Source of the DNA: Promethearchaeota archaeon
GTDB lineage: Archaea; Asgardarchaeota; Lokiarchaeia; Sigyniarchaeales; SOKP01
Length of the DNA: 64,000 nt
Direction of reading: 5' to 3'
NCBI GenBank assembly: GCA_030599585.1
Contig: JAUVNS010000019.1
Coordinates: 1 to 64,000 of the forward strand
The notes below the pieces were generated by a model that saw nothing but the letters and a program-made list of their open reading frames with translations, ran no database searches and was not told the DNA's origin. How positions within the stretch are numbered: position 1 is the stretch's first letter; the number at the start of each line of letters is the position of its first letter. Both the position numbers and the translations under genes were made by a program. This document shows, one piece after another, positions 1 to 64,000 of the stretch.

Positions 1-307
1 CGGCTAATTTGTGATTACCTGATAAAATTCTCATTAATCCATATAAAACAGCATGCGCCCCATCCATCTCTACTTTACTCTCGTCGGCCATATATCCTCC
101 ACCTACTTCGACAGTAAAACAATTTGAAATAGTACGCCCGTCGTAATAGTCGTTTGTGCATGAAATAACTGTAGAAATATCTTTTTTCTTTAAACCTGCC
201 ATGTCTACAGCACCTCTTACGGCTTCAAATATCATTTCATAACGACCATAATTCGCGTCTGAATGAAACTTTACTTGATAATACCCTACAATTCCAACTT
301 TTTCCAT
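1..307 (-). CDS. Thiolase-family protein (SCP2/lipid-transfer type), N-terminal part; continues beyond the window start
   Basis: Not in the ORF track; translated by hand from ATG at 307: MEKVGIVGYYQVKF...AGLKKKDISTVISCTNDYYDGRTISN...ESKVEMDGAHAVLYGLMRILSG, open to position 1. A GAGGTG Shine-Dalgarno lies upstream. It follows a DUF35 gene, the usual thiolase partner. Confidence 0.85.
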   Translation of the reverse strand, partial: MEKVGIVGYYQVKFHSDANYGRYEMIFEAVRGAVDMAGLKKKDISTVISCTNDYYDGRTISNCFTVEVGGGYMADESKVEMDGAHAVLYGLMRILSGNHKLA

Positions 308-322
308 CTTATCTATCGCACC

Positions 323-784
323 TCACATTTTTACGAAACCCTTAATATCTGAAGGGTCTCCTTTTGTTTTTTCTGCCCACTCAATTTTTACTTTCATACC
401 AATCTTAACTTCATCAGGTTTTAAATTAAGTAGTTTATAAACTATAGCAGTGTTGCTTCCATCAATTTGTATCATCCCAAGCAATAAATCTTTAGCCTTC
501 CTATCCGTTCGGTCGTTAACCCTATAAGGTGTTATTGTATAATTCGTTAAAGTTCCAGTTTCGGGTAAATCAACCCAATTTTCTTCTAACGGAATTACGA
601 CATTACATTTGCCACAAATTTTTCTCGGAGGAACAAAGACATCACCGCATTTAGGACATTTATTACCAACTAGTTTTTTATTCTCTAAATTATCAAAGAA
701 CTTATCAAGGTACTGGCCAACCCAGAAGTTAAAATCGGCTCTAACCATTCCTTTATTTGCCACAATTACTTTATCTTCACTCAT
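323..784 (-). CDS. DUF35 / ChsH2-like Zn-ribbon + OB-fold protein (thiolase partner)
   Basis: Zn ribbon KCPKCG...PPRKICGKC followed by an OB fold (GTLTNYT...VKIGMKVKIEW). Likely start is ATG 784 (MSEDK); the ORF track starts at 811. Confidence 0.9.
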   Translation of the reverse strand: MSEDKVIVANKGMVRADFNFWVGQYLDKFFDNLENKKLVGNKCPKCGDVFVPPRKICGKCNVVIPLEENWVDLPETGTLTNYTITPYRVNDRTDRKAKDLLLGMIQIDGSNTAIVYKLLNLKPDEVKIGMKVKIEWAEKTKGDPSDIKGFVKM

Positions 785-961
785 ATTTATCTTCACTTGT
801 ATTAGTCCCAATTTTATTTTAATTTTTATGAGAATTAGTTCCTAATTCTTTAAATATTTATTATATTAGGAGTTTTTAATTTGATTAAATAAAGGAAAAT
901 TGTCGAATTTTGAATAATTATTACTTAATTAATAGACCCACGTTAAAATCTGAAATATGGC

Positions 962-994
962 TTTTTCGTTGAATAATATTTTTCGTTGAATAAT
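962..994. repeat. Tandem direct repeat TTTTTCGTTGAATAAT x2 (17-bp period)
   Basis: Exact 16-mer at 962-977 and 979-994 in the divergent intergenic region. Confidence 0.85.
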
Positions 995-1010
995 GAAAAT
1001 GAACACGAAA

Positions 1011-1028
1011 TAAATGAACGCTCATTCA
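1011..1028. promoter_or_regulatory. Imperfect palindrome TAAATGAACGCTCATTCA, candidate TetR/FadR-type operator
   Basis: Inverted repeat AATGA-N4-TCATT between divergent lipid-metabolism genes, upstream of a TTTATAAG TATA-like box at ~1087-1094. Confidence 0.4.
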
Positions 1029-1186
1029 GTGAATGAAGATTCGGTAAAATACAAGAAACTTTACCCATTGCAAGTGTAGGAAAACATTTATAAGCTACAT
1101 TTCAATTTTGATAAATTAATTATTTATACAAACGAATATTTGATTAAATTTACTTTAAAATCTAACAAAAACAAAAGTGATTTGAA

Positions 1187-2254
1187 ATGGTTATTGAAAC
1201 AAATATTACCAAGATGCTTGGAATTAAACATCCAATCTTAAGTGCCCCGATGGGTCCATTTTATACAACAAAATTAACCGTAGCAGTGTCAGAAGCAGGA
1301 GGCTTAGGTGTTTTAAGTCATGTTACTCTCCATGGAACAGTATCATTAAATGAAATGAAGAAAAGCATGGAATATGTAGTAGAGCATACAGATAAGCCTT
1401 TTGGTTTTAATATAAGAACAGCTAGATTACAACCTGATGCTATAAAACTTTGTAGACAATTACCTAGGTTCATTATGGAAAATCAGAGAATAAGAGAACA
1501 ATGCGTTTATTTAATTACTAGTGCTGGCTCACCTAAATTGATTTTAAACAAACATTTTGAAAAATTAAAAGAAACTGGTTCAAGAATTAAACATTTTCAT
1601 GTGGCTCCTTCAATACGTTTAGCTAAAAAATTAGTGGATAGTGGAGTTGATGGAATTATTGCAACTGGAGTCGAAGGTGGAGGTCACCAATCCTACGATA
1701 ATATAAGCACATTAGTACTTTTACAAGAAATAAGAAAAAAATTACCTGAAGTTCCTGTAATTGCTTCTGGAGGCTATGCTACAGGTGAGGGATTAGCTTC
1801 TGCTTTATCTATGGGCGCTGGTGCTATTGCGATGGGTTCAAGATTTATCTCGTCAAAAGAATGTGAGTTCCATGATAATTACAAACAAATTGTAGTTAAT
1901 TCTAGTACATCAGATACAGAACTAAAAACGGGGATTTTTGGGCCTGCGAGAGTCTGGAAGAACAAACTTGCTGAAACACATGGCTTAGTTGAAAGCAAAG
2001 AGGAAAAACAAGCTGGAGAATTTTCAATGTCCAAAGTTGAAAGGGAACTTGGTGAACTTGAAATGACTTATCAAGGAAATGTTCAAGATGGCACTGTTTA
2101 CTTAGGACAAAGTATCGGACTAATTGATCGCGTGGAAACTGTAAAGGAGATAATTGATACTATCGTATTTGATGCAGAAAAAAGTTTAACAAATGCCTTC
2201 AATACAATTAAGCCTACTTATATAGAACAAGCTCTAGAAGTGGAGCATTTTTAA
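1187..2254 (+). CDS. Nitronate monooxygenase / FabK-like enoyl reductase family flavoprotein
   Basis: FMN TIM-barrel motifs: LGIKHPILSAPMG, AVSEAGGLG, GVDGIIATGVEGGGH, PVIASGG, GAGAIAMGSRF, GQSIGLI. Confidence 0.92.
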   Translation: MVIETNITKMLGIKHPILSAPMGPFYTTKLTVAVSEAGGLGVLSHVTLHGTVSLNEMKKSMEYVVEHTDKPFGFNIRTARLQPDAIKLCRQLPRFIMENQRIREQCVYLITSAGSPKLILNKHFEKLKETGSRIKHFHVAPSIRLAKKLVDSGVDGIIATGVEGGGHQSYDNISTLVLLQEIRKKLPEVPVIASGGYATGEGLASALSMGAGAIAMGSRFISSKECEFHDNYKQIVVNSSTSDTELKTGIFGPARVWKNKLAETHGLVESKEEKQAGEFSMSKVERELGELEMTYQGNVQDGTVYLGQSIGLIDRVETVKEIIDTIVFDAEKSLTNAFNTIKPTYIEQALEVEHF

Positions 2255-2276
2255 TAAATTTTTAATTTTTTAACTA

Positions 2277-2286
2277 TTTTTTTTTT
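2277..2286 (+). terminator. Oligo-T tract, probable archaeal terminator
   Basis: T10 run ~22 nt after the stop of 1187..2254. Confidence 0.45.
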
Positions 2287-2562
2287 CAAGTTTAAATCTT
2301 TCAACCATAGATTTATAGATAATATTTTGAGGGGAATAAAATGTCAAAATATAGTAATATCAGCATCATACAACGATTAAAGTGTCTTTATGAACACATT
2401 TTCATCAAAGTTCGATTACTAGATTAACGGTAAAAAATCAATGAGACATATCGGAAAATAGCACATCTTGATATTTCTTCCCTTTAAATATCCAAAAAAA
2501 TAGATACTAAACGGTAATCAAAAAACTAATAAAACCAAAAAATTGTAGGTCGTGTTGTAAAA

Positions 2563-2904
2563 TTGGGCAGGTTTTGGAGAAAAATTGAAGCGGATCTTTT
2601 AAGTTCCCCTGAAGAAACGATGGGATTTTCCCGAGAATTATCGTCGTTAAAGGAAAGTTTTACTATTAAAAAGTACGACTTCACCTCGCTTGAACAAGTA
2701 GAAGAAATTAAAAGAGAACTCTTAGGTAAAAGAATTTTAATACTTAATGCTACAGATGTATTAAAAAACATTGACATTACTCAACTTAAAAGAGGAATAG
2801 AAGATTTAAAATCATTTTTAAGAGAAAATGGTGGTTCTATGGCTCGGCTGGGAGATAAATATTTAATCTTGACTCCAAACTCTTGGGTTAAAATTTCTAA
2901 TTAG
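2563..2904 (+). CDS. sepF: Cell division protein SepF (archaeal type)
   Basis: C-terminal core IKRELLGKRILILN...LKRGIEDLK...GGSMARLGDKYLILTP..VKI matches the archaeal SepF pattern, with an N-terminal amphipathic segment MGRFWRKI. Confidence 0.8.
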   Translation: MGRFWRKIEADLLSSPEETMGFSRELSSLKESFTIKKYDFTSLEQVEEIKRELLGKRILILNATDVLKNIDITQLKRGIEDLKSFLRENGGSMARLGDKYLILTPNSWVKISN

Positions 2905-2936
2905 TAATTTTCAATTAGTAAGTTAGAGAAAATAAA

Positions 2937-3188
2937 CTAAACTTCATAAATGTAATATTTCTTCCAGAAATCTTTGACGATACCATAATATTCATTTTTA
3001 GAAAGAGGTTTTCCTCTAAGACCCGCTTGCCAGATAGCATTTTTTACCTGATTCTCAAATAATGAAGTGACTTTTTTATTGTGACGCTTTATTTCAGGTT
3101 TAATATTAGTAAAATTAGCCATAATTTGTATAATTTTTTTCTCGTTCTGGAAATCTTGGTTAATTTCAAGCATAAATTCACCCTCCAT
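2937..3188 (-). CDS. Small hypothetical protein
   Basis: 83-aa ORF with host-like codon usage filling the gap; no recognisable motif. Confidence 0.6.
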   Translation of the reverse strand: MEGEFMLEINQDFQNEKKIIQIMANFTNIKPEIKRHNKKVTSLFENQVKNAIWQAGLRGKPLSKNEYYGIVKDFWKKYYIYEV

Positions 3189-3345
3189 TTATTATTAAGT
3201 ATTATGATTATACAAAACTGTATATAGTTTGCAAAAATAAACTTTGATTGGAGTCTTAAATAAATAGTAAACTAAAAATAATAATTCAAACAAAGAAAGG
3301 CAAATAGTAACCTTAGATCAGTTAGAAATTTTTAGGAATTTTATT

Positions 3346-4386
3346 TTAAAATGTAAGGTTAGTATCGATTAGACGGATAACGATATCTTTTAAAATAGGT
3401 GTGAGATCATTTTTCAAAGCTAGTCCATCTAATTCTAAATCGCAATTTAGTTTATTAAATTCCATTAAGGCGTTGGAAATTGCTGATTCTAGATGATTTT
3501 TCTGTATCAGGTTTTTTTTATTTTCAGTTAGTCCACAAATTATATCTTCTGCAAAACAGTTAATCATTTTATCTTTAAATTCTGAAATTTTATAAAACGA
3601 GCCGAATCGAAGATAGGATGATAAGAACTGGCTAACAGCTTTTTCAATTTCACTAGGGAAAATTTGTTTTTTACTTATACAATAAGTTTTAATCATTCTT
3701 TCTAAAAGAGAGCCATTAAATTCGTAAATTATTTTCTTCTTAGATTTAGCCCTTTCAATCATTTGACTATGTTTCATTGCTTCTTCTTCTTTTCGTGAAA
3801 ATAAGACATCCTCATAATCTTTTACAATAAGATTAGATAGAGCAGAGCGTAATATAATAATATTAACATTAATTTTATTACTTCCTTGGAAGTGTGTAGG
3901 AACATTATGCATGTGTCTAAGCAAAATATCATCTATATTTAGGTTTTTAGTATCATAAGGACTAAAAAATATTTCATATAAAGCGCTAAAGTTATATTCT
4001 TGAATATTTTTTTTTATTAACGTTCTCAGATATTTATCTATATCGAGGAAAAATCGAAAAATGCAATCGTCAATAGCAAGCGCTAGGTTGTTTCGTGGAT
4101 ATTGCGCTCGAATAAGGTACTTTTTGTATTCTAATCGGATTTTTTGAGCCCTTATCCATTCTATAGCGAAATCTAGCAAACTTTTCCCATTTATAATTTT
4201 ATCATTAAAATATAGAAGAATGCCATAGATGTCTTCATAAGACGACCCAATAGATTGATTGACAAGAAATTTTGTTATCATGGATAATTGGTCTTGATCT
4301 TTGAATTGCCTTTTAATCCGGCTGTAATAAGAAATTAGCCTTTCTTTGTCAATTTTATACCTATTTTCAAACACTATACATTCCAT
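3346..4386 (-). CDS. Hypothetical protein (predicted helical)
   Basis: 346-aa ORF; no recognised motif. Confidence 0.75.
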   Translation of the reverse strand: MECIVFENRYKIDKERLISYYSRIKRQFKDQDQLSMITKFLVNQSIGSSYEDIYGILLYFNDKIINGKSLLDFAIEWIRAQKIRLEYKKYLIRAQYPRNNLALAIDDCIFRFFLDIDKYLRTLIKKNIQEYNFSALYEIFFSPYDTKNLNIDDILLRHMHNVPTHFQGSNKINVNIIILRSALSNLIVKDYEDVLFSRKEEEAMKHSQMIERAKSKKKIIYEFNGSLLERMIKTYCISKKQIFPSEIEKAVSQFLSSYLRFGSFYKISEFKDKMINCFAEDIICGLTENKKNLIQKNHLESAISNALMEFNKLNCDLELDGLALKNDLTPILKDIVIRLIDTNLTF

Positions 4387-4418
4387 TTTTTTATATTCTT
4401 CAAATATTTATATTTAAC

Positions 4419-5447
4419 TTAATTGTCAAGGTTTGCTTCTAAATCGTTGAGACGCTCATTAGAAAGAGTATCCCACTTTTTAAACGTGAAATTAGGATTT
4501 ATTTTTAACATAATATCATGAATATCTTTGTTATTATCCAATAGTAATCGTAAAATTTTTTTATAGAAAGAAACATTATTCGAGCTGCTAAATCCTTCAG
4601 TATCTTCAATTAAAATAGCACCATAGCTCTTTTTCATGTTTTTATCACCAGTATATTCTTCTAAATAAATCACTTTTTTCTCTTGAGAGTGTAGTTTAAT
4701 CAATCTAATATTAGGAGATATCGTGGTGACATTGTATAGCTTTAAAGTTTCATCTATTAATTTTTCATAATAATCTGGTAAAATTGCCATAATATAATAA
4801 GAAGGGATAAATTCTAAACATTTTTTTCTTAACGAGTTATCCTTATCAAAAGTAAGTAAATTTGAAGCTTTATAGTATTTAGATACTATCCTTTCAATTA
4901 ATCCTACACAATAATAATTTTGTTGTTCTTCCCAATACACTTTTCTTGATGATCCAAGAGAATGTTCAATTAAGTTTATACCTCGGTTTAATTCTCCTTG
5001 TATAAATTTAGAATATTTAAATCTACTTCCTAAAAAATTCTCCCCTACAATCTTACCTTGAATTATAGAAGGGAGGATATAATCACACAATTCGTCAGCA
5101 ATCTCCTTAATATCTTCTGTATAAGGAGATGCGATTAACGCTGAGAGATTGGCTACACCGTCTATACTTTCATTCGATGAATTTATATTAAAAAAGGATT
5201 GAAAGCTTTTCTCGTTATATGAGCCTTGATTCTGTAAAATTAAAGCCGATTCCACTAAATCAATATTCCAAGGGTTTCCTTTATTACACATTTCAGTTAA
5301 AAATACAGGACCTAAATATTTAAAAGAGAGCATTTTCAAATTATTCTCTCTCTCTTCAGTTAGCTCTTCAGAAATTTTGATTTTATCATAGACCATTTCA
5401 TCTTCATTTGCGAAAAACAATCCTAAAATTGCATTAATATTATTCAT
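4419..5447 (-). CDS. Hypothetical protein
   Basis: 342-aa ORF, co-oriented with and 32 bp from 3346..4386; no recognised motif. Confidence 0.75.
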   Translation of the reverse strand: MNNINAILGLFFANEDEMVYDKIKISEELTEERENNLKMLSFKYLGPVFLTEMCNKGNPWNIDLVESALILQNQGSYNEKSFQSFFNINSSNESIDGVANLSALIASPYTEDIKEIADELCDYILPSIIQGKIVGENFLGSRFKYSKFIQGELNRGINLIEHSLGSSRKVYWEEQQNYYCVGLIERIVSKYYKASNLLTFDKDNSLRKKCLEFIPSYYIMAILPDYYEKLIDETLKLYNVTTISPNIRLIKLHSQEKKVIYLEEYTGDKNMKKSYGAILIEDTEGFSSSNNVSFYKKILRLLLDNNKDIHDIMLKINPNFTFKKWDTLSNERLNDLEANLDN

Positions 5448-5662
5448 TTGTAAGAGGCAAATTGTTCTTGGTTAATTTTCATTCTAATATTGAATACTAA
5501 TTCATAACTTTATATCTTGATTTTAAATAACTTGATTGTACTATAATCAGTAACAAACATTATTTGATAATGATTTATTTTCGATTCGGTATCACATATC
5601 TCATTATAAAAAGTTAAGAATACTATTTTTAAGATTAATTTAAAATGGAATAGAGTGATTAA

Positions 5663-6523
5663 ATGGAAACTCGAATTTTTGGAAAAACTGGAGCAAAGAT
5701 TACATTTATTACAATGGGAGGATGTGGGTTAGGGTATGTTGACCAAAATGAAGCAGATAAAGCTGTAAAACTCGCAATGGATCATGGAATAAACATGATT
5801 GATGTCGCCCCAACATATGGTAACGCAGAAATTCACCTTAAAGATTGGATAGAGAAATATAGAAACAAATTCTTTCTATCAGAAAAAACATTAAAGAGAA
5901 AAAAGAATGGAGCATGGAGACAACTCAAAAGATCTTTAGAAAAGCTTGGCACATCGCATTTTGATTTATACCAGTTTCACGCAGTTTCATCTATGGAGGA
6001 GTTAGATCAAATTTTAGGAGAAAATGGAGCAATGGAAGCTTTTCTGGAGGCTAAGGAAACAGGTATAATAAAAAATATTGGTATTACTGCACATGACGAT
6101 GTAAGGGTACTCCAGAAAGCTCTCGAGTTATCTGACGATATCGATACAGTTTTACTACCAGTTTATGTAGCAGCATTTGTACATCCTAGTCCCGTTAACA
6201 ATTTTGAGAAGATTCTTGAAATTGCACGAGAGAAAAATATTGGCGTTACTGCAATTAAAGCTATCTCCAAAAGCCGGTGGAATGGAGAAGCAAGTTATAA
6301 TACATGGTACAAACCTCTAACATCCCAGGAATTAATTGATCATGCCGTTTGGTTTACATTATCCCAAGAAGGAGTTACAACATACTCATTACCATGTGAT
6401 GTGAGGTTATGGCCTTTAGTCCTGAATGCCGCTACACGATACAAGAAACTTAACGATGAAGAAAAAAAACATATCGTTAAATTGGCGAGAGAAAATGACT
6501 TTAAACCACTATTTCCAGCATAA
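5663..6523 (+). CDS. Aldo/keto reductase
   Basis: METRIFGKTG, GINMIDVAPTYGNAE (catalytic D/Y), SLEKLGTSHFDLYQFH, GIIKNIGIT. Confidence 0.93.
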   Translation: METRIFGKTGAKITFITMGGCGLGYVDQNEADKAVKLAMDHGINMIDVAPTYGNAEIHLKDWIEKYRNKFFLSEKTLKRKKNGAWRQLKRSLEKLGTSHFDLYQFHAVSSMEELDQILGENGAMEAFLEAKETGIIKNIGITAHDDVRVLQKALELSDDIDTVLLPVYVAAFVHPSPVNNFEKILEIAREKNIGVTAIKAISKSRWNGEASYNTWYKPLTSQELIDHAVWFTLSQEGVTTYSLPCDVRLWPLVLNAATRYKKLNDEEKKHIVKLARENDFKPLFPA

Positions 6524-6634
6524 TTTTTGTGTGAATCTACAAATTAAATTACTCTAAAATTAATGAAACCGAAAGAGAAAATAATAATAGTTTTCCTTTA
6601 GAAATATATTCTATAAGAGTTGTAAAAAATACAA

Positions 6635-7471
6635 ATGCAAAATTATATTCTTTTAGTAAACTGTAGCGATGAAAAAGGACTTATCCATAAAATTACAGGT
6701 GTACTTTATGAAAACGGGTTAAATATCATTAGTAATAGTGAATTTGTCGAAGAAGAAAGCGATCATTTTTTTATGCGGTCAGAATTCATTGGAGACGTTA
6801 ATGAAAACATCATAATTACTCAGCTGAAAGATGTTTTACCTGACAATTCTAATATTGATCTCATTAAACAAAGAAAAAAGAAAATTATCGTATTTGTTAC
6901 TAGAGAACATCATTGTCTAGGAGATTTGTTAATAAAAAATGAATACAAAGAAATAAATGCAGAAATTGTTGCTGTTATCAGTAACTACCCCGATTTAGAA
7001 TCATTAGTCAGCAAGTTTAAGATTCCATTTTATTATTTTAGCAATCAAAATAAAACCAGAGAAGAACATGAAGAAGAAATTTTAAAAATACTCGAAAAAT
7101 TTAACCATGATTACATTGTATTAGCCAAATATATGAGGATTCTAACTCCAAATTTTGTTTCAAAATTCAAAAATCGAATCATTAACATTCATCATTCATT
7201 TTTACCAGCTTTTATTGGAATAAAACCCTACATTCAAGCCTTTAAGCGAGGAGTGAAAATTATAGGAGCCACGGCTCACTTTATTAATAAGGAATTGGAT
7301 GGAGGACCAATAATTGTCCAAGAAGTTATTCAAGTGGATCATAAGTATTCTGTAAAAGATATGCAACAAGCCGGAAGAGAAGTAGAAATAATATCTCTTT
7401 CAAAAGCATTAAAACTCGTGTTTGAAGATAGAGTATTTATTAGTAATAATAAAACAATAATTTTTCAGTAG
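6635..7471 (+). CDS. purU: Formyltetrahydrofolate deformylase
   Basis: N-terminal ACT domain (CSDEKGLI...FFMR), HCLGDLL, VLAKYMRIL, IINIHHSFLPAFIG.KPY.QA..RGVKIIGATAHF...LDGGPII.Q. Confidence 0.97.
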   Translation: MQNYILLVNCSDEKGLIHKITGVLYENGLNIISNSEFVEEESDHFFMRSEFIGDVNENIIITQLKDVLPDNSNIDLIKQRKKKIIVFVTREHHCLGDLLIKNEYKEINAEIVAVISNYPDLESLVSKFKIPFYYFSNQNKTREEHEEEILKILEKFNHDYIVLAKYMRILTPNFVSKFKNRIINIHHSFLPAFIGIKPYIQAFKRGVKIIGATAHFINKELDGGPIIVQEVIQVDHKYSVKDMQQAGREVEIISLSKALKLVFEDRVFISNNKTIIFQ

Positions 7472-7509
7472 TAGTATAAAAATAAAGTGAAATTATAGCT
7501 AGTTAATCT

Positions 7510-8772
7510 CTATTTCTTCTTTCTTTGCCTTAAAATTTCTATGAAGCTTTCTATTTGATTAGAAACCTGCATTTCGTTTAATTTCCTTGGATCGTTCATA
7601 TCTGCATTTATTATTAAGCATGGGATGTTGTAATCTTCCATTAAATGCTTCTTTAGATCGTATAAACCACAAGAGTTAGGTCTGCAGGACATATTTTCGT
7701 GTAATAGAACACCGTCGATTTTCCATTCTTCCACGGTTTCAGCGAATTTTTTTATTCTGGTTTCAAGATCATAGACGTACCAAAAGCTCATCATTAGTTC
7801 TGACATTGCTTCTATTGGTTTATTGAGGACCATTTCTTTTGTAACATTTGGATTCATATATTTGCTAAATGCATACGTGTAGGGTTCGTAAACAATAATG
7901 GCCCCATACTTCTCTAATTTACTGAAATACTTCAAATTATACCAGAAAGGAATGCCTTCGAACATTAAACGGAATTCCTCTTTTTCAAGAGCTCCAATTC
8001 CGGCATCCACTCGTTGTTTAGCCTCTCTATACATCCTCTTGTATAATTTTATGGGGGCCTTTAATCCGGGCATCGTAAACAATGGAAACAATCCTCCAAA
8101 AGTATCTCTCGTGGAAATTGGGCACGGAACATTTTTTCTCAAGTTATAGATGTCTTGCCATACCATGCTAAGATTCCATGAATTTTCAGTTACTTTTCTC
8201 GCTTTTTCCTCATTATATTCGTGTCCTGTAACCTCCTGCATGAAATCTATAAATTCGTATAATTGTTCTGAAACATATTTTGTAAAGTAATTTAGTTGTC
8301 TATTATTAGTGTTACTTACGACATGGGGAACATCAATTGTAAAGTGAGGGACATTCATTCTTTCAGCCTGAACTTGAAACCAGTTTACATGTGTATCACA
8401 AATTACATCAGTTGAAAGCATAAATGTGGGTTTTCTGGTGCCACCTTCTATCATACCAGCTTTACTCTCCACAGCCCCAATATTAGTCTTAAAATATGAA
8501 CATAAATCGTACGAGAAACCTTGCTCTTCGGCGATTTCTATGAATTTTTGAGATAATTTTTGCGCAGCACTCACCGTGGCACTGTTTTCGGGAAGCATTG
8601 GTTGTACGTCCATCGCATATAGCATTTCGACGGGACTACCAGATGTAGCCCACGCAGTCGGATTGCCATCTCTATACGCCTGTTCTATTGCTAAAAAATG
8701 TCTACCCATTATATTTTTTAACCCTTGCGTGGCGTTCAACATTTTATTGTGTGTGTTTTCAGCTTTTGACAT
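7510..8772 (-). CDS. 2-hydroxyacyl-CoA dehydratase / benzoyl-CoA reductase subunit (HgdA/BcrB-like)
   Basis: LPENSA, GFSYDLCSY, VICDTH..W, IDGVLLH..SCRP and DMNDPR; HGD-D family Fe-S cysteines present. Confidence 0.9.
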   Translation of the reverse strand: MSKAENTHNKMLNATQGLKNIMGRHFLAIEQAYRDGNPTAWATSGSPVEMLYAMDVQPMLPENSATVSAAQKLSQKFIEIAEEQGFSYDLCSYFKTNIGAVESKAGMIEGGTRKPTFMLSTDVICDTHVNWFQVQAERMNVPHFTIDVPHVVSNTNNRQLNYFTKYVSEQLYEFIDFMQEVTGHEYNEEKARKVTENSWNLSMVWQDIYNLRKNVPCPISTRDTFGGLFPLFTMPGLKAPIKLYKRMYREAKQRVDAGIGALEKEEFRLMFEGIPFWYNLKYFSKLEKYGAIIVYEPYTYAFSKYMNPNVTKEMVLNKPIEAMSELMMSFWYVYDLETRIKKFAETVEEWKIDGVLLHENMSCRPNSCGLYDLKKHLMEDYNIPCLIINADMNDPRKLNEMQVSNQIESFIEILRQRKKK

Positions 8773-8782
8773 TTAATCTCCT

Positions 8783-9829
8783 CTATATCATTTCAGCAAA
8801 AGCTGAAAATCTGGTGGACAATTGCTTATATGATTCTCTATGATATGTTACTTCAACAAATAAATACGGAATTTCAAGCTCTTTAAATTTTTTTTTTAAA
8901 TATGGATGATCGTATAAAACTGGCTCACAAAATTTCTGAGCAATATTAATGACGCCATCAACTTTATATTCAGTAGCCAATCTCCTCAAAATTTCAAACC
9001 TTTTATAGGATGGAAACTTTGTAGAATGGATTGGTTTGCTCATGTGGTAGTTTGCTATTGCTTCTATTGGATCTCCGGTTTCATCAACAGATTCCCAAAA
9101 ATATTTAGTACCGACACCCAGATCGTCAATTATTACTTGAAATCCTAAACTTTCAATATATCTAATAAACTCTGTGTCATCAAGATCTGAGCCAGTCAAT
9201 AATATTTTTTTGTAATCTTTTTTTGAAAAAGGTTGTCTCTGCTTTAATTCTTCCTGTTTAGCCTTTAGAATATCAATTGCGTCGTCCTTATTTGAAACTT
9301 GAACATTTTTAACTATTCCATGGAATTCTGAGCCAGATAAAACCATAAGTTTCCGATAATTTGAAATTTCCCTCAACAACTTACGAATTCTATTCATTTT
9401 TTTTATATTTTCTCGCAGATCTTCTTCAGTTATTTTAATATTGAAGTGTTCCTCGAGCTGAATTATGAGCTCATTTAGGTCGTTTATGAAAAACTTTAAA
9501 GCTGCTGAATCTAACTTTCTTGGAGAGTTTAGAAAATACATAAAATCGACATCAACACACTCTTTCCATATATCAAATTCGCGATTCGTGCGATCACACC
9601 CATGAGTTGTGATTATCCCAACTACATCATTAGGATAACCCTTCATTGCGAGTTCTAATAAGTTTCTAGTCCATAGACAGTGAGTAGGAGGAATATGTTC
9701 ATTCGCTTTGTCTGGTTCAATTTTAGGATCTCCAAACAACCTGAATGGAGTGAAACCAGCTGCAAGTATAATTTCTTCTGGCGTATCAACGCCACTATCA
9801 AAAATCCCAATTTTCTTCATTTTTTTCAT
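8783..9829 (-). CDS. 2-hydroxyacyl-CoA dehydratase / benzoyl-CoA reductase subunit (HgdB/BcrC-like)
   Basis: PEEIILAAGFTP.RL.G, HCLWTR, HGCDRT, DDLGVG, KFCEP..YD, QLSTRFSAFAEM; 10 bp from the partner subunit. Confidence 0.9.
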   Translation of the reverse strand: MKKMKKIGIFDSGVDTPEEIILAAGFTPFRLFGDPKIEPDKANEHIPPTHCLWTRNLLELAMKGYPNDVVGIITTHGCDRTNREFDIWKECVDVDFMYFLNSPRKLDSAALKFFINDLNELIIQLEEHFNIKITEEDLRENIKKMNRIRKLLREISNYRKLMVLSGSEFHGIVKNVQVSNKDDAIDILKAKQEELKQRQPFSKKDYKKILLTGSDLDDTEFIRYIESLGFQVIIDDLGVGTKYFWESVDETGDPIEAIANYHMSKPIHSTKFPSYKRFEILRRLATEYKVDGVINIAQKFCEPVLYDHPYLKKKFKELEIPYLFVEVTYHRESYKQLSTRFSAFAEMI

Positions 9830-9947
9830 AAAAAATGATTAATCAATTATTCTACTATTGCTACTAAATCCTTAAGATAATAAAAAAATATTTATATTTT
9901 CCCATCATTTTATAGAATATTCTATTTAATTTTAGCGAGTGTTCTCT

Positions 9948-10274
9948 ATGAGTCAGCCAACAATTTCAAGAACTTTAAGTAAAGCAATACTAAAGGATAA
10001 AGTACGAATCAAATTAAAGATTTGGAACACTTACTTGACAGGCAAGCTTATAAAGTTCGATGGGTATATGAATTTGATAGTAGAAGACGCTAAAGAAATA
10101 TATTTTGGTCGCGGTGGAAAAAGAAGCAAAGATATTGGAACAGTGTTGATCAGAGGCGCTTCAATAATATTCATTGGACAAGATAGAGAGAAAATAATGT
10201 TCGTTGAAAATGAAAAGGAAACTGAAGACGATTCGCATGATAAATTAATGCATCGAAAAGAGTCTGAAATTTAG
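9948..10274 (+). CDS. Sm/LSm RNA-binding protein with acidic C-terminal extension
   Basis: Sm1 motif GKLIKFDGYMNLIVEDAKE and Sm2 motif GTVLIRGASIIFI; directly upstream of rpl37e, a conserved archaeal arrangement. Confidence 0.92.
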   Translation: MSQPTISRTLSKAILKDKVRIKLKIWNTYLTGKLIKFDGYMNLIVEDAKEIYFGRGGKRSKDIGTVLIRGASIIFIGQDREKIMFVENEKETEDDSHDKLMHRKESEI

Positions 10275-10298
10275 TTAATACAATAATAGGTGGCAATA

Positions 10299-10499
10299 GT
10301 GGGTAAAGGAACTCCGAGTAAAGGAAAGAAGAATAAAGCAGCAAGTCATAAAACATGTAGAAGATGTGGAAGGCATAGTTATCATAGAAGCAAAAGATTC
10401 TGTGCGCAATGTGGATACGGTAGAACCGCCAAAATGCGTCAACCAAGCTGGAGAACTAGATATCGAGCTTTTAACAAGACTAAAGGCTTCCACGCTTAG
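10299..10499 (+). CDS. rpl37e: 50S ribosomal protein L37e
   Basis: (M)GKGTPSKGKKNK..HKTCRRCGRHSYH....CAQCGYG. The GTG at 10299 is preceded by an AGGTGG Shine-Dalgarno. Confidence 0.96.
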   Translation: MGKGTPSKGKKNKAASHKTCRRCGRHSYHRSKRFCAQCGYGRTAKMRQPSWRTRYRAFNKTKGFHA

Positions 10500-10647
10500 G
10501 TAATGTTTCTTAATTGTTATTAAATCTAATTCTTATTTAACTAATCTAAATCCTTAGGAAATTAAAAGGAACACATATTTTTATATAATATTCAATTACT
10601 TCGTTATATTAATTCATATTTTTTCATATACTATAAACCTCAATAAA

Positions 10648-11025
10648 ATGATTGAAGCACTAAAAAATAACCTTGTAATAAAAGAATTAGATAAATTAGA
10701 TTTAGTTAACGGAATAAGTGGCACTGCTATTGTAAATCGAAATGGATTGATTATAATTTCTAGATTACCAAGGCATATAGACAATCGTAAATTTGGTGCT
10801 ATGGCAGCTACCATGTTTGAGGGAATGGAAACTGCGGTATCAACCTTCAAAGATAATGTTGTTAATTTAACTGTAGAATTTGATGAGGAACAATTAATAA
10901 TTTATGCAATCAATAAAGAATTAATCTTTATTACTTTACTTGAATTGAGAATTGACTTGGGAATAATTTTAATTGAGGTAGAAGAACTTATAAAATTTAT
11001 TCAAAAATTTTTAGAGAGTGAATGA
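10648..11025 (+). CDS. Roadblock/LAMTOR2 (LC7) domain protein
   Basis: GISGTAIVNRNGLIIIS...FGAMAATMF..METAV...LTVEFD..QLII...LGIIL fits the Roadblock pattern. Confidence 0.88.
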   Translation: MIEALKNNLVIKELDKLDLVNGISGTAIVNRNGLIIISRLPRHIDNRKFGAMAATMFEGMETAVSTFKDNVVNLTVEFDEEQLIIYAINKELIFITLLELRIDLGIILIEVEELIKFIQKFLESE

Positions 11026-11762
11026 AAATGCTTACTGAATCACAGAAAAAAAGATATTCACGTCAAATTTTGTCCAAATCCATAGGTGAAGAAGGTCAAG
11101 AAAAGCTGTCAAAAATTAGAGTCTTACAGATAGGTGCAGGTGGATTAGGATCCCCTTTTGCACTTTACATTGTAGCAGCAGGTATTAAAGAATTAACAAT
11201 CTTGGATAATGACACGGTATCAATTTCTAATCTTCAAAGGCAAATTTTATATAAAGAATCTCAAATTGGAAGAGAAAAAGTGCTTGCTGCTAAGGAAAGT
11301 TTAACTACATTTAATTCTGAAGTTGAAATTAATACCTATAACGAATATGTAGATGAAAATTCTATCGTGAAGTATATTGAAAACAAAGACTTCATCGTTG
11401 ATTGTAGCGATAATTTTAAAACGAAGTTTCTTGTGAATGAAGTTGCGGTGAATTATGGTATTAAAACAGTTATAGCGGGCATTAAAGACTTCTACGGTCA
11501 GATAATTACAATAAATCCCAAAAAAACTGCTTGTTATGAATGCGTTTTCAACCAACCACACTCATTCAATTCTTCAGAGAGTCCCTTACCTGTAATTGGT
11601 GTAACACCGGGAATATTGGGTACTTTAGAGGCCTTGGAGGTTATTAAAACATCATTGGGGTTACCTAATCTAGAAAATAAGTTACTTACGGTAAATCTAT
11701 TAAATTTATCTATTGATGCCATTGATCTTGTAAGGAGTGAAAACTGTTTTTGTTCAAAATAA
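11022..11762 (+). CDS. ThiF/MoeB (E1-like) adenylyltransferase
   Basis: RYSRQI, GQEKL, GAGGLGS, DNDTVSISNLQRQ, DCSDNF, ACYEC; ATGA overlap with the Roadblock stop. Confidence 0.93.
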   Translation: MKMLTESQKKRYSRQILSKSIGEEGQEKLSKIRVLQIGAGGLGSPFALYIVAAGIKELTILDNDTVSISNLQRQILYKESQIGREKVLAAKESLTTFNSEVEINTYNEYVDENSIVKYIENKDFIVDCSDNFKTKFLVNEVAVNYGIKTVIAGIKDFYGQIITINPKKTACYECVFNQPHSFNSSESPLPVIGVTPGILGTLEALEVIKTSLGLPNLENKLLTVNLLNLSIDAIDLVRSENCFCSK

Positions 11763-11803
11763 AAAATAATAAAAAAATAGTAAAAGTTAAGAGTTTTTTT
11801 ATA

Positions 11804-12325
11804 TTAGAGTCCTGCTTTTGAAACGATGTAAGCAACACAACCATAGAAAAAGCCATTTACAATACCTGCTATAAAGATTACAAGGATTGTTCCCAATTCG
11901 CCATAAGTTACCACTTTTCCAAACCAATCAATCGCTAGATACGAAGAGGAGAGTTGTCCTACTCCAAGAAGAATAGTATATACAACTGCGGTCAATAAAG
12001 CTGTAGTTAACCAGGCTCCAAAAGCTGTCTTATTCGATTCTCCTAGAAATGATGCTACAATAACCGCGATTAAAGGAGGGAGAATCAATCCTAGAAACAT
12101 CATTAAATCAGTTAAAAGGTCGGTGGTCGTTAGTAATGGAAGAATTCCACTGGTGGTCCACGCTGCGCCTGGAAAAGTGAAAATGGGAGCGAAAATCGTT
12201 GTTATAATAAACATTATATCTGTTGTTGGAAAACTTGGCACCGTAAATAACGCAAATAACATAAACACTGTATTTAATCCTAAATAAATTACAAGTGTAA
12301 TGACGAAAGTTTTTATAAAATTCAT
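11804..12325 (-). CDS. Multi-pass membrane protein, unknown function
   Basis: About 5 hydrophobic segments; likely start ATG 12325 (ORF track starts at TTG 12334). Confidence 0.75.
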   Translation of the reverse strand: MNFIKTFVITLVIYLGLNTVFMLFALFTVPSFPTTDIMFIITTIFAPIFTFPGAAWTTSGILPLLTTTDLLTDLMMFLGLILPPLIAVIVASFLGESNKTAFGAWLTTALLTAVVYTILLGVGQLSSSYLAIDWFGKVVTYGELGTILVIFIAGIVNGFFYGCVAYIVSKAGL

Positions 12326-12491
12326 TTTCTTCAAGCTCTTATTTTTGTTTTATGTTTAAAGATTTCTTTATTTATCTAATGGATATAATCTTATATAAAT
12401 TTTTTAGAGGATTTAAATTAAAAAACATTATAATATCATGATAGGAATGAGAAAAATTAGTATTAAATAATTGAATTAAGAAAAAAGAGTT

Positions 12492-13040
12492 CTAGAGTTT
12501 TGAATATTTAGAATTCTTTTCAAAAAACTCCTTGAACAATCTTCCGTTTTCAGCATATACAATAGACGTTTTTTCTCCTTCCATTTTACCTTTTTGAGGT
12601 AATTGCTTCTTAACTTTAGCTGGAACGCCTACGGCTAAAGTTCTTGGTGGAATTTCCTTACCAACTAACACACCACCCGCGCCTAAAATTGCACCATCAC
12701 CCATCTTAGACCTATGCAATACATTAGCACCTATTCCAACCAAACATCCGTTTCCAATCGTACACGGCCCATGAATCATAGCGTGATGACCAATGATACA
12801 ATCATTGCCTATATTTACGGTAGAACCTATTTCGTTGTGAATAGATACATTTTCTTGAACGCTAGTGTTGTCACCAATAATTATCGTCCCCCAATCTCCC
12901 CTTAAAACAACTCCAAACCAAATATTGCTTCTTTCTCCAATTATAACGTTCCCGATAATAACTGCTGTTGGAGCTATGTATGCTGATTCATGGATTTGAG
13001 GTATTTTGCCTGTTTTAGGGCTAGGCATGATTATTGGCAT
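12492..13040 (-). CDS. Gamma-class carbonic anhydrase family (left-handed beta-helix) protein
   Basis: PQIHESAYIAPTAVIIGNV.IG...IWFGVVLRGD, QENVSIH, IGHHAMIHG (metal-binding His present), GVPAKV. Confidence 0.93.
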   Translation of the reverse strand: MPIIMPSPKTGKIPQIHESAYIAPTAVIIGNVIIGERSNIWFGVVLRGDWGTIIIGDNTSVQENVSIHNEIGSTVNIGNDCIIGHHAMIHGPCTIGNGCLVGIGANVLHRSKMGDGAILGAGGVLVGKEIPPRTLAVGVPAKVKKQLPQKGKMEGEKTSIVYAENGRLFKEFFEKNSKYSKL

Positions 13041-13147
13041 GATCTCTTCACAAACACATCGTATTTTAAAGATGAAAAATTAAAGAAATTTTATTAAGCT
13101 TATTGAATTAAAAAAGGCTTTGAAAAATATTGGATAATAATTTATCT

Positions 13148-13500
13148 TTATGACGGTAATAGATAACTGGTAATCTTTCTCTTTTTCTTCTTTTTAATTT
13201 TATTAAATGCTCTTCTAGAAAAATTTTTTGGAACATCTAAATAATCTCCTTCCCAATCACAATTTCTAAAGATGTGTAGAACTATTTTTAACTGATCATA
13301 AGAAGGATAAAACTCATAATTATTTCTGATTTATTAACATACTTCAAAAAGAATATATTAGAGAAGATTATATAAGAAAATATGTCAAAAATGAACTGAT
13401 TGAAGCGTTTTTGGAAAGTGGGGAAGAGTCTATTCTAAAAAAATTGCATACTCTTTCTAAATCTTTATATACTATTGAGTGGATATTTTTATCAACATAA
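13148..13500. pseudogene. Two start-less reading-frame remnants meeting back-to-back at ~13330
   Basis: Minus 13330->13148 reads IRNNYEFYPSYDQLKIVLHIFRNCDWEGDYLDVPK...KKRKITSYLLPS*. Plus 13330->13500 reads FINILQKEYIREDYIRKYVKNELIEAFLESGEESILKKL...*. Each is preceded by an in-frame stop. Confidence 0.35.
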
Positions 13501-13535
13501 AATTTTTGACAAAAAAATATGAAGTGTAAAATAAT

Positions 13536-13976
13536 ATGAGCTCAAGCAAAGTAAAATCCTCTAATTCGATTTTAAATATTTTAATTGTAGCTGTAGGGGT
13601 AATTTTTCTATTTAGAGCGATAATCGACTTTTTAACATTAGGTGGATTAATTTTACCTGAAATTTTGGCAGACTGGGGGAGTGCAGTTGGTGGTGTTGCT
13701 GCCCTTGGAGGCCAAGGGTTAGTCTCCCTTGTTTTAGCCTTCTGGTGTATAGTTGCTGGATTTGCCATGTTTAAGGAAGCAGAATGGGCTATGGGACAAG
13801 CATTAGTAGTTCTCAGTATAATGGTCGCTACGGGAGTTTCCCCAGTTATAGGATTAATAATGGATCCCGCTTCTTTTGACTTAGCTAACATATCAGGTAT
13901 GATAAATCTCGTTGCTTTTATAGTAGGGGTAGTTGGATTTATCTGGTTAATGGTTACGCGTAAAAGATATGATTAA
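13536..13976 (+). CDS. 4-TM membrane protein, unknown function
   Basis: Four hydrophobic helices and a basic C-terminus (TRKRYD). Confidence 0.8.
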   Translation: MSSSKVKSSNSILNILIVAVGVIFLFRAIIDFLTLGGLILPEILADWGSAVGGVAALGGQGLVSLVLAFWCIVAGFAMFKEAEWAMGQALVVLSIMVATGVSPVIGLIMDPASFDLANISGMINLVAFIVGVVGFIWLMVTRKRYD

Positions 13977-14139
13977 AAATAATTTAATATTGAAATTTTT
14001 TTTTTCTTTTATATTAAAGAAACGTGACCGATGAAAAAGCTTTTTAGTGATTTAACAATTTTGACCAAATATTTAAATTAGATATTTGTTTATTAACAAA
14101 TAACTTTTCGGTCTATAATCCAATATATACTAAAAGAAG

Positions 14140-17100
14140 GTGTTTTCCATTCAAACCGATTTGCTCGAGAAAAAAATTAAAGAAAGTTTCGAATATCCCC
14201 AACATTTATACCCTAAAAGAAAAGGTTTAGCAAAAGCCTTTCACATGTCTAAAAGTTTCGGACACAGCAGAGATGTAACTTCAGTCGCCTTGTCTCATAA
14301 AGGAGATTATATGGTTAGTGGCTCAAAGGATAATACTCTAAAAATATGGGATTTTCTAACTGGAAATCTGTTAAGGACAATAGAAGCTCACGATCATTCA
14401 ATATTAGCAGTAGCAGTATCGATGGATGACAACTATATTTATAGTTCTTCTTCTGACAACGTGATAAAAGTATGGGGGTTAAAGAGAGGGCATTTTATAA
14501 ATGAATTAAGAGAACATACTGATTCAGTTACATCATTAGCTATAACTTCCGATGGGAAAAACATCATAAGTGGTTCCAAAGATAAAAGTGTGATTGTTTG
14601 GAATCTATTAAATTCGAAATCCATTCATAAGTTTGAACATAAAAGTGCGGTATTCTCAATTGCTATATCTAAAAATAATGAATTCATGGTTTGTGGAACT
14701 GAAGATGGTGTTATTAGATTATGGAACTTAAAGAGCAATAAGTTTATTCGCACTATTAAAGGGCATGCTGGAACTGTAACATCACTTACAATTTCACCAA
14801 ATGGAAAATACATAATTAGTGGATCAAATGATAATACAGTAAGAATATGGAGTCTTTCAAAAGGAAGACCGATTTATATACTTAAAGGTCATTCAGGAAT
14901 AGTTCGATCTGTAGCCATAACACTCGATGGAAATTTGATTGTGAGCGGTTCTGACGATAAAACCATAAAAATATGGGATGTTTCCACTGGTGAAATTATA
15001 AGAACGCTCAAAGAGTATACTGGTAAGGTATTGTCAATTACATTTTCTCCTGACGGGAAGTATATAATAACAGGATCTGCAGATAATAATATTATGGTAT
15101 GGGAGAATATGAAAGGTAAACTCGAAACCACTATCAACGCTCATAATAATAGAGGAATCAATTTTGTAGCAATTTCTCCTAATGGAAGTTATATAGCAAC
15201 TGGTTCAGATGATAATACTATTAAAATTTGGGATTTTAAAAGCTTAAAACTCATAAGAACATTAAAAGGGCATAACAGAGCGGTTAATTCGGTTGAATTT
15301 TCTCGTGATGGAAATTACATTGTAAGTACTTCATTTGATAAGAAAGTTATAATTTGGGATATCAAGCGCCCAGAACCATACAGTATTGTTACAAACATAG
15401 GTGGTGTTCCATACTCAGCATCATTTACTCCCGATAATAAACAAATAATCATGGGTTTAGGCAATAATTATCTTAAAATTTGGGACATTCAAAATAAGAA
15501 TTTTATATGGGAAGAAAAAGCTCATAAAGGGTCGGTAACTTCAATAAAGTTCACTCCGAATGGAAGATATTTTGTAACTGGATCAAACGACAAACATGTA
15601 ATGATATGGGATTTCATTTCAAAAGAAGTAATTAAAGATCTTAGTGGGCATAAGGGAAAGGTTTCATCAGTTGCAATTTCTCCTAATGGAGCAAATATTT
15701 GTAGTAGCTCTGATGATAATTCTATAAATGTATGGGATTTTTACACCGGCGATTTAGTTTCTGTTCTTGAGAATCATAATGATACTGTTTCAAGTGTAAC
15801 CTATTCCCCAATTGGTAATTGCTTTATTACTACATCTAAAGATGCGACAGTGAAAGTTTGGGATAATAAATATGAACTTATCCAATCATTTGAAGGGCAA
15901 GGAGCTGATGTGAATTCAGTGGTAATTACACCAGATGGAAAGTTTGGTATAACTGGATCCAGTGATGGGCTCTTAAAGATTTGGGCTCTCACATTTGGGG
16001 GTATATTTAAGAATATTAAGGGCCATTCTGAAAATGTGAATTCAATTGCAGTTTCACAGAACGGAAAATTAGCTGTAAGTGGATTGTCTAATAAATCTCT
16101 AATTGTGTGGGATTTGTCTAGTGGAAAATTGATTAAAACTCTTAGGGGCCATACAGATATTATTAGTTCAGTAGCATTTTCTCCCGGTGGAAAATATGTG
16201 GTTAGCGCTTCCTATGATAACACTTTAATAGAATGGGAAATCAATAGCGGTGAAATTATATGGACATTGAATGGACACGATGAGGCTGTTACTTCCGTAG
16301 CTGCATCTTATGATAAAAAATATATTGTAAGTGGTTCAAGAGATAAGACAATTATAATTTGGGAGCCAAAGATGCTTAAACTTTTTAAAAGGCTGAAAGG
16401 AGCAAAAAGTGCAATAACATCTATCGACATTTCACCAACCGGAGAATATATTGTGAGTGGTTTAGAAGATAATTCCATTAATATCTGGAATTTGAAAAAA
16501 GGAAAACTTATTTTTACACTTGAGGGCCATAAAGAAGCCGTAAATTCAGTTGCTTTTTCGCCTGATGGAGAATATATTGCGAGTGGTTCTAAAGATCAGA
16601 CGGTTAAAATTTGGAAAGTTGATACTGGTGAACTAGATTATACATTTGAAAAAATTAATAGCTCAGTCACATCAGTATCATTTTCTACTGATGGTTTATA
16701 TATTGCTTGTGGTACAGAAGATAATTTTATTCGAATATGGGATTTCATTGAAAAGTACCAAACATCCTATTATTACTTATCAAAAGTTAATTCAGCAAAA
16801 TTTATTCCAAATACAAATCAAATTATTGCAGGTTATGATTCAGGTGACGTTTTAGTCTGGGATTTATTAATGGAAGAACATGAAAAACTTCTAAAAGAGC
16901 TTCGAAGCAAATTAAAGAATGTAGAGGACTTAATCGTTAAAAATAATTATTCAGAAGCTATTGAACAATTGGACATTGTTTTGGAAACTGCAGATGTATT
17001 TAATTTTGAAGATATTAAAGCAGTTGCGTACGAAAAACTAAAAAATTTAAGAGATCCAGAAGAATCTTTAAAAAATGTCAAAAAGATATTAGAATTTGAA

Positions 17101-17829
17101 TTCGAAAACCAGAGAAATATAAGTAAAGCTGAGATGGTTAACCAACTCAAGATAGAAATATCAGAAACAGAATATTATGAAAATTTAATAGCAAATCCTG
17201 TAGATTATGAAGCCTCTGAAACAGAACATCTAGAAAATTTAGGAACGAAAATATTACAAGAATTACTTAATCCTACATTGTATGCTTTAGTAATACAAAA
17301 GGAATATAATTTGATCACCGCAAAAAAAATAGGTAGATTCCTTCAAGATCAAGGCTTTATTAAAGAATTTAGAAATTATCCTCTTGATGGAGAAAAGTTT
17401 AAGTCGACAAGTGAGAAATTAGAAGATTTGATAGTATTTGTGAGCTATGCCACTACAGACGCGGAAACATTCAATATTAAAGAATTATCAAAGAGATTAA
17501 AATCTTATGAAGAAATTAAAGAAGTCTTATATTGGCAAGAACACATGACAGATAATATTACGTTATTTATGAGTGATAGCTGTGATAAATGTGATGTAAT
17601 GATTCTTTTTTGTTCTGAAAGTGCTCGAAGTTCTAAAGCTGTCGACAAGGAATGGACGGCCGCAGATATGATGGGTAAACCCATAATTCCTATATTTTTA
17701 AACTCTGATCATATCCCTCCACTTCTAAGATCAAGATTAGGATTTGAATTTGATTTAATGGATTTCGAAAAAAATGTGGTACAGATTTATAACTTGATAA
17801 TGAAAAAATCTGGACGCCGTGTTAATTAG
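14140..17829 (+). CDS. WD40-repeat (21 repeats) protein with C-terminal TIR domain
   Basis: 21 GH...(S/T)GS.D..(I/V)W[DNE] repeats counted by eye (~14260-16865), a helical linker, then TIR motifs IVFVSYA...DVMILFCSESARSSKAVDKEW...IIPIFL...IPPLL. Confidence 0.93.
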   Translation: MFSIQTDLLEKKIKESFEYPQHLYPKRKGLAKAFHMSKSFGHSRDVTSVALSHKGDYMVSGSKDNTLKIWDFLTGNLLRTIEAHDHSILAVAVSMDDNYIYSSSSDNVIKVWGLKRGHFINELREHTDSVTSLAITSDGKNIISGSKDKSVIVWNLLNSKSIHKFEHKSAVFSIAISKNNEFMVCGTEDGVIRLWNLKSNKFIRTIKGHAGTVTSLTISPNGKYIISGSNDNTVRIWSLSKGRPIYILKGHSGIVRSVAITLDGNLIVSGSDDKTIKIWDVSTGEIIRTLKEYTGKVLSITFSPDGKYIITGSADNNIMVWENMKGKLETTINAHNNRGINFVAISPNGSYIATGSDDNTIKIWDFKSLKLIRTLKGHNRAVNSVEFSRDGNYIVSTSFDKKVIIWDIKRPEPYSIVTNIGGVPYSASFTPDNKQIIMGLGNNYLKIWDIQNKNFIWEEKAHKGSVTSIKFTPNGRYFVTGSNDKHVMIWDFISKEVIKDLSGHKGKVSSVAISPNGANICSSSDDNSINVWDFYTGDLVSVLENHNDTVSSVTYSPIGNCFITTSKDATVKVWDNKYELIQSFEGQGADVNSVVITPDGKFGITGSSDGLLKIWALTFGGIFKNIKGHSENVNSIAVSQNGKLAVSGLSNKSLIVWDLSSGKLIKTLRGHTDIISSVAFSPGGKYVVSASYDNTLIEWEINSGEIIWTLNGHDEAVTSVAASYDKKYIVSGSRDKTIIIWEPKMLKLFKRLKGAKSAITSIDISPTGEYIVSGLEDNSINIWNLKKGKLIFTLEGHKEAVNSVAFSPDGEYIASGSKDQTVKIWKVDTGELDYTFEKINSSVTSVSFSTDGLYIACGTEDNFIRIWDFIEKYQTSYYYLSKVNSAKFIPNTNQIIAGYDSGDVLVWDLLMEEHEKLLKELRSKLKNVEDLIVKNNYSEAIEQLDIVLETADVFNFEDIKAVAYEKLKNLRDPEESLKNVKKILEFEFENQRNISKAEMVNQLKIEISETEYYENLIANPVDYEASETEHLENLGTKILQELLNPTLYALVIQKEYNLITAKKIGRFLQDQGFIKEFRNYPLDGEKFKSTSEKLEDLIVFVSYATTDAETFNIKELSKRLKSYEEIKEVLYWQEHMTDNITLFMSDSCDKCDVMILFCSESARSSKAVDKEWTAADMMGKPIIPIFLNSDHIPPLLRSRLGFEFDLMDFEKNVVQIYNLIMKKSGRRVN

Positions 17830-17900
17830 TAATTAATAAAGAAGTTTTAATATTCATTTAACATATTTGTACATTTTAAATTAAAAGAGCGGAATCAAAA

Positions 17901-19631
17901 ATGGAAGAAAATTTACATTTTGTATATGAGAAAGAGTATTGGTATATTAGCGCATTTATTAATACAAATGAATTTATTGGTGAGACAAAAGCAGAGGAAA
18001 TCGAAGCGTTATTATTAGAAAAGCTAAAAAATCTCAGTGAAGTCGATTTAAAAAAAGCATATAATTTTTTAGAAAAATACCCTAAACCTGAAGAAAAAAA
18101 AAAGGTTTTGGAAAATATGGCTAAATCAATTACTATTGAGTGCGATTGGGAGCCTTTTTTCCAAAATTTTCCCTATACAGACGAAAATAATCCTTATACG
18201 GAAGATAATAAGGATTTAACTTATAATACTTTAGGTTATTTTAAATTGGAAGTAGAATATTTTAGAAACGAGCCTTTTCAAAAGGAAACTTTAACTCCAG
18301 ATTTAATACAGCAAATCCCTTTTATTGCTATTGATATCCTTAAGAAATTTAGCAAAAGAAAAGAAAATCAATTTCTTCTCCTTGATATTGAAAGTCCAAT
18401 TTATGTGTTTGTGATATCTAAGAAATTAAAGCCAATGGAAGTTCAATGGACAGAAGAAAACATAAACAAATATAAAAAAAGCATTGGAACATGGACACAA
18501 ATATATTCAGGTCAGTGGACAGACTATTCTGATGAACTTTTTGAACGAAGAACTAAAAAGAACCTCTCTAATCGCGTAACAGAATTACACTACATTCAAA
18601 GAAATTCTGGATTTATTTATATGGTACAAAAGAATTACGAAACAGAATTTGAATACATCAATCAAATGATTTTAAATCCAACTCCTCAAATAAGAGCTGT
18701 TCTTTTTGCTCTCATGTCAATTAATAACTCTCTTGACATATTATTTATGAAAAGGTACTCCGATGTTTTTATGAGCTTGGAACAAATTGAGGAAAAAACA
18801 AAGAATCTAAGATTTTTAAGAGGAATGATCCAAACAAAGATGAGCCTTATCTACAGTGAATTAGATTGGAATCCAAGAGAACATTACGTTAGGGTTTTGA
18901 CTCATTTATTAAAGATATTTCGAATAGAGGTTATAATTGAAAGAGTTAATGATAAATTTAAAACTCTTTATGACACGCTACAGGAACTATATACTAAAAG
19001 GCATGAAGAAAATCAAAAAAATACTAAGAGGGCAGTTAATTTCTTGGGTATCTTATTTGGTGCCGGATTCATATTAGAATTTGCTAATTCATTAAGAATT
19101 ACATTTGGATTAAGAGAAGAAGATCAACCAACTCCACTAGTACATGCATTATTAACAAGCGTTCTAGGCATAGGATTTGTTGTATTATTAGCATACTTTA
19201 TTTATGGTAAAGTAAAAACTAAAAGTCTAGATTATGGCCATACTGTTGATGCTGTTATTCAAGTCGACGATCGAAATATAATTTTAGTTAAAAGAAGATA
19301 CGCTCCTTATAAAGATAAATACGCCCTTCCTGGTGGATTTATTAAATATAATGAGAATCCAGCGCAAGCAATATTAAGGGAAGTTCGTGAAGAAACCAAT
19401 CTTGCCGTGAAAATAATAAGTAAAATTGGTACATATGATCAAAAAGGAAGAGATCCTAGGGGAAAAATTGTTTCTACTGCATTTAAGTGTCGTCTTGTTA
19501 AAGATCTTTCAATGTTACAAGAGGGAGATGATGCCTTAAGAGTAAAGATTATTCCAATTGAACAACTTAAAAATCTAGAGTTGGCATTCGATCACAACCA
19601 AATCTTAAGAGACGCTGGAGTTTTAAAGTAA
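17901..19631 (+). CDS. CorA/DUF155-like 2-TM protein fused to C-terminal Nudix (NadM/NrtR-type ADP-ribose pyrophosphatase-like) domain, paralog A
   Basis: Long helical stalk (HY...L...F.I....ERVNDKF..LYD..Q), two TM helices, then TVDAVI...KR...ALPGGFIKYNENPAQAILREVREETNL (Nudix box), RDPRG, GDDA, LAFDH. Confidence 0.82.
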   Translation: MEENLHFVYEKEYWYISAFINTNEFIGETKAEEIEALLLEKLKNLSEVDLKKAYNFLEKYPKPEEKKKVLENMAKSITIECDWEPFFQNFPYTDENNPYTEDNKDLTYNTLGYFKLEVEYFRNEPFQKETLTPDLIQQIPFIAIDILKKFSKRKENQFLLLDIESPIYVFVISKKLKPMEVQWTEENINKYKKSIGTWTQIYSGQWTDYSDELFERRTKKNLSNRVTELHYIQRNSGFIYMVQKNYETEFEYINQMILNPTPQIRAVLFALMSINNSLDILFMKRYSDVFMSLEQIEEKTKNLRFLRGMIQTKMSLIYSELDWNPREHYVRVLTHLLKIFRIEVIIERVNDKFKTLYDTLQELYTKRHEENQKNTKRAVNFLGILFGAGFILEFANSLRITFGLREEDQPTPLVHALLTSVLGIGFVVLLAYFIYGKVKTKSLDYGHTVDAVIQVDDRNIILVKRRYAPYKDKYALPGGFIKYNENPAQAILREVREETNLAVKIISKIGTYDQKGRDPRGKIVSTAFKCRLVKDLSMLQEGDDALRVKIIPIEQLKNLELAFDHNQILRDAGVLK

Positions 19632-19649
19632 TAAAATAAACTATCATCT

Positions 19650-19772
19650 ATTTTTTTTTTTGAAAAAATTGCAAAATTAATAACATTGAAGATAAAATAC
19701 GAAAAAAAAAAATTCAGTATTTTAAGAATTAGGAAGTAGGAGTTAAATTTTAAATTTATTGAATAAAAAAAA
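19650..19772. terminator. Bidirectional oligo-T/oligo-A terminator region between convergent paralogs
   Basis: T-run at ~19650-19661 on +; A-runs at ~19702-19712 and ~19765-19772 (T-runs on -). Confidence 0.5.
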
Positions 19773-19786
19773 TTAAGCAAAATAAG

Positions 19787-21466
19787 TTAATTCAGTAAAT
19801 TTGCGTCTTCTAATATTTTTTTGTGATCAAAGGCTAATTCAATGTCCTTAAGCTGGTTTTTAGGTATAAGTAGTACGTTTTTAGAATCATCACCGCTTCT
19901 CATTTTCGTGATATCTCCAATAATTGAACATTTATAAACTGTTGAATGTACACTGCCTCTGGGATCTCGTCCTTCTTCAGTATATAAGCCAATTTTATGT
20001 AGAATTTTCACATCTAAATTAGTTTCTTCTTTGACTTCTCTTACTAATGCCCTAATCGCACTCTCGCCCTTTTCTATAAACCCTCCGGGTAATGCGTAGT
20101 AATCTTGAAAAGGAGGATATTTTCTTTTTATCAAAATTACATTACCTGCGTTATCCTCAATTACTGCATCAACTGTCTTTCTGATATCAGCCTTCTTCAT
20201 TTGTATACGGTTGTTCAGATAATATCCTATTGTTGTTATTAGTATCCCGATTATAACGATTGCTATCGAACCATTTAGTATGGATGTAAATAAGTTTCCC
20301 TTTTGTAAATTTAGCGAAATCACAATCACGGCCGCTAAATCAGCTAAAATTCCTGCTCCGAAAAGTAAATTTAATAAGTTTAATCCACTTTCAGTTCTTT
20401 CTTGGTTCTCGTCATTCTTTACATGATACAAGTCTTGCATTACATCGTAAATTGAACTAAACTTTTGATTTATTCGTTCTACTATATTCACTATTTCAAA
20501 TTCAGCTAATAGATGTTTCAATACGCTCGAATAATGTTGTCTTCTATTATAATCTAGCTCGTTATATATTACGCTAAGGGTAGTTTGAATCATTCCCCTC
20601 AATAATCTTAAGTTCCTAATTTTTTGTTCTATTATTTTTACTCCTTGAAATGCTTGTGTTTGAGTTTTTAGGAACAATAAGTCCAACGATTCATTTATTG
20701 AGCGTAAAGCAAAAAATACAGCCCTAAGTTTTGGGGTAGGAAATATAACATATTCCTTCATGTAGGATTCAAAGAATTTTTCATAATTTTCCTCAGCCAT
20801 ATAAATAAAACCAGAGTTTCTTCTTAAGAAGTGTAATTCTGAAAGTCGATTGGATAAATTATTTTCAATTCTCTTGTTAAATAATGTTTCAGAATAATCT
20901 TCCCATTGACCTGAATAGATTTCAGTCCAATTAGCGATCACTTTTTTATATTTTTCGATATTATAGGGATTCCAAACGATGTCCTTTGGTTCGCTTTTGT
21001 TAGAAGTCACAAACACATAAATAGGGCTTTCAGTATCAAGCTGAATGCCTTCATTTTCAGACTTATAGTTATACTCTTTGAGGATATCTAGAACAAGAAT
21101 GGGAATTTGTTGTATTAAAAGGGGTTTTAACGATTTTTTCCTCGATGGATCTTCTTTGTAATGTTCTACTTCGAATTGGAAATATCCTAATGTATTAAAG
21201 CCTTTCTCAGAATTTTCATCCTTAAAAAGGAAATTAGATAAGCTCTTAACCCAATTGCATTTAATAGATACATGTTTTATTAGTTCAAGGATTTCATATT
21301 TAAGATCTTGTCGATAAATATCTTTTTCCTCTAAATTTTTAAACCTAAATTTTATTATATCCTCGATTTCCTTACTTTTTGCCTTTGTGTTAATATTAAC
21401 GCCGTCTATGAAAGCACTAACAAACCAAAACTCTTCTTTATAAATAAATTGTAGAGGTTCATTCAA
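19787..21466 (-). CDS. CorA/DUF155-like 2-TM protein fused to C-terminal Nudix domain, paralog B
   Basis: Colinear with paralog A (NTLGYF..EVE, QQIP, ESPIYVFV, W..IYSGQW.DYS, NLSNR..ELH...RNSGFIYM). Nudix box PGGFIEKGESAIRALVREVKEETNL, RDPRG, LAFDH. Confidence 0.82.
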   Translation of the reverse strand: MNEPLQFIYKEEFWFVSAFIDGVNINTKAKSKEIEDIIKFRFKNLEEKDIYRQDLKYEILELIKHVSIKCNWVKSLSNFLFKDENSEKGFNTLGYFQFEVEHYKEDPSRKKSLKPLLIQQIPILVLDILKEYNYKSENEGIQLDTESPIYVFVTSNKSEPKDIVWNPYNIEKYKKVIANWTEIYSGQWEDYSETLFNKRIENNLSNRLSELHFLRRNSGFIYMAEENYEKFFESYMKEYVIFPTPKLRAVFFALRSINESLDLLFLKTQTQAFQGVKIIEQKIRNLRLLRGMIQTTLSVIYNELDYNRRQHYSSVLKHLLAEFEIVNIVERINQKFSSIYDVMQDLYHVKNDENQERTESGLNLLNLLFGAGILADLAAVIVISLNLQKGNLFTSILNGSIAIVIIGILITTIGYYLNNRIQMKKADIRKTVDAVIEDNAGNVILIKRKYPPFQDYYALPGGFIEKGESAIRALVREVKEETNLDVKILHKIGLYTEEGRDPRGSVHSTVYKCSIIGDITKMRSGDDSKNVLLIPKNQLKDIELAFDHKKILEDANLLN

Positions 21467-21564
21467 TGTGGTTCCACTTTAAAAATATTATAAATTCAAT
21501 TAAATTATATTAAATATTAATTACTTTTGATTATTTAAGAACTTCACAATATATATTGAAGAAA

Positions 21565-22506
21565 ATGTCAGTCAAACAGATACAAGAAGAAATTTTAAAA
21601 CTTAAAAAGGAACAAGATGTTCTGATCCTTGCCCACTATTATCAACCAATAGAAATTCAAGAAATTGCAGATCATTTAGGAGGTTCTTTAGGTTTGTCTC
21701 GGCTTGCGAATAAAGCAGATACAGATTATATTATATTTGCTGGCGTAGATTTTATGGCAGAAACAGCTTCCATTTTAAATCAAAATAAAAAGGTTCTGAT
21801 ACCAAACCCCGAGTCATGTTGCCCCATGGCAGCTTATTTAACAGCGGATAAAGTAAAAGAGTTCAGACTAAACAATCCTAATTTACCGGTAGTAGTCTAC
21901 GTTAACACTACAGCAGCGGTTAAAGCTGAATCAGACATCTGCTGTACCTCTGCAAACGCAGTTGATATTGTAAAGCGAATCAGTTCAGAATTCAAAACAA
22001 AAACAGTTCTTTTTGGACCCGATGCAAATCTAGCTGATTATGTTGAGCAAAAATCAGGAATCAAATGCATCAAAATGCCCGAAGAAGGAAATTGCTATGT
22101 GCATTCTCAATTAACTATTGATGATATGGAAAAAATTAGAATTGCTTATCCCAATGGTGAAATATTAGTTCACCCGGAGTGTATTAGAGAAGTCAGAGAA
22201 TTAGCAGATTTTGTAGGTTCTACGGGTCAAATGTATAATCGAGTAAAAAATGATACTACGGTAGAAAAAGATTTTTGCATAGGAACAGAAAAGGGTTTAA
22301 TGGAAAGGATGGCACAAGACTTTCCTAAGAAGAATTTCCACCTTATTAGCGAGAAACTTCTATGTTATAATATGAAAAAGAACACGATAGAACTTATGAG
22401 ATATGTACTCGAACATTTAGACGATCCAATGTTTGAGGTAAAAGTACCTTCTGAAATTGCAGAAAGAGCACTAATACCAATTGAACGGATGTTGGAATTT
22501 TCATAA
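21565..22506 (+). CDS. nadA: Quinolinate synthase
   Basis: ILAHYYQ, GVDFMAETA, CPMA, YVNT, CCTSANA, GPDANL, CYVH, HPEC, GST, GTE, C.NMKK; three Fe-S Cys present. Likely start ATG 21565 (TTG 21556 is possible). Confidence 0.96.
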   Translation: MSVKQIQEEILKLKKEQDVLILAHYYQPIEIQEIADHLGGSLGLSRLANKADTDYIIFAGVDFMAETASILNQNKKVLIPNPESCCPMAAYLTADKVKEFRLNNPNLPVVVYVNTTAAVKAESDICCTSANAVDIVKRISSEFKTKTVLFGPDANLADYVEQKSGIKCIKMPEEGNCYVHSQLTIDDMEKIRIAYPNGEILVHPECIREVRELADFVGSTGQMYNRVKNDTTVEKDFCIGTEKGLMERMAQDFPKKNFHLISEKLLCYNMKKNTIELMRYVLEHLDDPMFEVKVPSEIAERALIPIERMLEFS

Positions 22507-22612
22507 ATTGTTATTAATGAAGTTATTAAGAAAGAAAAGAAGATTTTGATACTTCTAAGCTATTAATTCCAGAAGAAACAGAGTTTTCTGACTTGCTTAT
22601 TCTATTATTAAT

Positions 22613-24130
22613 TCACAAATAAGATGTAATTGATGTTTGTTTTTTATTGAATAACCACTTTTTAAAATCTTTTGTAGCCTTCCAATTCCTAATTGCTCTT
22701 TTACTTGTTGATCTCTCAAACCTTACAATATCTCTGTAGGAAACTTCTAATTTCAACATTGTAGGTTTAAATTTAAGTATCCATTCTACAAATTTCTTAT
22801 ATAATTGATTATTTGAGTTAGCAATTTCTCTATGGGTGCTTTCATAATATCTTACATCATCTTGTGAGTAATCTGAAAAATACCTATAGTTTTGCTCATC
22901 CCAAAAAAATCTAGATACTTCTTCAGAGAATTCTTTAATGGAGCAATTTGTAAGTTTCAAAATTGTTAAAGATTCCATTTCATTCATAAAATCAGGGATT
23001 TTAGTTATTTTAGCATTTCCAGATAAGTCTAATTGTTCTAATTTTGTTAATTCTTTAATTTCTTGTATCTCAGAAATATTGTTATTTCTAAATGATACTG
23101 ACCGTAATTCTTCTAGTTTTTCCAAAGGTTTTATGCTTCTGATCTTATTGTTGTTCATATTCAAAGTTCTTAAGTTTGTGAAATTTTCGATTCCATCCAA
23201 ATCTTTTATATTATTGTTACTAAGATCTAATTCTTGAATTGTTTTATAACGGTTCTCTAAATCCTCTATTTGATTTATGTCTTCAATGTTTTGATCACGC
23301 AGATTTAATATTTGCTCATGCATCAATCCAATAATTCTGTTATCATATTTTACAGTATCTAGAGCTATTTCTTCTAAATATTTTTGATTGTTGTTTAAAT
23401 AATTAATTAACGGAAAATTTTTTTCAGTTTTCAGGCAATTAAAAATACTTGTTATGAGTTTTTTCCTATGATTTTCTGAAAAATCCTTTAGAATGTAAGA
23501 AATTACAAAGGGAATATTGTGAATTCCCAAATTATTTTTTAAAGAACGGGTTGACCTTTGAATATATTTATCTAAATCGTTATCCTCTACTGAATCTAAT
23601 ATTCTTTTGAAGCTGGTTGATATTTCACCCAAAATTGGGAGTTTATTGTCATCTAGTAAGCACTCTAGCTCAACACTACTCAAGTATTTTAAATAACCAC
23701 TTTGACTTAAAAATCTAATAACAGTAGAATGACCACTCGAATATCTGAGTGCAATCTCTTCCTTAAATTTTTTTTTAGCAAGAGGATCTCCTACATCAGA
23801 AAGCCTTTTCAATAATGGAAATGCTAAATTTCTATGAAGAATTCGAGTATCATAGTCATTCTCTGCCCAAACTTGAATGTTGGAGCAATGTCCAATAAAT
23901 TCCTCTTCAGGAGTAATTAAATGTTGTGATCGTGAGCCCTCTAAAGATCTATCAAGAACTTCTGCCGCTTCATCGATAGAATCGATTAGATCATAATCTC
24001 TAATTCGATCAACAGGAATATTTAACAAGAGATACATACATTGGGTAAAGATCCTATTCTTAACATAAATATTTGTTCTATTATTCTGTAATTTTAGCTT
24101 AAGGAAGTCGTTGATTTTAAATTCTCTCAC
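22613..24130 (-). CDS. Leucine-rich repeat protein with Lokiarchaeia-type N-terminal domain and C-terminal PIP-box-like motif
   Basis: N-domain EFKIN.FL.LKL...T.IYV...QC.YLLLNIP...SIDEAAE...EEEF.GHCSN.Q.W.E..YDTRILHRNLAFPLLK.L...GD; LRRs L..LDLSNN.I, L..LNMNNN.I, L..LDLSGN; ends QTSITSYL. Likely start GTG 24130 (ORF track 24208). Confidence 0.85.
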   Translation of the reverse strand: MREFKINDFLKLKLQNNRTNIYVKNRIFTQCMYLLLNIPVDRIRDYDLIDSIDEAAEVLDRSLEGSRSQHLITPEEEFIGHCSNIQVWAENDYDTRILHRNLAFPLLKRLSDVGDPLAKKKFKEEIALRYSSGHSTVIRFLSQSGYLKYLSSVELECLLDDNKLPILGEISTSFKRILDSVEDNDLDKYIQRSTRSLKNNLGIHNIPFVISYILKDFSENHRKKLITSIFNCLKTEKNFPLINYLNNNQKYLEEIALDTVKYDNRIIGLMHEQILNLRDQNIEDINQIEDLENRYKTIQELDLSNNNIKDLDGIENFTNLRTLNMNNNKIRSIKPLEKLEELRSVSFRNNNISEIQEIKELTKLEQLDLSGNAKITKIPDFMNEMESLTILKLTNCSIKEFSEEVSRFFWDEQNYRYFSDYSQDDVRYYESTHREIANSNNQLYKKFVEWILKFKPTMLKLEVSYRDIVRFERSTSKRAIRNWKATKDFKKWLFNKKQTSITSYL

Positions 24131-24332
24131 ATTATTTCTTATAGTGGAATTGATCGAATAGATTGATAAAGCGATTAAACAACATATGATTATTTGAGAG
24201 AGTAACATGCGTCTAATGTAGGATTTTTGTGATATTGGAAATTACAAATAATAGATATTTCTCATCAATATTAAAAAAAATAGACCATGCAAATTTATCA
24301 TAAAAATTACACAAAACCCGAAGAAAACTTTC

Positions 24333-25697
24333 TTAAGGTTTGATAATTGGAGTTAAACAATTAGGACAAACATCCCAATTTAATTTAATTTGGTAATTAC
24401 AATTTGGATTAGGACATTCAATTTCTTTTTCTTCTTCAAGAGAGGCTATTCTGTATGCAACACTTAAATCACTTACTGCCTCAATATCGCTCGCTTCCTT
24501 AATCTTTAGTAATTCTTTATTCTCGAACTTTCTTCCACACCTAGCACAAATATTAGATAAATCATTTTTTAACACTGTTTTACCGCATTTAGGGCAAAAT
24601 CCCCGCAATAACTTTAAACTTTGAAATAATTCGGTTTCTTTGGATTCTGAGATGGAAACTAAATTTAAATCTTCGTATCGCTCAGAATCGTTTATAATAT
24701 TATAGAGAGTATTTTTTCCGCCCTCTGCTTTTAACAATTTTTTGGATTGCAAAGCAATATCCATCAGAGAAGCCTTTGGTATACCCATCCCTAGGGCATA
24801 TTTAATTATCATTTTCTCGACCAACATTTCAAATGGCTCCTTAATTCCGCTTATCTCTTGGTCTTCATCCATATCCCATATTAATTCCATTTCTAATAAT
24901 TTCTCAGTTATATCTTCAGCTAAATTATCTAAATCTAAGTCAGAGATCATCTTTTCTTTTGCTATGTTTAACTCAACTATCTCGTTTATCAAATTATCTT
25001 TAATTAATCGGATTGTAGTAACACCGAGTACATCTTCTCTGTGAAAAAAGAATTTATCCTCACCCCGACTAAACATATATAGTCCTAAATCGCCGGATAA
25101 AAGACGATCTACATAAAAATCGATTCTTAATTTTTTTACATTATAGTGTTTACAGAATTCTGTAATTTCAAATTTAAAATCTCTTGTTAGAACAGAATTA
25201 TTGTAGATGTAAAAGAGCGTAAGATATAAATCACGATTTTGCTCTATAAAAAAATAATTTTCGCCCATGTTGATAATGTTTCGAGTAATATCTGTTATTA
25301 TGGAATCCGCAACGCTTATATCTTTGTAAAAGGTTTTTAATTCAGAAAGATTCGAAATGAGATCGTTTATTTCACTATAATAAAATGAGTCATCATAACC
25401 GATATAATCCTCACCAAGCTTTTCAGTACCTAAATCTGTTATAAAATAACGCTGTTCTTGAATGTTCTTTGAGGGATTTCTATAGATTTTTTTTTCAATT
25501 TTATTTTTGGAGAGATGGAACTTTATATACTTAGATACTGTAGATCTACTCAAACCAGAATATTCTATAATATCTGTGAACCGCAAGGGTCCTAAATTCC
25601 TTAATAAATAAAGAATGCGTAAATCGTTTTGATCAATTTTTTTTATTTCTGATAAAACTTTTTCTTTTACTTTAGCAGTGACCATAAATTTAGACAT
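24333..25697 (-). CDS. Winged-helix DNA-binding protein with C-terminal zinc ribbons
   Basis: wHTH DLRILYLL...GPLRFTDIIEYSGLSRSTVSKYI...YFITDLG; CPKCG...CARCG and CPNPNC...CPNC. Likely start ATG 25697 or 25685. Confidence 0.8.
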   Translation of the reverse strand: MSKFMVTAKVKEKVLSEIKKIDQNDLRILYLLRNLGPLRFTDIIEYSGLSRSTVSKYIKFHLSKNKIEKKIYRNPSKNIQEQRYFITDLGTEKLGEDYIGYDDSFYYSEINDLISNLSELKTFYKDISVADSIITDITRNIINMGENYFFIEQNRDLYLTLFYIYNNSVLTRDFKFEITEFCKHYNVKKLRIDFYVDRLLSGDLGLYMFSRGEDKFFFHREDVLGVTTIRLIKDNLINEIVELNIAKEKMISDLDLDNLAEDITEKLLEMELIWDMDEDQEISGIKEPFEMLVEKMIIKYALGMGIPKASLMDIALQSKKLLKAEGGKNTLYNIINDSERYEDLNLVSISESKETELFQSLKLLRGFCPKCGKTVLKNDLSNICARCGRKFENKELLKIKEASDIEAVSDLSVAYRIASLEEEKEIECPNPNCNYQIKLNWDVCPNCLTPIIKP

Positions 25698-25944
25698 AAA
25701 TATAAAAAAGAAATTAAGAAATTTATACTTTTGGCTATACTTATACTTTAGTTTTAGATAGATTGACTCCAAAGGATTATGAATCTGGACCTTGTTTTAT
25801 CAAAAAATTCATTATTAACTAACTAAACTTCAATTTAATCAAAAATACCTCTGTTTTTAATACACTTAAAAATATTATAAGAATTATACAAAAATTTAAA
25901 TTTAATTAAAAATAAAACTAAAATTAAAAAGAGTGTGAAGGAGC

Positions 25945-26235
25945 ATGACCCAATATCGTTTTCGGTTGACAGGTGTTCCACCCGACCAAGCTATCAAACT
26001 TATAGAAGTAGATCCAAACCAATCTATTGCAGAAATTAAGAAAACAGTTCAGCGGGAATACAAACTTAACCCAATATTAGCTATCCAGTTTATCTTTAAA
26101 GGAAAAGTACTTCCTGACCAGTTAAAATTCGCTAAAATAGGAATTCATCCTAAAAAGGATGTAATTACCGTAATGGCGACCCAGGCGGGAGGAAATCGGC
26201 GCTACGCCGCGGTTAACCTATTTCCAATCATTTAA
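25945..26235 (+). CDS. Ubiquitin-like (beta-grasp) protein, di-Gly at residues 82-83 plus a 13-aa C-terminal extension
   Basis: IEVDPNQSIAEIKKTV...IQFIFKGKVLPD.LKFAKIGI....VITVMATQAGG follows the ubiquitin pattern (V..S.TI..VK...LIF.GK.L.D...L..Y.I...L...GG). GAAGGAG Shine-Dalgarno upstream. Confidence 0.88.
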   Translation: MTQYRFRLTGVPPDQAIKLIEVDPNQSIAEIKKTVQREYKLNPILAIQFIFKGKVLPDQLKFAKIGIHPKKDVITVMATQAGGNRRYAAVNLFPII

Positions 26236-27005
26236 TTAACCCATTTTTTTTTCAATTTAGCTCTTTTAACCATTTTTCTATAATTAAATTTATCTTGTTC
26301 AAAATCGTAACCATGGTATTCCAACACAATTTCAACATCAAACTCATCATAATCATAACCGAATTCTTCGATAAAAGCAACACCATTATGAACGCACATC
26401 AAAGCATTCCCTAGATCATGCGAATAAATACCACAAAAATCAGATACGGGCACTTTCCTAAGCGCGAACATTTGCGCTTCGATTAAGCCCGTAAGTCCGT
26501 CCTTATCGAGATCAAATGGGCTGAAATTAAATTCTTCACGCGTTCTTTTTGGAAACATCTCATATTTTTTAGACCTCCAACCGCCCAATGAGGTTCCTGA
26601 TGCTCCGTAATAAAAGACAGCGGGGAAAAATAAGCTGTCGGGCGTCATTACAAACAATAACGTGTGGAACAATTGCTCATCTCCTCCAAACTCTAAATCG
26701 GGAAGGAGAGTTTTGAGAGACCCTGCAAGGAGCAGGTCGTGTTTAATATCATTCATAAGTCCACCAATATTTGAAAGTTTATCGCATTTTATCTCGTCAA
26801 GAGCCATGAAACCCTCAAAATCACCAAAGTGAGCTCCAGCTCCGCAAACTTTTCCACTCCATTTCCTAAACAAGGGATCAATGGATATATCGCGAAAATT
26901 GAAGTAGACAAAGCCGTATCCGTTAGATCCTACCTGTGCGTTTTTAACATTACACTGGTCTAACGCTCCATTTGATGTTAGACTTTTTATCTTCTTAATA
27001 TCCAT
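26232..27005 (-). CDS. Hypothetical protein; candidate immunity protein for the giant toxin
   Basis: 257-aa ORF starting 44 bp after the giant ORF's stop, same strand, rich in D/E and aromatics. The function is inferred from position only. Confidence 0.7.
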   Translation of the reverse strand: MDIKKIKSLTSNGALDQCNVKNAQVGSNGYGFVYFNFRDISIDPLFRKWSGKVCGAGAHFGDFEGFMALDEIKCDKLSNIGGLMNDIKHDLLLAGSLKTLLPDLEFGGDEQLFHTLLFVMTPDSLFFPAVFYYGASGTSLGGWRSKKYEMFPKRTREEFNFSPFDLDKDGLTGLIEAQMFALRKVPVSDFCGIYSHDLGNALMCVHNGVAFIEEFGYDYDEFDVEIVLEYHGYDFEQDKFNYRKMVKRAKLKKKWVN

Positions 27006-27028
27006 CGTTATAATAATAAAAAGAAAAA

Positions 27029-27036
27029 TATTTAAA
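27029..27036 (-). promoter_or_regulatory. TATA box (TTTAAATA) for a leaderless transcript of 26232..27005
   Basis: Minus strand reads AAGCATAAC-TTTAAATA, 24-31 nt upstream of ATG 27005, the canonical archaeal spacing. Confidence 0.55.
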
Positions 27037-27049
27037 GTTATGCTTAAGT

Positions 27050-30000
27050 TTAATCGATATTAAAGAAGCTACCTTTGAATTGAGTCAATCTTAATTGCGA
27101 GAGAGGAAATTTCAATATTAATTTTGCTTGTTCGTAAATGTTCTTAAGTTTAACAAGTGATTCATCTCTCAAATCCAAATCATTTCTTTGTAAACAGTCA
27201 TCAACTAAATTGTATAAGTCTTCAATTTTAGATCTTATCTTTTCTTGAACTTTAAGCGTGATCAGAAATTCGTCTAGAAGCATAATCTTTATATTTTTTG
27301 CGAATGCTGGATTCCTTTGATTGAGATCCTTAGTCAACTGGTCAATGTCAGATTTAGTAAAGGATGGGTGAGTCAAAACAATAAATAAGAAACGATCTTT
27401 TGACTGATATTCCTTATAATACTTCTTAGTAATGTAATAATCTTTTAATTTGGGCCGTTTTGCCTCATGTGTAAAATCTACTACTAACTCCCTTATCCCA
27501 TTGGGTATTATTCTACTAAGAGTTCCGATGACAGTTAAGAATGTCGCTGAAACAGGTATTGAAAGGTCAACTTGTTTGCCTAACCTTCCTACAGGTTGTT
27601 CGCTTTCGACCCCTATTGTAAAACTATGCGATTTGAGACTCATCATTATCAAAAGTTCGATTGGTAAGTGAGTATATGTACCCACAATATTAGGTAAATA
27701 ACCTTTAAGGCTTCGCGAATGTAACTTAAATGCTTTATGGGTTACATCTCGCAGATGGGAGTTTTTTGGTTGAGATAAGATATATGATCGTATTTTTTTA
27801 TAAGGATTTCGGTTTTCCCTTAACATATTTCCATACGCTAAAAAGTGACCAGGGTTTAACATCTCCGTTTCAATTGTATCTATTAACTCATTGAAAGAAA
27901 TAGATCTTCCTTTGTTCTCAGATTCAAGAAAATATAACCCCCTATAGAGATCGTATTTACTTTCGACATAGACCTTAGAAGTTTCTTTATCATATTTGTT
28001 TATATATGGTTTACCAAATGGATTTAAAAACACAAACTCTTTAATGAATTGAGAAACCGTAGATTTTAATTTTTTCAATTGGTCTGAAGAAATCTTAATT
28101 CCTATAGAATCAAAACGAGCTTCTGTTAATTTGTACGTGTTATAATCTATTTCAAGTAATTGAGTAAAATCAATTCTTTTATCAATTCGTCTTTTACCTA
28201 AAAATAAACTTGCAGTATCCTTCGTAAATATCAACTTGGCTAATCTTGTGTATGAGAAAGGTACTCCCCAAAATTTAGGGAATATATCAATAAGACTCTC
28301 AATTAACACTACCCTAGGTTTTATAGGAGTTCTTAAGTTTTCAAAAGCTTGCCCTTTAATAAATTGCATGAAATTACCATAATCTCTGAAAAATTTGGTA
28401 GTTTCATCATCTCTAGTACCATGAACGTCTTCATAAGCTTCGAGAAACTTATCCAAAAACCATTCATATGAGTGACCATCTTTGGTTGATAGAATATTGA
28501 TTTTAGTTGCTCCTTTTTGAATCCAATATTCACCTTTATGATTTTTTGCCCAGATTGCGTAGTATTCGTCAAACTTTTCTTTGAGATATTGGAGGTCTTT
28601 TGAAAAGTCAAATTTCTTATCGAACCGGAACATTTCTCTCTTTAAAATCTTGTATAAATGATGAGTCATTTGAGCTATTGAATAATAAAGATTGTCAATT
28701 TTTCTATTTTCTCCCTTATTAATATCAAAAGTCATTCCAATAGTTATTCCACCAAAGCTTATTCCGAGGTTTCCAAAAACACCAAATCCGCTCAGAGCAG
28801 GAATCAATGTTTGTAGAGCCATCCATCCCAAAGACGCCACGCCTATCCCAAGAGCAACCAAAACTTGTTTTTTGTTGTTTCGCACATAATCAGCAACTTT
28901 GCTTTTGCTTATCGCGATTTTAACAGGATTGAATACCTTGCTAAAAACACTTTTAATCGAAATATCTTCCGTGAGACAGTAAGTTGCAATCGTTGTGAAT
29001 GCTAGTGCGCCAAAAGGTCCGAGCAGGAACGAGGCGGTAAATCCCGTAGCCAACGAAACAAAACTAAGAACTTTGTTTGCTCCTCTAAGTAATGTCATTT
29101 GTTCTGCGTTCTGTTCTTGCTGAGACGCGATTTCGGTCTTATATTCGCTTATTTCGGTTAAAAATTGTTGCATCGTCGGTCTCAATCCTTTCGAGGCGTA
29201 TTTCGAGTCGAGCCTTTCAGACAACGACTTTGGTTGAGCCTGTTGAGAACTAAACATGCTCGAAAGCGGTCCGCTGATCGCCTCTCTACCGCTCTCTGCG
29301 ATGGAACTAAGAACTATCTGCAAGATAGCGTCTCCTCCTGCGCGTCGCACTAATCCCGAGACCGTGCTTTCGATCCAAGGGTCGATAACGAGTTCTTGTC
29401 CTATTTCTTTTACTACGGCGCCAATTACGCCAGCAAAACTAAAACTTTTAGCGGCGTCTGAAAACGTTCCCAATAAATTCTTTAACACATTGCTCGAAAC
29501 CTGTTTGATGCCTTCTTCACCAACAAAAGAATTTATGATGGTTCCCATACCGGCAGTAAAAACAATAGAAAGCGCAGTAGAAATCGCGGTAACTATCGCC
29601 GTATAAACTAGTTCGTGGAATCCAAATTGCGTCTGAGTCGCAAGATTAAATTGGTAATTATATTCGAGGATGGCAGCTTCGATGGCTTGAGCGGTTGCGA
29701 TTTTGCTTAATTGTTCTGATGTAAGATCCCGAACGTCCGAAACTGAGCGGTATTTTTCTACTTTTATCTCGAAAAGTATTTTTGGTTGAGAATAGGACAC
29801 GCTTCCAAAATCTTGGTCTAACTCGTCTGTCTTTGAAATATAAGAATTTAGTATCATAGAAAGCGCAGGATCCGAATCGATGGTAATGATTCCCGCGCTT
29901 AAATCGACTTTAAATTGGTCGGGAAGGAAAGTGTTAACGTGAGAACTTTTGGTTGATTTTATAGGTTCTGTTTGAGCCCAGACCACGTAAACTTCGATAG

Positions 30001-33000
30001 ACGCGATATCTGTTTCGAGCGAAGATTCTTCGTCAAATAGCTGGATTTCGATGGAAACCGTCTCTTCCGGATCGTCGATTGCAATTACCTTGTAAATAGA
30101 GCCGTACTGATCTACTGCCGAAGAGTCTTCCGATACGAAGACGGGATACTCGGTGTAAAATTCTGGGGCTGGGATTCCGCCCATTGAATCGATAAAGCTA
30201 TACCTTGGGGAAAACCTATCGTGTTCGGTATCGTAATCAATGGTTGGGATGATAGTATCGAGGTAATTATCTCTATTATCTCCTGTTTCTTCTTGGACTT
30301 GGTTTTTTATGTAATACGCTGAACTTTTTGCGTGGTTAAACTCGGGAATTCCGATGTTATCGAAAACAGGGTTAATTACTCCAGTTGACTGGAGAAAACC
30401 GATAACCAGAGAGTCGTCAAAATCGGAATATCCTGCCAAATTTCGCGTAGATAACCAATAATCTAATTTGGGAAGCGAGTAGGAAGTTGTAAGCGAGGAA
30501 GCTTTTTCTTCTTCAAAATTAAATTCTCGAACTATAATCTCGGCGTTATATGAGTGTTTATCGGTCTGTCCGTACACGGGGGCATATACTCCACCAAAAG
30601 AACCAAAAATAGTAATCGGCATAATATTACCGTACATGTCGTCAAACCAGAACTTCTCTCCTAAAGTTGTATCTCCCGCAGAACTGTCTAAGCGGAAGGT
30701 ACGGTGGGCGATATAGTTTTCTTGCTCCATAATTTTAACTATTTGGAAAGGAATGGAGACGGCGAGATATCCTAACATATAACCTAATGGCGAACCAGAA
30801 ACGACTCCTGCCACCATTCCCGCCGTTGTTGCCAGAAATTGTTGGAATATGTCTAACACTAAAGTGCCTAAGTCGGTTTGCTCTTCGAATTGATTAGTCG
30901 CCATTTCTGCTGCGAGTTCTATTAAATCGCTGCTCTCGGTAAAGACCATCTTGCCTACGTCAAAAAGCACGTCGCTGAAGGTTGGCTCGTTAAAGACTCC
31001 TATTTCTTTGTCGGATTCTCTGAAATGAATGTAATTATCCGTAAATGAATCGCCAAGGTAATTTTCGCTCCATACAATGTCTTTTTCGACCGGTAAAGTT
31101 TTACCTGGATGGAACTTAGAATCTAAATCGTAATCAAAACCTATGCCAACGACGTTATCGTATTTGTCCATAACAATCACCGTTTCGTAGATTGAATCGT
31201 CAGAAGTATCTAAATAAAGGTAATAGCCCTCCTGATCCCGGTTCGAAAGCGAAGAGGATTTAAGATCGTTGAGCCAGTAGGTGCCTTCATTAGGCGTAGA
31301 TTTAATCGCATCAACCGAGTAAGAATCAAATCCTTGACCGTTGTAAGAGTAAGTTCCAGGAATTGAGATCGATTGAGTAGAAGTAAGTAAATTTTCCGTA
31401 ATGATTTCGCCACTTTCGATTGTGGTGAGCTTGTCGAATTCAGCGGGAACATTGTCGGAAGAGTGGCTTAACTCAAAAACAGCGCTTAGATCGGTAGTTT
31501 GCGAGGTAATCGAACTACTAATTGCTGGAATTAAATAATTTTCCACGTTTGAAACTTCGGAAAGCTCGTTAGGGAAGGCGTCTTCGTACACTCTGGTACT
31601 GACCACCTCACCTGCTTCTAAATCGCTAAACGTTATAGTCTGAGACATCTTTGAACTAGTAAAAGAGGAAACTCTAAGTTCTTCTGAAAAAGTTGCCTTT
31701 TGTTGGAGTTCTATTTCAGGTTTAATTTCGGTAATTTCTTTGGTATAAGTTGTAATTTCAATATTATTGTAAATAACTTCGTAGCTCGTTTCTTCGTCCA
31801 TAAATCCGTCGAGATCGGTGTCTTTTTGGACCGAATAATAATTTTTCTCTTCTATTGCGTTGGTGATCGTGGTACGGAGCATAATTCTTTTAGCGACTCC
31901 TATGTTCGCTTGTTCGAGCTCAAACCATTCGGTACTCATGGACTCGAAATCTTTGTCTACTTGGGCCTGAACGGGGTCTGCTTCGTATACAATAGTGTAG
32001 TAGCTGATTTCTCCCGCAGGATCGACGCTACCGTACTTGAACACGTTGAATTCTCCGTCCCCCGTGATGTCAAGTTTTTCTAGGACAGATTCATGTGTGC
32101 CGTCCTCGTCAAAATCGGTCATTAAAAGCACGTTTTTTAGGTCGTTTTTTGCTTCAAAATTTTCGAAATCTATCGATTGATAATTTACATCTAAGGTAAA
32201 AATATCTTGCTCGTTTTGCACAAAATTGACGTTTCTGGTGTATTCCAAATGTTCAAATAAAGAATCTTCGGAACCAACTTCGTAATCTTCCATGAGTAAA
32301 AAGTAATCTAAATCGGTATATTCGAAGTCTACGTAGATACTGTCGTTCTTGGTCCATGCAGGGGTATCAGGATGGTTAAACGCGTTGTCTAACAATTTGA
32401 ATTGAGAGTAATCGGATAATACTCCCGAAGTGAAGCTCAGTAGTACGACAATCCTATCAAAATCTGACAACTCAACTCCCGTCTCAGATTCGATGTAGAT
32501 CGATTCTTCTCCTGACACTACGTAACAATTTAGAAGGTTGAATTCGTATTCCGACTCGTTGAAATAAAAGCCGGTTATTGAATAAATAGCCAAGTCTTGA
32601 GCTGGAGTGTAGTCTTGCGAAAGTTCAAACTCCCCTGAGATGGCATTGGTGTCGTATGGGTAAACATTTTCGATTGCGATGTGTCTCGTCTCGAACTCGC
32701 TGAGCGATTGATTGTAAAGCACAGAATCAAAATCTTCTGTTGCTTCGTCGTACCACTCAAAAGTAATTCCTAAAACCGAAGTATTCACATTAGGTTGATC
32801 GATTAAGCGCCATTCTTCCCACGCGTTATCGTCTGCCCAAGAGAGATATAAATACCTAAATTTTTCAATGTGAGGGTTATAATCTTCTCGCAACCCTTCT
32901 AACTCTAATTCAGTAGTCTGCTCGTCGTAATACCACGCGTTGTAATGCTCGCTATACATGTTATTCCAATAGATGTCGTACACTCCTTGGGAAACGGTTT

Positions 33001-36000
33001 CGCCGAACAAATGATCGTCAAAGTAATAGTAATTACCCGCGGTGTCAAAAGCGTCGAAATAGAAAGTTTCGTTTACTCCGCTATCATCGTAGTAAAGAGG
33101 TGGGTTGCTTCCGGAGTCAAATATGACGTGTTCAGAATATATATCTTCGTAGTCTCCGTAGTAAAACTTTTCCATGTTGTTATTTGGATACACTTCAAAT
33201 ATATCTGAATCATAAAGAGTAGCGTTTTCGTCAAATTCAAACATAAAGAAAGAATCTACAATAATTTGATACCGAGGATCGTTTGAAGAAATAACAATAT
33301 CTGTAATATAACAATGATCTATCCCTTCGCTATCAATAACTTTAAACGTGGAAGAAATGTCTTCAAAGCTTACGTTAAACACTTTTTGTCGATAAGTGTC
33401 CAAAAATTCGTTTTCGAACGGAGTTAGGTCTAACTGGCTTTCCCAAGCGACCATTTTTTCCCTGTTCTCAAACAAATCGAGCTCAACTGAATATTCTTCT
33501 CCGTCGGTATTAATGCCTAGCAAACTCACTTCGGCGAACGGGACGTAATCGGGCTCTCCCGGCTCTCCCTTTCTGAAATTTTCGATATAAGGAGATTTCT
33601 GAAGGATCATCTCGCCTACCGCCAAACTAATGGTTTTAGGAAGAGTCGAATTGTATTTGAGGAACAAAATATCGTTGTCGTACATCTCTATCGCATTTTC
33701 TAGACCGTCTAAGTAAGATGTTGGTAGCGAAATATTATGAACTGAAATATCGTACGCGTTTTGCACGCCGTTGTAATCAAAACTATCTATTCTGTTACCG
33801 ATTTCCGAAATGCTATAAACGTATTCAAATTCGCCGTTAAGCACTAACACTTCCTCACCCGTGTCAAACATGAGGCGCTCTAAATCAATAGGTAAATAGC
33901 CCTCTATAGTGTCGCTTTCAATCCATTGAATCGTTTGCAAGTACGGATAGCCTTCTTCGTAATAATAAGCGTAAAAGTCGGTTTCGGTCAAAAATTCAGG
34001 CGTAAATACTATACTTGCGTTATTCGTTGTAGTAAATTGATCCCAACTACTTGATTCAGGTAAAGTAATATAGACCGATCCTGTCTCTGATTCTATCATA
34101 TCGAGAGTTATTTCGGTTTCTCCAATTTTGGTAGAAGCGCCGTAATAAAATTCTGCTTTTATGCTAGAGATTACTTCGGGGTTCATAATTCCTAACCGCA
34201 TGATTAACGTATCGAAACTATCCCAACCGTCTGGATCGCTCAATTCTTCCGATAAGTAGTAAGTTAGCGCGTTAGTCTCGTTTAAAATCGCCATTACTTC
34301 TTGGACCATGCCTTTGCCAACTGGAGATTCAGAATCGTAATCAAACACGAAATAATCCGACTCAAAATTGGGGGCGAGGTTATTTTCTGGATCTTGAGCT
34401 ACTTCCCAATTTAATAAGGTATAAGCTTCATTAGTTAAGTCGATCTCTAAATTGTGATAATATTGGTATTTATTGTGGAAATCTGCGCCAATCTCAACGT
34501 AAACCACGTCTCCTTCGCCAATTGCTCCTGTTTGTGTAGGTTTATCAAAATAGTAGTTAGACACCCCTTCCCCATCTTTTAAGTCTATAGAAAGCCTCTT
34601 CATTCCTGAATCGTAAGTCATATCTTGCTCCTTGAAATAATCTTTATCTCCGGTTATGTTGTAGAAATAGGCAAATATGATTGGAGTGGAATCGTAATCC
34701 AACAGTGGCTGATTGTAGTCTATGTATAACTCAGCGACGTCGTTGTAAATATTATGACCGTCTAAAGCGAAGTCTAACGTTATGGTATTTTTCTCTACTA
34801 ACCTGTAATTAAGCGCCATCTGATATTGATAGTTAGCCGATAAATTGTAATATAATGGAGACATTATAGACGAGCCGCTAAATGGGTAGTAATCGTTGTA
34901 AAATTGCATTTCCCATGGCTGAACTTCGATAAACATGTGTTTAGTTTCTAAAAGCCCGCCTCGAGTTTTTGCCCAGTATTCGACCGTAAATTTCTCTCCT
35001 ATGACTAACTCTAATTTCATATTTTCTGTAAAGGTAATGTTGTTTCCTTCTACAGACAATATTTTTTCAATCAAGTCAATTTCTATTCCTAATTCGTCCT
35101 TGACCACGAAACTGTAGCCGTCTCCGAACAAAATATCGTCTTGGGAAGCAGTGTAACTCAAACTTTCTCTTGGATAATAGTAGGTTAGTAATATTTCGGA
35201 GTCTTCTAAGATATCGATCTCTCTGAAATCGTACTTGCTAAGCGCGAAAGTATAAACCGGATATTCGGACAGGTCATGTTGCCAGCCGTAAATATATTTT
35301 GCGTCTATGTATCTTTCGCCGGAAGAAGTTTGTACTACCATTCCAAACGGTTGAATATTGTCATATCTTTCTTGGAATTCTCCTCCGTAAGTTAAGTTGA
35401 CTTCACCGTAGAACAACTCTCCACCGTAATCTGTGAAGTCCGTGAAGGTAAATTCGGTAAAATTATATTCGGTTGGATAAAATTGGAATTCGTCAACAAC
35501 AAAAGATTTGAAGTCTTCTACTGGGGCGTATTCAGAAATTTGGTAGAAAGACGCGTTAAAAGTATCGGTGGTTGTTAAGTCAGGATGGTAAGCGAAATTT
35601 GACCATTCAACCGCTTCTGAAACCGGGAATTGCCAATGAAGTTCGGAATTATAAGTGTTTTGGTCTTCTGCTATTGCGTAATCAGAAGATGTAAACTCGT
35701 GAACGCTGTGGAAATCTATTTGAATCTCGTCGCTTCCTAATATACTCACGATCTCGCTCACTTGTCTGAAGAAGTGAACTTGAGTTTGACCTTCTTCAGT
35801 AAGAACTATTTCGTAATCAACGCTTGGAGTTAATTTCACAAAACTGGTAGGATACGAAAGAGCGTTATCTGGATTGTAGCCAAGATAATCGTCTTCTGTT
35901 AAGGCAAATCCTTGCCACGACTCTACCCAATCCCAAGGTCGAGCTATTCTATCGATATTAGAAATTTCGATATTATCTATTTTTTCTGTTGAATCCGGAA

Positions 36001-39000
36001 TTGAAATTGCAAATTCCACTCCTGAAGGTAAATCAGTAGTGATAATGTTTTGAGGTTCGGTAATGTCAATTCTGTGGTGTAAATATAATTCTCCCTCAAC
36101 AAATATTCCATCGCTAGTAAGCGGGAGTTCGGAAAGGACAAAGTTCTCGTTAAAAATATCTTCGTCAAAACTCTCTATATCAACTACATAATCTTGTTCC
36201 CAATTAATATTGAATTCTAAGTCGCTAACATATTCGTCTCCGTAGGTGTTAGTTCCTTTACCCGCGTATAAATTCACTTCTCCTTCGATATATTCTGGAA
36301 GTTCTAAATCGTAGGCGTTTAAGTGGAATCCGAGCGAATCTACCAACCTTCTATCGTTTTCTTCTAAACATTGGAAGTAAAATTGGTCGTCTTCTTGGGT
36401 TTCGAAGGCTAAATCGTTGTTTTCGTCTCTATAAAGCTCTACTAAGTCGCCGTATCCGTTAAATCCTTCTACTGCTATGGTGAACCACGCGTTGTCCACT
36501 ACATCGTAGGCGTCCGTAAGGCGATCTGTGTAAATTTGAGCGTAATTTTGCGTATTGATGATAGTTGACACTTTTAAATTTCCTTCGGAATCGACTCGAG
36601 GTTTGGAGACTGTTTCTAATATCCTATCGTCTGCTGTAAGGTTGAAACTGCTAATAATTACGTAAGGAACTATGTTTGGCTTGTCTCCGTAGCTTAGGAA
36701 GTCTATCTGAATATCGAATGTAGTATATCCAATTGTTGCGTATATGGGTTGGAGCGAAATTTCGAAGTCAATTTCGTTTTCTCCTGAGGTTGGAATTATG
36801 TCAACATAATCAAAATAGGATTCTCCATCTTCGGTGGTTATGGTAAATGTCGCTAGTATAGGTTTTAAGTTAGCAGCGTTCTCTAAGGCACAATCGTCCA
36901 AGTAAAAGGTTCCGCTAAGAGTTGTGTCGTATAATAGCGAAAGATATTCAAACGAGACGGTGGTTTTATTATCTCTCAAAAATGGCACGATTATTATTGG
37001 AGAATTTGATTCCATTGGATTTTCAGGTTCATCTGGAACTTCGATTAAATCGATTGGTGTAGGACCAGATTCGTAATCGTAAATTTCATTAGAGGAATGA
37101 AGCTCAGAAAGTTTCCTAACGGCGTCGTACACGTTCATGTCAATTCTCTGATAACCTCTATCTAACTTATAGGTAGAAACGCCATAAGAGAGATAAATAT
37201 CTTTATCACTTAAAGTAGCAAATTCAACTTGAATTTGACTTCCAAGATCATTAAGAATGTAGGTATCTGATAAATCGGTCCCATCTAGGTCGTCAATAGA
37301 AAAAATTTTAATATTAGCAGGAATAATATTTGGATACCCCTTATACAAAGTGGTTTTTCCGTTTACATTTATGTTATAAGTTTCGTTAAATATTGAATAA
37401 AATACTCCTAAATTATCAATGTGATCGCACGTTATTGGGTTAAAAATTAATTGTGAATTGCTAAATCCTTCTTGTTCTGAGAAAGTAAACGACAATACTT
37501 CGCTAGGATCTATTTGTATTGCGTAGGATATAATTAAATCTGAATGATTGTCTAAATCGGCTATAGGACCTTCGTTTAAAGTCATTTTTCCCGAAGTATC
37601 AAAGTTGTATTGTAATGAAGAAATAATTTCTTCGCGATAATTTATCATGCCTCTGACTTCTACTACCTCTATGCTTAAGTCTTCGTAGCCTCGTAAATTG
37701 AGCAATGCATCGTCGCTTTCTACACCGTAGGTTTCAATGTCGTCAGTAAATTCGAAATATCTTTCAACTCCATAGGGTATTGATGTATCGCCGATGTAAA
37801 AATCTTCGTTGGTATCTAAATCCGAATAAGTCTGATAAATAATCATGTCTGTTCTAATATCAGAAGATACTATCGACATGTTAAGTATGTGCAATTGTTG
37901 CTCCCTGTTATCTTCAATCATTCCCGTTTGGTTGTAAGAGGCGTCAACTGTGACGTTTAATTGAACTTCTTTTCCCATAAGCATTGCTCCGTCTTGTCCT
38001 AACGGATACTCGAAATAATACAGCCCGTCGTATACCAAAGAGCTTATCCAAACGTCTTCGTCCCCCAGTTCAAACCACTCTAAATCGTTCCAAGCGGTTT
38101 GGGAACCGATATCGCGCGCTCTGGCAGATATTTTGAAGTTCACGTAATCGTTTAATCCTATCTGACTGTGAAGGGTAGCTAAATAACCGGTTAATCGAGG
38201 ATAGATGTCTTCGTAAAATCCGTAGTCCTCGCCGAAGCTAGCGCCTCCCCAGCCCGAATCGTACCAATTCAATAAGTCCAAAGTCATCGTAGGCTCTCCA
38301 AACTTCATCCAATTTTCCGGTCTGACTTCTAAAGTACAGAATCGATACACTTCTTTGGTATAAGAGCTTGCTGGCATGTGAATGTTAACTTGATACACTC
38401 CTGGATCGAGTTGAGTTAAGTAATAATCGGTCAATCCGGTGGCGTCATCGATAGTAACTTGACCGTTTTGGTCGACATACGCGATAAATTGAGGCGATCC
38501 TTCGGCAAAAGGGCTATTTCCACTGTAATCGGTAATTGTAACTACTACAGGCGATCCATCGTATAAATAATTGTGACTCGAGCCAAGTTCTGGAATTAAG
38601 TTTTCTTGGTCAAATTGATTAGCCATTTCCTCTTCAGTCATTATGTTGGCGTCTGGAATTAAATCTGCCTCAGCAATTTCGATGTCAAACGCAAAAATAT
38701 CTTCTTCCTCGGACTCCATCTGATAGACCAGTAAATCTGGCACTCCAAGTAGAAGATCTTCGGCGTGAACTGTAATTAATCCTTCCCCATAACTTCCGCG
38801 ATAGAACTGCGTAGCGCTAAAATCGTAATCGTCAAGTTCGGAAACTCTGCTTAAGTCAAACACGTTATCGTTGTTGCTACCATATACTTCTGATTTATCG
38901 ACAAATGCCATATCTCCGGCGTTAAACACGGGAGCGTGAATCACTCTCACATATAAACGATAATCTTCTAACGAATCTCGAGTAATCGAACCGCTACTGA

Positions 39001-42000
39001 ACATAGATTCGTCGAACACGCGAGCGAAATCAGCTATTAAATCTTGATTAAAGGACACGTTGAACGATACTACTCCAAATTCGTTTGTTATTTGGTAATC
39101 CCAAATATAACTGGAATAGAAACCGTATTCTCCCGAATCGGGATCTTTGTATTCCCACAGCTCAGGGCGAGTAAGCATCCGAGAAGTGCCTGCTTGCATT
39201 ACTCCCGGACCAAAACACGTTTCAGAACCCTCGTCTGAGAAAAAGGCGTTTCCTAACGCTTCAGAATCTATATATTCTCCGCTTTCGGTTTCCCAGTCGA
39301 TCGTTTTAAAGTTTAATCCCGCTTTAGGTTTAATTCCAACTTCCAACCACACGAGGTTGTTGGCTATTGCTTTTCCTTCGACGTCTTGGAGCCTAAACTT
39401 AAAGTCGTAGGAGTCTGTTATTGTTTTTTGGTAATTTAAAGCGGTATACGGTTCGCCTTCGTGTAAAGTTTCGTAAAGATTTGTGGTAGTATAATATTGT
39501 CTCGATGGAATAATCACTCCATTGTCAACGCTGGTGGTGTATTCGGTAGGAACGTATTCTATTGAGCTCGTTTTACCTAACACTGTAATAGTAAACAGTT
39601 CGTAAATGTCTTGCGTTGTGTTGTAAACGCTGTTATAACTCGAATACTCAACTTCTAAGTGCTCGTTGTTGTAATTCGTCAAATTATTAGGTAAGTAACC
39701 AAGTCGAGCAATTATTACCTCTCCTAAGGGTAATTGTAAACCTCCCTCGCCTAAGAAGAAACTTTCGTCGAAATCGCCTAAGATTCCAAGTGGTATTTTT
39801 TTAATTGGTTTCCAAATACCGTCTTCGTCTAAAAATTCCAATATTAAATGACTCGCTAAATTAACTTCTTCGGTCAAATATCCTTCGTATTCGATGTAAT
39901 ATGAAAATTGTTCGCTAATAGAATAATATTGATCTATCGAAGTGTTAAAAGCGTAAAAAATTACTTTATTTCGATTAGTTCCGATCAAGTCGTAATCTGT
40001 TCCTTCAACCATCTGAACTTTAATCTCGTGCTCTCCAAACCTAACAAACACGCTCGAATCGAAACTATCTATTGAGTAATGATTTAATTTAAGCACCGGA
40101 ATAAATGTATATTCGAAAATTACATCGACCGATCCTGTACCGGTGTAAGTGAAATTAAGAGCGTCAATTCCCGCCATGTTTACGATTTCGTAATGGAAGT
40201 TCGCCGGGTCCAAAATCTCGTACGCGCTTCCCGTGTCTTTCCACACTTTTACTAAGTCAATAATTCCTGATCCGATGGACGAATTATCTAATATGTAGTT
40301 AGGCGATACATCTGAAATTTGACCTGCGATCAAAGAACTATTTTCTGTTTGAATGTTTAATAAGTTAATCGGCTCTTTAAACGTTGAACGATCTACCCAT
40401 TCAAATGTCCCGTAATCAAAGACTCGGAAATCGACTGGAGTTAAAGCGTCTTCTGCGTCTACGAAGGATACGGGAGTGATTTTCTTTCCCTGCATAACTC
40501 GGTAAGTTAGTAATAATTCAGTATCGTAGGCTATAAGGTGATCGTAATCAGAAGTCCAATTAACTATTAGCATAAATTTATTGGGGTGATCAATCATGTG
40601 ATAAGCGTAGTAACTTATCCAACACCCTTCTATTACGTTCGTAGCGTAATTAAATTCTTGTCCGTCTACAATCTCGAAAAGGTTCGTTATTTTGTTTTTG
40701 TTTTCTCTATCGATAAACTCAAGCTTGAAATTGTCGATATCTATAAAGTCGGAATCGCCAATTAGCCCGTGAAGATCGATCTCGTATTCGCTGAGGGTGA
40801 ATTCTCCTACGGGGTCGGTCGCTTTATATTCGATAACTTCTCGGTTTCTGTAATATGTCTTTGAATCTAAAATTGACCCGCTTAAGCTTAGATCGGAGTT
40901 AAATTTTTCTACAAATTCTGATATGAGCGTAAAACTATAATCTTCGTTAAATATAACCTCTCTTTCGTTCCAGAGATTTATCTTCGACAACGTTTCAGGA
41001 ACTAAATCTATTAATATTTCTTGAGTAGAATTAACTTGTTTTTCGACGTCGAAAGGTAAAAACATAAACTTTACGGAATAATCAGGTGAAATATCTTCTA
41101 TTAAAGTAAATCTGCAATAATATTTGTTAACGCTGTCGTCCCAATCCATAAACGATAAGCCTAATAAAGTGTCAGAAAGGGTGTCGTACATGCCCATTAA
41201 TGGCGTAGTGTATTCGTAAAGCGGATTAAGTTCGGTAGCGTATTTAAGATTGAAATAGACGTCAATAGAATCGGCAAACGATAGTAAGTTGTTTCCGGTA
41301 AAGTTTAATTGTTGTTTATCGCTATCGAAAACTGTAAAATTGGTCAATTCAGTATTGTATTTTTCTATTTCGATTGAACTTCCAATAACGTTATAATCGT
41401 ATCCAAATTCGCTGAAAAAGGCTGTTAATTGAGAATCATTTGACAATAAATCGTAGACCGAAATTTCAGACACGCCAAAAATTTGGTATGGGTAATTTAT
41501 TACGGTAAATTCCAAATCTGGATCGTACATTGATAGACTACCTGGCCAAACAGGAGCGTCAACAACAATGAAAGTTATTGCCATGAGAGTCGAAATGTCA
41601 AACGGAACTTTTATGTTTGAAGCAGCTAACTTAACAAAATCTACGTAGATTGGTATTTCTAACATTTCTGAAAGTCCGGGGATCACTCTTTTATAGAGGC
41701 TGGCGTTTTGGTAGTATTTATCTAAGTCGAGAGCGTCCAATCGATAATAAAAGACGTTGTTCTCGAAATCTCTAAATTCTATGTCTAAGGTTTCAATAGT
41801 GCCGTGAGTGGAATAAATGTTAGGTATTAACAATTCGAAATACATACCGTTGGAATCGGGATTCTTAAGCACATCTGCGTAATCTGAGCCGTAATAGACA
41901 ACAATTATCTCGTTATCTTTTACGTTAAGTTGATCTAAGTCGATATTCCAAGATATCGTGCCGTTGGTGGCAACGCTGTATTCAGAGCTATTAAAGGCGT

Positions 42001-45000
42001 ATCGATCCTCGAAATTTTCGAGTTGTGCGTCCCATTTGTAGCAATACATTTCTTGAAGGCTAAGAAAATCGTTCATAATAAAACCTTCTTTTTCTGGGAT
42101 GTATAGAATGTCGGATTTAAGCTCTTGTAGGTTGAATCTTAACCCGAGCGGTTCTTCTTGAGAGGCGTGCTTGGCAAACGCGTAGTAATCTTCTCCAACA
42201 GAATCCCAATTGAGCTTGCGATCAATCTCGTAGTTCGCATATAGCTGGTTTTTAAACATGTTATCCGAGCGCAAAACTAAATCGTATAAGCTGTCAAGCA
42301 CGATCTGGTAGGATTGGGTCGTCTCGTTCCAAAGAGTGGTTTTAATAAAGAAATTGCCTGATTTAAGCTGAATTTCTTTGTTTTTTAGCTCGCTATTGTC
42401 AGGACCTATTAAAGTAAAATTAACAATATCTCCTAATCCTGAGTATAATCTATTAACGTCAATTAAGTTGTCTTCAAATTGGATCGTAACCTCGTTTGAC
42501 ACTAAAATTTTAGGAATACCTCCGTCGTACGAGTAGGAATCTCCTAAATAGCTGGAGTTGGTAATGGAGTTTCCTGCGGCGTCGGTGAGCCTTACTTCAA
42601 TTACATAATAATAAAGGGAGTGATCTTCGTATCCTGAAACTGGTATACCTAGATCAAACAATTCGTCGAAATTATCGCTTAAGGCGAGAAATCCCGATTG
42701 ATATGCTAAATTATCGTTGTGATCGAACACCTTTACCTGATATTCTTCGGTAATAGGTTCGTTATAATAGTAATCGTTGTGGTTTATTATGCTCGCTAGG
42801 TTATCGTTGCTATTTACGTCAATTAAAGTCCAAGGAGCAGCAAAATTGTTTAAGGAATAATCGGTTTGCCCGTCTCCAATTGCAATCGTAGAAGTAGGAG
42901 CTTCAAAGTCTAGTACGCAATTATAGGAAATATTTTTCTTGGTTCCAAAATCAACGTCGCTCAATTCTACAATTAGCGTGAAATTATCTCCCGAAACTAA
43001 AGAACCGCTGAAAAACGATTGAATGTTCGTCCAATTATACAAAAATTTATTGATTGTGTTTTCAACTGTAGTAAAGTCTCCAATTTTTGTGGCGTTTGTA
43101 GTGGGAGAAGAACCTCCGCTAATTGAAGATGGCCATTGAACTACGTCGTAAGTAATTACCTTTTCTTGACCGTGATCGCATTCTGTAAAAGTAATTTCGT
43201 TAGCTGCCGTGAGTCTGTAATCGGTTGCGCCTCTAGGGAAATAAGTTCCTCCGCCATCGGTGCTACACTGCGCAAAAATACTCGTAGAGTCCATATTGCT
43301 CACTGTAGTAATAGTCTCAGTCCATGTATGCTCTTCTGAAGCGCCTCCGTCGTTCAAGAAAAAGTCTCCGTGTTCAACTACCATGGAATCGGCTGTAGAT
43401 TCTATAATCCAAATCACTTTATTTCTAACTCCTGCCGTATCTTTATTTCTAATCCGCAATTGCGTATTACTAATTAAGTCGATGTTGTCGCCTGCATCGT
43501 TTAGTCCCGCTGCGCTGTCAAACCTAAATTGTTGGTGAATAAACGCTCGCGAATAATTAGTAAGAGCATATCCTCCAACGCTAGTAATTAATACGTCTGT
43601 ATGACCCACTCCAGTTTCTGTGACCCACACAGTCGCTTCGTTAGAAACATCTAAGCGTTGTACATCTTTCCAATTAGATCCAGCAAATTCGACCACTGCG
43701 TAGCTTACTCCATCGTTACTCGCAACACTTTGACCGCGAGTAAACCTAGGTGTGTAAGGGCCACTACCTTCTAGAGAAGCTGTGAACAATCCATACTGAA
43801 CATTAGTAGCGCTTGAGGCGACTCCATATTGTCCCGTAATAAACACAACTACTTTATTAGAATCAGAAATTGTTGAGATAGAAGCGCCGTCAGCGTAAGA
43901 AGTGGTGCCAGAACACGTTGTGATGTCTACATCTCTCACAATAATTTCGTTGTCTCCACTTGAACCAATATATTGTAAAATTTCCCAAGTAACTCTACAA
44001 TCAAGATCAGTTCCTGCTCTTTGGAAGGTAATAGAAGTTGCGATGTTGTCAGGATTTTGGATTCTTACTGCCCAATTGTCGAGTTCTGAAACGGTTGCCG
44101 AATTTCTTCCGCCACTGGTTTGACCCATTCCCGTAAGCCGAGTGTTCGTAAGTCGAATAAAGCAAGTAGTAGAATCTTGTCCCGATTCCAAAGTATAATC
44201 TACACCTTCGGTAATCGTAATTGTTGTTGAAGAAGCACTAATCACGGCGGTTCCTCGTATAACCTTAAAACTATCTCCACTTCCTCCACCCTCTCCTCCT
44301 GATTCGATAGAAGAGAAAAGCGAAGCGCCATCCACGTTGCTCGATGTTGTCAAGTCTAAAATTTTATCTTCTCCAAGAATTATGGTTTTGTTCATGTTGT
44401 ACTCGTTATAATACAAAAAGCCCTCTAAATCGGTGGATGTAAAGCACACGTCCGATATATGTTCGACAAAATATACTCGGGAATCTGAAGTGGTGTTAAA
44501 TATGTCGTCGTCGTTAGAATCGTATAAGTAAGAGAATTGGTATTTAATAAAAGCCCTGTCGTTGTTGTCAATATTTTCTAAGAACCCTCCGGAAAACCCT
44601 ATGTCTTGCTCGGAGTCGCCGTTAATATCTCCAATAAAAATAGACGAATTCTCTCCTAAAACCTTTGGAGTGATCAGTTCCTTATTAATCGTAGTTATTT
44701 TTGCTCTTACATCCCACTTAGTAACTTCTACTGTGGCGTGTATGCTAAACATAGCGTCGTAAGCGTATTGGATAATACCTTTAAGCTCCCATTCGTAGCT
44801 TAAGAAAAAGTCTACGAAATATTTACCAAATTTATATTGAATAAAATCGTATAAATCATCTTCGTTCGTGTGTTTTATGTAATACTTACCGTTTGATTTG
44901 TCTATATCGTGTTTGGTACCATATTTATCGACAATATACACAGAAACGTAATTAGAATAAAGCGTGTAGTTATTGAACATCTCGTTAACATCAACTCCAT

Positions 45001-48000
45001 CTACAGGAGCGTCTGATATATACACGTTCCTCTCCCAATCGAGGTCAAAACTGAGTTCGTTAATGTGGGCTGTTACGCTTTCGTCACCGTCTGGATGAAT
45101 AACATCGGTAATGTCTGCCGAGAAAGTAAGTTGAGGATTAAGCGAAATTACGCTATCAATTGGGTTGTAAAACATTTGAACGGTCAATTCTTCTATGTCA
45201 AAAAAGGTTTTGGTAGAATATTCGTCGCCAAAATAGTTTTGATCTATTTTAAATCGATACTTCAGTTGATATATGAAATTGTCTTCCGTAAGTCCATCAA
45301 AGTTAATGAAATCTACGGAAACGCGATCGATAAAATAAGCGAAAGTTCTGGCGTCGTTATCGTTGAGATCGTATACCACGTAAGGGACGGATATCCAAAC
45401 ATCGTTAAAATAATCGTAAAATTCAAGTTCGAGTAAATTAACGTCTTTATACAGCTTGTTGCTTAATTTTTTGTACATGTCTTGGCTATCAGTAGTACCA
45501 AAGAACCAACTTCGGATTTGCGGTATTTCGGTAAACTTCACTACTAAGGATACTGCCTCAATCCTCTGATCTGCGGAAACCGAAAAATTGTGAAGAAATG
45601 GTTGGGTGTCAACGTATTCGTCTTTCTCCCAACTGTCGTAAATGTAAGACAAGTCAACGTTTAATATCGTATCAGGCGTAATTTCTGTATACAGAACAGA
45701 ATCTACAAATATTTTGTCTCCAGCTATATGATAGTAATCAGTAGAAAGGACGATTTTGTTCTGATCGTTTTCAGAATCAATGACTTTGACCCTATCTACG
45801 CTAAATGGAGCGTTCAAATGTTCAAAGCCAAACACATAATACACTCCTTGCTTGATCTCCTCAAAAGTAAGAGGAATATTTATCTCCCGACTATCCACTA
45901 GGCTCGGTGGGTTGTTAAACTCTAAATTAGCGTAAAAAAGGTCGTATTCTTCGCTACTTTCAATTATTAAATCGTTTATATTATCTGTCGAATCGGAGAA
46001 TAGATAAAGCCTATCAATAACGAAATCTACCGGTGTGGCGCTTTGGTTGTTGATTATCCTTAATTGAAGGCGAGATTCGAGTAAAGTGGGGGAGAAAGAA
46101 ATCTTAAACGTAGTTTCGGTAGTGGAACTTAGCGTAGCTAAGTGGTGATATCCAGAATCGTCTCCGTATAGCAACCAGAAATTAGAATCGTCGGACTCAA
46201 AAGTAATTCCGAGCCAATATTGTTCCACTCCAGTAGTTTCTTGTTCAGGAATAATTTGAGAATCAACCTGTAAAAGATCGATCTCAATTTTAAAGCGACC
46301 ATTTTCGATCGTCTCTGGGGTATCGTCTAAGACTAAAGTGGCGTTTGTCCCCAAAAATTTAAGGAGAATCTCGTTCTCTTGACTGTAAAAAGCATTATTT
46401 AACGTAAAAGTTTGTTCAGTAAAAGATTTAGACACTCCGCTCTCTAGCGTAAACCACGCTTCTGTGTTATAATTATATATGCTAAACGCAATAGACTGCG
46501 ATATATTCGTCCGATACGCGTATTTAAGAACTTTTGTTTCCAAATTAGTATTAAGTTTAATTTTCGAAGTAAACGAAGCGGTGTGATTTTCGTAATATAC
46601 CTTTAATTGATCCAGTTCAAACTCGAATGCGGTCTGAGCAGTATTAGATCCTTTAAATCGCACGATAATGTTATATTCCGAATCAAAATAATTATTGTTA
46701 ATATCTTTTGTTAATTCTGCGGAAAAGCTTCTAGTGCCGTCAATGTTCTCCCACGATTCGGTGTTGTAATTCCAAATATCGAAGCCAAAGGTACTAGCGT
46801 CCGCGCTAGTTGAATACGCGTAATAAAGCTTAATATCTTCGGCATATAACGCGTCTGAAGTTAAGGTTATTTTAGATGCAGCCTCGATTCTGACTTCGAG
46901 AACTTCCGCGTATGTTATTTCAACGGACACCATATCAACTTGTACATCACCCGCAACAAACCCGAATATTAAGTTTTTAGCGACAAGAGCTACTTCTAAA
47001 CTATCAACAGCACTATCGTCTAGTCCGAGATCAGTCCACTCTACGTTAAATGATTGATAAGTCGTGGTGAGACCTGAGACCAGCTTCTCTGAAGAATAAC
47101 CAGTTCCGTCGTGAAACTTTACGAATAATCCAACGGAAGCGTCAGATACGGTCTTAAGCGCGCGAAGTGTAATTTTTACTTTGTATGCTAAATACCCAGA
47201 GCTAAGAGCTACATCGGTATACCTATGGCGATCTATTTTGTAAGGCGACACTGCTCCCTCGGAAGAGATGTAATCACTATCTGCGCTTTGAATTCTATCG
47301 TAATGGTCTCCCGATTCGTCCCATTGTAGTGGCGAACTATCCAAATTAGGAGTAAGAGTTGTTGTAGAGGGTGTTCCGAAGATATATCTGCTGGTAAAAG
47401 TGCTGAGATCGTCGTCTTTAAACTCTAAGTCGCCTGCTTTATCCGATTCGCCTTCGGCGTAAGTTAAAGCGGACACTTCCAAAAGTTTAAGGTAATAAAT
47501 TCTCGAAGAAAAACTAGTAAATTGATCTGATGCTATAAAATTAATAGTGTCAACATCTGCAATTATAAGACTGTCAAAATTAATTGTCGAGCCAGTGGCA
47601 AAAACATTGTTATTGACGTAAAGAGTACCGGAGATACCGTTAGTATTTTCTAGGTGGCAACTTAAGTAGTAATCCTTACCGGTAATAGAGGGATCGAAAT
47701 CAAAAATGATATTTACCAGTTGTCCTCCTAGAATCGTTTCTGAATTAATATAAACGTAATTACTATCGTCCGCGTAAGTGTTCGATATGTCTCCTGTTAC
47801 CGAAGAACCGTAGTTTACCGTAATGTCGTCTATATTCTGAATGGTTTCGCTTTGAGTCTGGCTTGGTACGTATTTATAATAATCAGAATTTGCGACCACG
47901 GTCGAATAATTATCGTCTAGAAGATTAAAGTCTCCGTTGTAAATTGCATCGCCTTCGGAAATAACGAAATCCTCAGATTGGCGGGGCACATCTGGACCGT

Positions 48001-51000
48001 TAAATATGTAGTCTAACCCAACACCTGAAGTAGCTTCGGAAGTCAAGGTTAAATAATCGTTGTCGTCGTCGATTACGCTAGAAAGGTCTCCTGTGTGGGT
48101 GCCTTGTTGCTGAGACAAACTATTGAATTCTTTAAGGCTTCCGTATCGGTAATTTTGAGAATTAATTAACGCAAGACCAGTTAGGTCATCGTAACCATAT
48201 AATTCTGTAATATCGGCAAAATGGGGATTATGCATGAAATCGGAAGTCATGTTAACGAATTGAACGCCTTTTTTCGAGGAAGAGAGCTCGATCATGTCGA
48301 TAGAAGGACGCTCGTCTTGTAAATCCGCGTCAATTTCGGCGTTTAACACTTCCAGAGCAAATTGACCGTGTAATCGCTTTCCTCTGTGGATTCCTTTAAA
48401 ATCTGCCGTAATATTTATTAGAAGTTCTTTTCCCTCTCCAAAACACTCAAAAAGTTTTTGTAAATCTAGACCGGACCCTTTAAGATCAATATCGAGGTTA
48501 TACGTGTCGTATCGATAGAAAACTTGAGCGTAATCTTCGAGATGGAGCGTTCCGAAATAAGTATTACTCCCCGAAACTCGTTGATAAAAGTCTAAATTAA
48601 CGTCGTAATCGCTCGAAGATAAAATGTTTGTAACGCTTTCCTTTCCTACAAAACCGCAGGAAAAGTTAAGAATTAAATTTAACCCTAAAAATATCGAATT
48701 TTCGGTTTCTGCTATTGCAAACGGAAATTTCATGGCGCTGTGTTGTAAGAGGTTAATTTTTTCTTCGCGATTATTGTTATCGTTATTATATATCTCGTGA
48801 ACAACTGCCCTGATGTTAGTATATGGGCTTAAATTAATTGATTCTGAAAATTCTATGTAATCGATCGAATTGTCAGAGTTCAAGTGAACGAAATAAGGTT
48901 CTTCGCTATAGAAAGAGTAATCTTGCTCGAAATTCTTAGTGAAATAGTCAATTGAACCGTCGCTTTTTACGCCAATTACGTTCTCTACTATTGTTACGTT
49001 CTCAAAGTTCCCGTTAGGTTCGTAGTCCTTACCCCCTATTGGCGTCAAATCGCTCCAAACTTCCATAGTAAAATTAAATTTCTCGTAATTTAAGATTGCA
49101 GTAAAAGGTAGATATAACCTACCCTCAGTTCTGTCAAACCTATAAAAATCGCTTCCGATTGGGTCTTCGGGAGTGGGGTCTACTAAAACAGACACCATTT
49201 TAGGATTTTCGTTAATACCGTACACGTTCACAATTCGAGCAATATCGTCGACAGATATAGATCCTAACTGTCCGTTCAGATCGATCCAAGGTTGCTGTAG
49301 AGACGCGGGTGCGTCAAATTCTTGCCCGTGTGCGATGTTAGATAGTTGAACGTTGCTATGGATAACATCTGAAGTTAAAAAGGTTCGAGCGTAAGAATTG
49401 TTGTATTTTAGTTCGGAGCTAACTGCCATTCTTCCTTTAGTATCAAAATTTTCGTCGTAGGTCACCTCCCAATTACCTTCGTTAAAAGTTCCAGGTATAA
49501 CGTAAGTAAGACCGAGTAAAGTCATATTAGCTTTCCCCCCAACAAAACTGAAGAAATTCTTCAGATCGTACCCTTCAATATCGTTCGAAATTTTAAAGAT
49601 AATCGTACAATTATCGCTTTCTTTGCCATCATTGTTGCCAAAATAGTAATTATGATCGTGAAGTCTTTGAACAGAATCGTATTGATCGTGATCGGTTACA
49701 GGTTCTTCCATAGGCCACACGAGCTTATCCTCAATATCGTTGTAAGCATAAGCAGTCCCGTAGTAGGACAACCAATTTTTGTTTAAGGTGTCGTATATTT
49801 TTAGGTTAGGGCGCCACGACCAAGAGTTAAAGTTAGCTACCGAGACGTTGTATTGCAATTTTACAATTATATCTGAAATTCCATCGATATTTTCGGGGGT
49901 AATTTCTGGAAAAGTAAGATTGAACGGCATAGCCGAAACAAATTCTTGTTCTTGCCACCAAGACGTTTCATAAGGGTAAGTGGTATCGGAGAGCCCTTTG
50001 CCCTCGGTATCTATTAATTGGGGCACAATTCTAAAGTCATTTATCTTATTTGTTGCAGAAATAGAATCTCCGTTTTTCGCAAAGTTTGGATAAGTAGCTT
50101 TCGAACCAAACCCAAAGCTAAGAGTGTTAGCTCCAAACGAACTATCAAATATTAAAGAGTTTATCGAACTAATCTGAGGTGCGATTGTTGTTAGCTTTTC
50201 TCCGTTAGAATTAAAGTTCGCATCGGAATCTAAAGAGATTTTATCGTATAAGTTATTTAAAACGTAGAATTCGTAGGAATCTGAAACGGGTAAGCCGTAT
50301 TCAGTATTTAGTAGTCTATCTTCAATAGTAACTGGCTCGTCAGAATAATCGATATTAAGAGTAAACCAATCTACATCTAACCAATTAACCCATGTATTTA
50401 AATAAAAGCCAATGTTTGAAGAATCAAGTTCTAAACTATCTGTATTCCTATAAATGTCGGTTAAGTCAAATTCGTTATCGCAATATATCATGGGGTAATC
50501 GGAGACAAGGTAAGAACCGGTATATACTTCCCAAAATTCTGATGGTATTTGAAAATTATCAAAAGACGATCTAATCTCGAACCTGTGCGCTAAGGAGGTA
50601 AAGAAATTGTTAGTAATTTCAAAGCCGGAAACTTCTTCCGATTCGCTTCCTCTAATTCTAAACTTATACGCAAATTCCATATCAGAAATATATTCACGAT
50701 TGGGAATCGACTCAAAAGAAAACGACAATTCGTTGCTCGGTTCCATAAAATTACTTCTTCGAACCCACTCGTCATCATAATACTTGGTTAAAGCAGGTAA
50801 ATTATATCCCTCCTCGGGATAGGCTTGACCGTTAATAACAACCCAATTGGCGTCGCTTACAGAATCTACAAAAAATGTCGAACTTTCTACTCCTTCAAGA
50901 GGGTTCATTTGATAGTATTGATACGCAGGATCGAAATCAGGACTGCTAGTAGAATAATCCGTATAAAAATCTATATCTGACCATAGCCGTAAATCTTCGA

Positions 51001-54000
51001 ATACGGAGTCAAAATCGTACAGATTTTCGTTAAAACAGTAAATAATTTCTCTGTCCGTAGATGCGGTCGAATAGGTAAGGTTGTTATTTGTTTCTCCGGC
51101 ACCAGATACGATTGCTGAATCCGTATAATCAAAGTCATCCCAGCTATCAATTTTGTGAAACACTTGATTTTTAATTTCTAGAACTATTATTTCTCCGCTA
51201 TCAATTGCGATTTCAGGATACAAATCAGTAATTACTCCTGGTAAAGAAAAACTCGAAATTTCGCTTCCATCAATGAAGAATTTCCACGTAGGTATATCGT
51301 TTACCTTTTCACGAGTGATCTCCGCTAAGTGAGTCCCTTCTTCAAGTTGGGCTGCGTCGTAAGAATAGAAATTAGACCCCCCTATCTTAAATTTTACCGT
51401 TGTTGGACTAGTAGGGAGTTTGTTAAAGGTAAATGAGGCTCGATATTTCGCGTTGTCTGAATTATCGATATAATCTAATTGAGGATATGTTTTTGCTCGG
51501 TCGTTAAGCGAAATCTTTCCAGATTTTAATAACACTCCGCCGTTTTCTGCTTCTTCGACATTTCCTAACCCTCCTAAATCTAAGTTTATGTCGTTTAAGT
51601 TGTCTTTATCGGTTAACACAACGCATTGAAATTGCCTAAGAATAAGCTCAGAGGCACCTGTGGACCCATCTAATAATTTTAAAGTATCGCCTGTGTATCC
51701 TTGTAGTTTTACAGTAAAAGTAATTTTTCCATCTGAGACAAAGGAATTACTCAATTCCGATTTGTCAACCTTAAGGTAATCGTAATTGTAATCGTGTTCT
51801 TCGGATACGTCGTCGTTTGGATAGAAAGGGGTTTTTTGTTCGTATAAAAACTTAAATACGTCGTTCTCGTCTTGAGTGAAAAGACCTTCGCTAATGTATT
51901 CTGAATCGTATATGAAATTGGCTTCCAAGGCAGCATTACTGGGTTTTAAATACTTATTGCCGTATGTGCCATAGTCTATTGCCGTGGAATATATCGATTC
52001 TCCAAAATTAATCGTTTTATATTTCACTAACTCTTTAGTAGCGTGATTTAAATCTAGGTTTGTGGTTTCAAAACTTTGTCCAAAATTAGTGTTATCTAAA
52101 GAGATGAAAATGTTGTCTTCTTCTCCAACATCAAAATTGTCAAACGATTGTTCTCCAGGAATAGGATATAAAACATGCCCAAACGAAGTAGATATCAAAA
52201 TACCTTGAATGGACTCAGCGTCCTCATTATGATCTAGTTGAAATTCAACTTTTAGGTATAAATCATCACCTGCGTTATCTTTTTCTTTCCAAACGCTCAT
52301 GGTGTAATCTTTTTGAGTTAATGCGTCTTCAAAACTTGATGCTGAAGGATCGTAGCTACTTCCGTCTTGATCGATAAACGTAACATCACTTATTGTTGGT
52401 TTATACGCTGCAACGTTGTCGATCCCGAATATTGACCCCATTTCTGCGGTTAACGCCGAATAATCGATGAGATCTTGTCGCATGTCGACAGTGGTAGATA
52501 AAGTTAAGTTTTCTGCCCATACAGAATCAATATACGAATTTTCGTACAAACTTTGGAAATCGTCAGGGCGGTTAAAATCTTGACCCGTTTCGAATTGGGC
52601 TAAATCAGAACTCATAGAAACTTCTAATCCTGAGGTGGAAATCGTACCGTAATCCATTCGGTTGTTCCCAAACTCAGTGAGCAAGGATAAGTCAGACACA
52701 GAATTAATTCCGCTCTTCCAAAAATCGCCTTCAGATAGAATATATGGATGTCCCGTGGTAACATCGTTAAATTGATAGTTCCAATCTTCGTATTGGGTTC
52801 CGTAATAGAAAGTCCAATGGTTAAGATCGTTTGGATTAAGTAATTGAAACGCAAGGTTATCTGCTTTTATTTGAGAGTTTTTAGCAGCTATATTACTTAC
52901 GTGTTCGTATTCTGCCGTGTTATATTGAGCCGATAATAGCCCGGAAGCTTCCGCTATACTGGCTTCGTAGAAATACCTTACCTCGAAGTACTCATCGGCG
53001 GCGTTTTCCCAGTGCCACTCGTTTTTGTAGCATATAAGTTGTTTCTTATCGCCGCTAATCTTATAACCAGACGGATTTATTTCTCTTAACGAGTCGTATA
53101 TATAAGCACCACCTCCAGTGGCGTAATCTCGATATTTATCGAATTCGTACACGTTGATAACTTCTATTGCGGGATAGTTCGATAATGGAACTAAAGCCGT
53201 ATCGGTATCGTCAGGTAATTGGTATTCAAACATATCCCAGCTTCTAAACGTGTCAACTGCGTAAAATACTGGAGTTGCAGAAAGTGATATCACGCCTGTA
53301 TCTATGGTAGTTTTCCAAAGTCCTTGAGAGGAGGATATAAGAACCGATTCTAAGTAATCTTCTTTAGAATTAACGATTTGGAAAATTCTAAAGTCGTAGA
53401 TTTCGGACGCAAAAGATTCTAACCCCGTATCAAGGGAAAATTCGGTTTTATACCAGTTGTCTGTAGAGGTATCTAATATGTAATAAAATACTTTATCGTT
53501 TTCGTTGTATGACTTCATAGAAACGCCAACAACTACGACTTCTCCAATCTCACACATAAACGAGTTTATTTCTATAATTGCTCCCTTTATTGCGGTTTCA
53601 AAAATTATCAGCGAAGTTGGTGTTAAGTCTTTATTAATGGAATACATCGACGAGTTAATTATTCCGTTAAACGAAGGGTTAATAGTTCCAAAATACAGCT
53701 TATCGCCAATAAGGCGCATTGTACTATGAACTTTCTGACCGTATATCTGGGTGGCGTCGCTCACTTGAGTTTTCGTTAAGGAAGCATCAAAATCAAGTTG
53801 CGCAACGTAGTTGACTTCGTTAGAGGAATTACTAACGCTCACATACATGGTAAAGGATTGGTCGCTCGTGAAATCTAGTAAAAAGTCTTTGAAAATCGCG
53901 TCAGGAAGTGGTTCGGGTAAAGTAATACTAGAAACCGTTGTTGTTTGATTTAAATAATACGATAAAGACGAACTATTGTAAATATAGAAAGAAATTGCAT

Positions 54001-57000
54001 CGGAATCGGATAATTTGTTAAATATTACTAAGTCTGTATAATTATCGTTGTTTAAGTAATAATTTGATATTTTCTTTCCAATTAACGAAAATCCTAAGGG
54101 AATGGTGAAATTAACGAACCATTGATTGTTTGAATCGTTAAAAGAATATACGTATATATCACCATTTAGCCCGACTAAGAACGGATGTATAGCTCCGGTA
54201 TCGTCAAAGGTTCCATAAGAGCCGTAGAAATAATTACTTGGCTGTTGATGGTATGTATAATTGATAGGAAGATAAGATCGTTGGTTTGGCATTAATTTAT
54301 AGAAAGTGTTGTTGCTCACCTGCCAATCGACCGTAAAATACCCATTAGAAGTGGTTGAAGTGCCCATAGGAAGCCAAATTTGGTCGGAATAATCGTAATA
54401 ACTCATATCAACAGTTACGTCAGAAGTATTCGCGTTATCGATCCAATTGTCAACAAAACCGCTAAATTGGATCGGATTTTCGGTGTAATTAGTGTTGCTG
54501 CTATGATATACAATATCGCCAAAATTTAACGCTCCTTCTAAACTACTAGAATCTTCGTTGAAAATATAGAGGTTTTGTATGACAACGAACATATTATCCG
54601 CCTTATCGTAAATTTCTGCTTTGACGTGGGTGAGACCTTCCGCAAAATTTTTCCCGTTTAATTCGAATTGGTAAGTTGGAAACGGAATTGTAAGCGGATC
54701 AAAAACCATTTCGCCTAAATAATAATTACTGGCGTTGAATAACTTAATTTTTTCAATGTTGTGCAAGAATCGATAGCCGTGCTTCACGTAATAGGACTGA
54801 CTAGTAGCGTTAAACACGTATCCTGGAGTGAAGTATAACGTTTTGTGATCATGATCGGAACTGCCAAACATAATGTTTCCGGCGTCTCCGGTCTTACCAA
54901 GCTCCCAGTAAATACCACCGTTGGTCGTATTAGCGGTAAGTAGACCAAAACTGCCTTCTGGTGTAAGGTCGTCGTAATGAGCTTGATATCTTTGTGTGAC
55001 AAGAGTATTGCCGTATAAATCTTCTACTTCGAAGTAAAACTCAAATCGATCCCTCGTGTATTTACGAGGAAAGTTGTAGTGGGGATCGTCGTTCTCGAAC
55101 CCAAGCAGATTGTCTGTCCAACTCTCGGTCATCCCACTCAAGAAAGCAGATATGTCTAAGTTATTTAATACCCAATTTTGCTGGTCGTAAGAAAACGATG
55201 CATTCCAACCAAAATTGCACTTAATTCCTTTTAAAATTATATCTGTAGTAAGGTAGTTCTTATAGCGTTCGTCAAATGTAATTTCTTGCGTTACGCTATC
55301 AAAAAAGAATGGGATCGAAACACCGTCTAAAGTAACTGCCTCTTCAATTGCGTATACATTCAAATTGAGGAGTGAAATTACCTCATCGTTCCATAGAATC
55401 GAATTTTCGTAATATTTACCCGTTGCGTTCGTCCAATAATCGTGGAAAGAATAAGTGGTACGATTAGTTGCTAAATAAAGATAATTGGATGAGTTCCAAG
55501 AATTCCTTCTCATAATTACGTTAAACCAGTTTTTATTACTACCTTGTTCTTCGTAAATTGCAGGACTTGCTAAGGTTTTTAGTACGAATATCTTAACTGA
55601 CGTAATCTGAGAAATGTCTGCTAATTCGAGTTCTAAATCTGTATTATCGTTAAAATAAATATCGTTGCTAAAACTATGGCTATTCATTAACTTGCCCGTT
55701 ATCTGAGGTGGAGAGTTATCTACGATAATAGGGTACTTGAACGTAAAGACGTTGTTTGTATAATCCGTAAAAACAAAAGTAAGGTTATGGGAGCCATCTG
55801 GAATCCTGTTAGAATCGATGATCAGATCGTCGAAGTCGTAAGGTAGGTTATAATAAGTTCCAAGATCGACATATTCGCTATTCGCGTAAATATGGAGCGA
55901 GTATATCGATTTGTTAAATAAACCAGTACCGTCGCTATTAATTCGCATTAAGCTGGAACCGTTAAACAAGAAACCGCTTTGTAAAGTCTCAGGGAAAAAT
56001 CCAAGAACCGTATCGTCAAAGTAAATGTTAAATTCGTCTACAGATAAATACCCAAGGGTATCGTTCGAGATTACCCTAATTATTTGAGTTTGATTAAGTA
56101 AGGGTTCGTTAAAATAGAAACTGAACACGCCTCCTATAACTTCTGTGCTCCCGCTAACGGCTCGCCAATCAGATTCGTAAATTTGAAGGAAAACAGAATC
56201 AACTCCAGAAGGATCGGTTATTTCGAAAGCAACCATGCCCGAAGTATGGTTAAGGAATACGCCGTCCTCGAACTGAGGGTCAACTACTGGTCCCGAGTGA
56301 TCAACTACCATTCCAAGGTAAGATTGTACAATTTCTGTGTTGTGAATGTTATAGGCAGTAATTTCTAAATTATAAACATCTGAAACAAAGTTAAAAACGT
56401 CGAGATTTAAAACGAACGAAAAGTTGTTTAACATCGTGGTGGAGTATGTATACTCGACGATAATTTTATATGTATCGTGCTCTATATAATCATCGTTAAA
56501 TTGAATAAATAAGGTCTTATTTTCGTTATTTGTGTCGTAATAATAAAATATATCACTAGGTTGTAATATCGTTGCGTAACCCTCGTCGTTATTCGAATCA
56601 ATGAATAGACGGGTAATTTCAAACATGCCCGAAGGAACGGGTTTAACCTTTAAAACTTGCTGACCGGTGATAGAACGGGTAGTTTGAACCGTGAGGTTCG
56701 CTTTATTGTTAAGATCTACGTTTGGAACAAAAGAGTATTCGTAAGCGTTTCCATAGGTTTGACCGATAAACTTTATGTTGGGACGCGTATTGTAATATGG
56801 CATGCCCCAGACACTTTGGTACAAACTCGTAATATTAAGCAAGAATGTATTAGAAGTAGGGAATGTTTTGTCTGTGTGGTGATAAATACCGTCGTAATTT
56901 CCTTCTTGCAAAGCCATAGAGTTGCCATTGCTATTGTTGCATAACAACCGAATTGCACCTATAGGAATCGATCGATTGAAGAACCTGAAATCGTCAATAC

Positions 57001-60000
57001 TGCCATCAAATAAGTTATTTGCCCAAGTTTCGTTTGCAAATCGGGCGCCAATTGCTCCATAAGTTGGAGAGTTACCCGTATAATTCTCGTTATGGGTTAC
57101 TGAAGGCCCAAATTGAATTCCGTTCTTGAAAAAAGTTACGATGCCGTTTTCTTTTGTAATTCCAAAGTGCACCCAGGTGCCTATCTCAAATAGTTCTGGA
57201 CCACTTACAACTGAACCGCCAGCAGGAGGGTTGTGATCGAAAGATAATGCTCCATTCTCAAGAACGCTTAAGTAATTTCGAACAAGTTCTCCGCTTTCAT
57301 ATTCTCCATAAAGAGCAATAGTGTTATTTAACTCATTTAATTTAACCCAACCAGTTATAGCAAATGAGTCTTGACCGTTTTCAAAGATAGGAGAGGTTTG
57401 TATATAATCGTACACAATTATTTTTAGCATTTCTAAATCTAATTTAAAGGACTCAAGTTGGTTTTCGCCATAAAACTTAAGTAACACCTCGTAATTACCA
57501 TCGAAATGATCTGAACTAAGATTGTAAATATTCTTGGAAAAAGTGGAAAAAGAGCTTATACTAACGTTCTCCCACTTGCTTAGAGAGTAATCCCACACGG
57601 AAAAAATTATTGGTTGCGTTATGTTAGTGCGATAACCATAGTAAAGCCCAATGTTGTCAGTGGAATCGCTAATTCCCAAGGGTAATTTAACAGTAAAGTT
57701 TAATGTAGGCGGAACAACAGCTCTATAATCGTAAAGCTCCACTTTATTCACGATTAGCTGAGTATTATTTCCAATTATAACGAAAGTAACGTTAAAATCT
57801 TCAAAAACGGATAACCCTTTACCATCCATAAAGGAAGAAACGTTAAATTGACTTTGCGTAGTTTCTGAGTTGTTAGTTGCGTAAATCGCGGAATGCCATT
57901 GACCGTCCGCTTTGATCTCGTATATAATCTCGAATTTATTTTCCCTCCCATAATTATTATAATAATCGAAACTGTCGCTAGTAGTATTAATCGAATAATC
58001 AAGATTAATAATAAACATACCATTTTCTTTTTCAAATTGAGATAGACTGCTCTCGTCCGGATAAGCTAGTTCGAATTCTTGTTGCAAAAGCATCTGATTG
58101 CTTAAATTGAGACACTTGAAAACAAATGTATACCTTAAATTTACTATCTCTAATAGTCCATTAGATATATTGAACTTAAGGCCAAAACTATCTTTGCTGG
58201 TCGAATCGAACTCAAAAGTATTTGAAAAATGGTGCCAAGAGCTATCTCTAACTAAAGCGGATTCAGACGAATCGATATAAAATGTTGCGAAATCGCTGAA
58301 ATCAGTATGGTCTTTCGTAAAATTGTAATCAAAGTCGATTGATACATCGTATAGTTTTTTGTAATTTGAATATCCCGAATCATATCTATCTAAAAAATTA
58401 CTGCTTATACTTTTGGTTATATCTGCAAAAACTTCACCCGTCGATTTAACGGAAGTATAGTCTACTCTCAGTTGATCGATATCTAAATCGAACGCTGATA
58501 AAGAGTTTGCTAGATATCTTACCTTAACGGTATTTGAACCGTCGTAGTAATCAGAAGTCAACTCAAATGGACTTGAATCGGAAATTAAATTCCAACCAGT
58601 CCCCGACCCTGTGAACTTCCAAGCGTAAAAGTCAATAGTAGCTGAAGAAGAGTGGGCGAAATTTATTTCGTCTAGCGTATAAGCGTAAACATCTGAAACA
58701 GACCAAGAAACATCAGCGTCCAGGTAATACATGTCAATGACAGGTTTATAATCTACTCTGGCTTGGTCTAAAGTCATACTATGTGCGGAAGATTGAACTG
58801 ATGTGTATACTCTCATCAATACTTTATTAGTGCCGTCTTGGTAATACTCGTCGTAAGTCGCTAGGCTTTGCGAAAAGCTGTTACCCATACCATGCCATCC
58901 TGGAGCGTCCCAATCGTATATTTCTGCCGTCCCACCGTTTCCTGCGTAATAAACCCAATCCATCGAGTATACGTTACTCGGGATCATGCTAAACTCGGCA
59001 TAGATTCTGTGATTCGGAGTTCCTCGGGTAAGAACGGTTTCTACCGAGTCCACACTGACAGTATAAGCGCTACCTGTAAGTTTAAACCAGGCAACGTAAA
59101 CTCGAAGGTCGTTTACTTGGCTTTGGGTTAACGATAATCCTGACCACGTGAAATACGATGTCCAAGTCCAAGAATCGCCCACAATTGCGGTTTTAGCTGA
59201 CGAGTACACACCCGTACCTATTCTCCACCTTACTGAAACTCCACAAAATGCTGGAGTTGATTCTTTTATTCGTGCTCTGATCTTAACGTCAGTTACTTCA
59301 GTACCTGCGACCCAAGAAGGGTTTTGGATGCCAACTTCGCAATTTGTATTTTGTCCGGATAAGTAATCGCTTCCCGTACCGGTATCGTCAATTTTCTCGT
59401 GAGCAGAACCGCTAGATGGATATAACGTCCAAGTATTTGAATAAGTATAATCTGGACGGAGGGTTGGATAATTTGCAACGTTAGTGAAATATTTCCCAGA
59501 ATTTATCGTAGTTTCGTCCGCATCGTCACCTAAAAGATCTCCGTAAGGAGTAGCTAAACTGCCGTAGGTGAAAGAGAAATCTCCAAGTTGAGCAGGTACT
59601 TTTGCTAATTGGGAACCGCCAGATGGTACGAGCTCGGAAGAAATTGTGGAATTGGTGTCCCCTGATGAAGTTAAATTTCCATAAGGAGCCGAATAATCGC
59701 CTAAAATCACGCTAAAATCGCTCGGTTGACTGGGGGTTAAATGATCGTTATAAGATACGAATTCCGAAGAAAGATCGCCGTTACTAAATGAGGAACTAGT
59801 AAAGGCGGAATTGTAATTTAAGTTCCAGTTTGTCCAATCCTCAGATAAAGTTTCAGTAGGGAGTGATGTGGTCATGGATAAAGGATTCATAAAGAACGAG
59901 TCGTTATATCCATCTGGAAAGTAAAGATGACGCATATAAGAACTCTGAAAAGAACTAAGAGAGTCAGCCCACAAAAGCTCGTAATAAGGTTCGTGCTTTT

Positions 60001-63000
60001 CGTAGTTGTAATCAAAATCAAACCCTTCTGAGGTAAATTGAGTAGCTGAACTGTCTATTTTTTCTAAATTTCCACTCCAGTCTGAGCTTCCTTGTTCAAG
60101 AGTGAAGTCTTGAGGTTGAGATGGAATAACTGTAATGCTATTAAGCGTTAATGAATGGTCTCCAACTTTTCCTTGGGTCCAGCTTTCAATTCCTATTAAG
60201 CTACCATCATTGTTCCCTGTTGCGTCGTAAATTACGAGTCCATTTCCTTCGTCAAATTTCCACCAAGTACGCTCGGTGTTCTCCCCTACATTATAGTAAT
60301 TTTTATCGATTTGGAGGTCGTTAATGTAAATGTTAGTATCTAATCCTAACGAGACCGTAAATGGAATTAACAGTTCTATAGATTGGGATTTTAGATCGGA
60401 AGCCTTGATCTTTAAAATTTGCGTATCTACCGTTTGGTCTTCGAAATCAAAATCTATTGGATCGAAGGTAATTAAATGTTGAAAGTATAGCCCTTCCGCT
60501 TCAGGGTCAATTTTCTCAAAAGTATACACTTTATTCCCAACTGTCAAGTTTAAAACTTTTAAATCTTGAGCTATTGGGTAAATTTTAAAATAAAAAGGTT
60601 CAAATATATCGTAAATACGATCAAAAGCGTAATTCTCTACGTACAGGTCACTGAAATAATTCTGGTCGTTGACAAAAGAGAATAGCAATTCGTTTCCATC
60701 GTTTCCAGAGGTATCGTATCCTACTATTTTAAAATCTACGTCTCCATCGGGCATGTATTTAACGTTCCATTGAAGAGTATCATTTGCGCCATAAACCGTG
60801 AGATCGTCTCTCCAACCTTTTCCGTAGTTATAGGACAGTCGATAAGATTTGAAATCGTTATTAGAAGAACTTATTGTGCCGTTTACAAGCCCGTCGAACT
60901 CAGAGGTCGCTGTCCAAGAACCACTCGCTTGCTGAATTTGATATAAAACATCGTTTGGATTGGTATCCACGGTAATCGATGGGCCGTCAAGGTCGAGTTC
61001 TAGATCATTTTTCGTAAGGTTAAGGTTATAACTTCCAAATAAAGGATAGGTAACTTTCAATTCTACAACAATGTTAAAAAGAAGCGACTCCTCCCAAGGC
61101 AAATTAATAAATGGCGCTGAAAAGGGTGAGTAAGTAGCGTTGTTTATTAAAGTCCAATTAGCGTATCCCTGTTCTACCGCCCAAAATTTCGCGTAGTCTA
61201 TCCTAGATTCTATTACATCAGAAATTACCAGCGAGATTTCGTCTTTTTTACTTACTGTATTGCTAACTTTTATAGCGTTTTTAAAAGGACTAACAATCGT
61301 TTTGTTTTCGTAGGTATCAAAAGAACTAAAAGCTCCGTTATACGCCTCCGATATTGCGTACCACGTACCGTTTGGAACCGATTCGCTCGAAATATAGTAA
61401 GCAAAATCTCCGCTAGAATCTGATAATTCTACCATTTGAGTCCAATTATCTTTGTTTTGAGTGGTAGGAACGTCGTTGTACATATAATAAATTACCTTAG
61501 TAAGCGAAACTCCGTTGTTGTTGGTGGTAGTAAACTTAATATCGCTGTTGACTTCTTGACTGTCGGAGATCGGCTCCCAATCGTTAATTCCTATCGAAAA
61601 TGCTTTGCAAGTGATATTTGGAGGGTTATTAATTACGGTAAGATTGGAAACAGTAAGACTTCCTTGCGATCCCTTGTTGTTTTGGAACACTGCTTTCAGT
61701 TCGTATATAGTATCGTCGACTAAATTTGTGGTGTTCCAAGTAAAATTGAAGTAAGCAAAATTATTTTCGAAACTATATTGCGAAACGTTGGCAACCAAAT
61801 CCCACCCTGAATAATTACCCATATTTTTGTAATTGTAATACAAAGCAGCCCATTCGAAATCGTTCCCGATCGCTTTAACTTCCACGGGATATAACCCAGA
61901 AACTACCGTAAAAGATTCTACGTTAACAAATTCGGGCAATATATCCCCTTGAACGAATTCAAACTTTACGCTATCTATGATCACCCCCCATCGACTCCTA
62001 AATTCTTTCTCCGATGTGATATAAAAAGCGTCTTTCAACTGTGCTGTGAGTTCCAGGAATAAATAATCGGTGTCAGTAACTATGTCGTCCCCGTAAATGT
62101 ATATTTTAATAGGATCTTTGGTATAGTAATATTTTTGACCTAAATCGTTTGTTACGTTGCTAAAATCGTTAAAATCAAATTCTTGTATTTTAATAGAAGC
62201 GTTTGAATATTCAGAAAGAATTTTTGAGCTGAATTGATTGAATATTTCTAATTTAAACTTTAATAATTCTGATTTAAACTCGTCGGTAGCTTTATCTCGA
62301 TCCGTTCCGTTTTGATACTCAAAAAATGGGTGAACGGTTATAATAGATCTTAAATAATAATCTAAGGTATCTTCAGACTCTAAATTAGGCGTTACTATTC
62401 CAACCCGACCGGTAGAATCTGGACCGTCGATTAAGAGTTCGTCTTGATACGAATCGTAATAACCAAAACAATCGGTTAGATGAGTGTTTATAAGATTGAG
62501 GTAGTTCGCAGGACAAGTATTTTCAACTGTTTTAATTAAAACTGGTAAGTAGTTGTAGTTGTTCCCTTCTTGAGACGCCGGATAATAAGCATCGCTTGTG
62601 GACGAAAAAGCGATAAAATCGTCTCGATTATCTATTTCAATGTCGAAGTCGCTGAGTAAGTTCAAATCTGCTCCTTTGCTTACCTTTTCAAAAAAGCCGT
62701 AAGGGTTAGATTCCTTAGTAAGCAAATACAACTGATTGTTTGCAGACCCGTTTCTCCAATCAATCGACAACTTTAGACTGTTGAAAATAAGATTGACGCC
62801 GTTTTGAATGTTATACGAGTTCAAGTCGTATGTTTTTACCTTTACGTTTAACACTAAATAAACTACTTGCTCGTTGCTTTCGTATAAATCTTTAAGAAGA
62901 GCAAAAAGAGCCTGCTTTTCAGTTTGTGTAAGTTGGAAATATTCTTCTTTGTTGTGAATTTCAACTGAGAAGTTCTCTAAGTTAAGCGTATAATATAAGT

Positions 63001-64000
63001 TTCCAAAATTTTTAGACCATTTAGAGTTGAGATTAATGTCTTGGAGAGAATACCCGGTCCAAGAATTGTATCTAATTTCGTTAGAGATAACTACGTCGGG
63101 ATTGTCGTCGCTTTCGACCATAACCATTAATTCACATTCTAAGTTAGAATATGGAAGCGAGGACATGTGTTCGAATTGGTCGAAAAATAAACTAATGGCG
63201 TCAAAATCGATTAGTAAGTCAATTGAATTATCGTTAGATTGTTCTAGATATGGATCCACGAAAGCTGTAACATTTTCTAAATTCAATTTGTTAGAAATCA
63301 AAAATTCGCTTTGAGCGTAAGTGCTTGACTCGTGTGACTTAGTTAACACGCCAAACGACTCCGAAGAGAAATTAGTTGGATTAAGTTTGAAAGAAAGGTA
63401 TACGTTATCTAAACCGACTTGATATTGGTCGAGGTCGGCAGTCTTGTTTAAACTCCAATCGTCTTTTACTAAGTTAAACCTTAAATTGAAGTGTTCCGTG
63501 AAGTTAATAGGGTAGGGGAATTGTACTTCGAAAGGGTAGATGTGATTTTGAACTTTGGTATCAGTTGCGTTAATTTCTGAAAACGATAAGGAAGTTTGCG
63601 ATAGGTTGTAAAAATACCTTAAGTATTCGGGGTAATAGGTAGCGAGGTTATTCTCGACCCAATTATCCAAAGTTTGAGCGTTCCAATCTGTATCTAAAAT
63701 TACGCACTGAGTACCTGCAAATTCTAAGGAAACGATATATCGCAACCTATCTTCTGACTCGAGCAGGTCGTTATCAAACACGCTTAAGTCTAAATCGAAG
63801 TATACGCTCATATTAGCTGAAAATGCACTATCGGTAAAAAGGATGGGCATGAAGTCAGCAGAAAGCGTGCTAAAAGAGTTGAGATCGGCTCTCGCGCACG
63901 AAGTATATTCTACTGTCCAAGAGTTCGAGTTATTGGTTGAAAAGGTCCAAAACACTCCGTTTGACCAAAACGCGTCTGGATTTTGCTCTTCGGTACTTTC
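27050..64000 (-). CDS. Giant (>12,300 aa) surface/adhesin-like protein with LamG, Ig-like, lectin-like and Dx[DN]xDG modules, a hydrophobic helical region and a C-terminal PD-(D/E)xK-like nuclease; 5'-truncated by the window
   Basis: Uninterrupted frame. The 15 codons upstream of the tracked GTG (63955) are also open (ESTEEQNPDAFWSNG), so the true start lies beyond 64000. LamG motifs WWKFDEGNG / GTWVHFG / FDGSIDDFRFFNR; Ig-like D..[AGS]P motifs; C-terminal GTYTH..IE...E..V...VDLSI...VVDFT...K...K.YQ..DR.L.IV. Confidence 0.9.
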   Translation of the reverse strand, partial: ESTEEQNPDAFWSNGVFWTFSTNNSNSWTVEYTSCARADLNSFSTLSADFMPILFTDSAFSANMSVYFDLDLSVFDNDLLESEDRLRYIVSLEFAGTQCVILDTDWNAQTLDNWVENNLATYYPEYLRYFYNLSQTSLSFSEINATDTKVQNHIYPFEVQFPYPINFTEHFNLRFNLVKDDWSLNKTADLDQYQVGLDNVYLSFKLNPTNFSSESFGVLTKSHESSTYAQSEFLISNKLNLENVTAFVDPYLEQSNDNSIDLLIDFDAISLFFDQFEHMSSLPYSNLECELMVMVESDDNPDVVISNEIRYNSWTGYSLQDINLNSKWSKNFGNLYYTLNLENFSVEIHNKEEYFQLTQTEKQALFALLKDLYESNEQVVYLVLNVKVKTYDLNSYNIQNGVNLIFNSLKLSIDWRNGSANNQLYLLTKESNPYGFFEKVSKGADLNLLSDFDIEIDNRDDFIAFSSTSDAYYPASQEGNNYNYLPVLIKTVENTCPANYLNLINTHLTDCFGYYDSYQDELLIDGPDSTGRVGIVTPNLESEDTLDYYLRSIITVHPFFEYQNGTDRDKATDEFKSELLKFKLEIFNQFSSKILSEYSNASIKIQEFDFNDFSNVTNDLGQKYYYTKDPIKIYIYGDDIVTDTDYLFLELTAQLKDAFYITSEKEFRSRWGVIIDSVKFEFVQGDILPEFVNVESFTVVSGLYPVEVKAIGNDFEWAALYYNYKNMGNYSGWDLVANVSQYSFENNFAYFNFTWNTTNLVDDTIYELKAVFQNNKGSQGSLTVSNLTVINNPPNITCKAFSIGINDWEPISDSQEVNSDIKFTTTNNNGVSLTKVIYYMYNDVPTTQNKDNWTQMVELSDSSGDFAYYISSESVPNGTWYAISEAYNGAFSSFDTYENKTIVSPFKNAIKVSNTVSKKDEISLVISDVIESRIDYAKFWAVEQGYANWTLINNATYSPFSAPFINLPWEESLLFNIVVELKVTYPLFGSYNLNLTKNDLELDLDGPSITVDTNPNDVLYQIQQASGSWTATSEFDGLVNGTISSSNNDFKSYRLSYNYGKGWRDDLTVYGANDTLQWNVKYMPDGDVDFKIVGYDTSGNDGNELLFSFVNDQNYFSDLYVENYAFDRIYDIFEPFYFKIYPIAQDLKVLNLTVGNKVYTFEKIDPEAEGLYFQHLITFDPIDFDFEDQTVDTQILKIKASDLKSQSIELLIPFTVSLGLDTNIYINDLQIDKNYYNVGENTERTWWKFDEGNGLVIYDATGNNDGSLIGIESWTQGKVGDHSLTLNSITVIPSQPQDFTLEQGSSDWSGNLEKIDSSATQFTSEGFDFDYNYEKHEPYYELLWADSLSSFQSSYMRHLYFPDGYNDSFFMNPLSMTTSLPTETLSEDWTNWNLNYNSAFTSSSFSNGDLSSEFVSYNDHLTPSQPSDFSVILGDYSAPYGNLTSSGDTNSTISSELVPSGGSQLAKVPAQLGDFSFTYGSLATPYGDLLGDDADETTINSGKYFTNVANYPTLRPDYTYSNTWTLYPSSGSAHEKIDDTGTGSDYLSGQNTNCEVGIQNPSWVAGTEVTDVKIRARIKESTPAFCGVSVRWRIGTGVYSSAKTAIVGDSWTWTSYFTWSGLSLTQSQVNDLRVYVAWFKLTGSAYTVSVDSVETVLTRGTPNHRIYAEFSMIPSNVYSMDWVYYAGNGGTAEIYDWDAPGWHGMGNSFSQSLATYDEYYQDGTNKVLMRVYTSVQSSAHSMTLDQARVDYKPVIDMYYLDADVSWSVSDVYAYTLDEINFAHSSSATIDFYAWKFTGSGTGWNLISDSSPFELTSDYYDGSNTVKVRYLANSLSAFDLDIDQLRVDYTSVKSTGEVFADITKSISSNFLDRYDSGYSNYKKLYDVSIDFDYNFTKDHTDFSDFATFYIDSSESALVRDSSWHHFSNTFEFDSTSKDSFGLKFNISNGLLEIVNLRYTFVFKCLNLSNQMLLQQEFELAYPDESSLSQFEKENGMFIINLDYSINTTSDSFDYYNNYGRENKFEIIYEIKADGQWHSAIYATNNSETTQSQFNVSSFMDGKGLSVFEDFNVTFVIIGNNTQLIVNKVELYDYRAVVPPTLNFTVKLPLGISDSTDNIGLYYGYRTNITQPIIFSVWDYSLSKWENVSISSFSTFSKNIYNLSSDHFDGNYEVLLKFYGENQLESFKLDLEMLKIIVYDYIQTSPIFENGQDSFAITGWVKLNELNNTIALYGEYESGELVRNYLSVLENGALSFDHNPPAGGSVVSGPELFEIGTWVHFGITKENGIVTFFKNGIQFGPSVTHNENYTGNSPTYGAIGARFANETWANNLFDGSIDDFRFFNRSIPIGAIRLLCNNSNGNSMALQEGNYDGIYHHTDKTFPTSNTFLLNITSLYQSVWGMPYYNTRPNIKFIGQTYGNAYEYSFVPNVDLNNKANLTVQTTRSITGQQVLKVKPVPSGMFEITRLFIDSNNDEGYATILQPSDIFYYYDTNNENKTLFIQFNDDYIEHDTYKIIVEYTYSTTMLNNFSFVLNLDVFNFVSDVYNLEITAYNIHNTEIVQSYLGMVVDHSGPVVDPQFEDGVFLNHTSGMVAFEITDPSGVDSVFLQIYESDWRAVSGSTEVIGGVFSFYFNEPLLNQTQIIRVISNDTLGYLSVDEFNIYFDDTVLGFFPETLQSGFLFNGSSLMRINSDGTGLFNKSIYSLHIYANSEYVDLGTYYNLPYDFDDLIIDSNRIPDGSHNLTFVFTDYTNNVFTFKYPIIVDNSPPQITGKLMNSHSFSNDIYFNDNTDLELELADISQITSVKIFVLKTLASPAIYEEQGSNKNWFNVIMRRNSWNSSNYLYLATNRTTYSFHDYWTNATGKYYENSILWNDEVISLLNLNVYAIEEAVTLDGVSIPFFFDSVTQEITFDERYKNYLTTDIILKGIKCNFGWNASFSYDQQNWVLNNLDISAFLSGMTESWTDNLLGFENDDPHYNFPRKYTRDRFEFYFEVEDLYGNTLVTQRYQAHYDDLTPEGSFGLLTANTTNGGIYWELGKTGDAGNIMFGSSDHDHKTLYFTPGYVFNATSQSYYVKHGYRFLHNIEKIKLFNASNYYLGEMVFDPLTIPFPTYQFELNGKNFAEGLTHVKAEIYDKADNMFVVIQNLYIFNEDSSSLEGALNFGDIVYHSSNTNYTENPIQFSGFVDNWIDNANTSDVTVDMSYYDYSDQIWLPMGTSTTSNGYFTVDWQVSNNTFYKLMPNQRSYLPINYTYHQQPSNYFYGSYGTFDDTGAIHPFLVGLNGDIYVYSFNDSNNQWFVNFTIPLGFSLIGKKISNYYLNNDNYTDLVIFNKLSDSDAISFYIYNSSSLSYYLNQTTTVSSITLPEPLPDAIFKDFLLDFTSDQSFTMYVSVSNSSNEVNYVAQLDFDASLTKTQVSDATQIYGQKVHSTMRLIGDKLYFGTINPSFNGIINSSMYSINKDLTPTSLIIFETAIKGAIIEINSFMCEIGEVVVVGVSMKSYNENDKVFYYILDTSTDNWYKTEFSLDTGLESFASEIYDFRIFQIVNSKEDYLESVLISSSQGLWKTTIDTGVISLSATPVFYAVDTFRSWDMFEYQLPDDTDTALVPLSNYPAIEVINVYEFDKYRDYATGGGAYIYDSLREINPSGYKISGDKKQLICYKNEWHWENAADEYFEVRYFYEASIAEASGLLSAQYNTAEYEHVSNIAAKNSQIKADNLAFQLLNPNDLNHWTFYYGTQYEDWNYQFNDVTTGHPYILSEGDFWKSGINSVSDLSLLTEFGNNRMDYGTISTSGLEVSMSSDLAQFETGQDFNRPDDFQSLYENSYIDSVWAENLTLSTTVDMRQDLIDYSALTAEMGSIFGIDNVAAYKPTISDVTFIDQDGSSYDPSASSFEDALTQKDYTMSVWKEKDNAGDDLYLKVEFQLDHNEDAESIQGILISTSFGHVLYPIPGEQSFDNFDVGEEDNIFISLDNTNFGQSFETTNLDLNHATKELVKYKTINFGESIYSTAIDYGTYGNKYLKPSNAALEANFIYDSEYISEGLFTQDENDVFKFLYEQKTPFYPNDDVSEEHDYNYDYLKVDKSELSNSFVSDGKITFTVKLQGYTGDTLKLLDGSTGASELILRQFQCVVLTDKDNLNDINLDLGGLGNVEEAENGGVLLKSGKISLNDRAKTYPQLDYIDNSDNAKYRASFTFNKLPTSPTTVKFKIGGSNFYSYDAAQLEEGTHLAEITREKVNDIPTWKFFIDGSEISSFSLPGVITDLYPEIAIDSGEIIVLEIKNQVFHKIDSWDDFDYTDSAIVSGAGETNNNLTYSTASTDREIIYCFNENLYDFDSVFEDLRLWSDIDFYTDYSTSSPDFDPAYQYYQMNPLEGVESSTFFVDSVSDANWVVINGQAYPEEGYNLPALTKYYDDEWVRRSNFMEPSNELSFSFESIPNREYISDMEFAYKFRIRGSESEEVSGFEITNNFFTSLAHRFEIRSSFDNFQIPSEFWEVYTGSYLVSDYPMIYCDNEFDLTDIYRNTDSLELDSSNIGFYLNTWVNWLDVDWFTLNIDYSDEPVTIEDRLLNTEYGLPVSDSYEFYVLNNLYDKISLDSDANFNSNGEKLTTIAPQISSINSLIFDSSFGANTLSFGFGSKATYPNFAKNGDSISATNKINDFRIVPQLIDTEGKGLSDTTYPYETSWWQEQEFVSAMPFNLTFPEITPENIDGISDIIVKLQYNVSVANFNSWSWRPNLKIYDTLNKNWLSYYGTAYAYNDIEDKLVWPMEEPVTDHDQYDSVQRLHDHNYYFGNNDGKESDNCTIIFKISNDIEGYDLKNFFSFVGGKANMTLLGLTYVIPGTFNEGNWEVTYDENFDTKGRMAVSSELKYNNSYARTFLTSDVIHSNVQLSNIAHGQEFDAPASLQQPWIDLNGQLGSISVDDIARIVNVYGINENPKMVSVLVDPTPEDPIGSDFYRFDRTEGRLYLPFTAILNYEKFNFTMEVWSDLTPIGGKDYEPNGNFENVTIVENVIGVKSDGSIDYFTKNFEQDYSFYSEEPYFVHLNSDNSIDYIEFSESINLSPYTNIRAVVHEIYNNDNNNREEKINLLQHSAMKFPFAIAETENSIFLGLNLILNFSCGFVGKESVTNILSSSDYDVNLDFYQRVSGSNTYFGTLHLEDYAQVFYRYDTYNLDIDLKGSGLDLQKLFECFGEGKELLINITADFKGIHRGKRLHGQFALEVLNAEIDADLQDERPSIDMIELSSSKKGVQFVNMTSDFMHNPHFADITELYGYDDLTGLALINSQNYRYGSLKEFNSLSQQQGTHTGDLSSVIDDDNDYLTLTSEATSGVGLDYIFNGPDVPRQSEDFVISEGDAIYNGDFNLLDDNYSTVVANSDYYKYVPSQTQSETIQNIDDITVNYGSSVTGDISNTYADDSNYVYINSETILGGQLVNIIFDFDPSITGKDYYLSCHLENTNGISGTLYVNNNVFATGSTINFDSLIIADVDTINFIASDQFTSFSSRIYYLKLLEVSALTYAEGESDKAGDLEFKDDDLSTFTSRYIFGTPSTTTLTPNLDSSPLQWDESGDHYDRIQSADSDYISSEGAVSPYKIDRHRYTDVALSSGYLAYKVKITLRALKTVSDASVGLFVKFHDGTGYSSEKLVSGLTTTYQSFNVEWTDLGLDDSAVDSLEVALVAKNLIFGFVAGDVQVDMVSVEITYAEVLEVRIEAASKITLTSDALYAEDIKLYYAYSTSADASTFGFDIWNYNTESWENIDGTRSFSAELTKDINNNYFDSEYNIIVRFKGSNTAQTAFEFELDQLKVYYENHTASFTSKIKLNTNLETKVLKYAYRTNISQSIAFSIYNYNTEAWFTLESGVSKSFTEQTFTLNNAFYSQENEILLKFLGTNATLVLDDTPETIENGRFKIEIDLLQVDSQIIPEQETTGVEQYWLGITFESDDSNFWLLYGDDSGYHHLATLSSTTETTFKISFSPTLLESRLQLRIINNQSATPVDFVIDRLYLFSDSTDNINDLIIESSEEYDLFYANLEFNNPPSLVDSREINIPLTFEEIKQGVYYVFGFEHLNAPFSVDRVKVIDSENDQNKIVLSTDYYHIAGDKIFVDSVLYTEITPDTILNVDLSYIYDSWEKDEYVDTQPFLHNFSVSADQRIEAVSLVVKFTEIPQIRSWFFGTTDSQDMYKKLSNKLYKDVNLLELEFYDYFNDVWISVPYVVYDLNDNDARTFAYFIDRVSVDFINFDGLTEDNFIYQLKYRFKIDQNYFGDEYSTKTFFDIEELTVQMFYNPIDSVISLNPQLTFSADITDVIHPDGDESVTAHINELSFDLDWERNVYISDAPVDGVDVNEMFNNYTLYSNYVSVYIVDKYGTKHDIDKSNGKYYIKHTNEDDLYDFIQYKFGKYFVDFFLSYEWELKGIIQYAYDAMFSIHATVEVTKWDVRAKITTINKELITPKVLGENSSIFIGDINGDSEQDIGFSGGFLENIDNNDRAFIKYQFSYLYDSNDDDIFNTTSDSRVYFVEHISDVCFTSTDLEGFLYYNEYNMNKTIILGEDKILDLTTSSNVDGASLFSSIESGGEGGGSGDSFKVIRGTAVISASSTTITITEGVDYTLESGQDSTTCFIRLTNTRLTGMGQTSGGRNSATVSELDNWAVRIQNPDNIATSITFQRAGTDLDCRVTWEILQYIGSSGDNEIIVRDVDITTCSGTTSYADGASISTISDSNKVVVFITGQYGVASSATNVQYGLFTASLEGSGPYTPRFTRGQSVASNDGVSYAVVEFAGSNWKDVQRLDVSNEATVWVTETGVGHTDVLITSVGGYALTNYSRAFIHQQFRFDSAAGLNDAGDNIDLISNTQLRIRNKDTAGVRNKVIWIIESTADSMVVEHGDFFLNDGGASEEHTWTETITTVSNMDSTSIFAQCSTDGGGTYFPRGATDYRLTAANEITFTECDHGQEKVITYDVVQWPSSISGGSSPTTNATKIGDFTTVENTINKFLYNWTNIQSFFSGSLVSGDNFTLIVELSDVDFGTKKNISYNCVLDFEAPTSTIAIGDGQTDYSLNNFAAPWTLIDVNSNDNLASIINHNDYYYNEPITEEYQVKVFDHNDNLAYQSGFLALSDNFDELFDLGIPVSGYEDHSLYYYVIEVRLTDAAGNSITNSSYLGDSYSYDGGIPKILVSNEVTIQFEDNLIDVNRLYSGLGDIVNFTLIGPDNSELKNKEIQLKSGNFFIKTTLWNETTQSYQIVLDSLYDLVLRSDNMFKNQLYANYEIDRKLNWDSVGEDYYAFAKHASQEEPLGLRFNLQELKSDILYIPEKEGFIMNDFLSLQEMYCYKWDAQLENFEDRYAFNSSEYSVATNGTISWNIDLDQLNVKDNEIIVVYYGSDYADVLKNPDSNGMYFELLIPNIYSTHGTIETLDIEFRDFENNVFYYRLDALDLDKYYQNASLYKRVIPGLSEMLEIPIYVDFVKLAASNIKVPFDISTLMAITFIVVDAPVWPGSLSMYDPDLEFTVINYPYQIFGVSEISVYDLLSNDSQLTAFFSEFGYDYNVIGSSIEIEKYNTELTNFTVFDSDKQQLNFTGNNLLSFADSIDVYFNLKYATELNPLYEYTTPLMGMYDTLSDTLLGLSFMDWDDSVNKYYCRFTLIEDISPDYSVKFMFLPFDVEKQVNSTQEILIDLVPETLSKINLWNEREVIFNEDYSFTLISEFVEKFNSDLSLSGSILDSKTYYRNREVIEYKATDPVGEFTLSEYEIDLHGLIGDSDFIDIDNFKLEFIDRENKNKITNLFEIVDGQEFNYATNVIEGCWISYYAYHMIDHPNKFMLIVNWTSDYDHLIAYDTELLLTYRVMQGKKITPVSFVDAEDALTPVDFRVFDYGTFEWVDRSTFKEPINLLNIQTENSSLIAGQISDVSPNYILDNSSIGSGIIDLVKVWKDTGSAYEILDPANFHYEIVNMAGIDALNFTYTGTGSVDVIFEYTFIPVLKLNHYSIDSFDSSVFVRFGEHEIKVQMVEGTDYDLIGTNRNKVIFYAFNTSIDQYYSISEQFSYYIEYEGYLTEEVNLASHLILEFLDEDGIWKPIKKIPLGILGDFDESFFLGEGGLQLPLGEVIIARLGYLPNNLTNYNNEHLEVEYSSYNSVYNTTQDIYELFTITVLGKTSSIEYVPTEYTTSVDNGVIIPSRQYYTTTNLYETLHEGEPYTALNYQKTITDSYDFKFRLQDVEGKAIANNLVWLEVGIKPKAGLNFKTIDWETESGEYIDSEALGNAFFSDEGSETCFGPGVMQAGTSRMLTRPELWEYKDPDSGEYGFYSSYIWDYQITNEFGVVSFNVSFNQDLIADFARVFDESMFSSGSITRDSLEDYRLYVRVIHAPVFNAGDMAFVDKSEVYGSNNDNVFDLSRVSELDDYDFSATQFYRGSYGEGLITVHAEDLLLGVPDLLVYQMESEEEDIFAFDIEIAEADLIPDANIMTEEEMANQFDQENLIPELGSSHNYLYDGSPVVVTITDYSGNSPFAEGSPQFIAYVDQNGQVTIDDATGLTDYYLTQLDPGVYQVNIHMPASSYTKEVYRFCTLEVRPENWMKFGEPTMTLDLLNWYDSGWGGASFGEDYGFYEDIYPRLTGYLATLHSQIGLNDYVNFKISARARDIGSQTAWNDLEWFELGDEDVWISSLVYDGLYYFEYPLGQDGAMLMGKEVQLNVTVDASYNQTGMIEDNREQQLHILNMSIVSSDIRTDMIIYQTYSDLDTNEDFYIGDTSIPYGVERYFEFTDDIETYGVESDDALLNLRGYEDLSIEVVEVRGMINYREEIISSLQYNFDTSGKMTLNEGPIADLDNHSDLIISYAIQIDPSEVLSFTFSEQEGFSNSQLIFNPITCDHIDNLGVFYSIFNETYNINVNGKTTLYKGYPNIIPANIKIFSIDDLDGTDLSDTYILNDLGSQIQVEFATLSDKDIYLSYGVSTYKLDRGYQRIDMNVYDAVRKLSELHSSNEIYDYESGPTPIDLIEVPDEPENPMESNSPIIIVPFLRDNKTTVSFEYLSLLYDTTLSGTFYLDDCALENAANLKPILATFTITTEDGESYFDYVDIIPTSGENEIDFEISLQPIYATIGYTTFDIQIDFLSYGDKPNIVPYVIISSFNLTADDRILETVSKPRVDSEGNLKVSTIINTQNYAQIYTDRLTDAYDVVDNAWFTIAVEGFNGYGDLVELYRDENNDLAFETQEDDQFYFQCLEENDRRLVDSLGFHLNAYDLELPEYIEGEVNLYAGKGTNTYGDEYVSDLEFNINWEQDYVVDIESFDEDIFNENFVLSELPLTSDGIFVEGELYLHHRIDITEPQNIITTDLPSGVEFAISIPDSTEKIDNIEISNIDRIARPWDWVESWQGFALTEDDYLGYNPDNALSYPTSFVKLTPSVDYEIVLTEEGQTQVHFFRQVSEIVSILGSDEIQIDFHSVHEFTSSDYAIAEDQNTYNSELHWQFPVSEAVEWSNFAYHPDLTTTDTFNASFYQISEYAPVEDFKSFVVDEFQFYPTEYNFTEFTFTDFTDYGGELFYGEVNLTYGGEFQERYDNIQPFGMVVQTSSGERYIDAKYIYGWQHDLSEYPVYTFALSKYDFREIDILEDSEILLTYYYPRESLSYTASQDDILFGDGYSFVVKDELGIEIDLIEKILSVEGNNITFTENMKLELVIGEKFTVEYWAKTRGGLLETKHMFIEVQPWEMQFYNDYYPFSGSSIMSPLYYNLSANYQYQMALNYRLVEKNTITLDFALDGHNIYNDVAELYIDYNQPLLDYDSTPIIFAYFYNITGDKDYFKEQDMTYDSGMKRLSIDLKDGEGVSNYYFDKPTQTGAIGEGDVVYVEIGADFHNKYQYYHNLEIDLTNEAYTLLNWEVAQDPENNLAPNFESDYFVFDYDSESPVGKGMVQEVMAILNETNALTYYLSEELSDPDGWDSFDTLIMRLGIMNPEVISSIKAEFYYGASTKIGETEITLDMIESETGSVYITLPESSSWDQFTTTNNASIVFTPEFLTETDFYAYYYEEGYPYLQTIQWIESDTIEGYLPIDLERLMFDTGEEVLVLNGEFEYVYSISEIGNRIDSFDYNGVQNAYDISVHNISLPTSYLDGLENAIEMYDNDILFLKYNSTLPKTISLAVGEMILQKSPYIENFRKGEPGEPDYVPFAEVSLLGINTDGEEYSVELDLFENREKMVAWESQLDLTPFENEFLDTYRQKVFNVSFEDISSTFKVIDSEGIDHCYITDIVISSNDPRYQIIVDSFFMFEFDENATLYDSDIFEVYPNNNMEKFYYGDYEDIYSEHVIFDSGSNPPLYYDDSGVNETFYFDAFDTAGNYYYFDDHLFGETVSQGVYDIYWNNMYSEHYNAWYYDEQTTELELEGLREDYNPHIEKFRYLYLSWADDNAWEEWRLIDQPNVNTSVLGITFEWYDEATEDFDSVLYNQSLSEFETRHIAIENVYPYDTNAISGEFELSQDYTPAQDLAIYSITGFYFNESEYEFNLLNCYVVSGEESIYIESETGVELSDFDRIVVLLSFTSGVLSDYSQFKLLDNAFNHPDTPAWTKNDSIYVDFEYTDLDYFLLMEDYEVGSEDSLFEHLEYTRNVNFVQNEQDIFTLDVNYQSIDFENFEAKNDLKNVLLMTDFDEDGTHESVLEKLDITGDGEFNVFKYGSVDPAGEISYYTIVYEADPVQAQVDKDFESMSTEWFELEQANIGVAKRIMLRTTITNAIEEKNYYSVQKDTDLDGFMDEETSYEVIYNNIEITTYTKEITEIKPEIELQQKATFSEELRVSSFTSSKMSQTITFSDLEAGEVVSTRVYEDAFPNELSEVSNVENYLIPAISSSITSQTTDLSAVFELSHSSDNVPAEFDKLTTIESGEIITENLLTSTQSISIPGTYSYNGQGFDSYSVDAIKSTPNEGTYWLNDLKSSSLSNRDQEGYYLYLDTSDDSIYETVIVMDKYDNVVGIGFDYDLDSKFHPGKTLPVEKDIVWSENYLGDSFTDNYIHFRESDKEIGVFNEPTFSDVLFDVGKMVFTESSDLIELAAEMATNQFEEQTDLGTLVLDIFQQFLATTAGMVAGVVSGSPLGYMLGYLAVSIPFQIVKIMEQENYIAHRTFRLDSSAGDTTLGEKFWFDDMYGNIMPITIFGSFGGVYAPVYGQTDKHSYNAEIIVREFNFEEEKASSLTTSYSLPKLDYWLSTRNLAGYSDFDDSLVIGFLQSTGVINPVFDNIGIPEFNHAKSSAYYIKNQVQEETGDNRDNYLDTIIPTIDYDTEHDRFSPRYSFIDSMGGIPAPEFYTEYPVFVSEDSSAVDQYGSIYKVIAIDDPEETVSIEIQLFDEESSLETDIASIEVYVVWAQTEPIKSTKSSHVNTFLPDQFKVDLSAGIITIDSDPALSMILNSYISKTDELDQDFGSVSYSQPKILFEIKVEKYRSVSDVRDLTSEQLSKIATAQAIEAAILEYNYQFNLATQTQFGFHELVYTAIVTAISTALSIVFTAGMGTIINSFVGEEGIKQVSSNVLKNLLGTFSDAAKSFSFAGVIGAVVKEIGQELVIDPWIESTVSGLVRRAGGDAILQIVLSSIAESGREAISGPLSSMFSSQQAQPKSLSERLDSKYASKGLRPTMQQFLTEISEYKTEIASQQEQNAEQMTLLRGANKVLSFVSLATGFTASFLLGPFGALAFTTIATYCLTEDISIKSVFSKVFNPVKIAISKSKVADYVRNNKKQVLVALGIGVASLGWMALQTLIPALSGFGVFGNLGISFGGITIGMTFDINKGENRKIDNLYYSIAQMTHHLYKILKREMFRFDKKFDFSKDLQYLKEKFDEYYAIWAKNHKGEYWIQKGATKINILSTKDGHSYEWFLDKFLEAYEDVHGTRDDETTKFFRDYGNFMQFIKGQAFENLRTPIKPRVVLIESLIDIFPKFWGVPFSYTRLAKLIFTKDTASLFLGKRRIDKRIDFTQLLEIDYNTYKLTEARFDSIGIKISSDQLKKLKSTVSQFIKEFVFLNPFGKPYINKYDKETSKVYVESKYDLYRGLYFLESENKGRSISFNELIDTIETEMLNPGHFLAYGNMLRENRNPYKKIRSYILSQPKNSHLRDVTHKAFKLHSRSLKGYLPNIVGTYTHLPIELLIMMSLKSHSFTIGVESEQPVGRLGKQVDLSIPVSATFLTVIGTLSRIIPNGIRELVVDFTHEAKRPKLKDYYITKKYYKEYQSKDRFLFIVLTHPSFTKSDIDQLTKDLNQRNPAFAKNIKIMLLDEFLITLKVQEKIRSKIEDLYNLVDDCLQRNDLDLRDESLVKLKNIYEQAKLILKFPLSQLRLTQFKGSFFNID

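Follow-up and report, generated by a model that had tools for sequence, protein, structure and literature searches.

Genes encoding TIR domains and genes encoding a two-helix membrane protein with a Nudix domain (paralog A) form a conserved neighbourhood in a Promethearchaeota archaeon and its relatives, at a frequency far above chance. The pair lies in the window, the whole 64,000-nucleotide stretch of DNA analysed here, for which a preliminary description had proposed a four-gene NAD+/ADP-ribose module: a WD40-TIR gene, two paralogous channel-Nudix genes (A and B) and nadA. We confirmed that the four ORFs are present with the domains described, and the 71-nt gap between the WD40-TIR gene and paralog A and the 89 nt separating paralog B from the divergent nadA agree as well. 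The small membrane gene s146, which is absent from that description's gene list, lies directly upstream of the WD40-TIR gene. The features are as follows:

13536-13976, + strand: s146, 146 aa, four predicted TM helices, no Pfam family
14140-17829, + strand: WD40x21-linker-TIR gene, 1229 aa
17434-17754, + strand: TIR domain of the WD40-TIR protein, Pfam TIR_2
17650-17652: codon of the putative catalytic Glu1171 of the TIR domain, motif AVDKEW
17901-19631, + strand: paralog A (2-TM/Nudix), 576 aa, NUDIX match
19335-19394, + strand: Nudix box of paralog A, seen in the sequence itself as G-x5-E-x7-REVREE
19787-21466, - strand: paralog B (2-TM/Nudix), 559 aa, same architecture as paralog A
21556-22506, + strand: nadA (quinolinate synthase), above the cut-offs of TIGR00550 (344 bits against 263) and NF006878

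Domains and predicted folds of the encoded proteins

The WD40-TIR protein contains 21 WD repeats (Pfam WD40, E 5e-205) with a regular period of 40-43 residues (∼42) between residues ∼40 and 908, followed by a helical linker (∼aa 909-1090) and a C-terminal TIR domain at aa 1099-1205 (TIR_2, E 6.6e-12, 46 bits against a cut-off of 28). Its hydropathy profile shows no hydrophobic segment and no TM helix. The AVDKEW motif occupies residues 1167-1172, with the glutamate at position 1171. This residue is invariant across the 14 TIR domains encoded beside paralog A (alignment A3) and aligns with the glutamate of the S..V.KE motif in 9m0n and 8qlo, the two TIR chains with printed alignments, the latter carrying a generic TIR entry title. 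The glutamate occupies the putative catalytic position, as first proposed, and the sequence points to a TIR domain of the NAD-cleaving type.

Paralogs A and B share 45% identity over their full length and a common plan. The N-terminal domain matches no Pfam family and is followed by two hydrophobic helices and then, at the C-terminus, by a NUDIX domain (E 6e-18 in A and 4e-18 in B) with an intact Nudix box and GRDPRG and LAFDH motifs. Every catalytic residue of the box is present in paralog A, and all 24 clade-A and all 36 clade-B proteins carry the strict box (60/60). The best named matches of this C-terminal domain are the NadM-Nudix and NrtR chains (PDB 2qjo, 2qjt, 3gz5, 3gz8; sequence E 1e-9 to 1e-11, Foldseek 2e-10 to 1e-9), which rank just after three unnamed MutT/Nudix entries among solved chains and share the GRDPRG and LAFDH motifs. 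The proposed kinship with this group of ADP-ribose binders and hydrolases is therefore borne out as the nearest one. With neither the adenylyltransferase nor the wHTH partner domain present, scores stay well short of the full-length NCBIfam cut-offs, and the intact Nudix box sets the paralogs apart from most NrtR proteins.

Paralog A is predicted to contain a long stalk helix, TM helices at ∼aa 380-402 and 412-440 and, on the cytoplasmic side, a Nudix domain at aa 448-571. Its N-terminal domain is predicted to be cytoplasmic and CorA-shaped, with a conserved YSGQW...LSNR.SELH patch (aa 183-241). The AF2 model has a pLDDT of 89 (N-terminal domain alone, pLDDT 88.8 and pTM 0.81), and CorA is the top solved fold for the N-terminal domain (Foldseek probability 0.96-0.99, E 5e-3). 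VIA aligns it with CorA over 228 residues, spanning the whole N-terminal domain, at Z 7.1, a value often reached by helical models, and Atlas gives a TM of about 0.6 to ‘CorA-like’ clusters. Like CorA/Mrs2/ZntB proteins (PF01544), the paralogs are predicted to have an alpha/beta cytoplasmic domain and a long stalk helix, with two TM helices on the C-terminal side and both ends cytoplasmic. However, they lack the GMN motif, carrying another invariant cytoplasmic motif instead, do not match PF01544 even with the threshold relaxed to E 10, and reach an hhalign probability of just 0.15% against Asgard CorA proteins. The original CorA-like label is accordingly retained for the predicted fold only, as a modest resemblance, and not for sequence kinship; since the resemblance is modest and lacks sequence support, any pore is putative. 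Across its clade paralog A is 64-94% identical, with the N-terminal domain and TM part more strongly conserved than the Nudix domain and the surface patch invariant. Forms without the Nudix domain persist in sister families.

TIR genes beside paralog A in related genomes

Clade A comprises 23 non-identical proteins (tree support 100), and a TIR gene lies within 7 kb of paralog A at 17 of the 23 loci. Among the six others, the contig stops at the gene in one (L036), and the A3 profile finds a fragmentary or contig-split TIR in two (G247 and G238); at loci with full flanks, a TIR is absent from two to four (L046, L049, L052; L040 and L043 with nadA only). Counted by genome, 12 of 18 members of the genus have a TIR_2 match within 10 kb of paralog A, against a chance expectation of 0.66 set from 2-16 TIR genes per 3-5 Mb genome. 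Clade-A genomes all belong to one family, so these loci are not independent. The pairing occurs in three unrelated contexts (a nadA block, a c40/c41 block and a radical-SAM/permease block) and in co-directional, convergent and divergent orientations. In a distant genome (G132), which carries a separate duplicate pair, two TIR genes flank one copy and none the other.

The TIR genes beside paralog A vary in type and number between genomes, with up to four distinct ones around a single paralog A (L050) and three in another locus (L002), and some of the partners in relatives are receptor-like. Of the 21 genus genomes with clade A, 13 have a WD40-TIR orthologue (∼1190-1232 aa); of the 21 lacking clade A, none does (0/21). 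The flanks of paralog A hold ordinary metabolic genes rather than defence islands. PADLOC detected no known Thoeris component, reporting only the candidate Nudix family PDC-S07.

The s146 gene is a conserved partner of the WD40-TIR gene. Its product shows four hydropathy segments (scores 1.9-2.7), and its orthologues adjoin the WD40-TIR gene at all 10 loci with complete flanks as well as at L114 and L117 (12/12 readable flanks). In two or three genomes (L114, L117, L115) the pair lies away from paralog A. An antisense ORF overlapping s146, 13472-13891(-), forms no conserved protein cluster.

Known systems and a possible mechanism

TRPM2, a eukaryotic ADPR-gated cation channel, carries a C-terminal NUDT9-homology Nudix domain, which is catalytically active in the TRPM2 of early-branching animals. 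The parallel drawn in the preliminary description survives in part: TRPM2 and paralog A are both channel-type membrane proteins that end in a cytoplasmic Nudix domain of ADP-ribose type, and the pore architecture, putative in paralog A, is unrelated, TRPM2 being a six-TM tetramer and paralog A a two-TM CorA-like protein. The Nudix subgroup also differs, and similar gating would be analogy only.

The type III-B CRISPR CorA system of Bacteroides fragilis (Cmr; PMC10600005) likewise encodes an effector of CorA architecture beside a signal-making enzyme, and this effector is coupled to an NrN/DEDD phosphodiesterase or a SAM-AMP lyase. Common to this system and paralog A are a large cytoplasmic N-terminal domain as the proposed ligand site and an effector whose obligate partner, fused to it in some species, is a hydrolase that would destroy the signal. 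The signal maker is Cas10 in the CRISPR system and would be the TIR domain in the window; the hydrolase fused to the effector is of DHH or DEDD type in the former and a C-terminal Nudix domain in the latter. The window unit has no CRISPR locus.

Among the effectors of Thoeris systems are TM proteins, an ion channel and hydrolases (bioRxiv 10.64898/2025.12.03.692087). As in Thoeris (types II, VII and X, with TM, Macro, SLATT or ion-channel effectors), a TIR with a conserved catalytic Glu is encoded in the window beside a non-TIR effector, and that effector has membrane helices together with a domain whose family binds ADP-ribose derivatives; moreover, multiple thsB genes resemble the several TIR genes per paralog A. 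Unlike in Thoeris, the TIR of the window is fused to huge sensor domains, and the module is archaeal, chromosomal, strongly conserved and unmatched by the PADLOC Thoeris models. In a 29-type Thoeris survey, the terms ‘nudix’ and ‘CorA’ occur 0 times, and no described effector is CorA-shaped or Nudix.

By analogy with these systems, we consider it an even chance that s146, the WD40x21-TIR protein and paralog A form a functional unit in which a TIR-derived nucleotide acts on A and the Nudix domain resets the system. The propellers would sense a ligand or assembly state, possibly via s146 at the membrane, and the activated TIR would convert NAD+ into ADP-ribose or an ADP-ribose-derived nucleotide. 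This nucleotide may act on paralog A at the cytoplasmic patch or the Nudix domain, altering permeability or ion flux, and the fused Nudix domain would then cleave its pyrophosphate bond.

Alternative readings of the locus

The original proposal extended the unit to all four genes, with the TIR feeding both channel-Nudix paralogs and NadA, co-regulated over the 89-nt divergent promoter, replenishing NAD+. The logic is coherent with respect to NAD, the genes are adjacent in the window, and paralog B or A lies beside nadA at ∼31 loci, usually divergent and ∼100 nt apart. However, the complete four-gene unit is confined to this genome and its nearest relative, G231 (L113), and the B-nadA adjacency looks like inherited synteny of a block of more than 12 genes, in which the two are syntenic neighbours only. 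The block order ...HGD HGD LSM Robl ThiF Hexa NUD NadA LRR wHTH-Zn Ubl recurs at about 30 loci, and paralog B adjoins nadA no more often than it adjoins the hexapeptide-transferase gene. Outside the block, nadA is never beside paralog B, and none of ∼20 loci in other genera and families has it in the vicinity; genus g7 has lost nadA from the locus and retained B (L058, L076). Across the 42 tree rows of clade B, a TIR neighbour occurs only where A is adjacent, leaving 40 of 42 without one of their own, and two genomes with a clade-B-type copy (G254, 92% complete; G269, 81% complete) yield no TIR by either profile. Paralog B, which belongs to a widespread clade in the syntenic block, probably stands outside the TIR module. 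The conserved neighbourhood first suggested for TIR, CorA-Nudix and nadA genes is thus upheld for the TIR with paralog A and not for paralog B and nadA, and a four-gene circuit is very unlikely.

The pairing of TIR genes with A could also be adjacency without function, with A and B as housekeeping membrane proteins (e.g., ADPR-modulated cation channels) beside a permissive site for TIR insertion. The high conservation of the family, its housekeeping context and the differing TIR genes beside A are consistent with this, as is the lack of a canonical CorA in the organism's own genome. Yet canonical CorA is present in 81 of 135 family genomes, many of which also have paralog B, so the CorA-Nudix fusion is not a CorA replacement. 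Moreover, TIR genes track clade A through the three contexts, with no comparable build-up next to clade B within the same block, the independent duplicate of G132 repeats the pattern, and the WD40-TIR orthologue is confined to genomes with clade A; we regard this explanation as unlikely. Many prokaryotic TIR proteins are NAD+-depleting effectors, and SPARTA TIR-APAZ chains are among the profile matches of the TIR alignment. The TIR may likewise be the effector itself, depleting NAD+ without signalling, with the membrane Nudix clearing ADP-ribose to AMP and ribose 5-phosphate and the CorA-shaped part serving as anchor or regulator with no gated pore. A Nudix box that is intact and under selection, in a domain of the ADP-ribose pyrophosphatase-like group, fits this account, which nevertheless leaves unexplained why the 440-residue N-terminal domain and TM part, with its invariant patch, are conserved beyond the Nudix domain, why Nudix-less forms persist and why one such protein should be the common partner of several different sensor-TIR genes. 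We judge it improbable.

For the favoured unit of s146, the WD40-TIR protein and paralog A, antiviral defence and another kind of sensing are about equally likely. Defence is favoured by a patchy distribution, by TIR genes that are multiple and exchangeable and by the resemblance to Thoeris; the receptor-like TIR partners in relatives and the strong conservation of paralog A, which is unusually high for a defence effector, favour sensing. In either role, the recurrence of the TIR/paralog A pairing in relatives suggests an undescribed NAD-derived signalling or defence module.

Neighbourhoods of the two Nudix fusion paralogs

The window encodes two paralogous membrane proteins, each with an N-terminal domain, two transmembrane (TM) helices and a Nudix domain, and their genomic neighbourhoods differ in the presence of TIR genes. 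The features concerned are listed below. L and G numbers denote homologue loci and relatives' genomes, C numbers denote contigs, WIN is the window locus and G000 the window's own genome.

Features of the TIR/Nudix fusion region
13536-13976 (+): s146, 146 aa, four predicted TM helices, conserved FKEAEWAMGQALV motif
14140-17829 (+): WD40-TIR, 1229 residues, with 21 WD repeats of a strict ~42-residue period (Pfam WD40, E 5e-205)
17901-19631 (+): paralog A, 576 aa, Nudix box at aa 479-498
19787-21466 (-): paralog B, 559 aa, Nudix box at aa 462-481
21556-22506 (+): nadA (TIGR00550, 343.8 bits, cut-off 262.9; NF006878, 356.9, cut-off 294)

To describe these neighbourhoods we searched the ORFs within ~9 kb on each side of 80 homologues with the window proteins and a TIR profile, and built a tree with FastTree (SH-like support). 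The tree contains two well-supported clades, clade A (23 rows, including paralog A) and clade B (42 rows, including paralog B). A TIR gene lies no more than 7 kb from the clade-A gene in 17 of 23 loci. This neighbour is an orthologue of the WD40x21-TIR protein in WIN, L001, L034, L035, L037, L038, L044, L047, L050, L051, L053, and L113, and in the remaining TIR-bearing loci different TIR proteins adjoin paralog A. Several TIR genes may surround a single paralog A (three in L002 and up to four, in L050). The pairing is seen in three unrelated syntenic contexts, with the genes co-directional, convergent, or divergent. A Pfam TIR_2 match no more than 10 kb from paralog A is present in 12 of the 18 genomes of the genus, against 0.66 expected by chance, an expectation that rests on 2-16 TIR genes per genome. 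A more sensitive TIR profile adds an adjacent TIR in G238 (across a contig break) and in G247 (a fragment with a stop), and the informative negatives in the genus are G261 and G266 only. Since all of these genomes are relatives, the counts overstate independence, and the pairing is argued for more strongly by its changes in context and orientation. The conserved TIR/2-TM-Nudix neighbourhood envisaged in the preliminary description is thus borne out for paralog A.

Paralog B, which had been proposed as a second partner, is rejected in that role. Among the 42 clade-B rows, a TIR neighbour is found in just two loci, both of which also have an adjoining paralog A. The distant genome G132 carries a duplicate pair of its own, in which two TIR genes flank one copy and no TIR gene flanks the second, an independent repeat of the same pattern with the caveat of long branches. 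Six genomes with paralog B were first scored as TIR-free; since four of these have TIR-like genes by the TIR profile, only G254 and G269 remain as genomes with B and without TIR.

Clade B instead sits in a long syntenic block that includes SepF and, further along, runs through two HGD-D dehydratase subunits, LSm, Roadblock/LC7, ThiF, a hexapeptide transferase, the Nudix fusion, nadA, an LRR protein, a wHTH+Zn-ribbon protein, and a ubiquitin-like gene. This gene order is kept in ~30 loci of related genomes, and in the window the block spans 1-26235. Paralog B directly adjoins the hexapeptide-transferase gene at least as often as it adjoins nadA; in L058 and L076 nadA is gone from the locus and paralog B is still beside the hexapeptide-transferase gene. 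No nadA was found near the fusion in any locus outside the block. The adjacency of nadA is therefore block synteny, and we no longer count nadA, originally placed in a four-gene NAD+/ADP-ribose module, as a member. The four ORFs of that module (WD40-TIR, both paralogs, and nadA) are real, as listed, and carry the expected domains, but all four lie side by side only here and in G231, which nearly confines the set to one genome, the outcome that was to count against the module. A metabolic link between an ADP-ribose-type Nudix domain and NAD synthesis is thinkable, though the data do not show one.

In the window, the surrounding genes are of kinds typically seen in Asgard genomes (Roadblock/LC7, LSm, SepF, ThiF, a ubiquitin-like gene, and an LRR protein). 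Beyond the block, a single ORF of more than 12,316 codons occupies 27050-64000 (-) and runs off the window end; G+C rises from ~30% to ~38% at ~26 kb, where this ORF begins.

Architecture and distribution of the fusion proteins

Paralogs A and B share 45% identity end to end. Each consists of ~375 residues lacking a Pfam match, followed by two TM helices and a NUDIX domain (PF00293; E 6e-18 and 4e-18; 65-66 bits, cut-off 21). The Nudix box G-x5-E-x7-REUxEE is intact in all 24 clade-A and all 36 clade-B proteins examined. The nearest named relatives of the fused domain are NadM-Nudix and NrtR, which bind or hydrolyse ADP-ribose. By similarity, the domain is thus closest to the ADP-ribose pyrophosphatase-like NadM/NrtR group, in agreement with its initial assignment. 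Lys/Arg residues at the cytoplasmic ends of both TM helices, together with an acidic connecting loop, indicate that the Nudix domain should face the cytoplasm together with the N-domain.

The N-terminal part had been called CorA-like, a term that we retain for its predicted shape and not for its ancestry. An AlphaFold2 model of the whole of paralog A, built from a 37-row alignment, has a pLDDT of 89. Foldseek with the whole model was swamped by the Nudix domain, so the N-terminal 445 residues were modelled separately (pLDDT 88.8, pTM 0.81). In the model, an alpha/beta domain is followed by long helices running into a helical hairpin. CorA is the top solved fold for this part, with a Foldseek probability of 0.96-0.99 but an E-value of 5e-3 and a TM-score of 0.2-0.3. 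VIA gives Z 7.1 against Methanocaldococcus jannaschii CorA (228 residues aligned across model residues 9-434) and Z 6.6 against T. maritima CorA, and Atlas clusters named CorA-like and MJ0711_N match at TM 0.59-0.62; all of these scores are in the range where helical models match unrelated proteins too. Sequence comparison gave no evidence of kinship. Neither N-domain matched PF01544 at E-values up to 10, a 35-member family profile retrieved no CorA chain from the PDB, and hhalign of the family against an alignment of 10 Asgard CorA proteins gave a probability of 0.15%. The GMN motif, expected of CorA proteins at the outer end of TM1, is absent from TM1 and the following loop in both paralogs and 35 relatives, whereas all Asgard CorA controls have YGMNF; the fusion family has a conserved LN.L.G.G element at the start of TM1. 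Because evidence of sequence kinship is absent from these comparisons, we name the domain CorA-shaped and do not call it a CorA. Over the full length of the protein, conservation peaks in a cytoplasmic patch spanning aa 183-252 (W183, Y202-S203-G204, D208, N221, S223, R225, E228, H230, and Y252), which is a candidate ligand site.

We also considered whether the fusion replaces canonical CorA and rejected this, as 81 of 135 relatives have PF01544, many of them alongside paralog B. Canonical CorA is likewise present in 14 of 14 control genomes. No PF01544 protein was found in the window's own genome, G000, a 100%-complete assembly, which has two MgtE-domain ORFs.

The family is narrowly distributed. 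An N-domain search of 1.84 billion representative proteins found only 92. Across the phylum (400 genomes), most copies of the full fusion belong to the family of the window itself; at least six neighbouring families within its order and class hold scattered copies, and in public records the Nudix-fusion homologues carry Lokiarchaeota or Promethearchaeota labels. Sister families, including several closed genomes, have the N-domain and TM part without Nudix. Their homologues at L101-L109 are ~400-450 aa long, with a CorA-shaped N-domain and a TM hairpin, ~30% identity, and no Nudix domain; no TIR, nadA, or Nudix gene was found near them. Nudix proteins that stand alone and share 40-48% identity with the fused domain are common. 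In-frame stops interrupt a clade-A copy (G231:C168:471-2174), a clade-B copy (G242:C77:195742-197418), and a TIR fragment beside paralog A (G247:C63:29973-30338); these may reflect decay or assembly errors.

TIR proteins and the small membrane protein s146

In WD40-TIR, a ~180-residue helical linker without a family match joins the WD repeats to a C-terminal TIR_2 domain (PF13676; aa 1099-1205, E 6.6e-12, 46-48 bits against a cut-off of 28). Glu1171 is invariant in an alignment of the 14 TIR domains adjoining paralog A. In a profile search its counterpart in PDB TIR chains 9m0n and 8qlo is the Glu of the motif S..V.KE, which we take to be the catalytic position in both; the TIR domain as a single query matched no PDB sequence. 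The protein thus has the make-up first ascribed to it, a WD40x21-TIR with Glu at the putative catalytic position. Of the 21 genus genomes with clade A, 13 carry an orthologue of it; of the 21 without clade A, none does. This exclusivity is a property of the WD40-TIR orthologue only: a dedicated TIR subfamily restricted to clade-A genomes was not found, as profile scores are continuous and high-scoring short TIR proteins also occur in genomes without paralog A.

No hydrophobic segment was found in WD40-TIR. Upstream, s146 adjoins WD40-TIR in all 10 loci in which that flank is present, and the two are also adjacent in two genomes where the pair sits apart from paralog A. We infer that s146 may tether the soluble WD40-TIR to the membrane. 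A paralog of s146 lies outside the window in G000 (C21:64051-64506, +; E 7e-43), with no WD40-TIR beside it. Antisense to s146 is a 139-codon ORF at 13472-13891 (-), which is probably not a gene, as searches for a TM segment, a family match, or a conserved protein cluster found none.

Unlike the cytosolic WD40x21-TIR, other TIR partners of paralog A comprise a signal anchor, a large ectodomain-type region, one TM helix, and a cytoplasmic TIR. The ectodomain types are an LVIVD propeller with TSP3, a WD40/PQQ-type propeller, and a NosD beta-helix with a periplasmic-binding-protein fold (Peripla_BP_6), all of them domain kinds usually found outside the cell. In the order of its parts this layout resembles Toll-like receptors.

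Receptor-layout TIR proteins beside paralog A in relatives
L001:5528-9802 (-)
L002:11854-15069 (-)
L002:15366-17000 (-)
L042:6803-8845 (+)
L042:14436-18650 (+)

Outside the window, G000 also encodes an 802-aa protein (C3:93082-95487, -) in which a signal anchor and a beta-helix-like region are combined with ~seven TM helices and a TIR domain at the C-terminus. The TIR profile derived from the neighbours of paralog A matches it strongly (154 bits), and no Nudix fusion lies nearby.

Proposed pathway and related systems

The best-supported reading is a module of s146, WD40-TIR, and paralog A, with paralog B and nadA as syntenic bystanders. The function best supported for this module is a TIR nucleotide pathway: the TIR domain would produce a nucleotide signal, paralog A would be the membrane output, and its own Nudix domain would act as a built-in eraser of the nucleotide. 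The main rival is a plain two-step disposal of NAD+. As to the purpose of such a pathway, the evidence points both ways, with defence and another kind of sensing about equally likely. Clade A is patchily distributed and its sets of TIR genes vary, which looks like defence; the 64-94% conservation of paralog A, the housekeeping genes at its flanks, and its receptor-like partners are more in keeping with physiology. A bolder version of the TIR pathway, which we consider unlikely, is an Asgard transmembrane pathway in which receptor-like TIRs, or a WD40x21-TIR tethered by s146, make an NAD-derived messenger at the membrane that gates a CorA-shaped channel and is erased by the channel's own Nudix domain. 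If true, the lineage closest to eukaryotes would possess a prokaryotic parallel both to the layout of Toll-like receptors and to the 'channel-enzyme' TRPM2.

The module is Thoeris-like in that a TIR gene lies in a conserved neighbourhood with a non-TIR effector candidate. Among the effectors of Thoeris are TM proteins, an ion channel, and hydrolases (bioRxiv 10.64898/2025.12.03.692087), and a single effector can be served by several TIR genes. Unlike in Thoeris, paralog A falls outside the described effector families (SIR2-SLOG, Macro-TM, SLATT, DUF2270, DUF6650, and others) and has no Pfam domain besides NUDIX. The PADLOC Thoeris models gave no match, and the only PADLOC hit was PDC-S07, on the Nudix domain. 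A survey of 29 types of TIR systems mentions neither Nudix nor CorA, and we found no description of this architecture in the literature on TIR/Nudix/Thoeris, Asgard TIR, or CorA-Nudix-TIR defence. Asgard defence surveys record no complete Thoeris. An Asgard virus is nevertheless reported to encode a Tad2-like sponge against TIR signals, with no complete Thoeris predicted in its putative hosts (PMC13700489). Such a sponge fits with unrecognised TIR signalling in Asgard archaea. With the type III CRISPR CorA the proposed pathway would share the logic of a membrane output combined with an eraser.

TIR-based nucleotide signalling is common to bacterial, plant, and animal immunity, and to our knowledge its effectors are almost unknown in archaea. 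The window newly contributes the separation of clade A, which is linked to TIR genes, from clade B, which is syntenic and free of them. It also reduces nadA to a neighbour by synteny, and adds the partner gene s146 and the receptor-like layout of other TIR partners. Sorting the real module from the bystanders defines which genes to clone. A conserved pairing of TIR sensors and a membrane protein bearing its own ADP-ribose-type hydrolase would constitute a new effector class. Besides CRISPR CorA-NrN, it would be a second case in which a channel-like effector is fused to its own 'off-switch', and it would make such a system open to testing in the prokaryotes most closely related to eukaryotes.

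Follow-up and report, generated by a model that had tools for sequence, protein, structure and literature searches.

A giant gene on the minus strand of the window (the whole stretch of 64,000 nucleotides of DNA analyzed here) carries two parts of what appears to be a single LamG domain far apart from each other, and the question raised by this locus is what the protein chain does between them. The gene occupies nucleotides 27050 to 64000, is still open at the window edge, and runs on to contig nucleotide 70708, giving a full-length product of 14,552 amino acids (aa). Positions below refer to the part of the ORF inside the window (12,316 aa), in which aa i starts at nucleotide 64000-3(i-1); the segment under study, aa 1245 to 2355, corresponds to residues 3481 to 4591 of the full protein. 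All motifs quoted in an earlier, sequence-only reading of this DNA were located in this one open frame. The full ORF has a cluster of hydrophobic helices at the N terminus and further hydrophobic helices at the C terminus, an arrangement compatible with a membrane-anchored, exposed protein, so that a surface location would fit. Pfam, applied to the 12,316 aa, returned Laminin_G_3 as the sole family plus one subthreshold Big_3_3 match, and NCBIfam gave no match on the segment.

The first LamG/ConA-like jelly-roll strands (LamG_N; aa 1245 to 1288, nucleotides 60137 to 60268, minus strand as for all features below) read WWKFDEGNG...GKVGDHSLTLNS, with the motif WWKFDEGNG at aa 1246 (nucleotide 60265). 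The remainder of the jelly roll (LamG_C; aa 2198 to 2355, nucleotides 56936 to 57409) begins with DYIQT at aa 2198 (nucleotide 57409), reads DYIQT...FDGSIDDFRFFNR, includes FDGSIDDFRFF at aa 2331, and ends in a C-terminal helix. LamG_C matched Pfam Laminin_G_3 (PF13385) with 54.1 bits against a cutoff of 27.6, covering profile positions 4 to 144 of 151, and this match was confined to aa 2197 to 2344. In fold comparisons (VIA), residues 961 to 1121 of the predicted model resembled the pentraxin 4pbp_B (Z, 16.9; rmsd, 3.8; 166 residues aligned), 7zl1_A (Z, 16.6; rmsd, 2.6; 155 aligned), and 6er3_B (Z, 16.3; rmsd, 2.9; 158 aligned), and matches with Z values of ca. 16 included CBM40 and PTX3. The LamG_N profile, in turn, matched 186 LamG N-parts and aligned to ordinary LamG domains that continue directly into FDGxxDYV. 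In that alignment, ordinary domains read ...ALDFDGxxDYVev, whereas the window has ...SLTLNS followed by ITVIPSQPQDF. The W-x-F-D-E...G-K-x-G strands are thus present, but 909 aa (2.7 kb) upstream of the FDG-x-x-DYV strand rather than adjoining it, in agreement with the separation of ca. 2.7 kb claimed in the sequence-only reading. With its N-terminal strands this distant, the domain is discontinuous, and we regard it as a split member of PF13385 and not as a nonmember.

Both the motifs of the two halves and the fold are those of the ordinary tandem Laminin_G_3 repeats of bacterial and archaeal surface proteins, where, however, the halves mostly lie a few residues apart instead of 909 aa. Among 67 LamG repeats of other proteins, a match to query residues 9 to 50 was followed by one to residues 962 to 1120; in roughly half of these repeats, 1 to 28 aa separate the two matches, and in the others a longer unmatched stretch does. 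A small number of other proteins (P0064, P0079, P0099, P0124, and P0137) have gaps of 275 to 685 aa. A search for related loci with the protein matched only LamG N-parts, in unrelated bacteria and archaea. At the sequence level, this LamG is an interrupted domain with its halves far apart in the chain.

Directly inside the two LamG halves, a small module recurs, also in two parts. Three opening segments (O, ca. 40 aa each) precede the center: O_A (aa 1289 to 1330, nucleotides 60011 to 60136, with IPSQPQDF at aa 1292), O_B (aa 1419 to 1465, nucleotides 59606 to 59746, with TPSQPSDF at aa 1422), and O_C (aa 1466 to 1505, nucleotides 59486 to 59605, with VPAQLGDF at aa 1468). Three closing segments (C, ca. 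95 aa each) follow it: C_C (aa 1656 to 1752, nucleotides 58745 to 59035), ending in TLDQARVDY (aa 1743); C_B (aa 1753 to 1850, nucleotides 58451 to 58744), ending in DIDQLRVDY (aa 1840); and C_A (aa 2093 to 2197, nucleotides 57410 to 57724), ending in LDLEMLKIIVY (motif LDLEMLKI at aa 2187). All six are matched by the respective O or C profile HMM, and we refer to the putative hosts that they form as A, B, and C, the last being innermost. The likeness of the three openings to one another, and of the three closings, had been noticed by eye and was confirmed by Smith-Waterman z scores against 200 shuffles, which were 9.3 (O_B/O_C), 5.7 (O_A/O_B), and 3.3 (O_A/O_C) for openings and 11.3 (C_C/C_B), 7.4 (C_B/C_A), and 5.4 (C_C/C_A) for closings; in the same comparison, no opening-versus-closing pair had a z of >3. 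The W..W and Y.D...V..[RK] patterns that had been described ahead of the closings also held up, as conserved columns (W..W and Y.DG...V..[RK]) of the closing alignment. A blastp self-comparison of the protein gave the identity match only, and direct repeats or a recent duplication were rejected since the copies are merely 18 to 36% identical at the protein level.

That divergence also bears on whether the architecture could be an artifact, i.e., a misassembly caused by repeats or a chimeric reading frame, the genome being metagenome assembled. Giant repetitive genes are susceptible to misassembly, and this genome consists of 52 contigs with an estimated contamination of 8.9%. Such an origin is nevertheless extremely improbable: the frame runs through 14,552 codons without a break, the repeats are too divergent to confuse an assembler, and the architecture recurs in independent assemblies (P0003, P0006, and P0008; G004 and G016).

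Homologues indicate that O and C belong together. In a single case (P0019, residues 2730 to 2865), the two lie 17 aa apart, the sole uninterrupted O+C, while in ca. 25 homologous units O is followed by 146 to 223 aa and then by C. The guests found at this one site vary in family (ConA-like, the "central" type described below, and others). On these sequences, O+C is a single unit in which the guests change but the insertion site does not, with the O strands predicted to dock onto C. Searching the PDB with a profile of the aligned C modules gave nothing significant (best E value, 0.18), and Pfam had no match on 24 C or O+C modules. O+C is a previously undescribed beta-sandwich, with no sequence match in Pfam, NCBIfam, or PDB.

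The sequence-only reading counted three O/C levels within the LamG domain, and these stand. It missed a further level, however, and the number of hosts between LamG and the center is four. The ca. 90 aa that follow the first opening and the ca. 240 aa that precede the corresponding closing make up another conserved module pair, X_N (aa 1331 to 1418, nucleotides 59747 to 60010; HMM match at aa 1343 to 1413) on the ascending side and X_C (aa 1851 to 2092, nucleotides 57725 to 58450; HMM match at aa 1855 to 2090) on the descending side. In homologues, an O lay within 25 aa after X_N in 22 of 39 cases, and a C lay within 25 aa ahead of X_C in 33 of 40. A PDB profile search with X_C found no sequence relative. 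We infer that X_N and X_C form one host, which brings the total to five hosts and a tip; given that X_C attains a confident fold independently of X_N in the model (see below), X may alternatively consist of two side-by-side pieces.

To describe the order of parts, we converted matches to seven profile HMMs into a token string. Homologues were compared in an alignment (A4) of 38 rows, each of them checked; a MAFFT alignment of 145 fragments, in which 119 rows were misplaced, and larger fragment sets, which were unstable and pulled LamG_C rows onto X_C, were left out. The window gave ([{[[*]]}]), that is, LamG( O[ X{ O[ O[ tip ]C ]C }X ]C )LamG, a perfect mirror. Among homologues, P0006 gave ([[*]]), P0008 gave {[[*]]}, P0090 gave [][], and {[)]} was found in at least eight proteins. 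All three kinds of bracket obey the mirror, in the window as in many homologues, although the latter are mutually related, so that recurring mirrored strings cannot be counted as independent evidence. The strings of many homologues, which are fragments, seem unbalanced, since the short O segments often fail to reach the threshold. We take the mirrored order of the halves as shown by sequence. Order and grammar would likewise place the middle levels, X and B, within the nest, and order together with parsimony would pair O_B with C_B and O_C with C_C.

The same string could be read as beads on a string, with O, X_N, C, and X_C as small, autonomous, unpaired modules that are grouped by chance, openings ahead of closings, and with only the LamG domain discontinuous or its N-part a degenerate remnant. 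Tandem runs of four to five C modules with no O detected nearby, in several proteins (P0038, P0089, and P0023), seem to favor this. However, these proteins are N-terminally truncated fragments, and the openings that seem to be absent turn up wherever the sequence is complete: a paralogue in the same genome (C24) has five O, a tip, and five C, which would amount to five homotypic O+C levels. Autonomous beads would also leave unexplained the mirrored order of three module types and the contiguous O+C of P0019, and we consider them very unlikely.

We therefore turn to the reading that we prefer: aa 1245 to 2355 are likely to be one side branch built by recursive domain insertion. The LamG jelly roll of the main chain would be broken in the turn between the "FDG" and "DYV" strands. 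From there, the chain would ascend via the N-terminal strands of four further hosts (O_A, X_N, O_B, and O_C), fold a complete CBM/galactose-binding-like jelly roll as the tip, and return by way of the C-terminal portions of these hosts, now in the opposite order (C_C, C_B, X_C, and C_A), before completing LamG. With ascent and descent through the same hosts, two chain segments would cross every level, and at each level the paired segments are predicted to form a short beta neck. The five stacked hosts would then act as a stalk, probably rigid and two-stranded, holding a probable glycan- or ligand-binding head off the axis of a giant surface protein, with adhesion or ligand binding as the putative function of the branch.

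Structure predictions bear on part of this scheme. In the AlphaFold2 (AF2) model of the inner unit (O_C, tip, and C_C), the mean pLDDT was 86.1 and the pTM was 0.76, with the O residues (1 to 45) at pLDDT 88 to 95. One VIA match (9euf_H; Z, 9.1; rmsd, 3.3; 130 aligned) spans model residues 1 to 292 and fits O and C as a single body around the tip; this match and the model confidence suggest contact between O_C and C_C. For the entire segment (1,121 aa), AF2 gave a model with a pTM of 0.32. Its C-terminal two-thirds were confident, including X_C (pLDDT 80 to 95) and C_C, the latter confident in both models, but its N-terminal third was not, with LamG_N, O_A, X_N, O_B, and O_C at pLDDT 30 to 60. 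VIA ranges for this model cover LamG_C only, and some LamG matches begin at residue 870, without LamG_N. Confident folding of C and X_C, but not of the O segments, in this long model is what autonomous beads would give; they leave unexplained the well-predicted O strands of the inner unit and the O_A-C_A contacts described next.

For the outer levels, LamG_N plus O_A was folded against C_A plus LamG_C as two chains with ESMFold2. The score was 0.76, against 0.04 for the best of three controls. Of 80 solved complexes, 58 came up to this mark, as did 2 of 110 mismatched pairs; these counts are only rough for this fold because custom alignments were used. Contacts agreed between runs to at least 96%, and the pLDDT of the partner was at least 85. 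The lowest-error contacts were those between O_A and C_A (DFT 1298 to 1300 with FTV 2102 to 2104 and TQFT 1320 to 1323 with KLDL 2186 to 2189), in a two-stranded neck (TVI 1290 to 1292 with LKII 2192 to 2195), and between the LamG halves (I1269 of LamG_N with Y2199 of LamG_C). The expectation that the LamG halves fold together is borne out in this prediction, with LamG_N docking on LamG_C into one domain. Resemblance to solved LamG folds may account for the LamG share of the result; the O/C share concerns a module with no PDB or Pfam sequence relative. Predicted structures thus back the outer two levels and the innermost one.

A two-chain fold suits pairing in trans as well as in cis, and so do equal numbers of O and C. 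Openings might complement closings that belong to a different molecule or lie far away in the same giant chain, in a donor-strand-like manner, leading to a lattice or fiber instead of a closed branch; donor-strand complementation is known in archaeal cannulae (PMC12518558). Pairing in trans nevertheless appears very improbable, slightly more so than autonomous beads, given that linkers between successive O, and between successive C, are just ca. 5 to 15 aa long, the LamG halves enclose the whole set, the single-chain AF2 model closes the inner unit in cis (pTM, 0.76), and one-level units with short guests are common. Nested insertion in cis, as the sequence-only reading had proposed, is instead supported by LamG parts that adjoin elsewhere, the mirrored order, the uninterrupted O+C and its variable guests, and the predicted docking.

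The tip, or central, domain (aa 1506 to 1655, nucleotides 59036 to 59485) had no Pfam match at E values up to 1. In the inner-unit model (residues 46 to 198), it is predicted to be a CBM/galactose-binding-like jelly roll, closest to IFT25 (2yc2_A; Z, 10.7; rmsd, 2.9; 122 aligned) and similar to CBM32, -6, -35, and -36 modules (Z, 9 to 10). Overall, superpositions had Z values of 9 to 10.7 and rmsd values of 2.9 to 3.5 over 113 to 128 residues, middling values that indicate a fold class and not a function. Phage proteins of the ESM Atlas matched the tip model with TM values of 0.74 to 0.76, as given by the match. A glycan- or ligand-binding head is the probable role.

Beyond this branch, it is possible, at somewhat less than even chances, that O+C is a dedicated self-inserting display scaffold, repeatedly inserted in its own fixed loop and taking unrelated guests, and that the 13,800- to 14,600-aa proteins of this genus grow as branched trees. 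If so, heads would be interchangeable on two-stranded stalks, the proteins would be branched rather than chain-like, and they would offer a natural system for the folding of very deep discontinuous domains and a candidate scaffold for protein engineering. In any case, mirrored brackets provide a simple sequence grammar for reading giant proteins that are otherwise unannotatable, suggest how such genes grow, and point to where the predicted ligand-binding heads are located. They also pose a folding problem, since the first LamG strands would wait ca. 900 residues and five domains for their partners.

Side branches on adhesin-like proteins are known to be constructed in this manner, and the branch described here is a particularly deep example. 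In RTX adhesins (MpIBP, FrhA of Vibrio cholerae, and the A. veronii adhesin), split Ig-like domains project ligand-binding domains (PMC10865825). A small beta-sandwich host broken by a putative ligand-binding guest is common to both, and in hosts of that type the guest has its two ends on the same side, so that the head points off the axis of the long protein. RTX hosts, however, carry one guest at one level, whereas here five hosts would be stacked recursively; moreover, O+C has no match by sequence in Pfam or PDB, the genome is archaeal, Pfam found no RTX repeats in the window's 12,316 aa, and the likeness is one of architecture. Another parallel is RrgA, the pilus tip adhesin of Streptococcus pneumoniae, in which D3 lies within D2 and D2/D3 within D1 (PMC5333627), a Russian-doll adhesin whose chain passes through the hosts, forms the binding domain at the tip, and comes back by way of the same hosts. 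The two halves of a host (Jo/In) reassociate when expressed separately (PMC5333627), which parallels the two-chain prediction obtained here. RrgA differs in having two host levels, isopeptide-stabilized hosts, and domain families unlike those of the branch.

In depth, the counterpart is Si3 of the cyanobacterial RNA polymerase beta' subunit, a six-level nest of recursive SBHM insertions (PMC13114784). There, too, a small beta-rich module is repeatedly inserted into itself, and the depth is equal (a host plus five insertion levels), but Si3 belongs to a cytoplasmic enzyme, has another fold, and has no variable tip guest. In the branch described here, homotypic (O+C) and heterotypic (LamG and X) hosts appear to alternate, and guests differ between copies. 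Nests of such depth are rare. Among the 48,551 insertion events covered by a 2026 ECOD survey, most had a single level, and the six-level cyanobacterial polymerase was singled out as the extreme (PMC13114784); the token string of the window has the A1-B1-C-B2-A2-type order by which that survey recognizes deep nesting. The depth of that extreme would hence be matched in an extracellular-type archaeal giant protein, by a host family absent from Pfam, NCBIfam, and PDB whose copies bear different heads.

The segment under study (56936-60265, minus strand) lies within a giant open frame (27050..64000, minus strand) that is open at the window edge and continues to nt 70708 of the contig (locus L017), amounting to 14,552 codons with an ATG at codon 3. 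Residue numbers count from the edge of the window, aa i beginning at nt 64000-3(i-1). The sequence-only reading had described a LamG domain split by three openings and three closings nested around a central domain, and the observation itself is confirmed, since all the motifs it quoted were found in place on the minus strand: the LamG N-part at aa 1246-1288, openings starting at aa 1292, 1422, and 1468, closings at aa 1743, 1840, and 2187, and DYIQT, the start of the LamG C-part, at aa 2198. The motif FDGSIDDFRFF follows at aa 2331. The two LamG parts are indeed widely separated, by 909 aa. Measured against 200 shuffles, the openings resembled one another beyond chance (z of 3.3 to 9.3), as did the closings (z of 5.4 to 11.3), and no pair of an opening and a closing rose above a z of 3. 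Levels B and C formed the most similar pair among openings and closings alike; this likeness in both halves notwithstanding, no single simple event copies both halves around a guest.

The Pfam profile Laminin_G_3 matched only the C-part of the LamG domain (54.1 bits, profile positions 4-144). When 1.84 billion representatives were searched exhaustively with HMMER, 532 hits were obtained, and within the hit proteins, 67 LamG repeats had an N-part homologue followed by a C-part homologue. About half of these repeats have 1-28 aa between the two, and the others have a longer stretch without a match. Alignment located the breakpoint: ordinary repeats read ...GKIGxYALDFDGxxDYVev, while the window LamG reads ...GKVGDHSLTLNS, passes into the first opening, and resumes with DYIQT 909 aa on. 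A few other proteins carry 275-685 aa at this breakpoint, which argues that the LamG loop is a recurrent insertion site. The other two giant frames of the same genome, C23 and C24, each also carry a LamG split around a domain of the central type. On a Patescibacteria MAG contig (L007; JBBRBD010000003.1, 3001-5112), tblastn joined query residues 10-1106 across only 704 aa, probably a further case, from an unrelated lineage, of a LamG whose corresponding loop has taken up a large insert. The database homologue P0006 shares conserved LamG flanks, ca. 110 aa after the C-part and 75 aa before the N-part (window 56600-56935 and 60269-60499). The downstream flank ends in ...MFEITRLFI, like a closing strand, and a further host might in turn enclose the window LamG.

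From the hits, a profile HMM was built for each of seven module types, namely, the LamG parts (LamG_N and LamG_C), the opening (O), the closing (C), the central domain or tip, and a further pair, X_N (ca. 90 aa after opening 1) and X_C (ca. 240 aa before closing 1). Writing LamG or ConA-like parts as ( ), openings and closings as [ ], the X pair as { }, and the tip as *, the window gives ([{[[*]]}]), a perfectly mirrored string of five hosts (LamG, A, X, B, and C) plus the tip. The nested-insertion reading is supported once the X level is added, although the original count of levels fell short because this level had not been recognized. Homologues obey the same rules: P0006 gives ([[*]]), P0008 gives {[[*]]}, P0090 gives [][], and the string {[)]}, in which X, O, and C enclose a ConA-like guest, was seen in at least eight proteins. 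An opening lay within 25 aa after X_N in 22 of 39 cases and a closing within 25 aa before X_C in 33 of 40, all from related proteins, so the cases are not independent. If the modules were independent of one another, there would be no reason for three module types to follow such a mirrored order. A side observation on the database homologues P0024 (1045-1689) and P0034 concerns X_C: in P0024, two ConA-like domains divide it into HMM positions 1-115 and 111-236, so that X_C has an insertion site of its own. MAFFT alignments with many rows repeatedly placed LamG_C sequences onto X_C (query residues 614-858; window 57725-58450), and X_C may be a remote relation of the ConA-like jelly rolls.

P0019 (2730-2865) has an uninterrupted opening-closing pair, with the closing 17 aa after the opening, and in about 25 units the two are separated by 146-223 aa. 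In the alignment the flanks are conserved, and the guests they enclose clearly belong to different families; on this pattern O and C are best read as a single domain that takes insertions at one fixed site. No sequence relative of this module was found in Pfam, NCBIfam, or PDB. In C24 (aa ca. 7245-8127 of its frame), five openings, assigned by eye with weak HMM support, precede a central domain and five closings, equal counts that the nested model predicts; the stretch would be a five-level homotypic nest. Tandem closings without openings occurred only in N-terminally truncated database entries. The window holds a second branch, "Matryoshka II" (ca. 45990-48130; giant aa ca. 5291-6004), with an HMM-detected opening at 5338, a central domain at 5550-5677, and two closings at 5721-5913. 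Several further opening-like motifs (GDL...DD.Y) were seen by eye from 5300 to 5541, and its string may be balanced.

Structure prediction was applied at three scales. An AF2 model of the whole segment (1,121 aa, checked 38-row alignment), the check put forward with the sequence-only reading, had a mean pLDDT of 68 and a pTM of 0.32; it was confident for the central domain, C_C, C_B, X_C, C_A, and LamG_C, with pLDDT values of 30-60 for LamG_N, the three openings, and X_N. The predicted LamG_C resembles pentraxin and CBM40 (Z of 16-17). The innermost unit alone (O_C-tip-C_C), modeled with an alignment of 27 collinear one-level units, reached a pLDDT of 86.1 and a pTM of 0.76, with opening strands at 88-95 and a 25-residue strand leading from the tip into the closing. 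The tip (model residues 46-198) is predicted to be a galactose-binding-like or CBM-like jelly roll, with 2yc2_A as best match (Z of 10.7, rmsd of 2.9, 122 aligned) and several CBM32/6/35/36 modules at a Z of 9-10; further matches to the tip are small phage proteins of the ESM Atlas. The match to 9euf_H (130 aligned, Z of 9.1, rmsd of 3.3) covers model residues 1..292, which fits a single O+C body enclosing the tip.

Folded as two chains, LamG_N plus O_A (aa 1242-1332) against C_A plus LamG_C (aa 2096-2357) scored 0.76, the best of three controls reaching 0.04. Of 80 solved complexes, 58 attained that mark, as did 2 of 110 mismatched pairs, counts that are only rough here because our own alignments were used. 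The runs shared at least 96% of contacts, with partner pLDDT of at least 85. The lowest-error contacts joined O_A to C_A (DFT 1298-1300 to FTV 2102-2104 and TQFT 1320-1323 to KLDL 2186-2189), the neck (TVI 1290-1292 to LKII 2192-2195), and LamG_N to LamG_C (I1269 to Y2199). By the model's own confidence, this supports binding of the outer N and C pieces. Resemblance to LamG folds already solved may account for the LamG share of the result; the O/C share has no solved sequence relative.

The genome (4.85 Mb, low G+C) is archaeal, its SSU rRNA matching the archaeal model at full length (1458 bits). Matches to the segment were patchy, in 3 of the 18 same-genus genomes searched, and the relatives' giant frames measure 13,771 and 9,240 aa. 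The frames in C23 (13,906 aa) and C24 (13,858 aa) have the same modules. The giant protein begins with ca. 150 polar residues and a cluster of hydrophobic helices (ca. aa 145-470) and closes with two hydrophobic helices plus a ca. 550-aa basic tail (window ca. 27050-28900). Because hydrophobic helices lie at both termini, the ca. 13,000-aa middle is, judging from hydrophobicity alone, probably extracellular and fixed at its two ends, where the protein may be membrane anchored. The gene is adjoined by genes for an LRR protein (22613-24208) and an HTH/zinc-ribbon protein (24333-25772), and window 14140-22506 encodes a 1,229-aa WD40 protein, two convergent ca. 560-aa proteins with C-terminal NUDIX domains, and nadA.

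Taken as nested, the branch would stack five hosts into a stalk, with each host crossed by ascending and descending chain segments paired at the junctions, and the stalk would hold a CBM-like head off the main axis. Such a stalk could be rigid and mechanically strong, and the modeled tip could bind a ligand. Nested topology is known in principle. In RTX adhesins, split Ig-like domains aim ligand-binding domains outward (PMC10865825), and in RrgA, D3 lies within D2 and D2 within D1 (PMC5333627), the same logic of outward display as in the window branch. In depth the branch equals the SBHM nest of cyanobacterial RNA polymerase, which with six levels is the published extreme (PMC13114784). What distinguishes the branch is this depth, together with an undescribed host family that nests in itself and takes interchangeable guests, and the setting in archaeal proteins of 14,000 aa.
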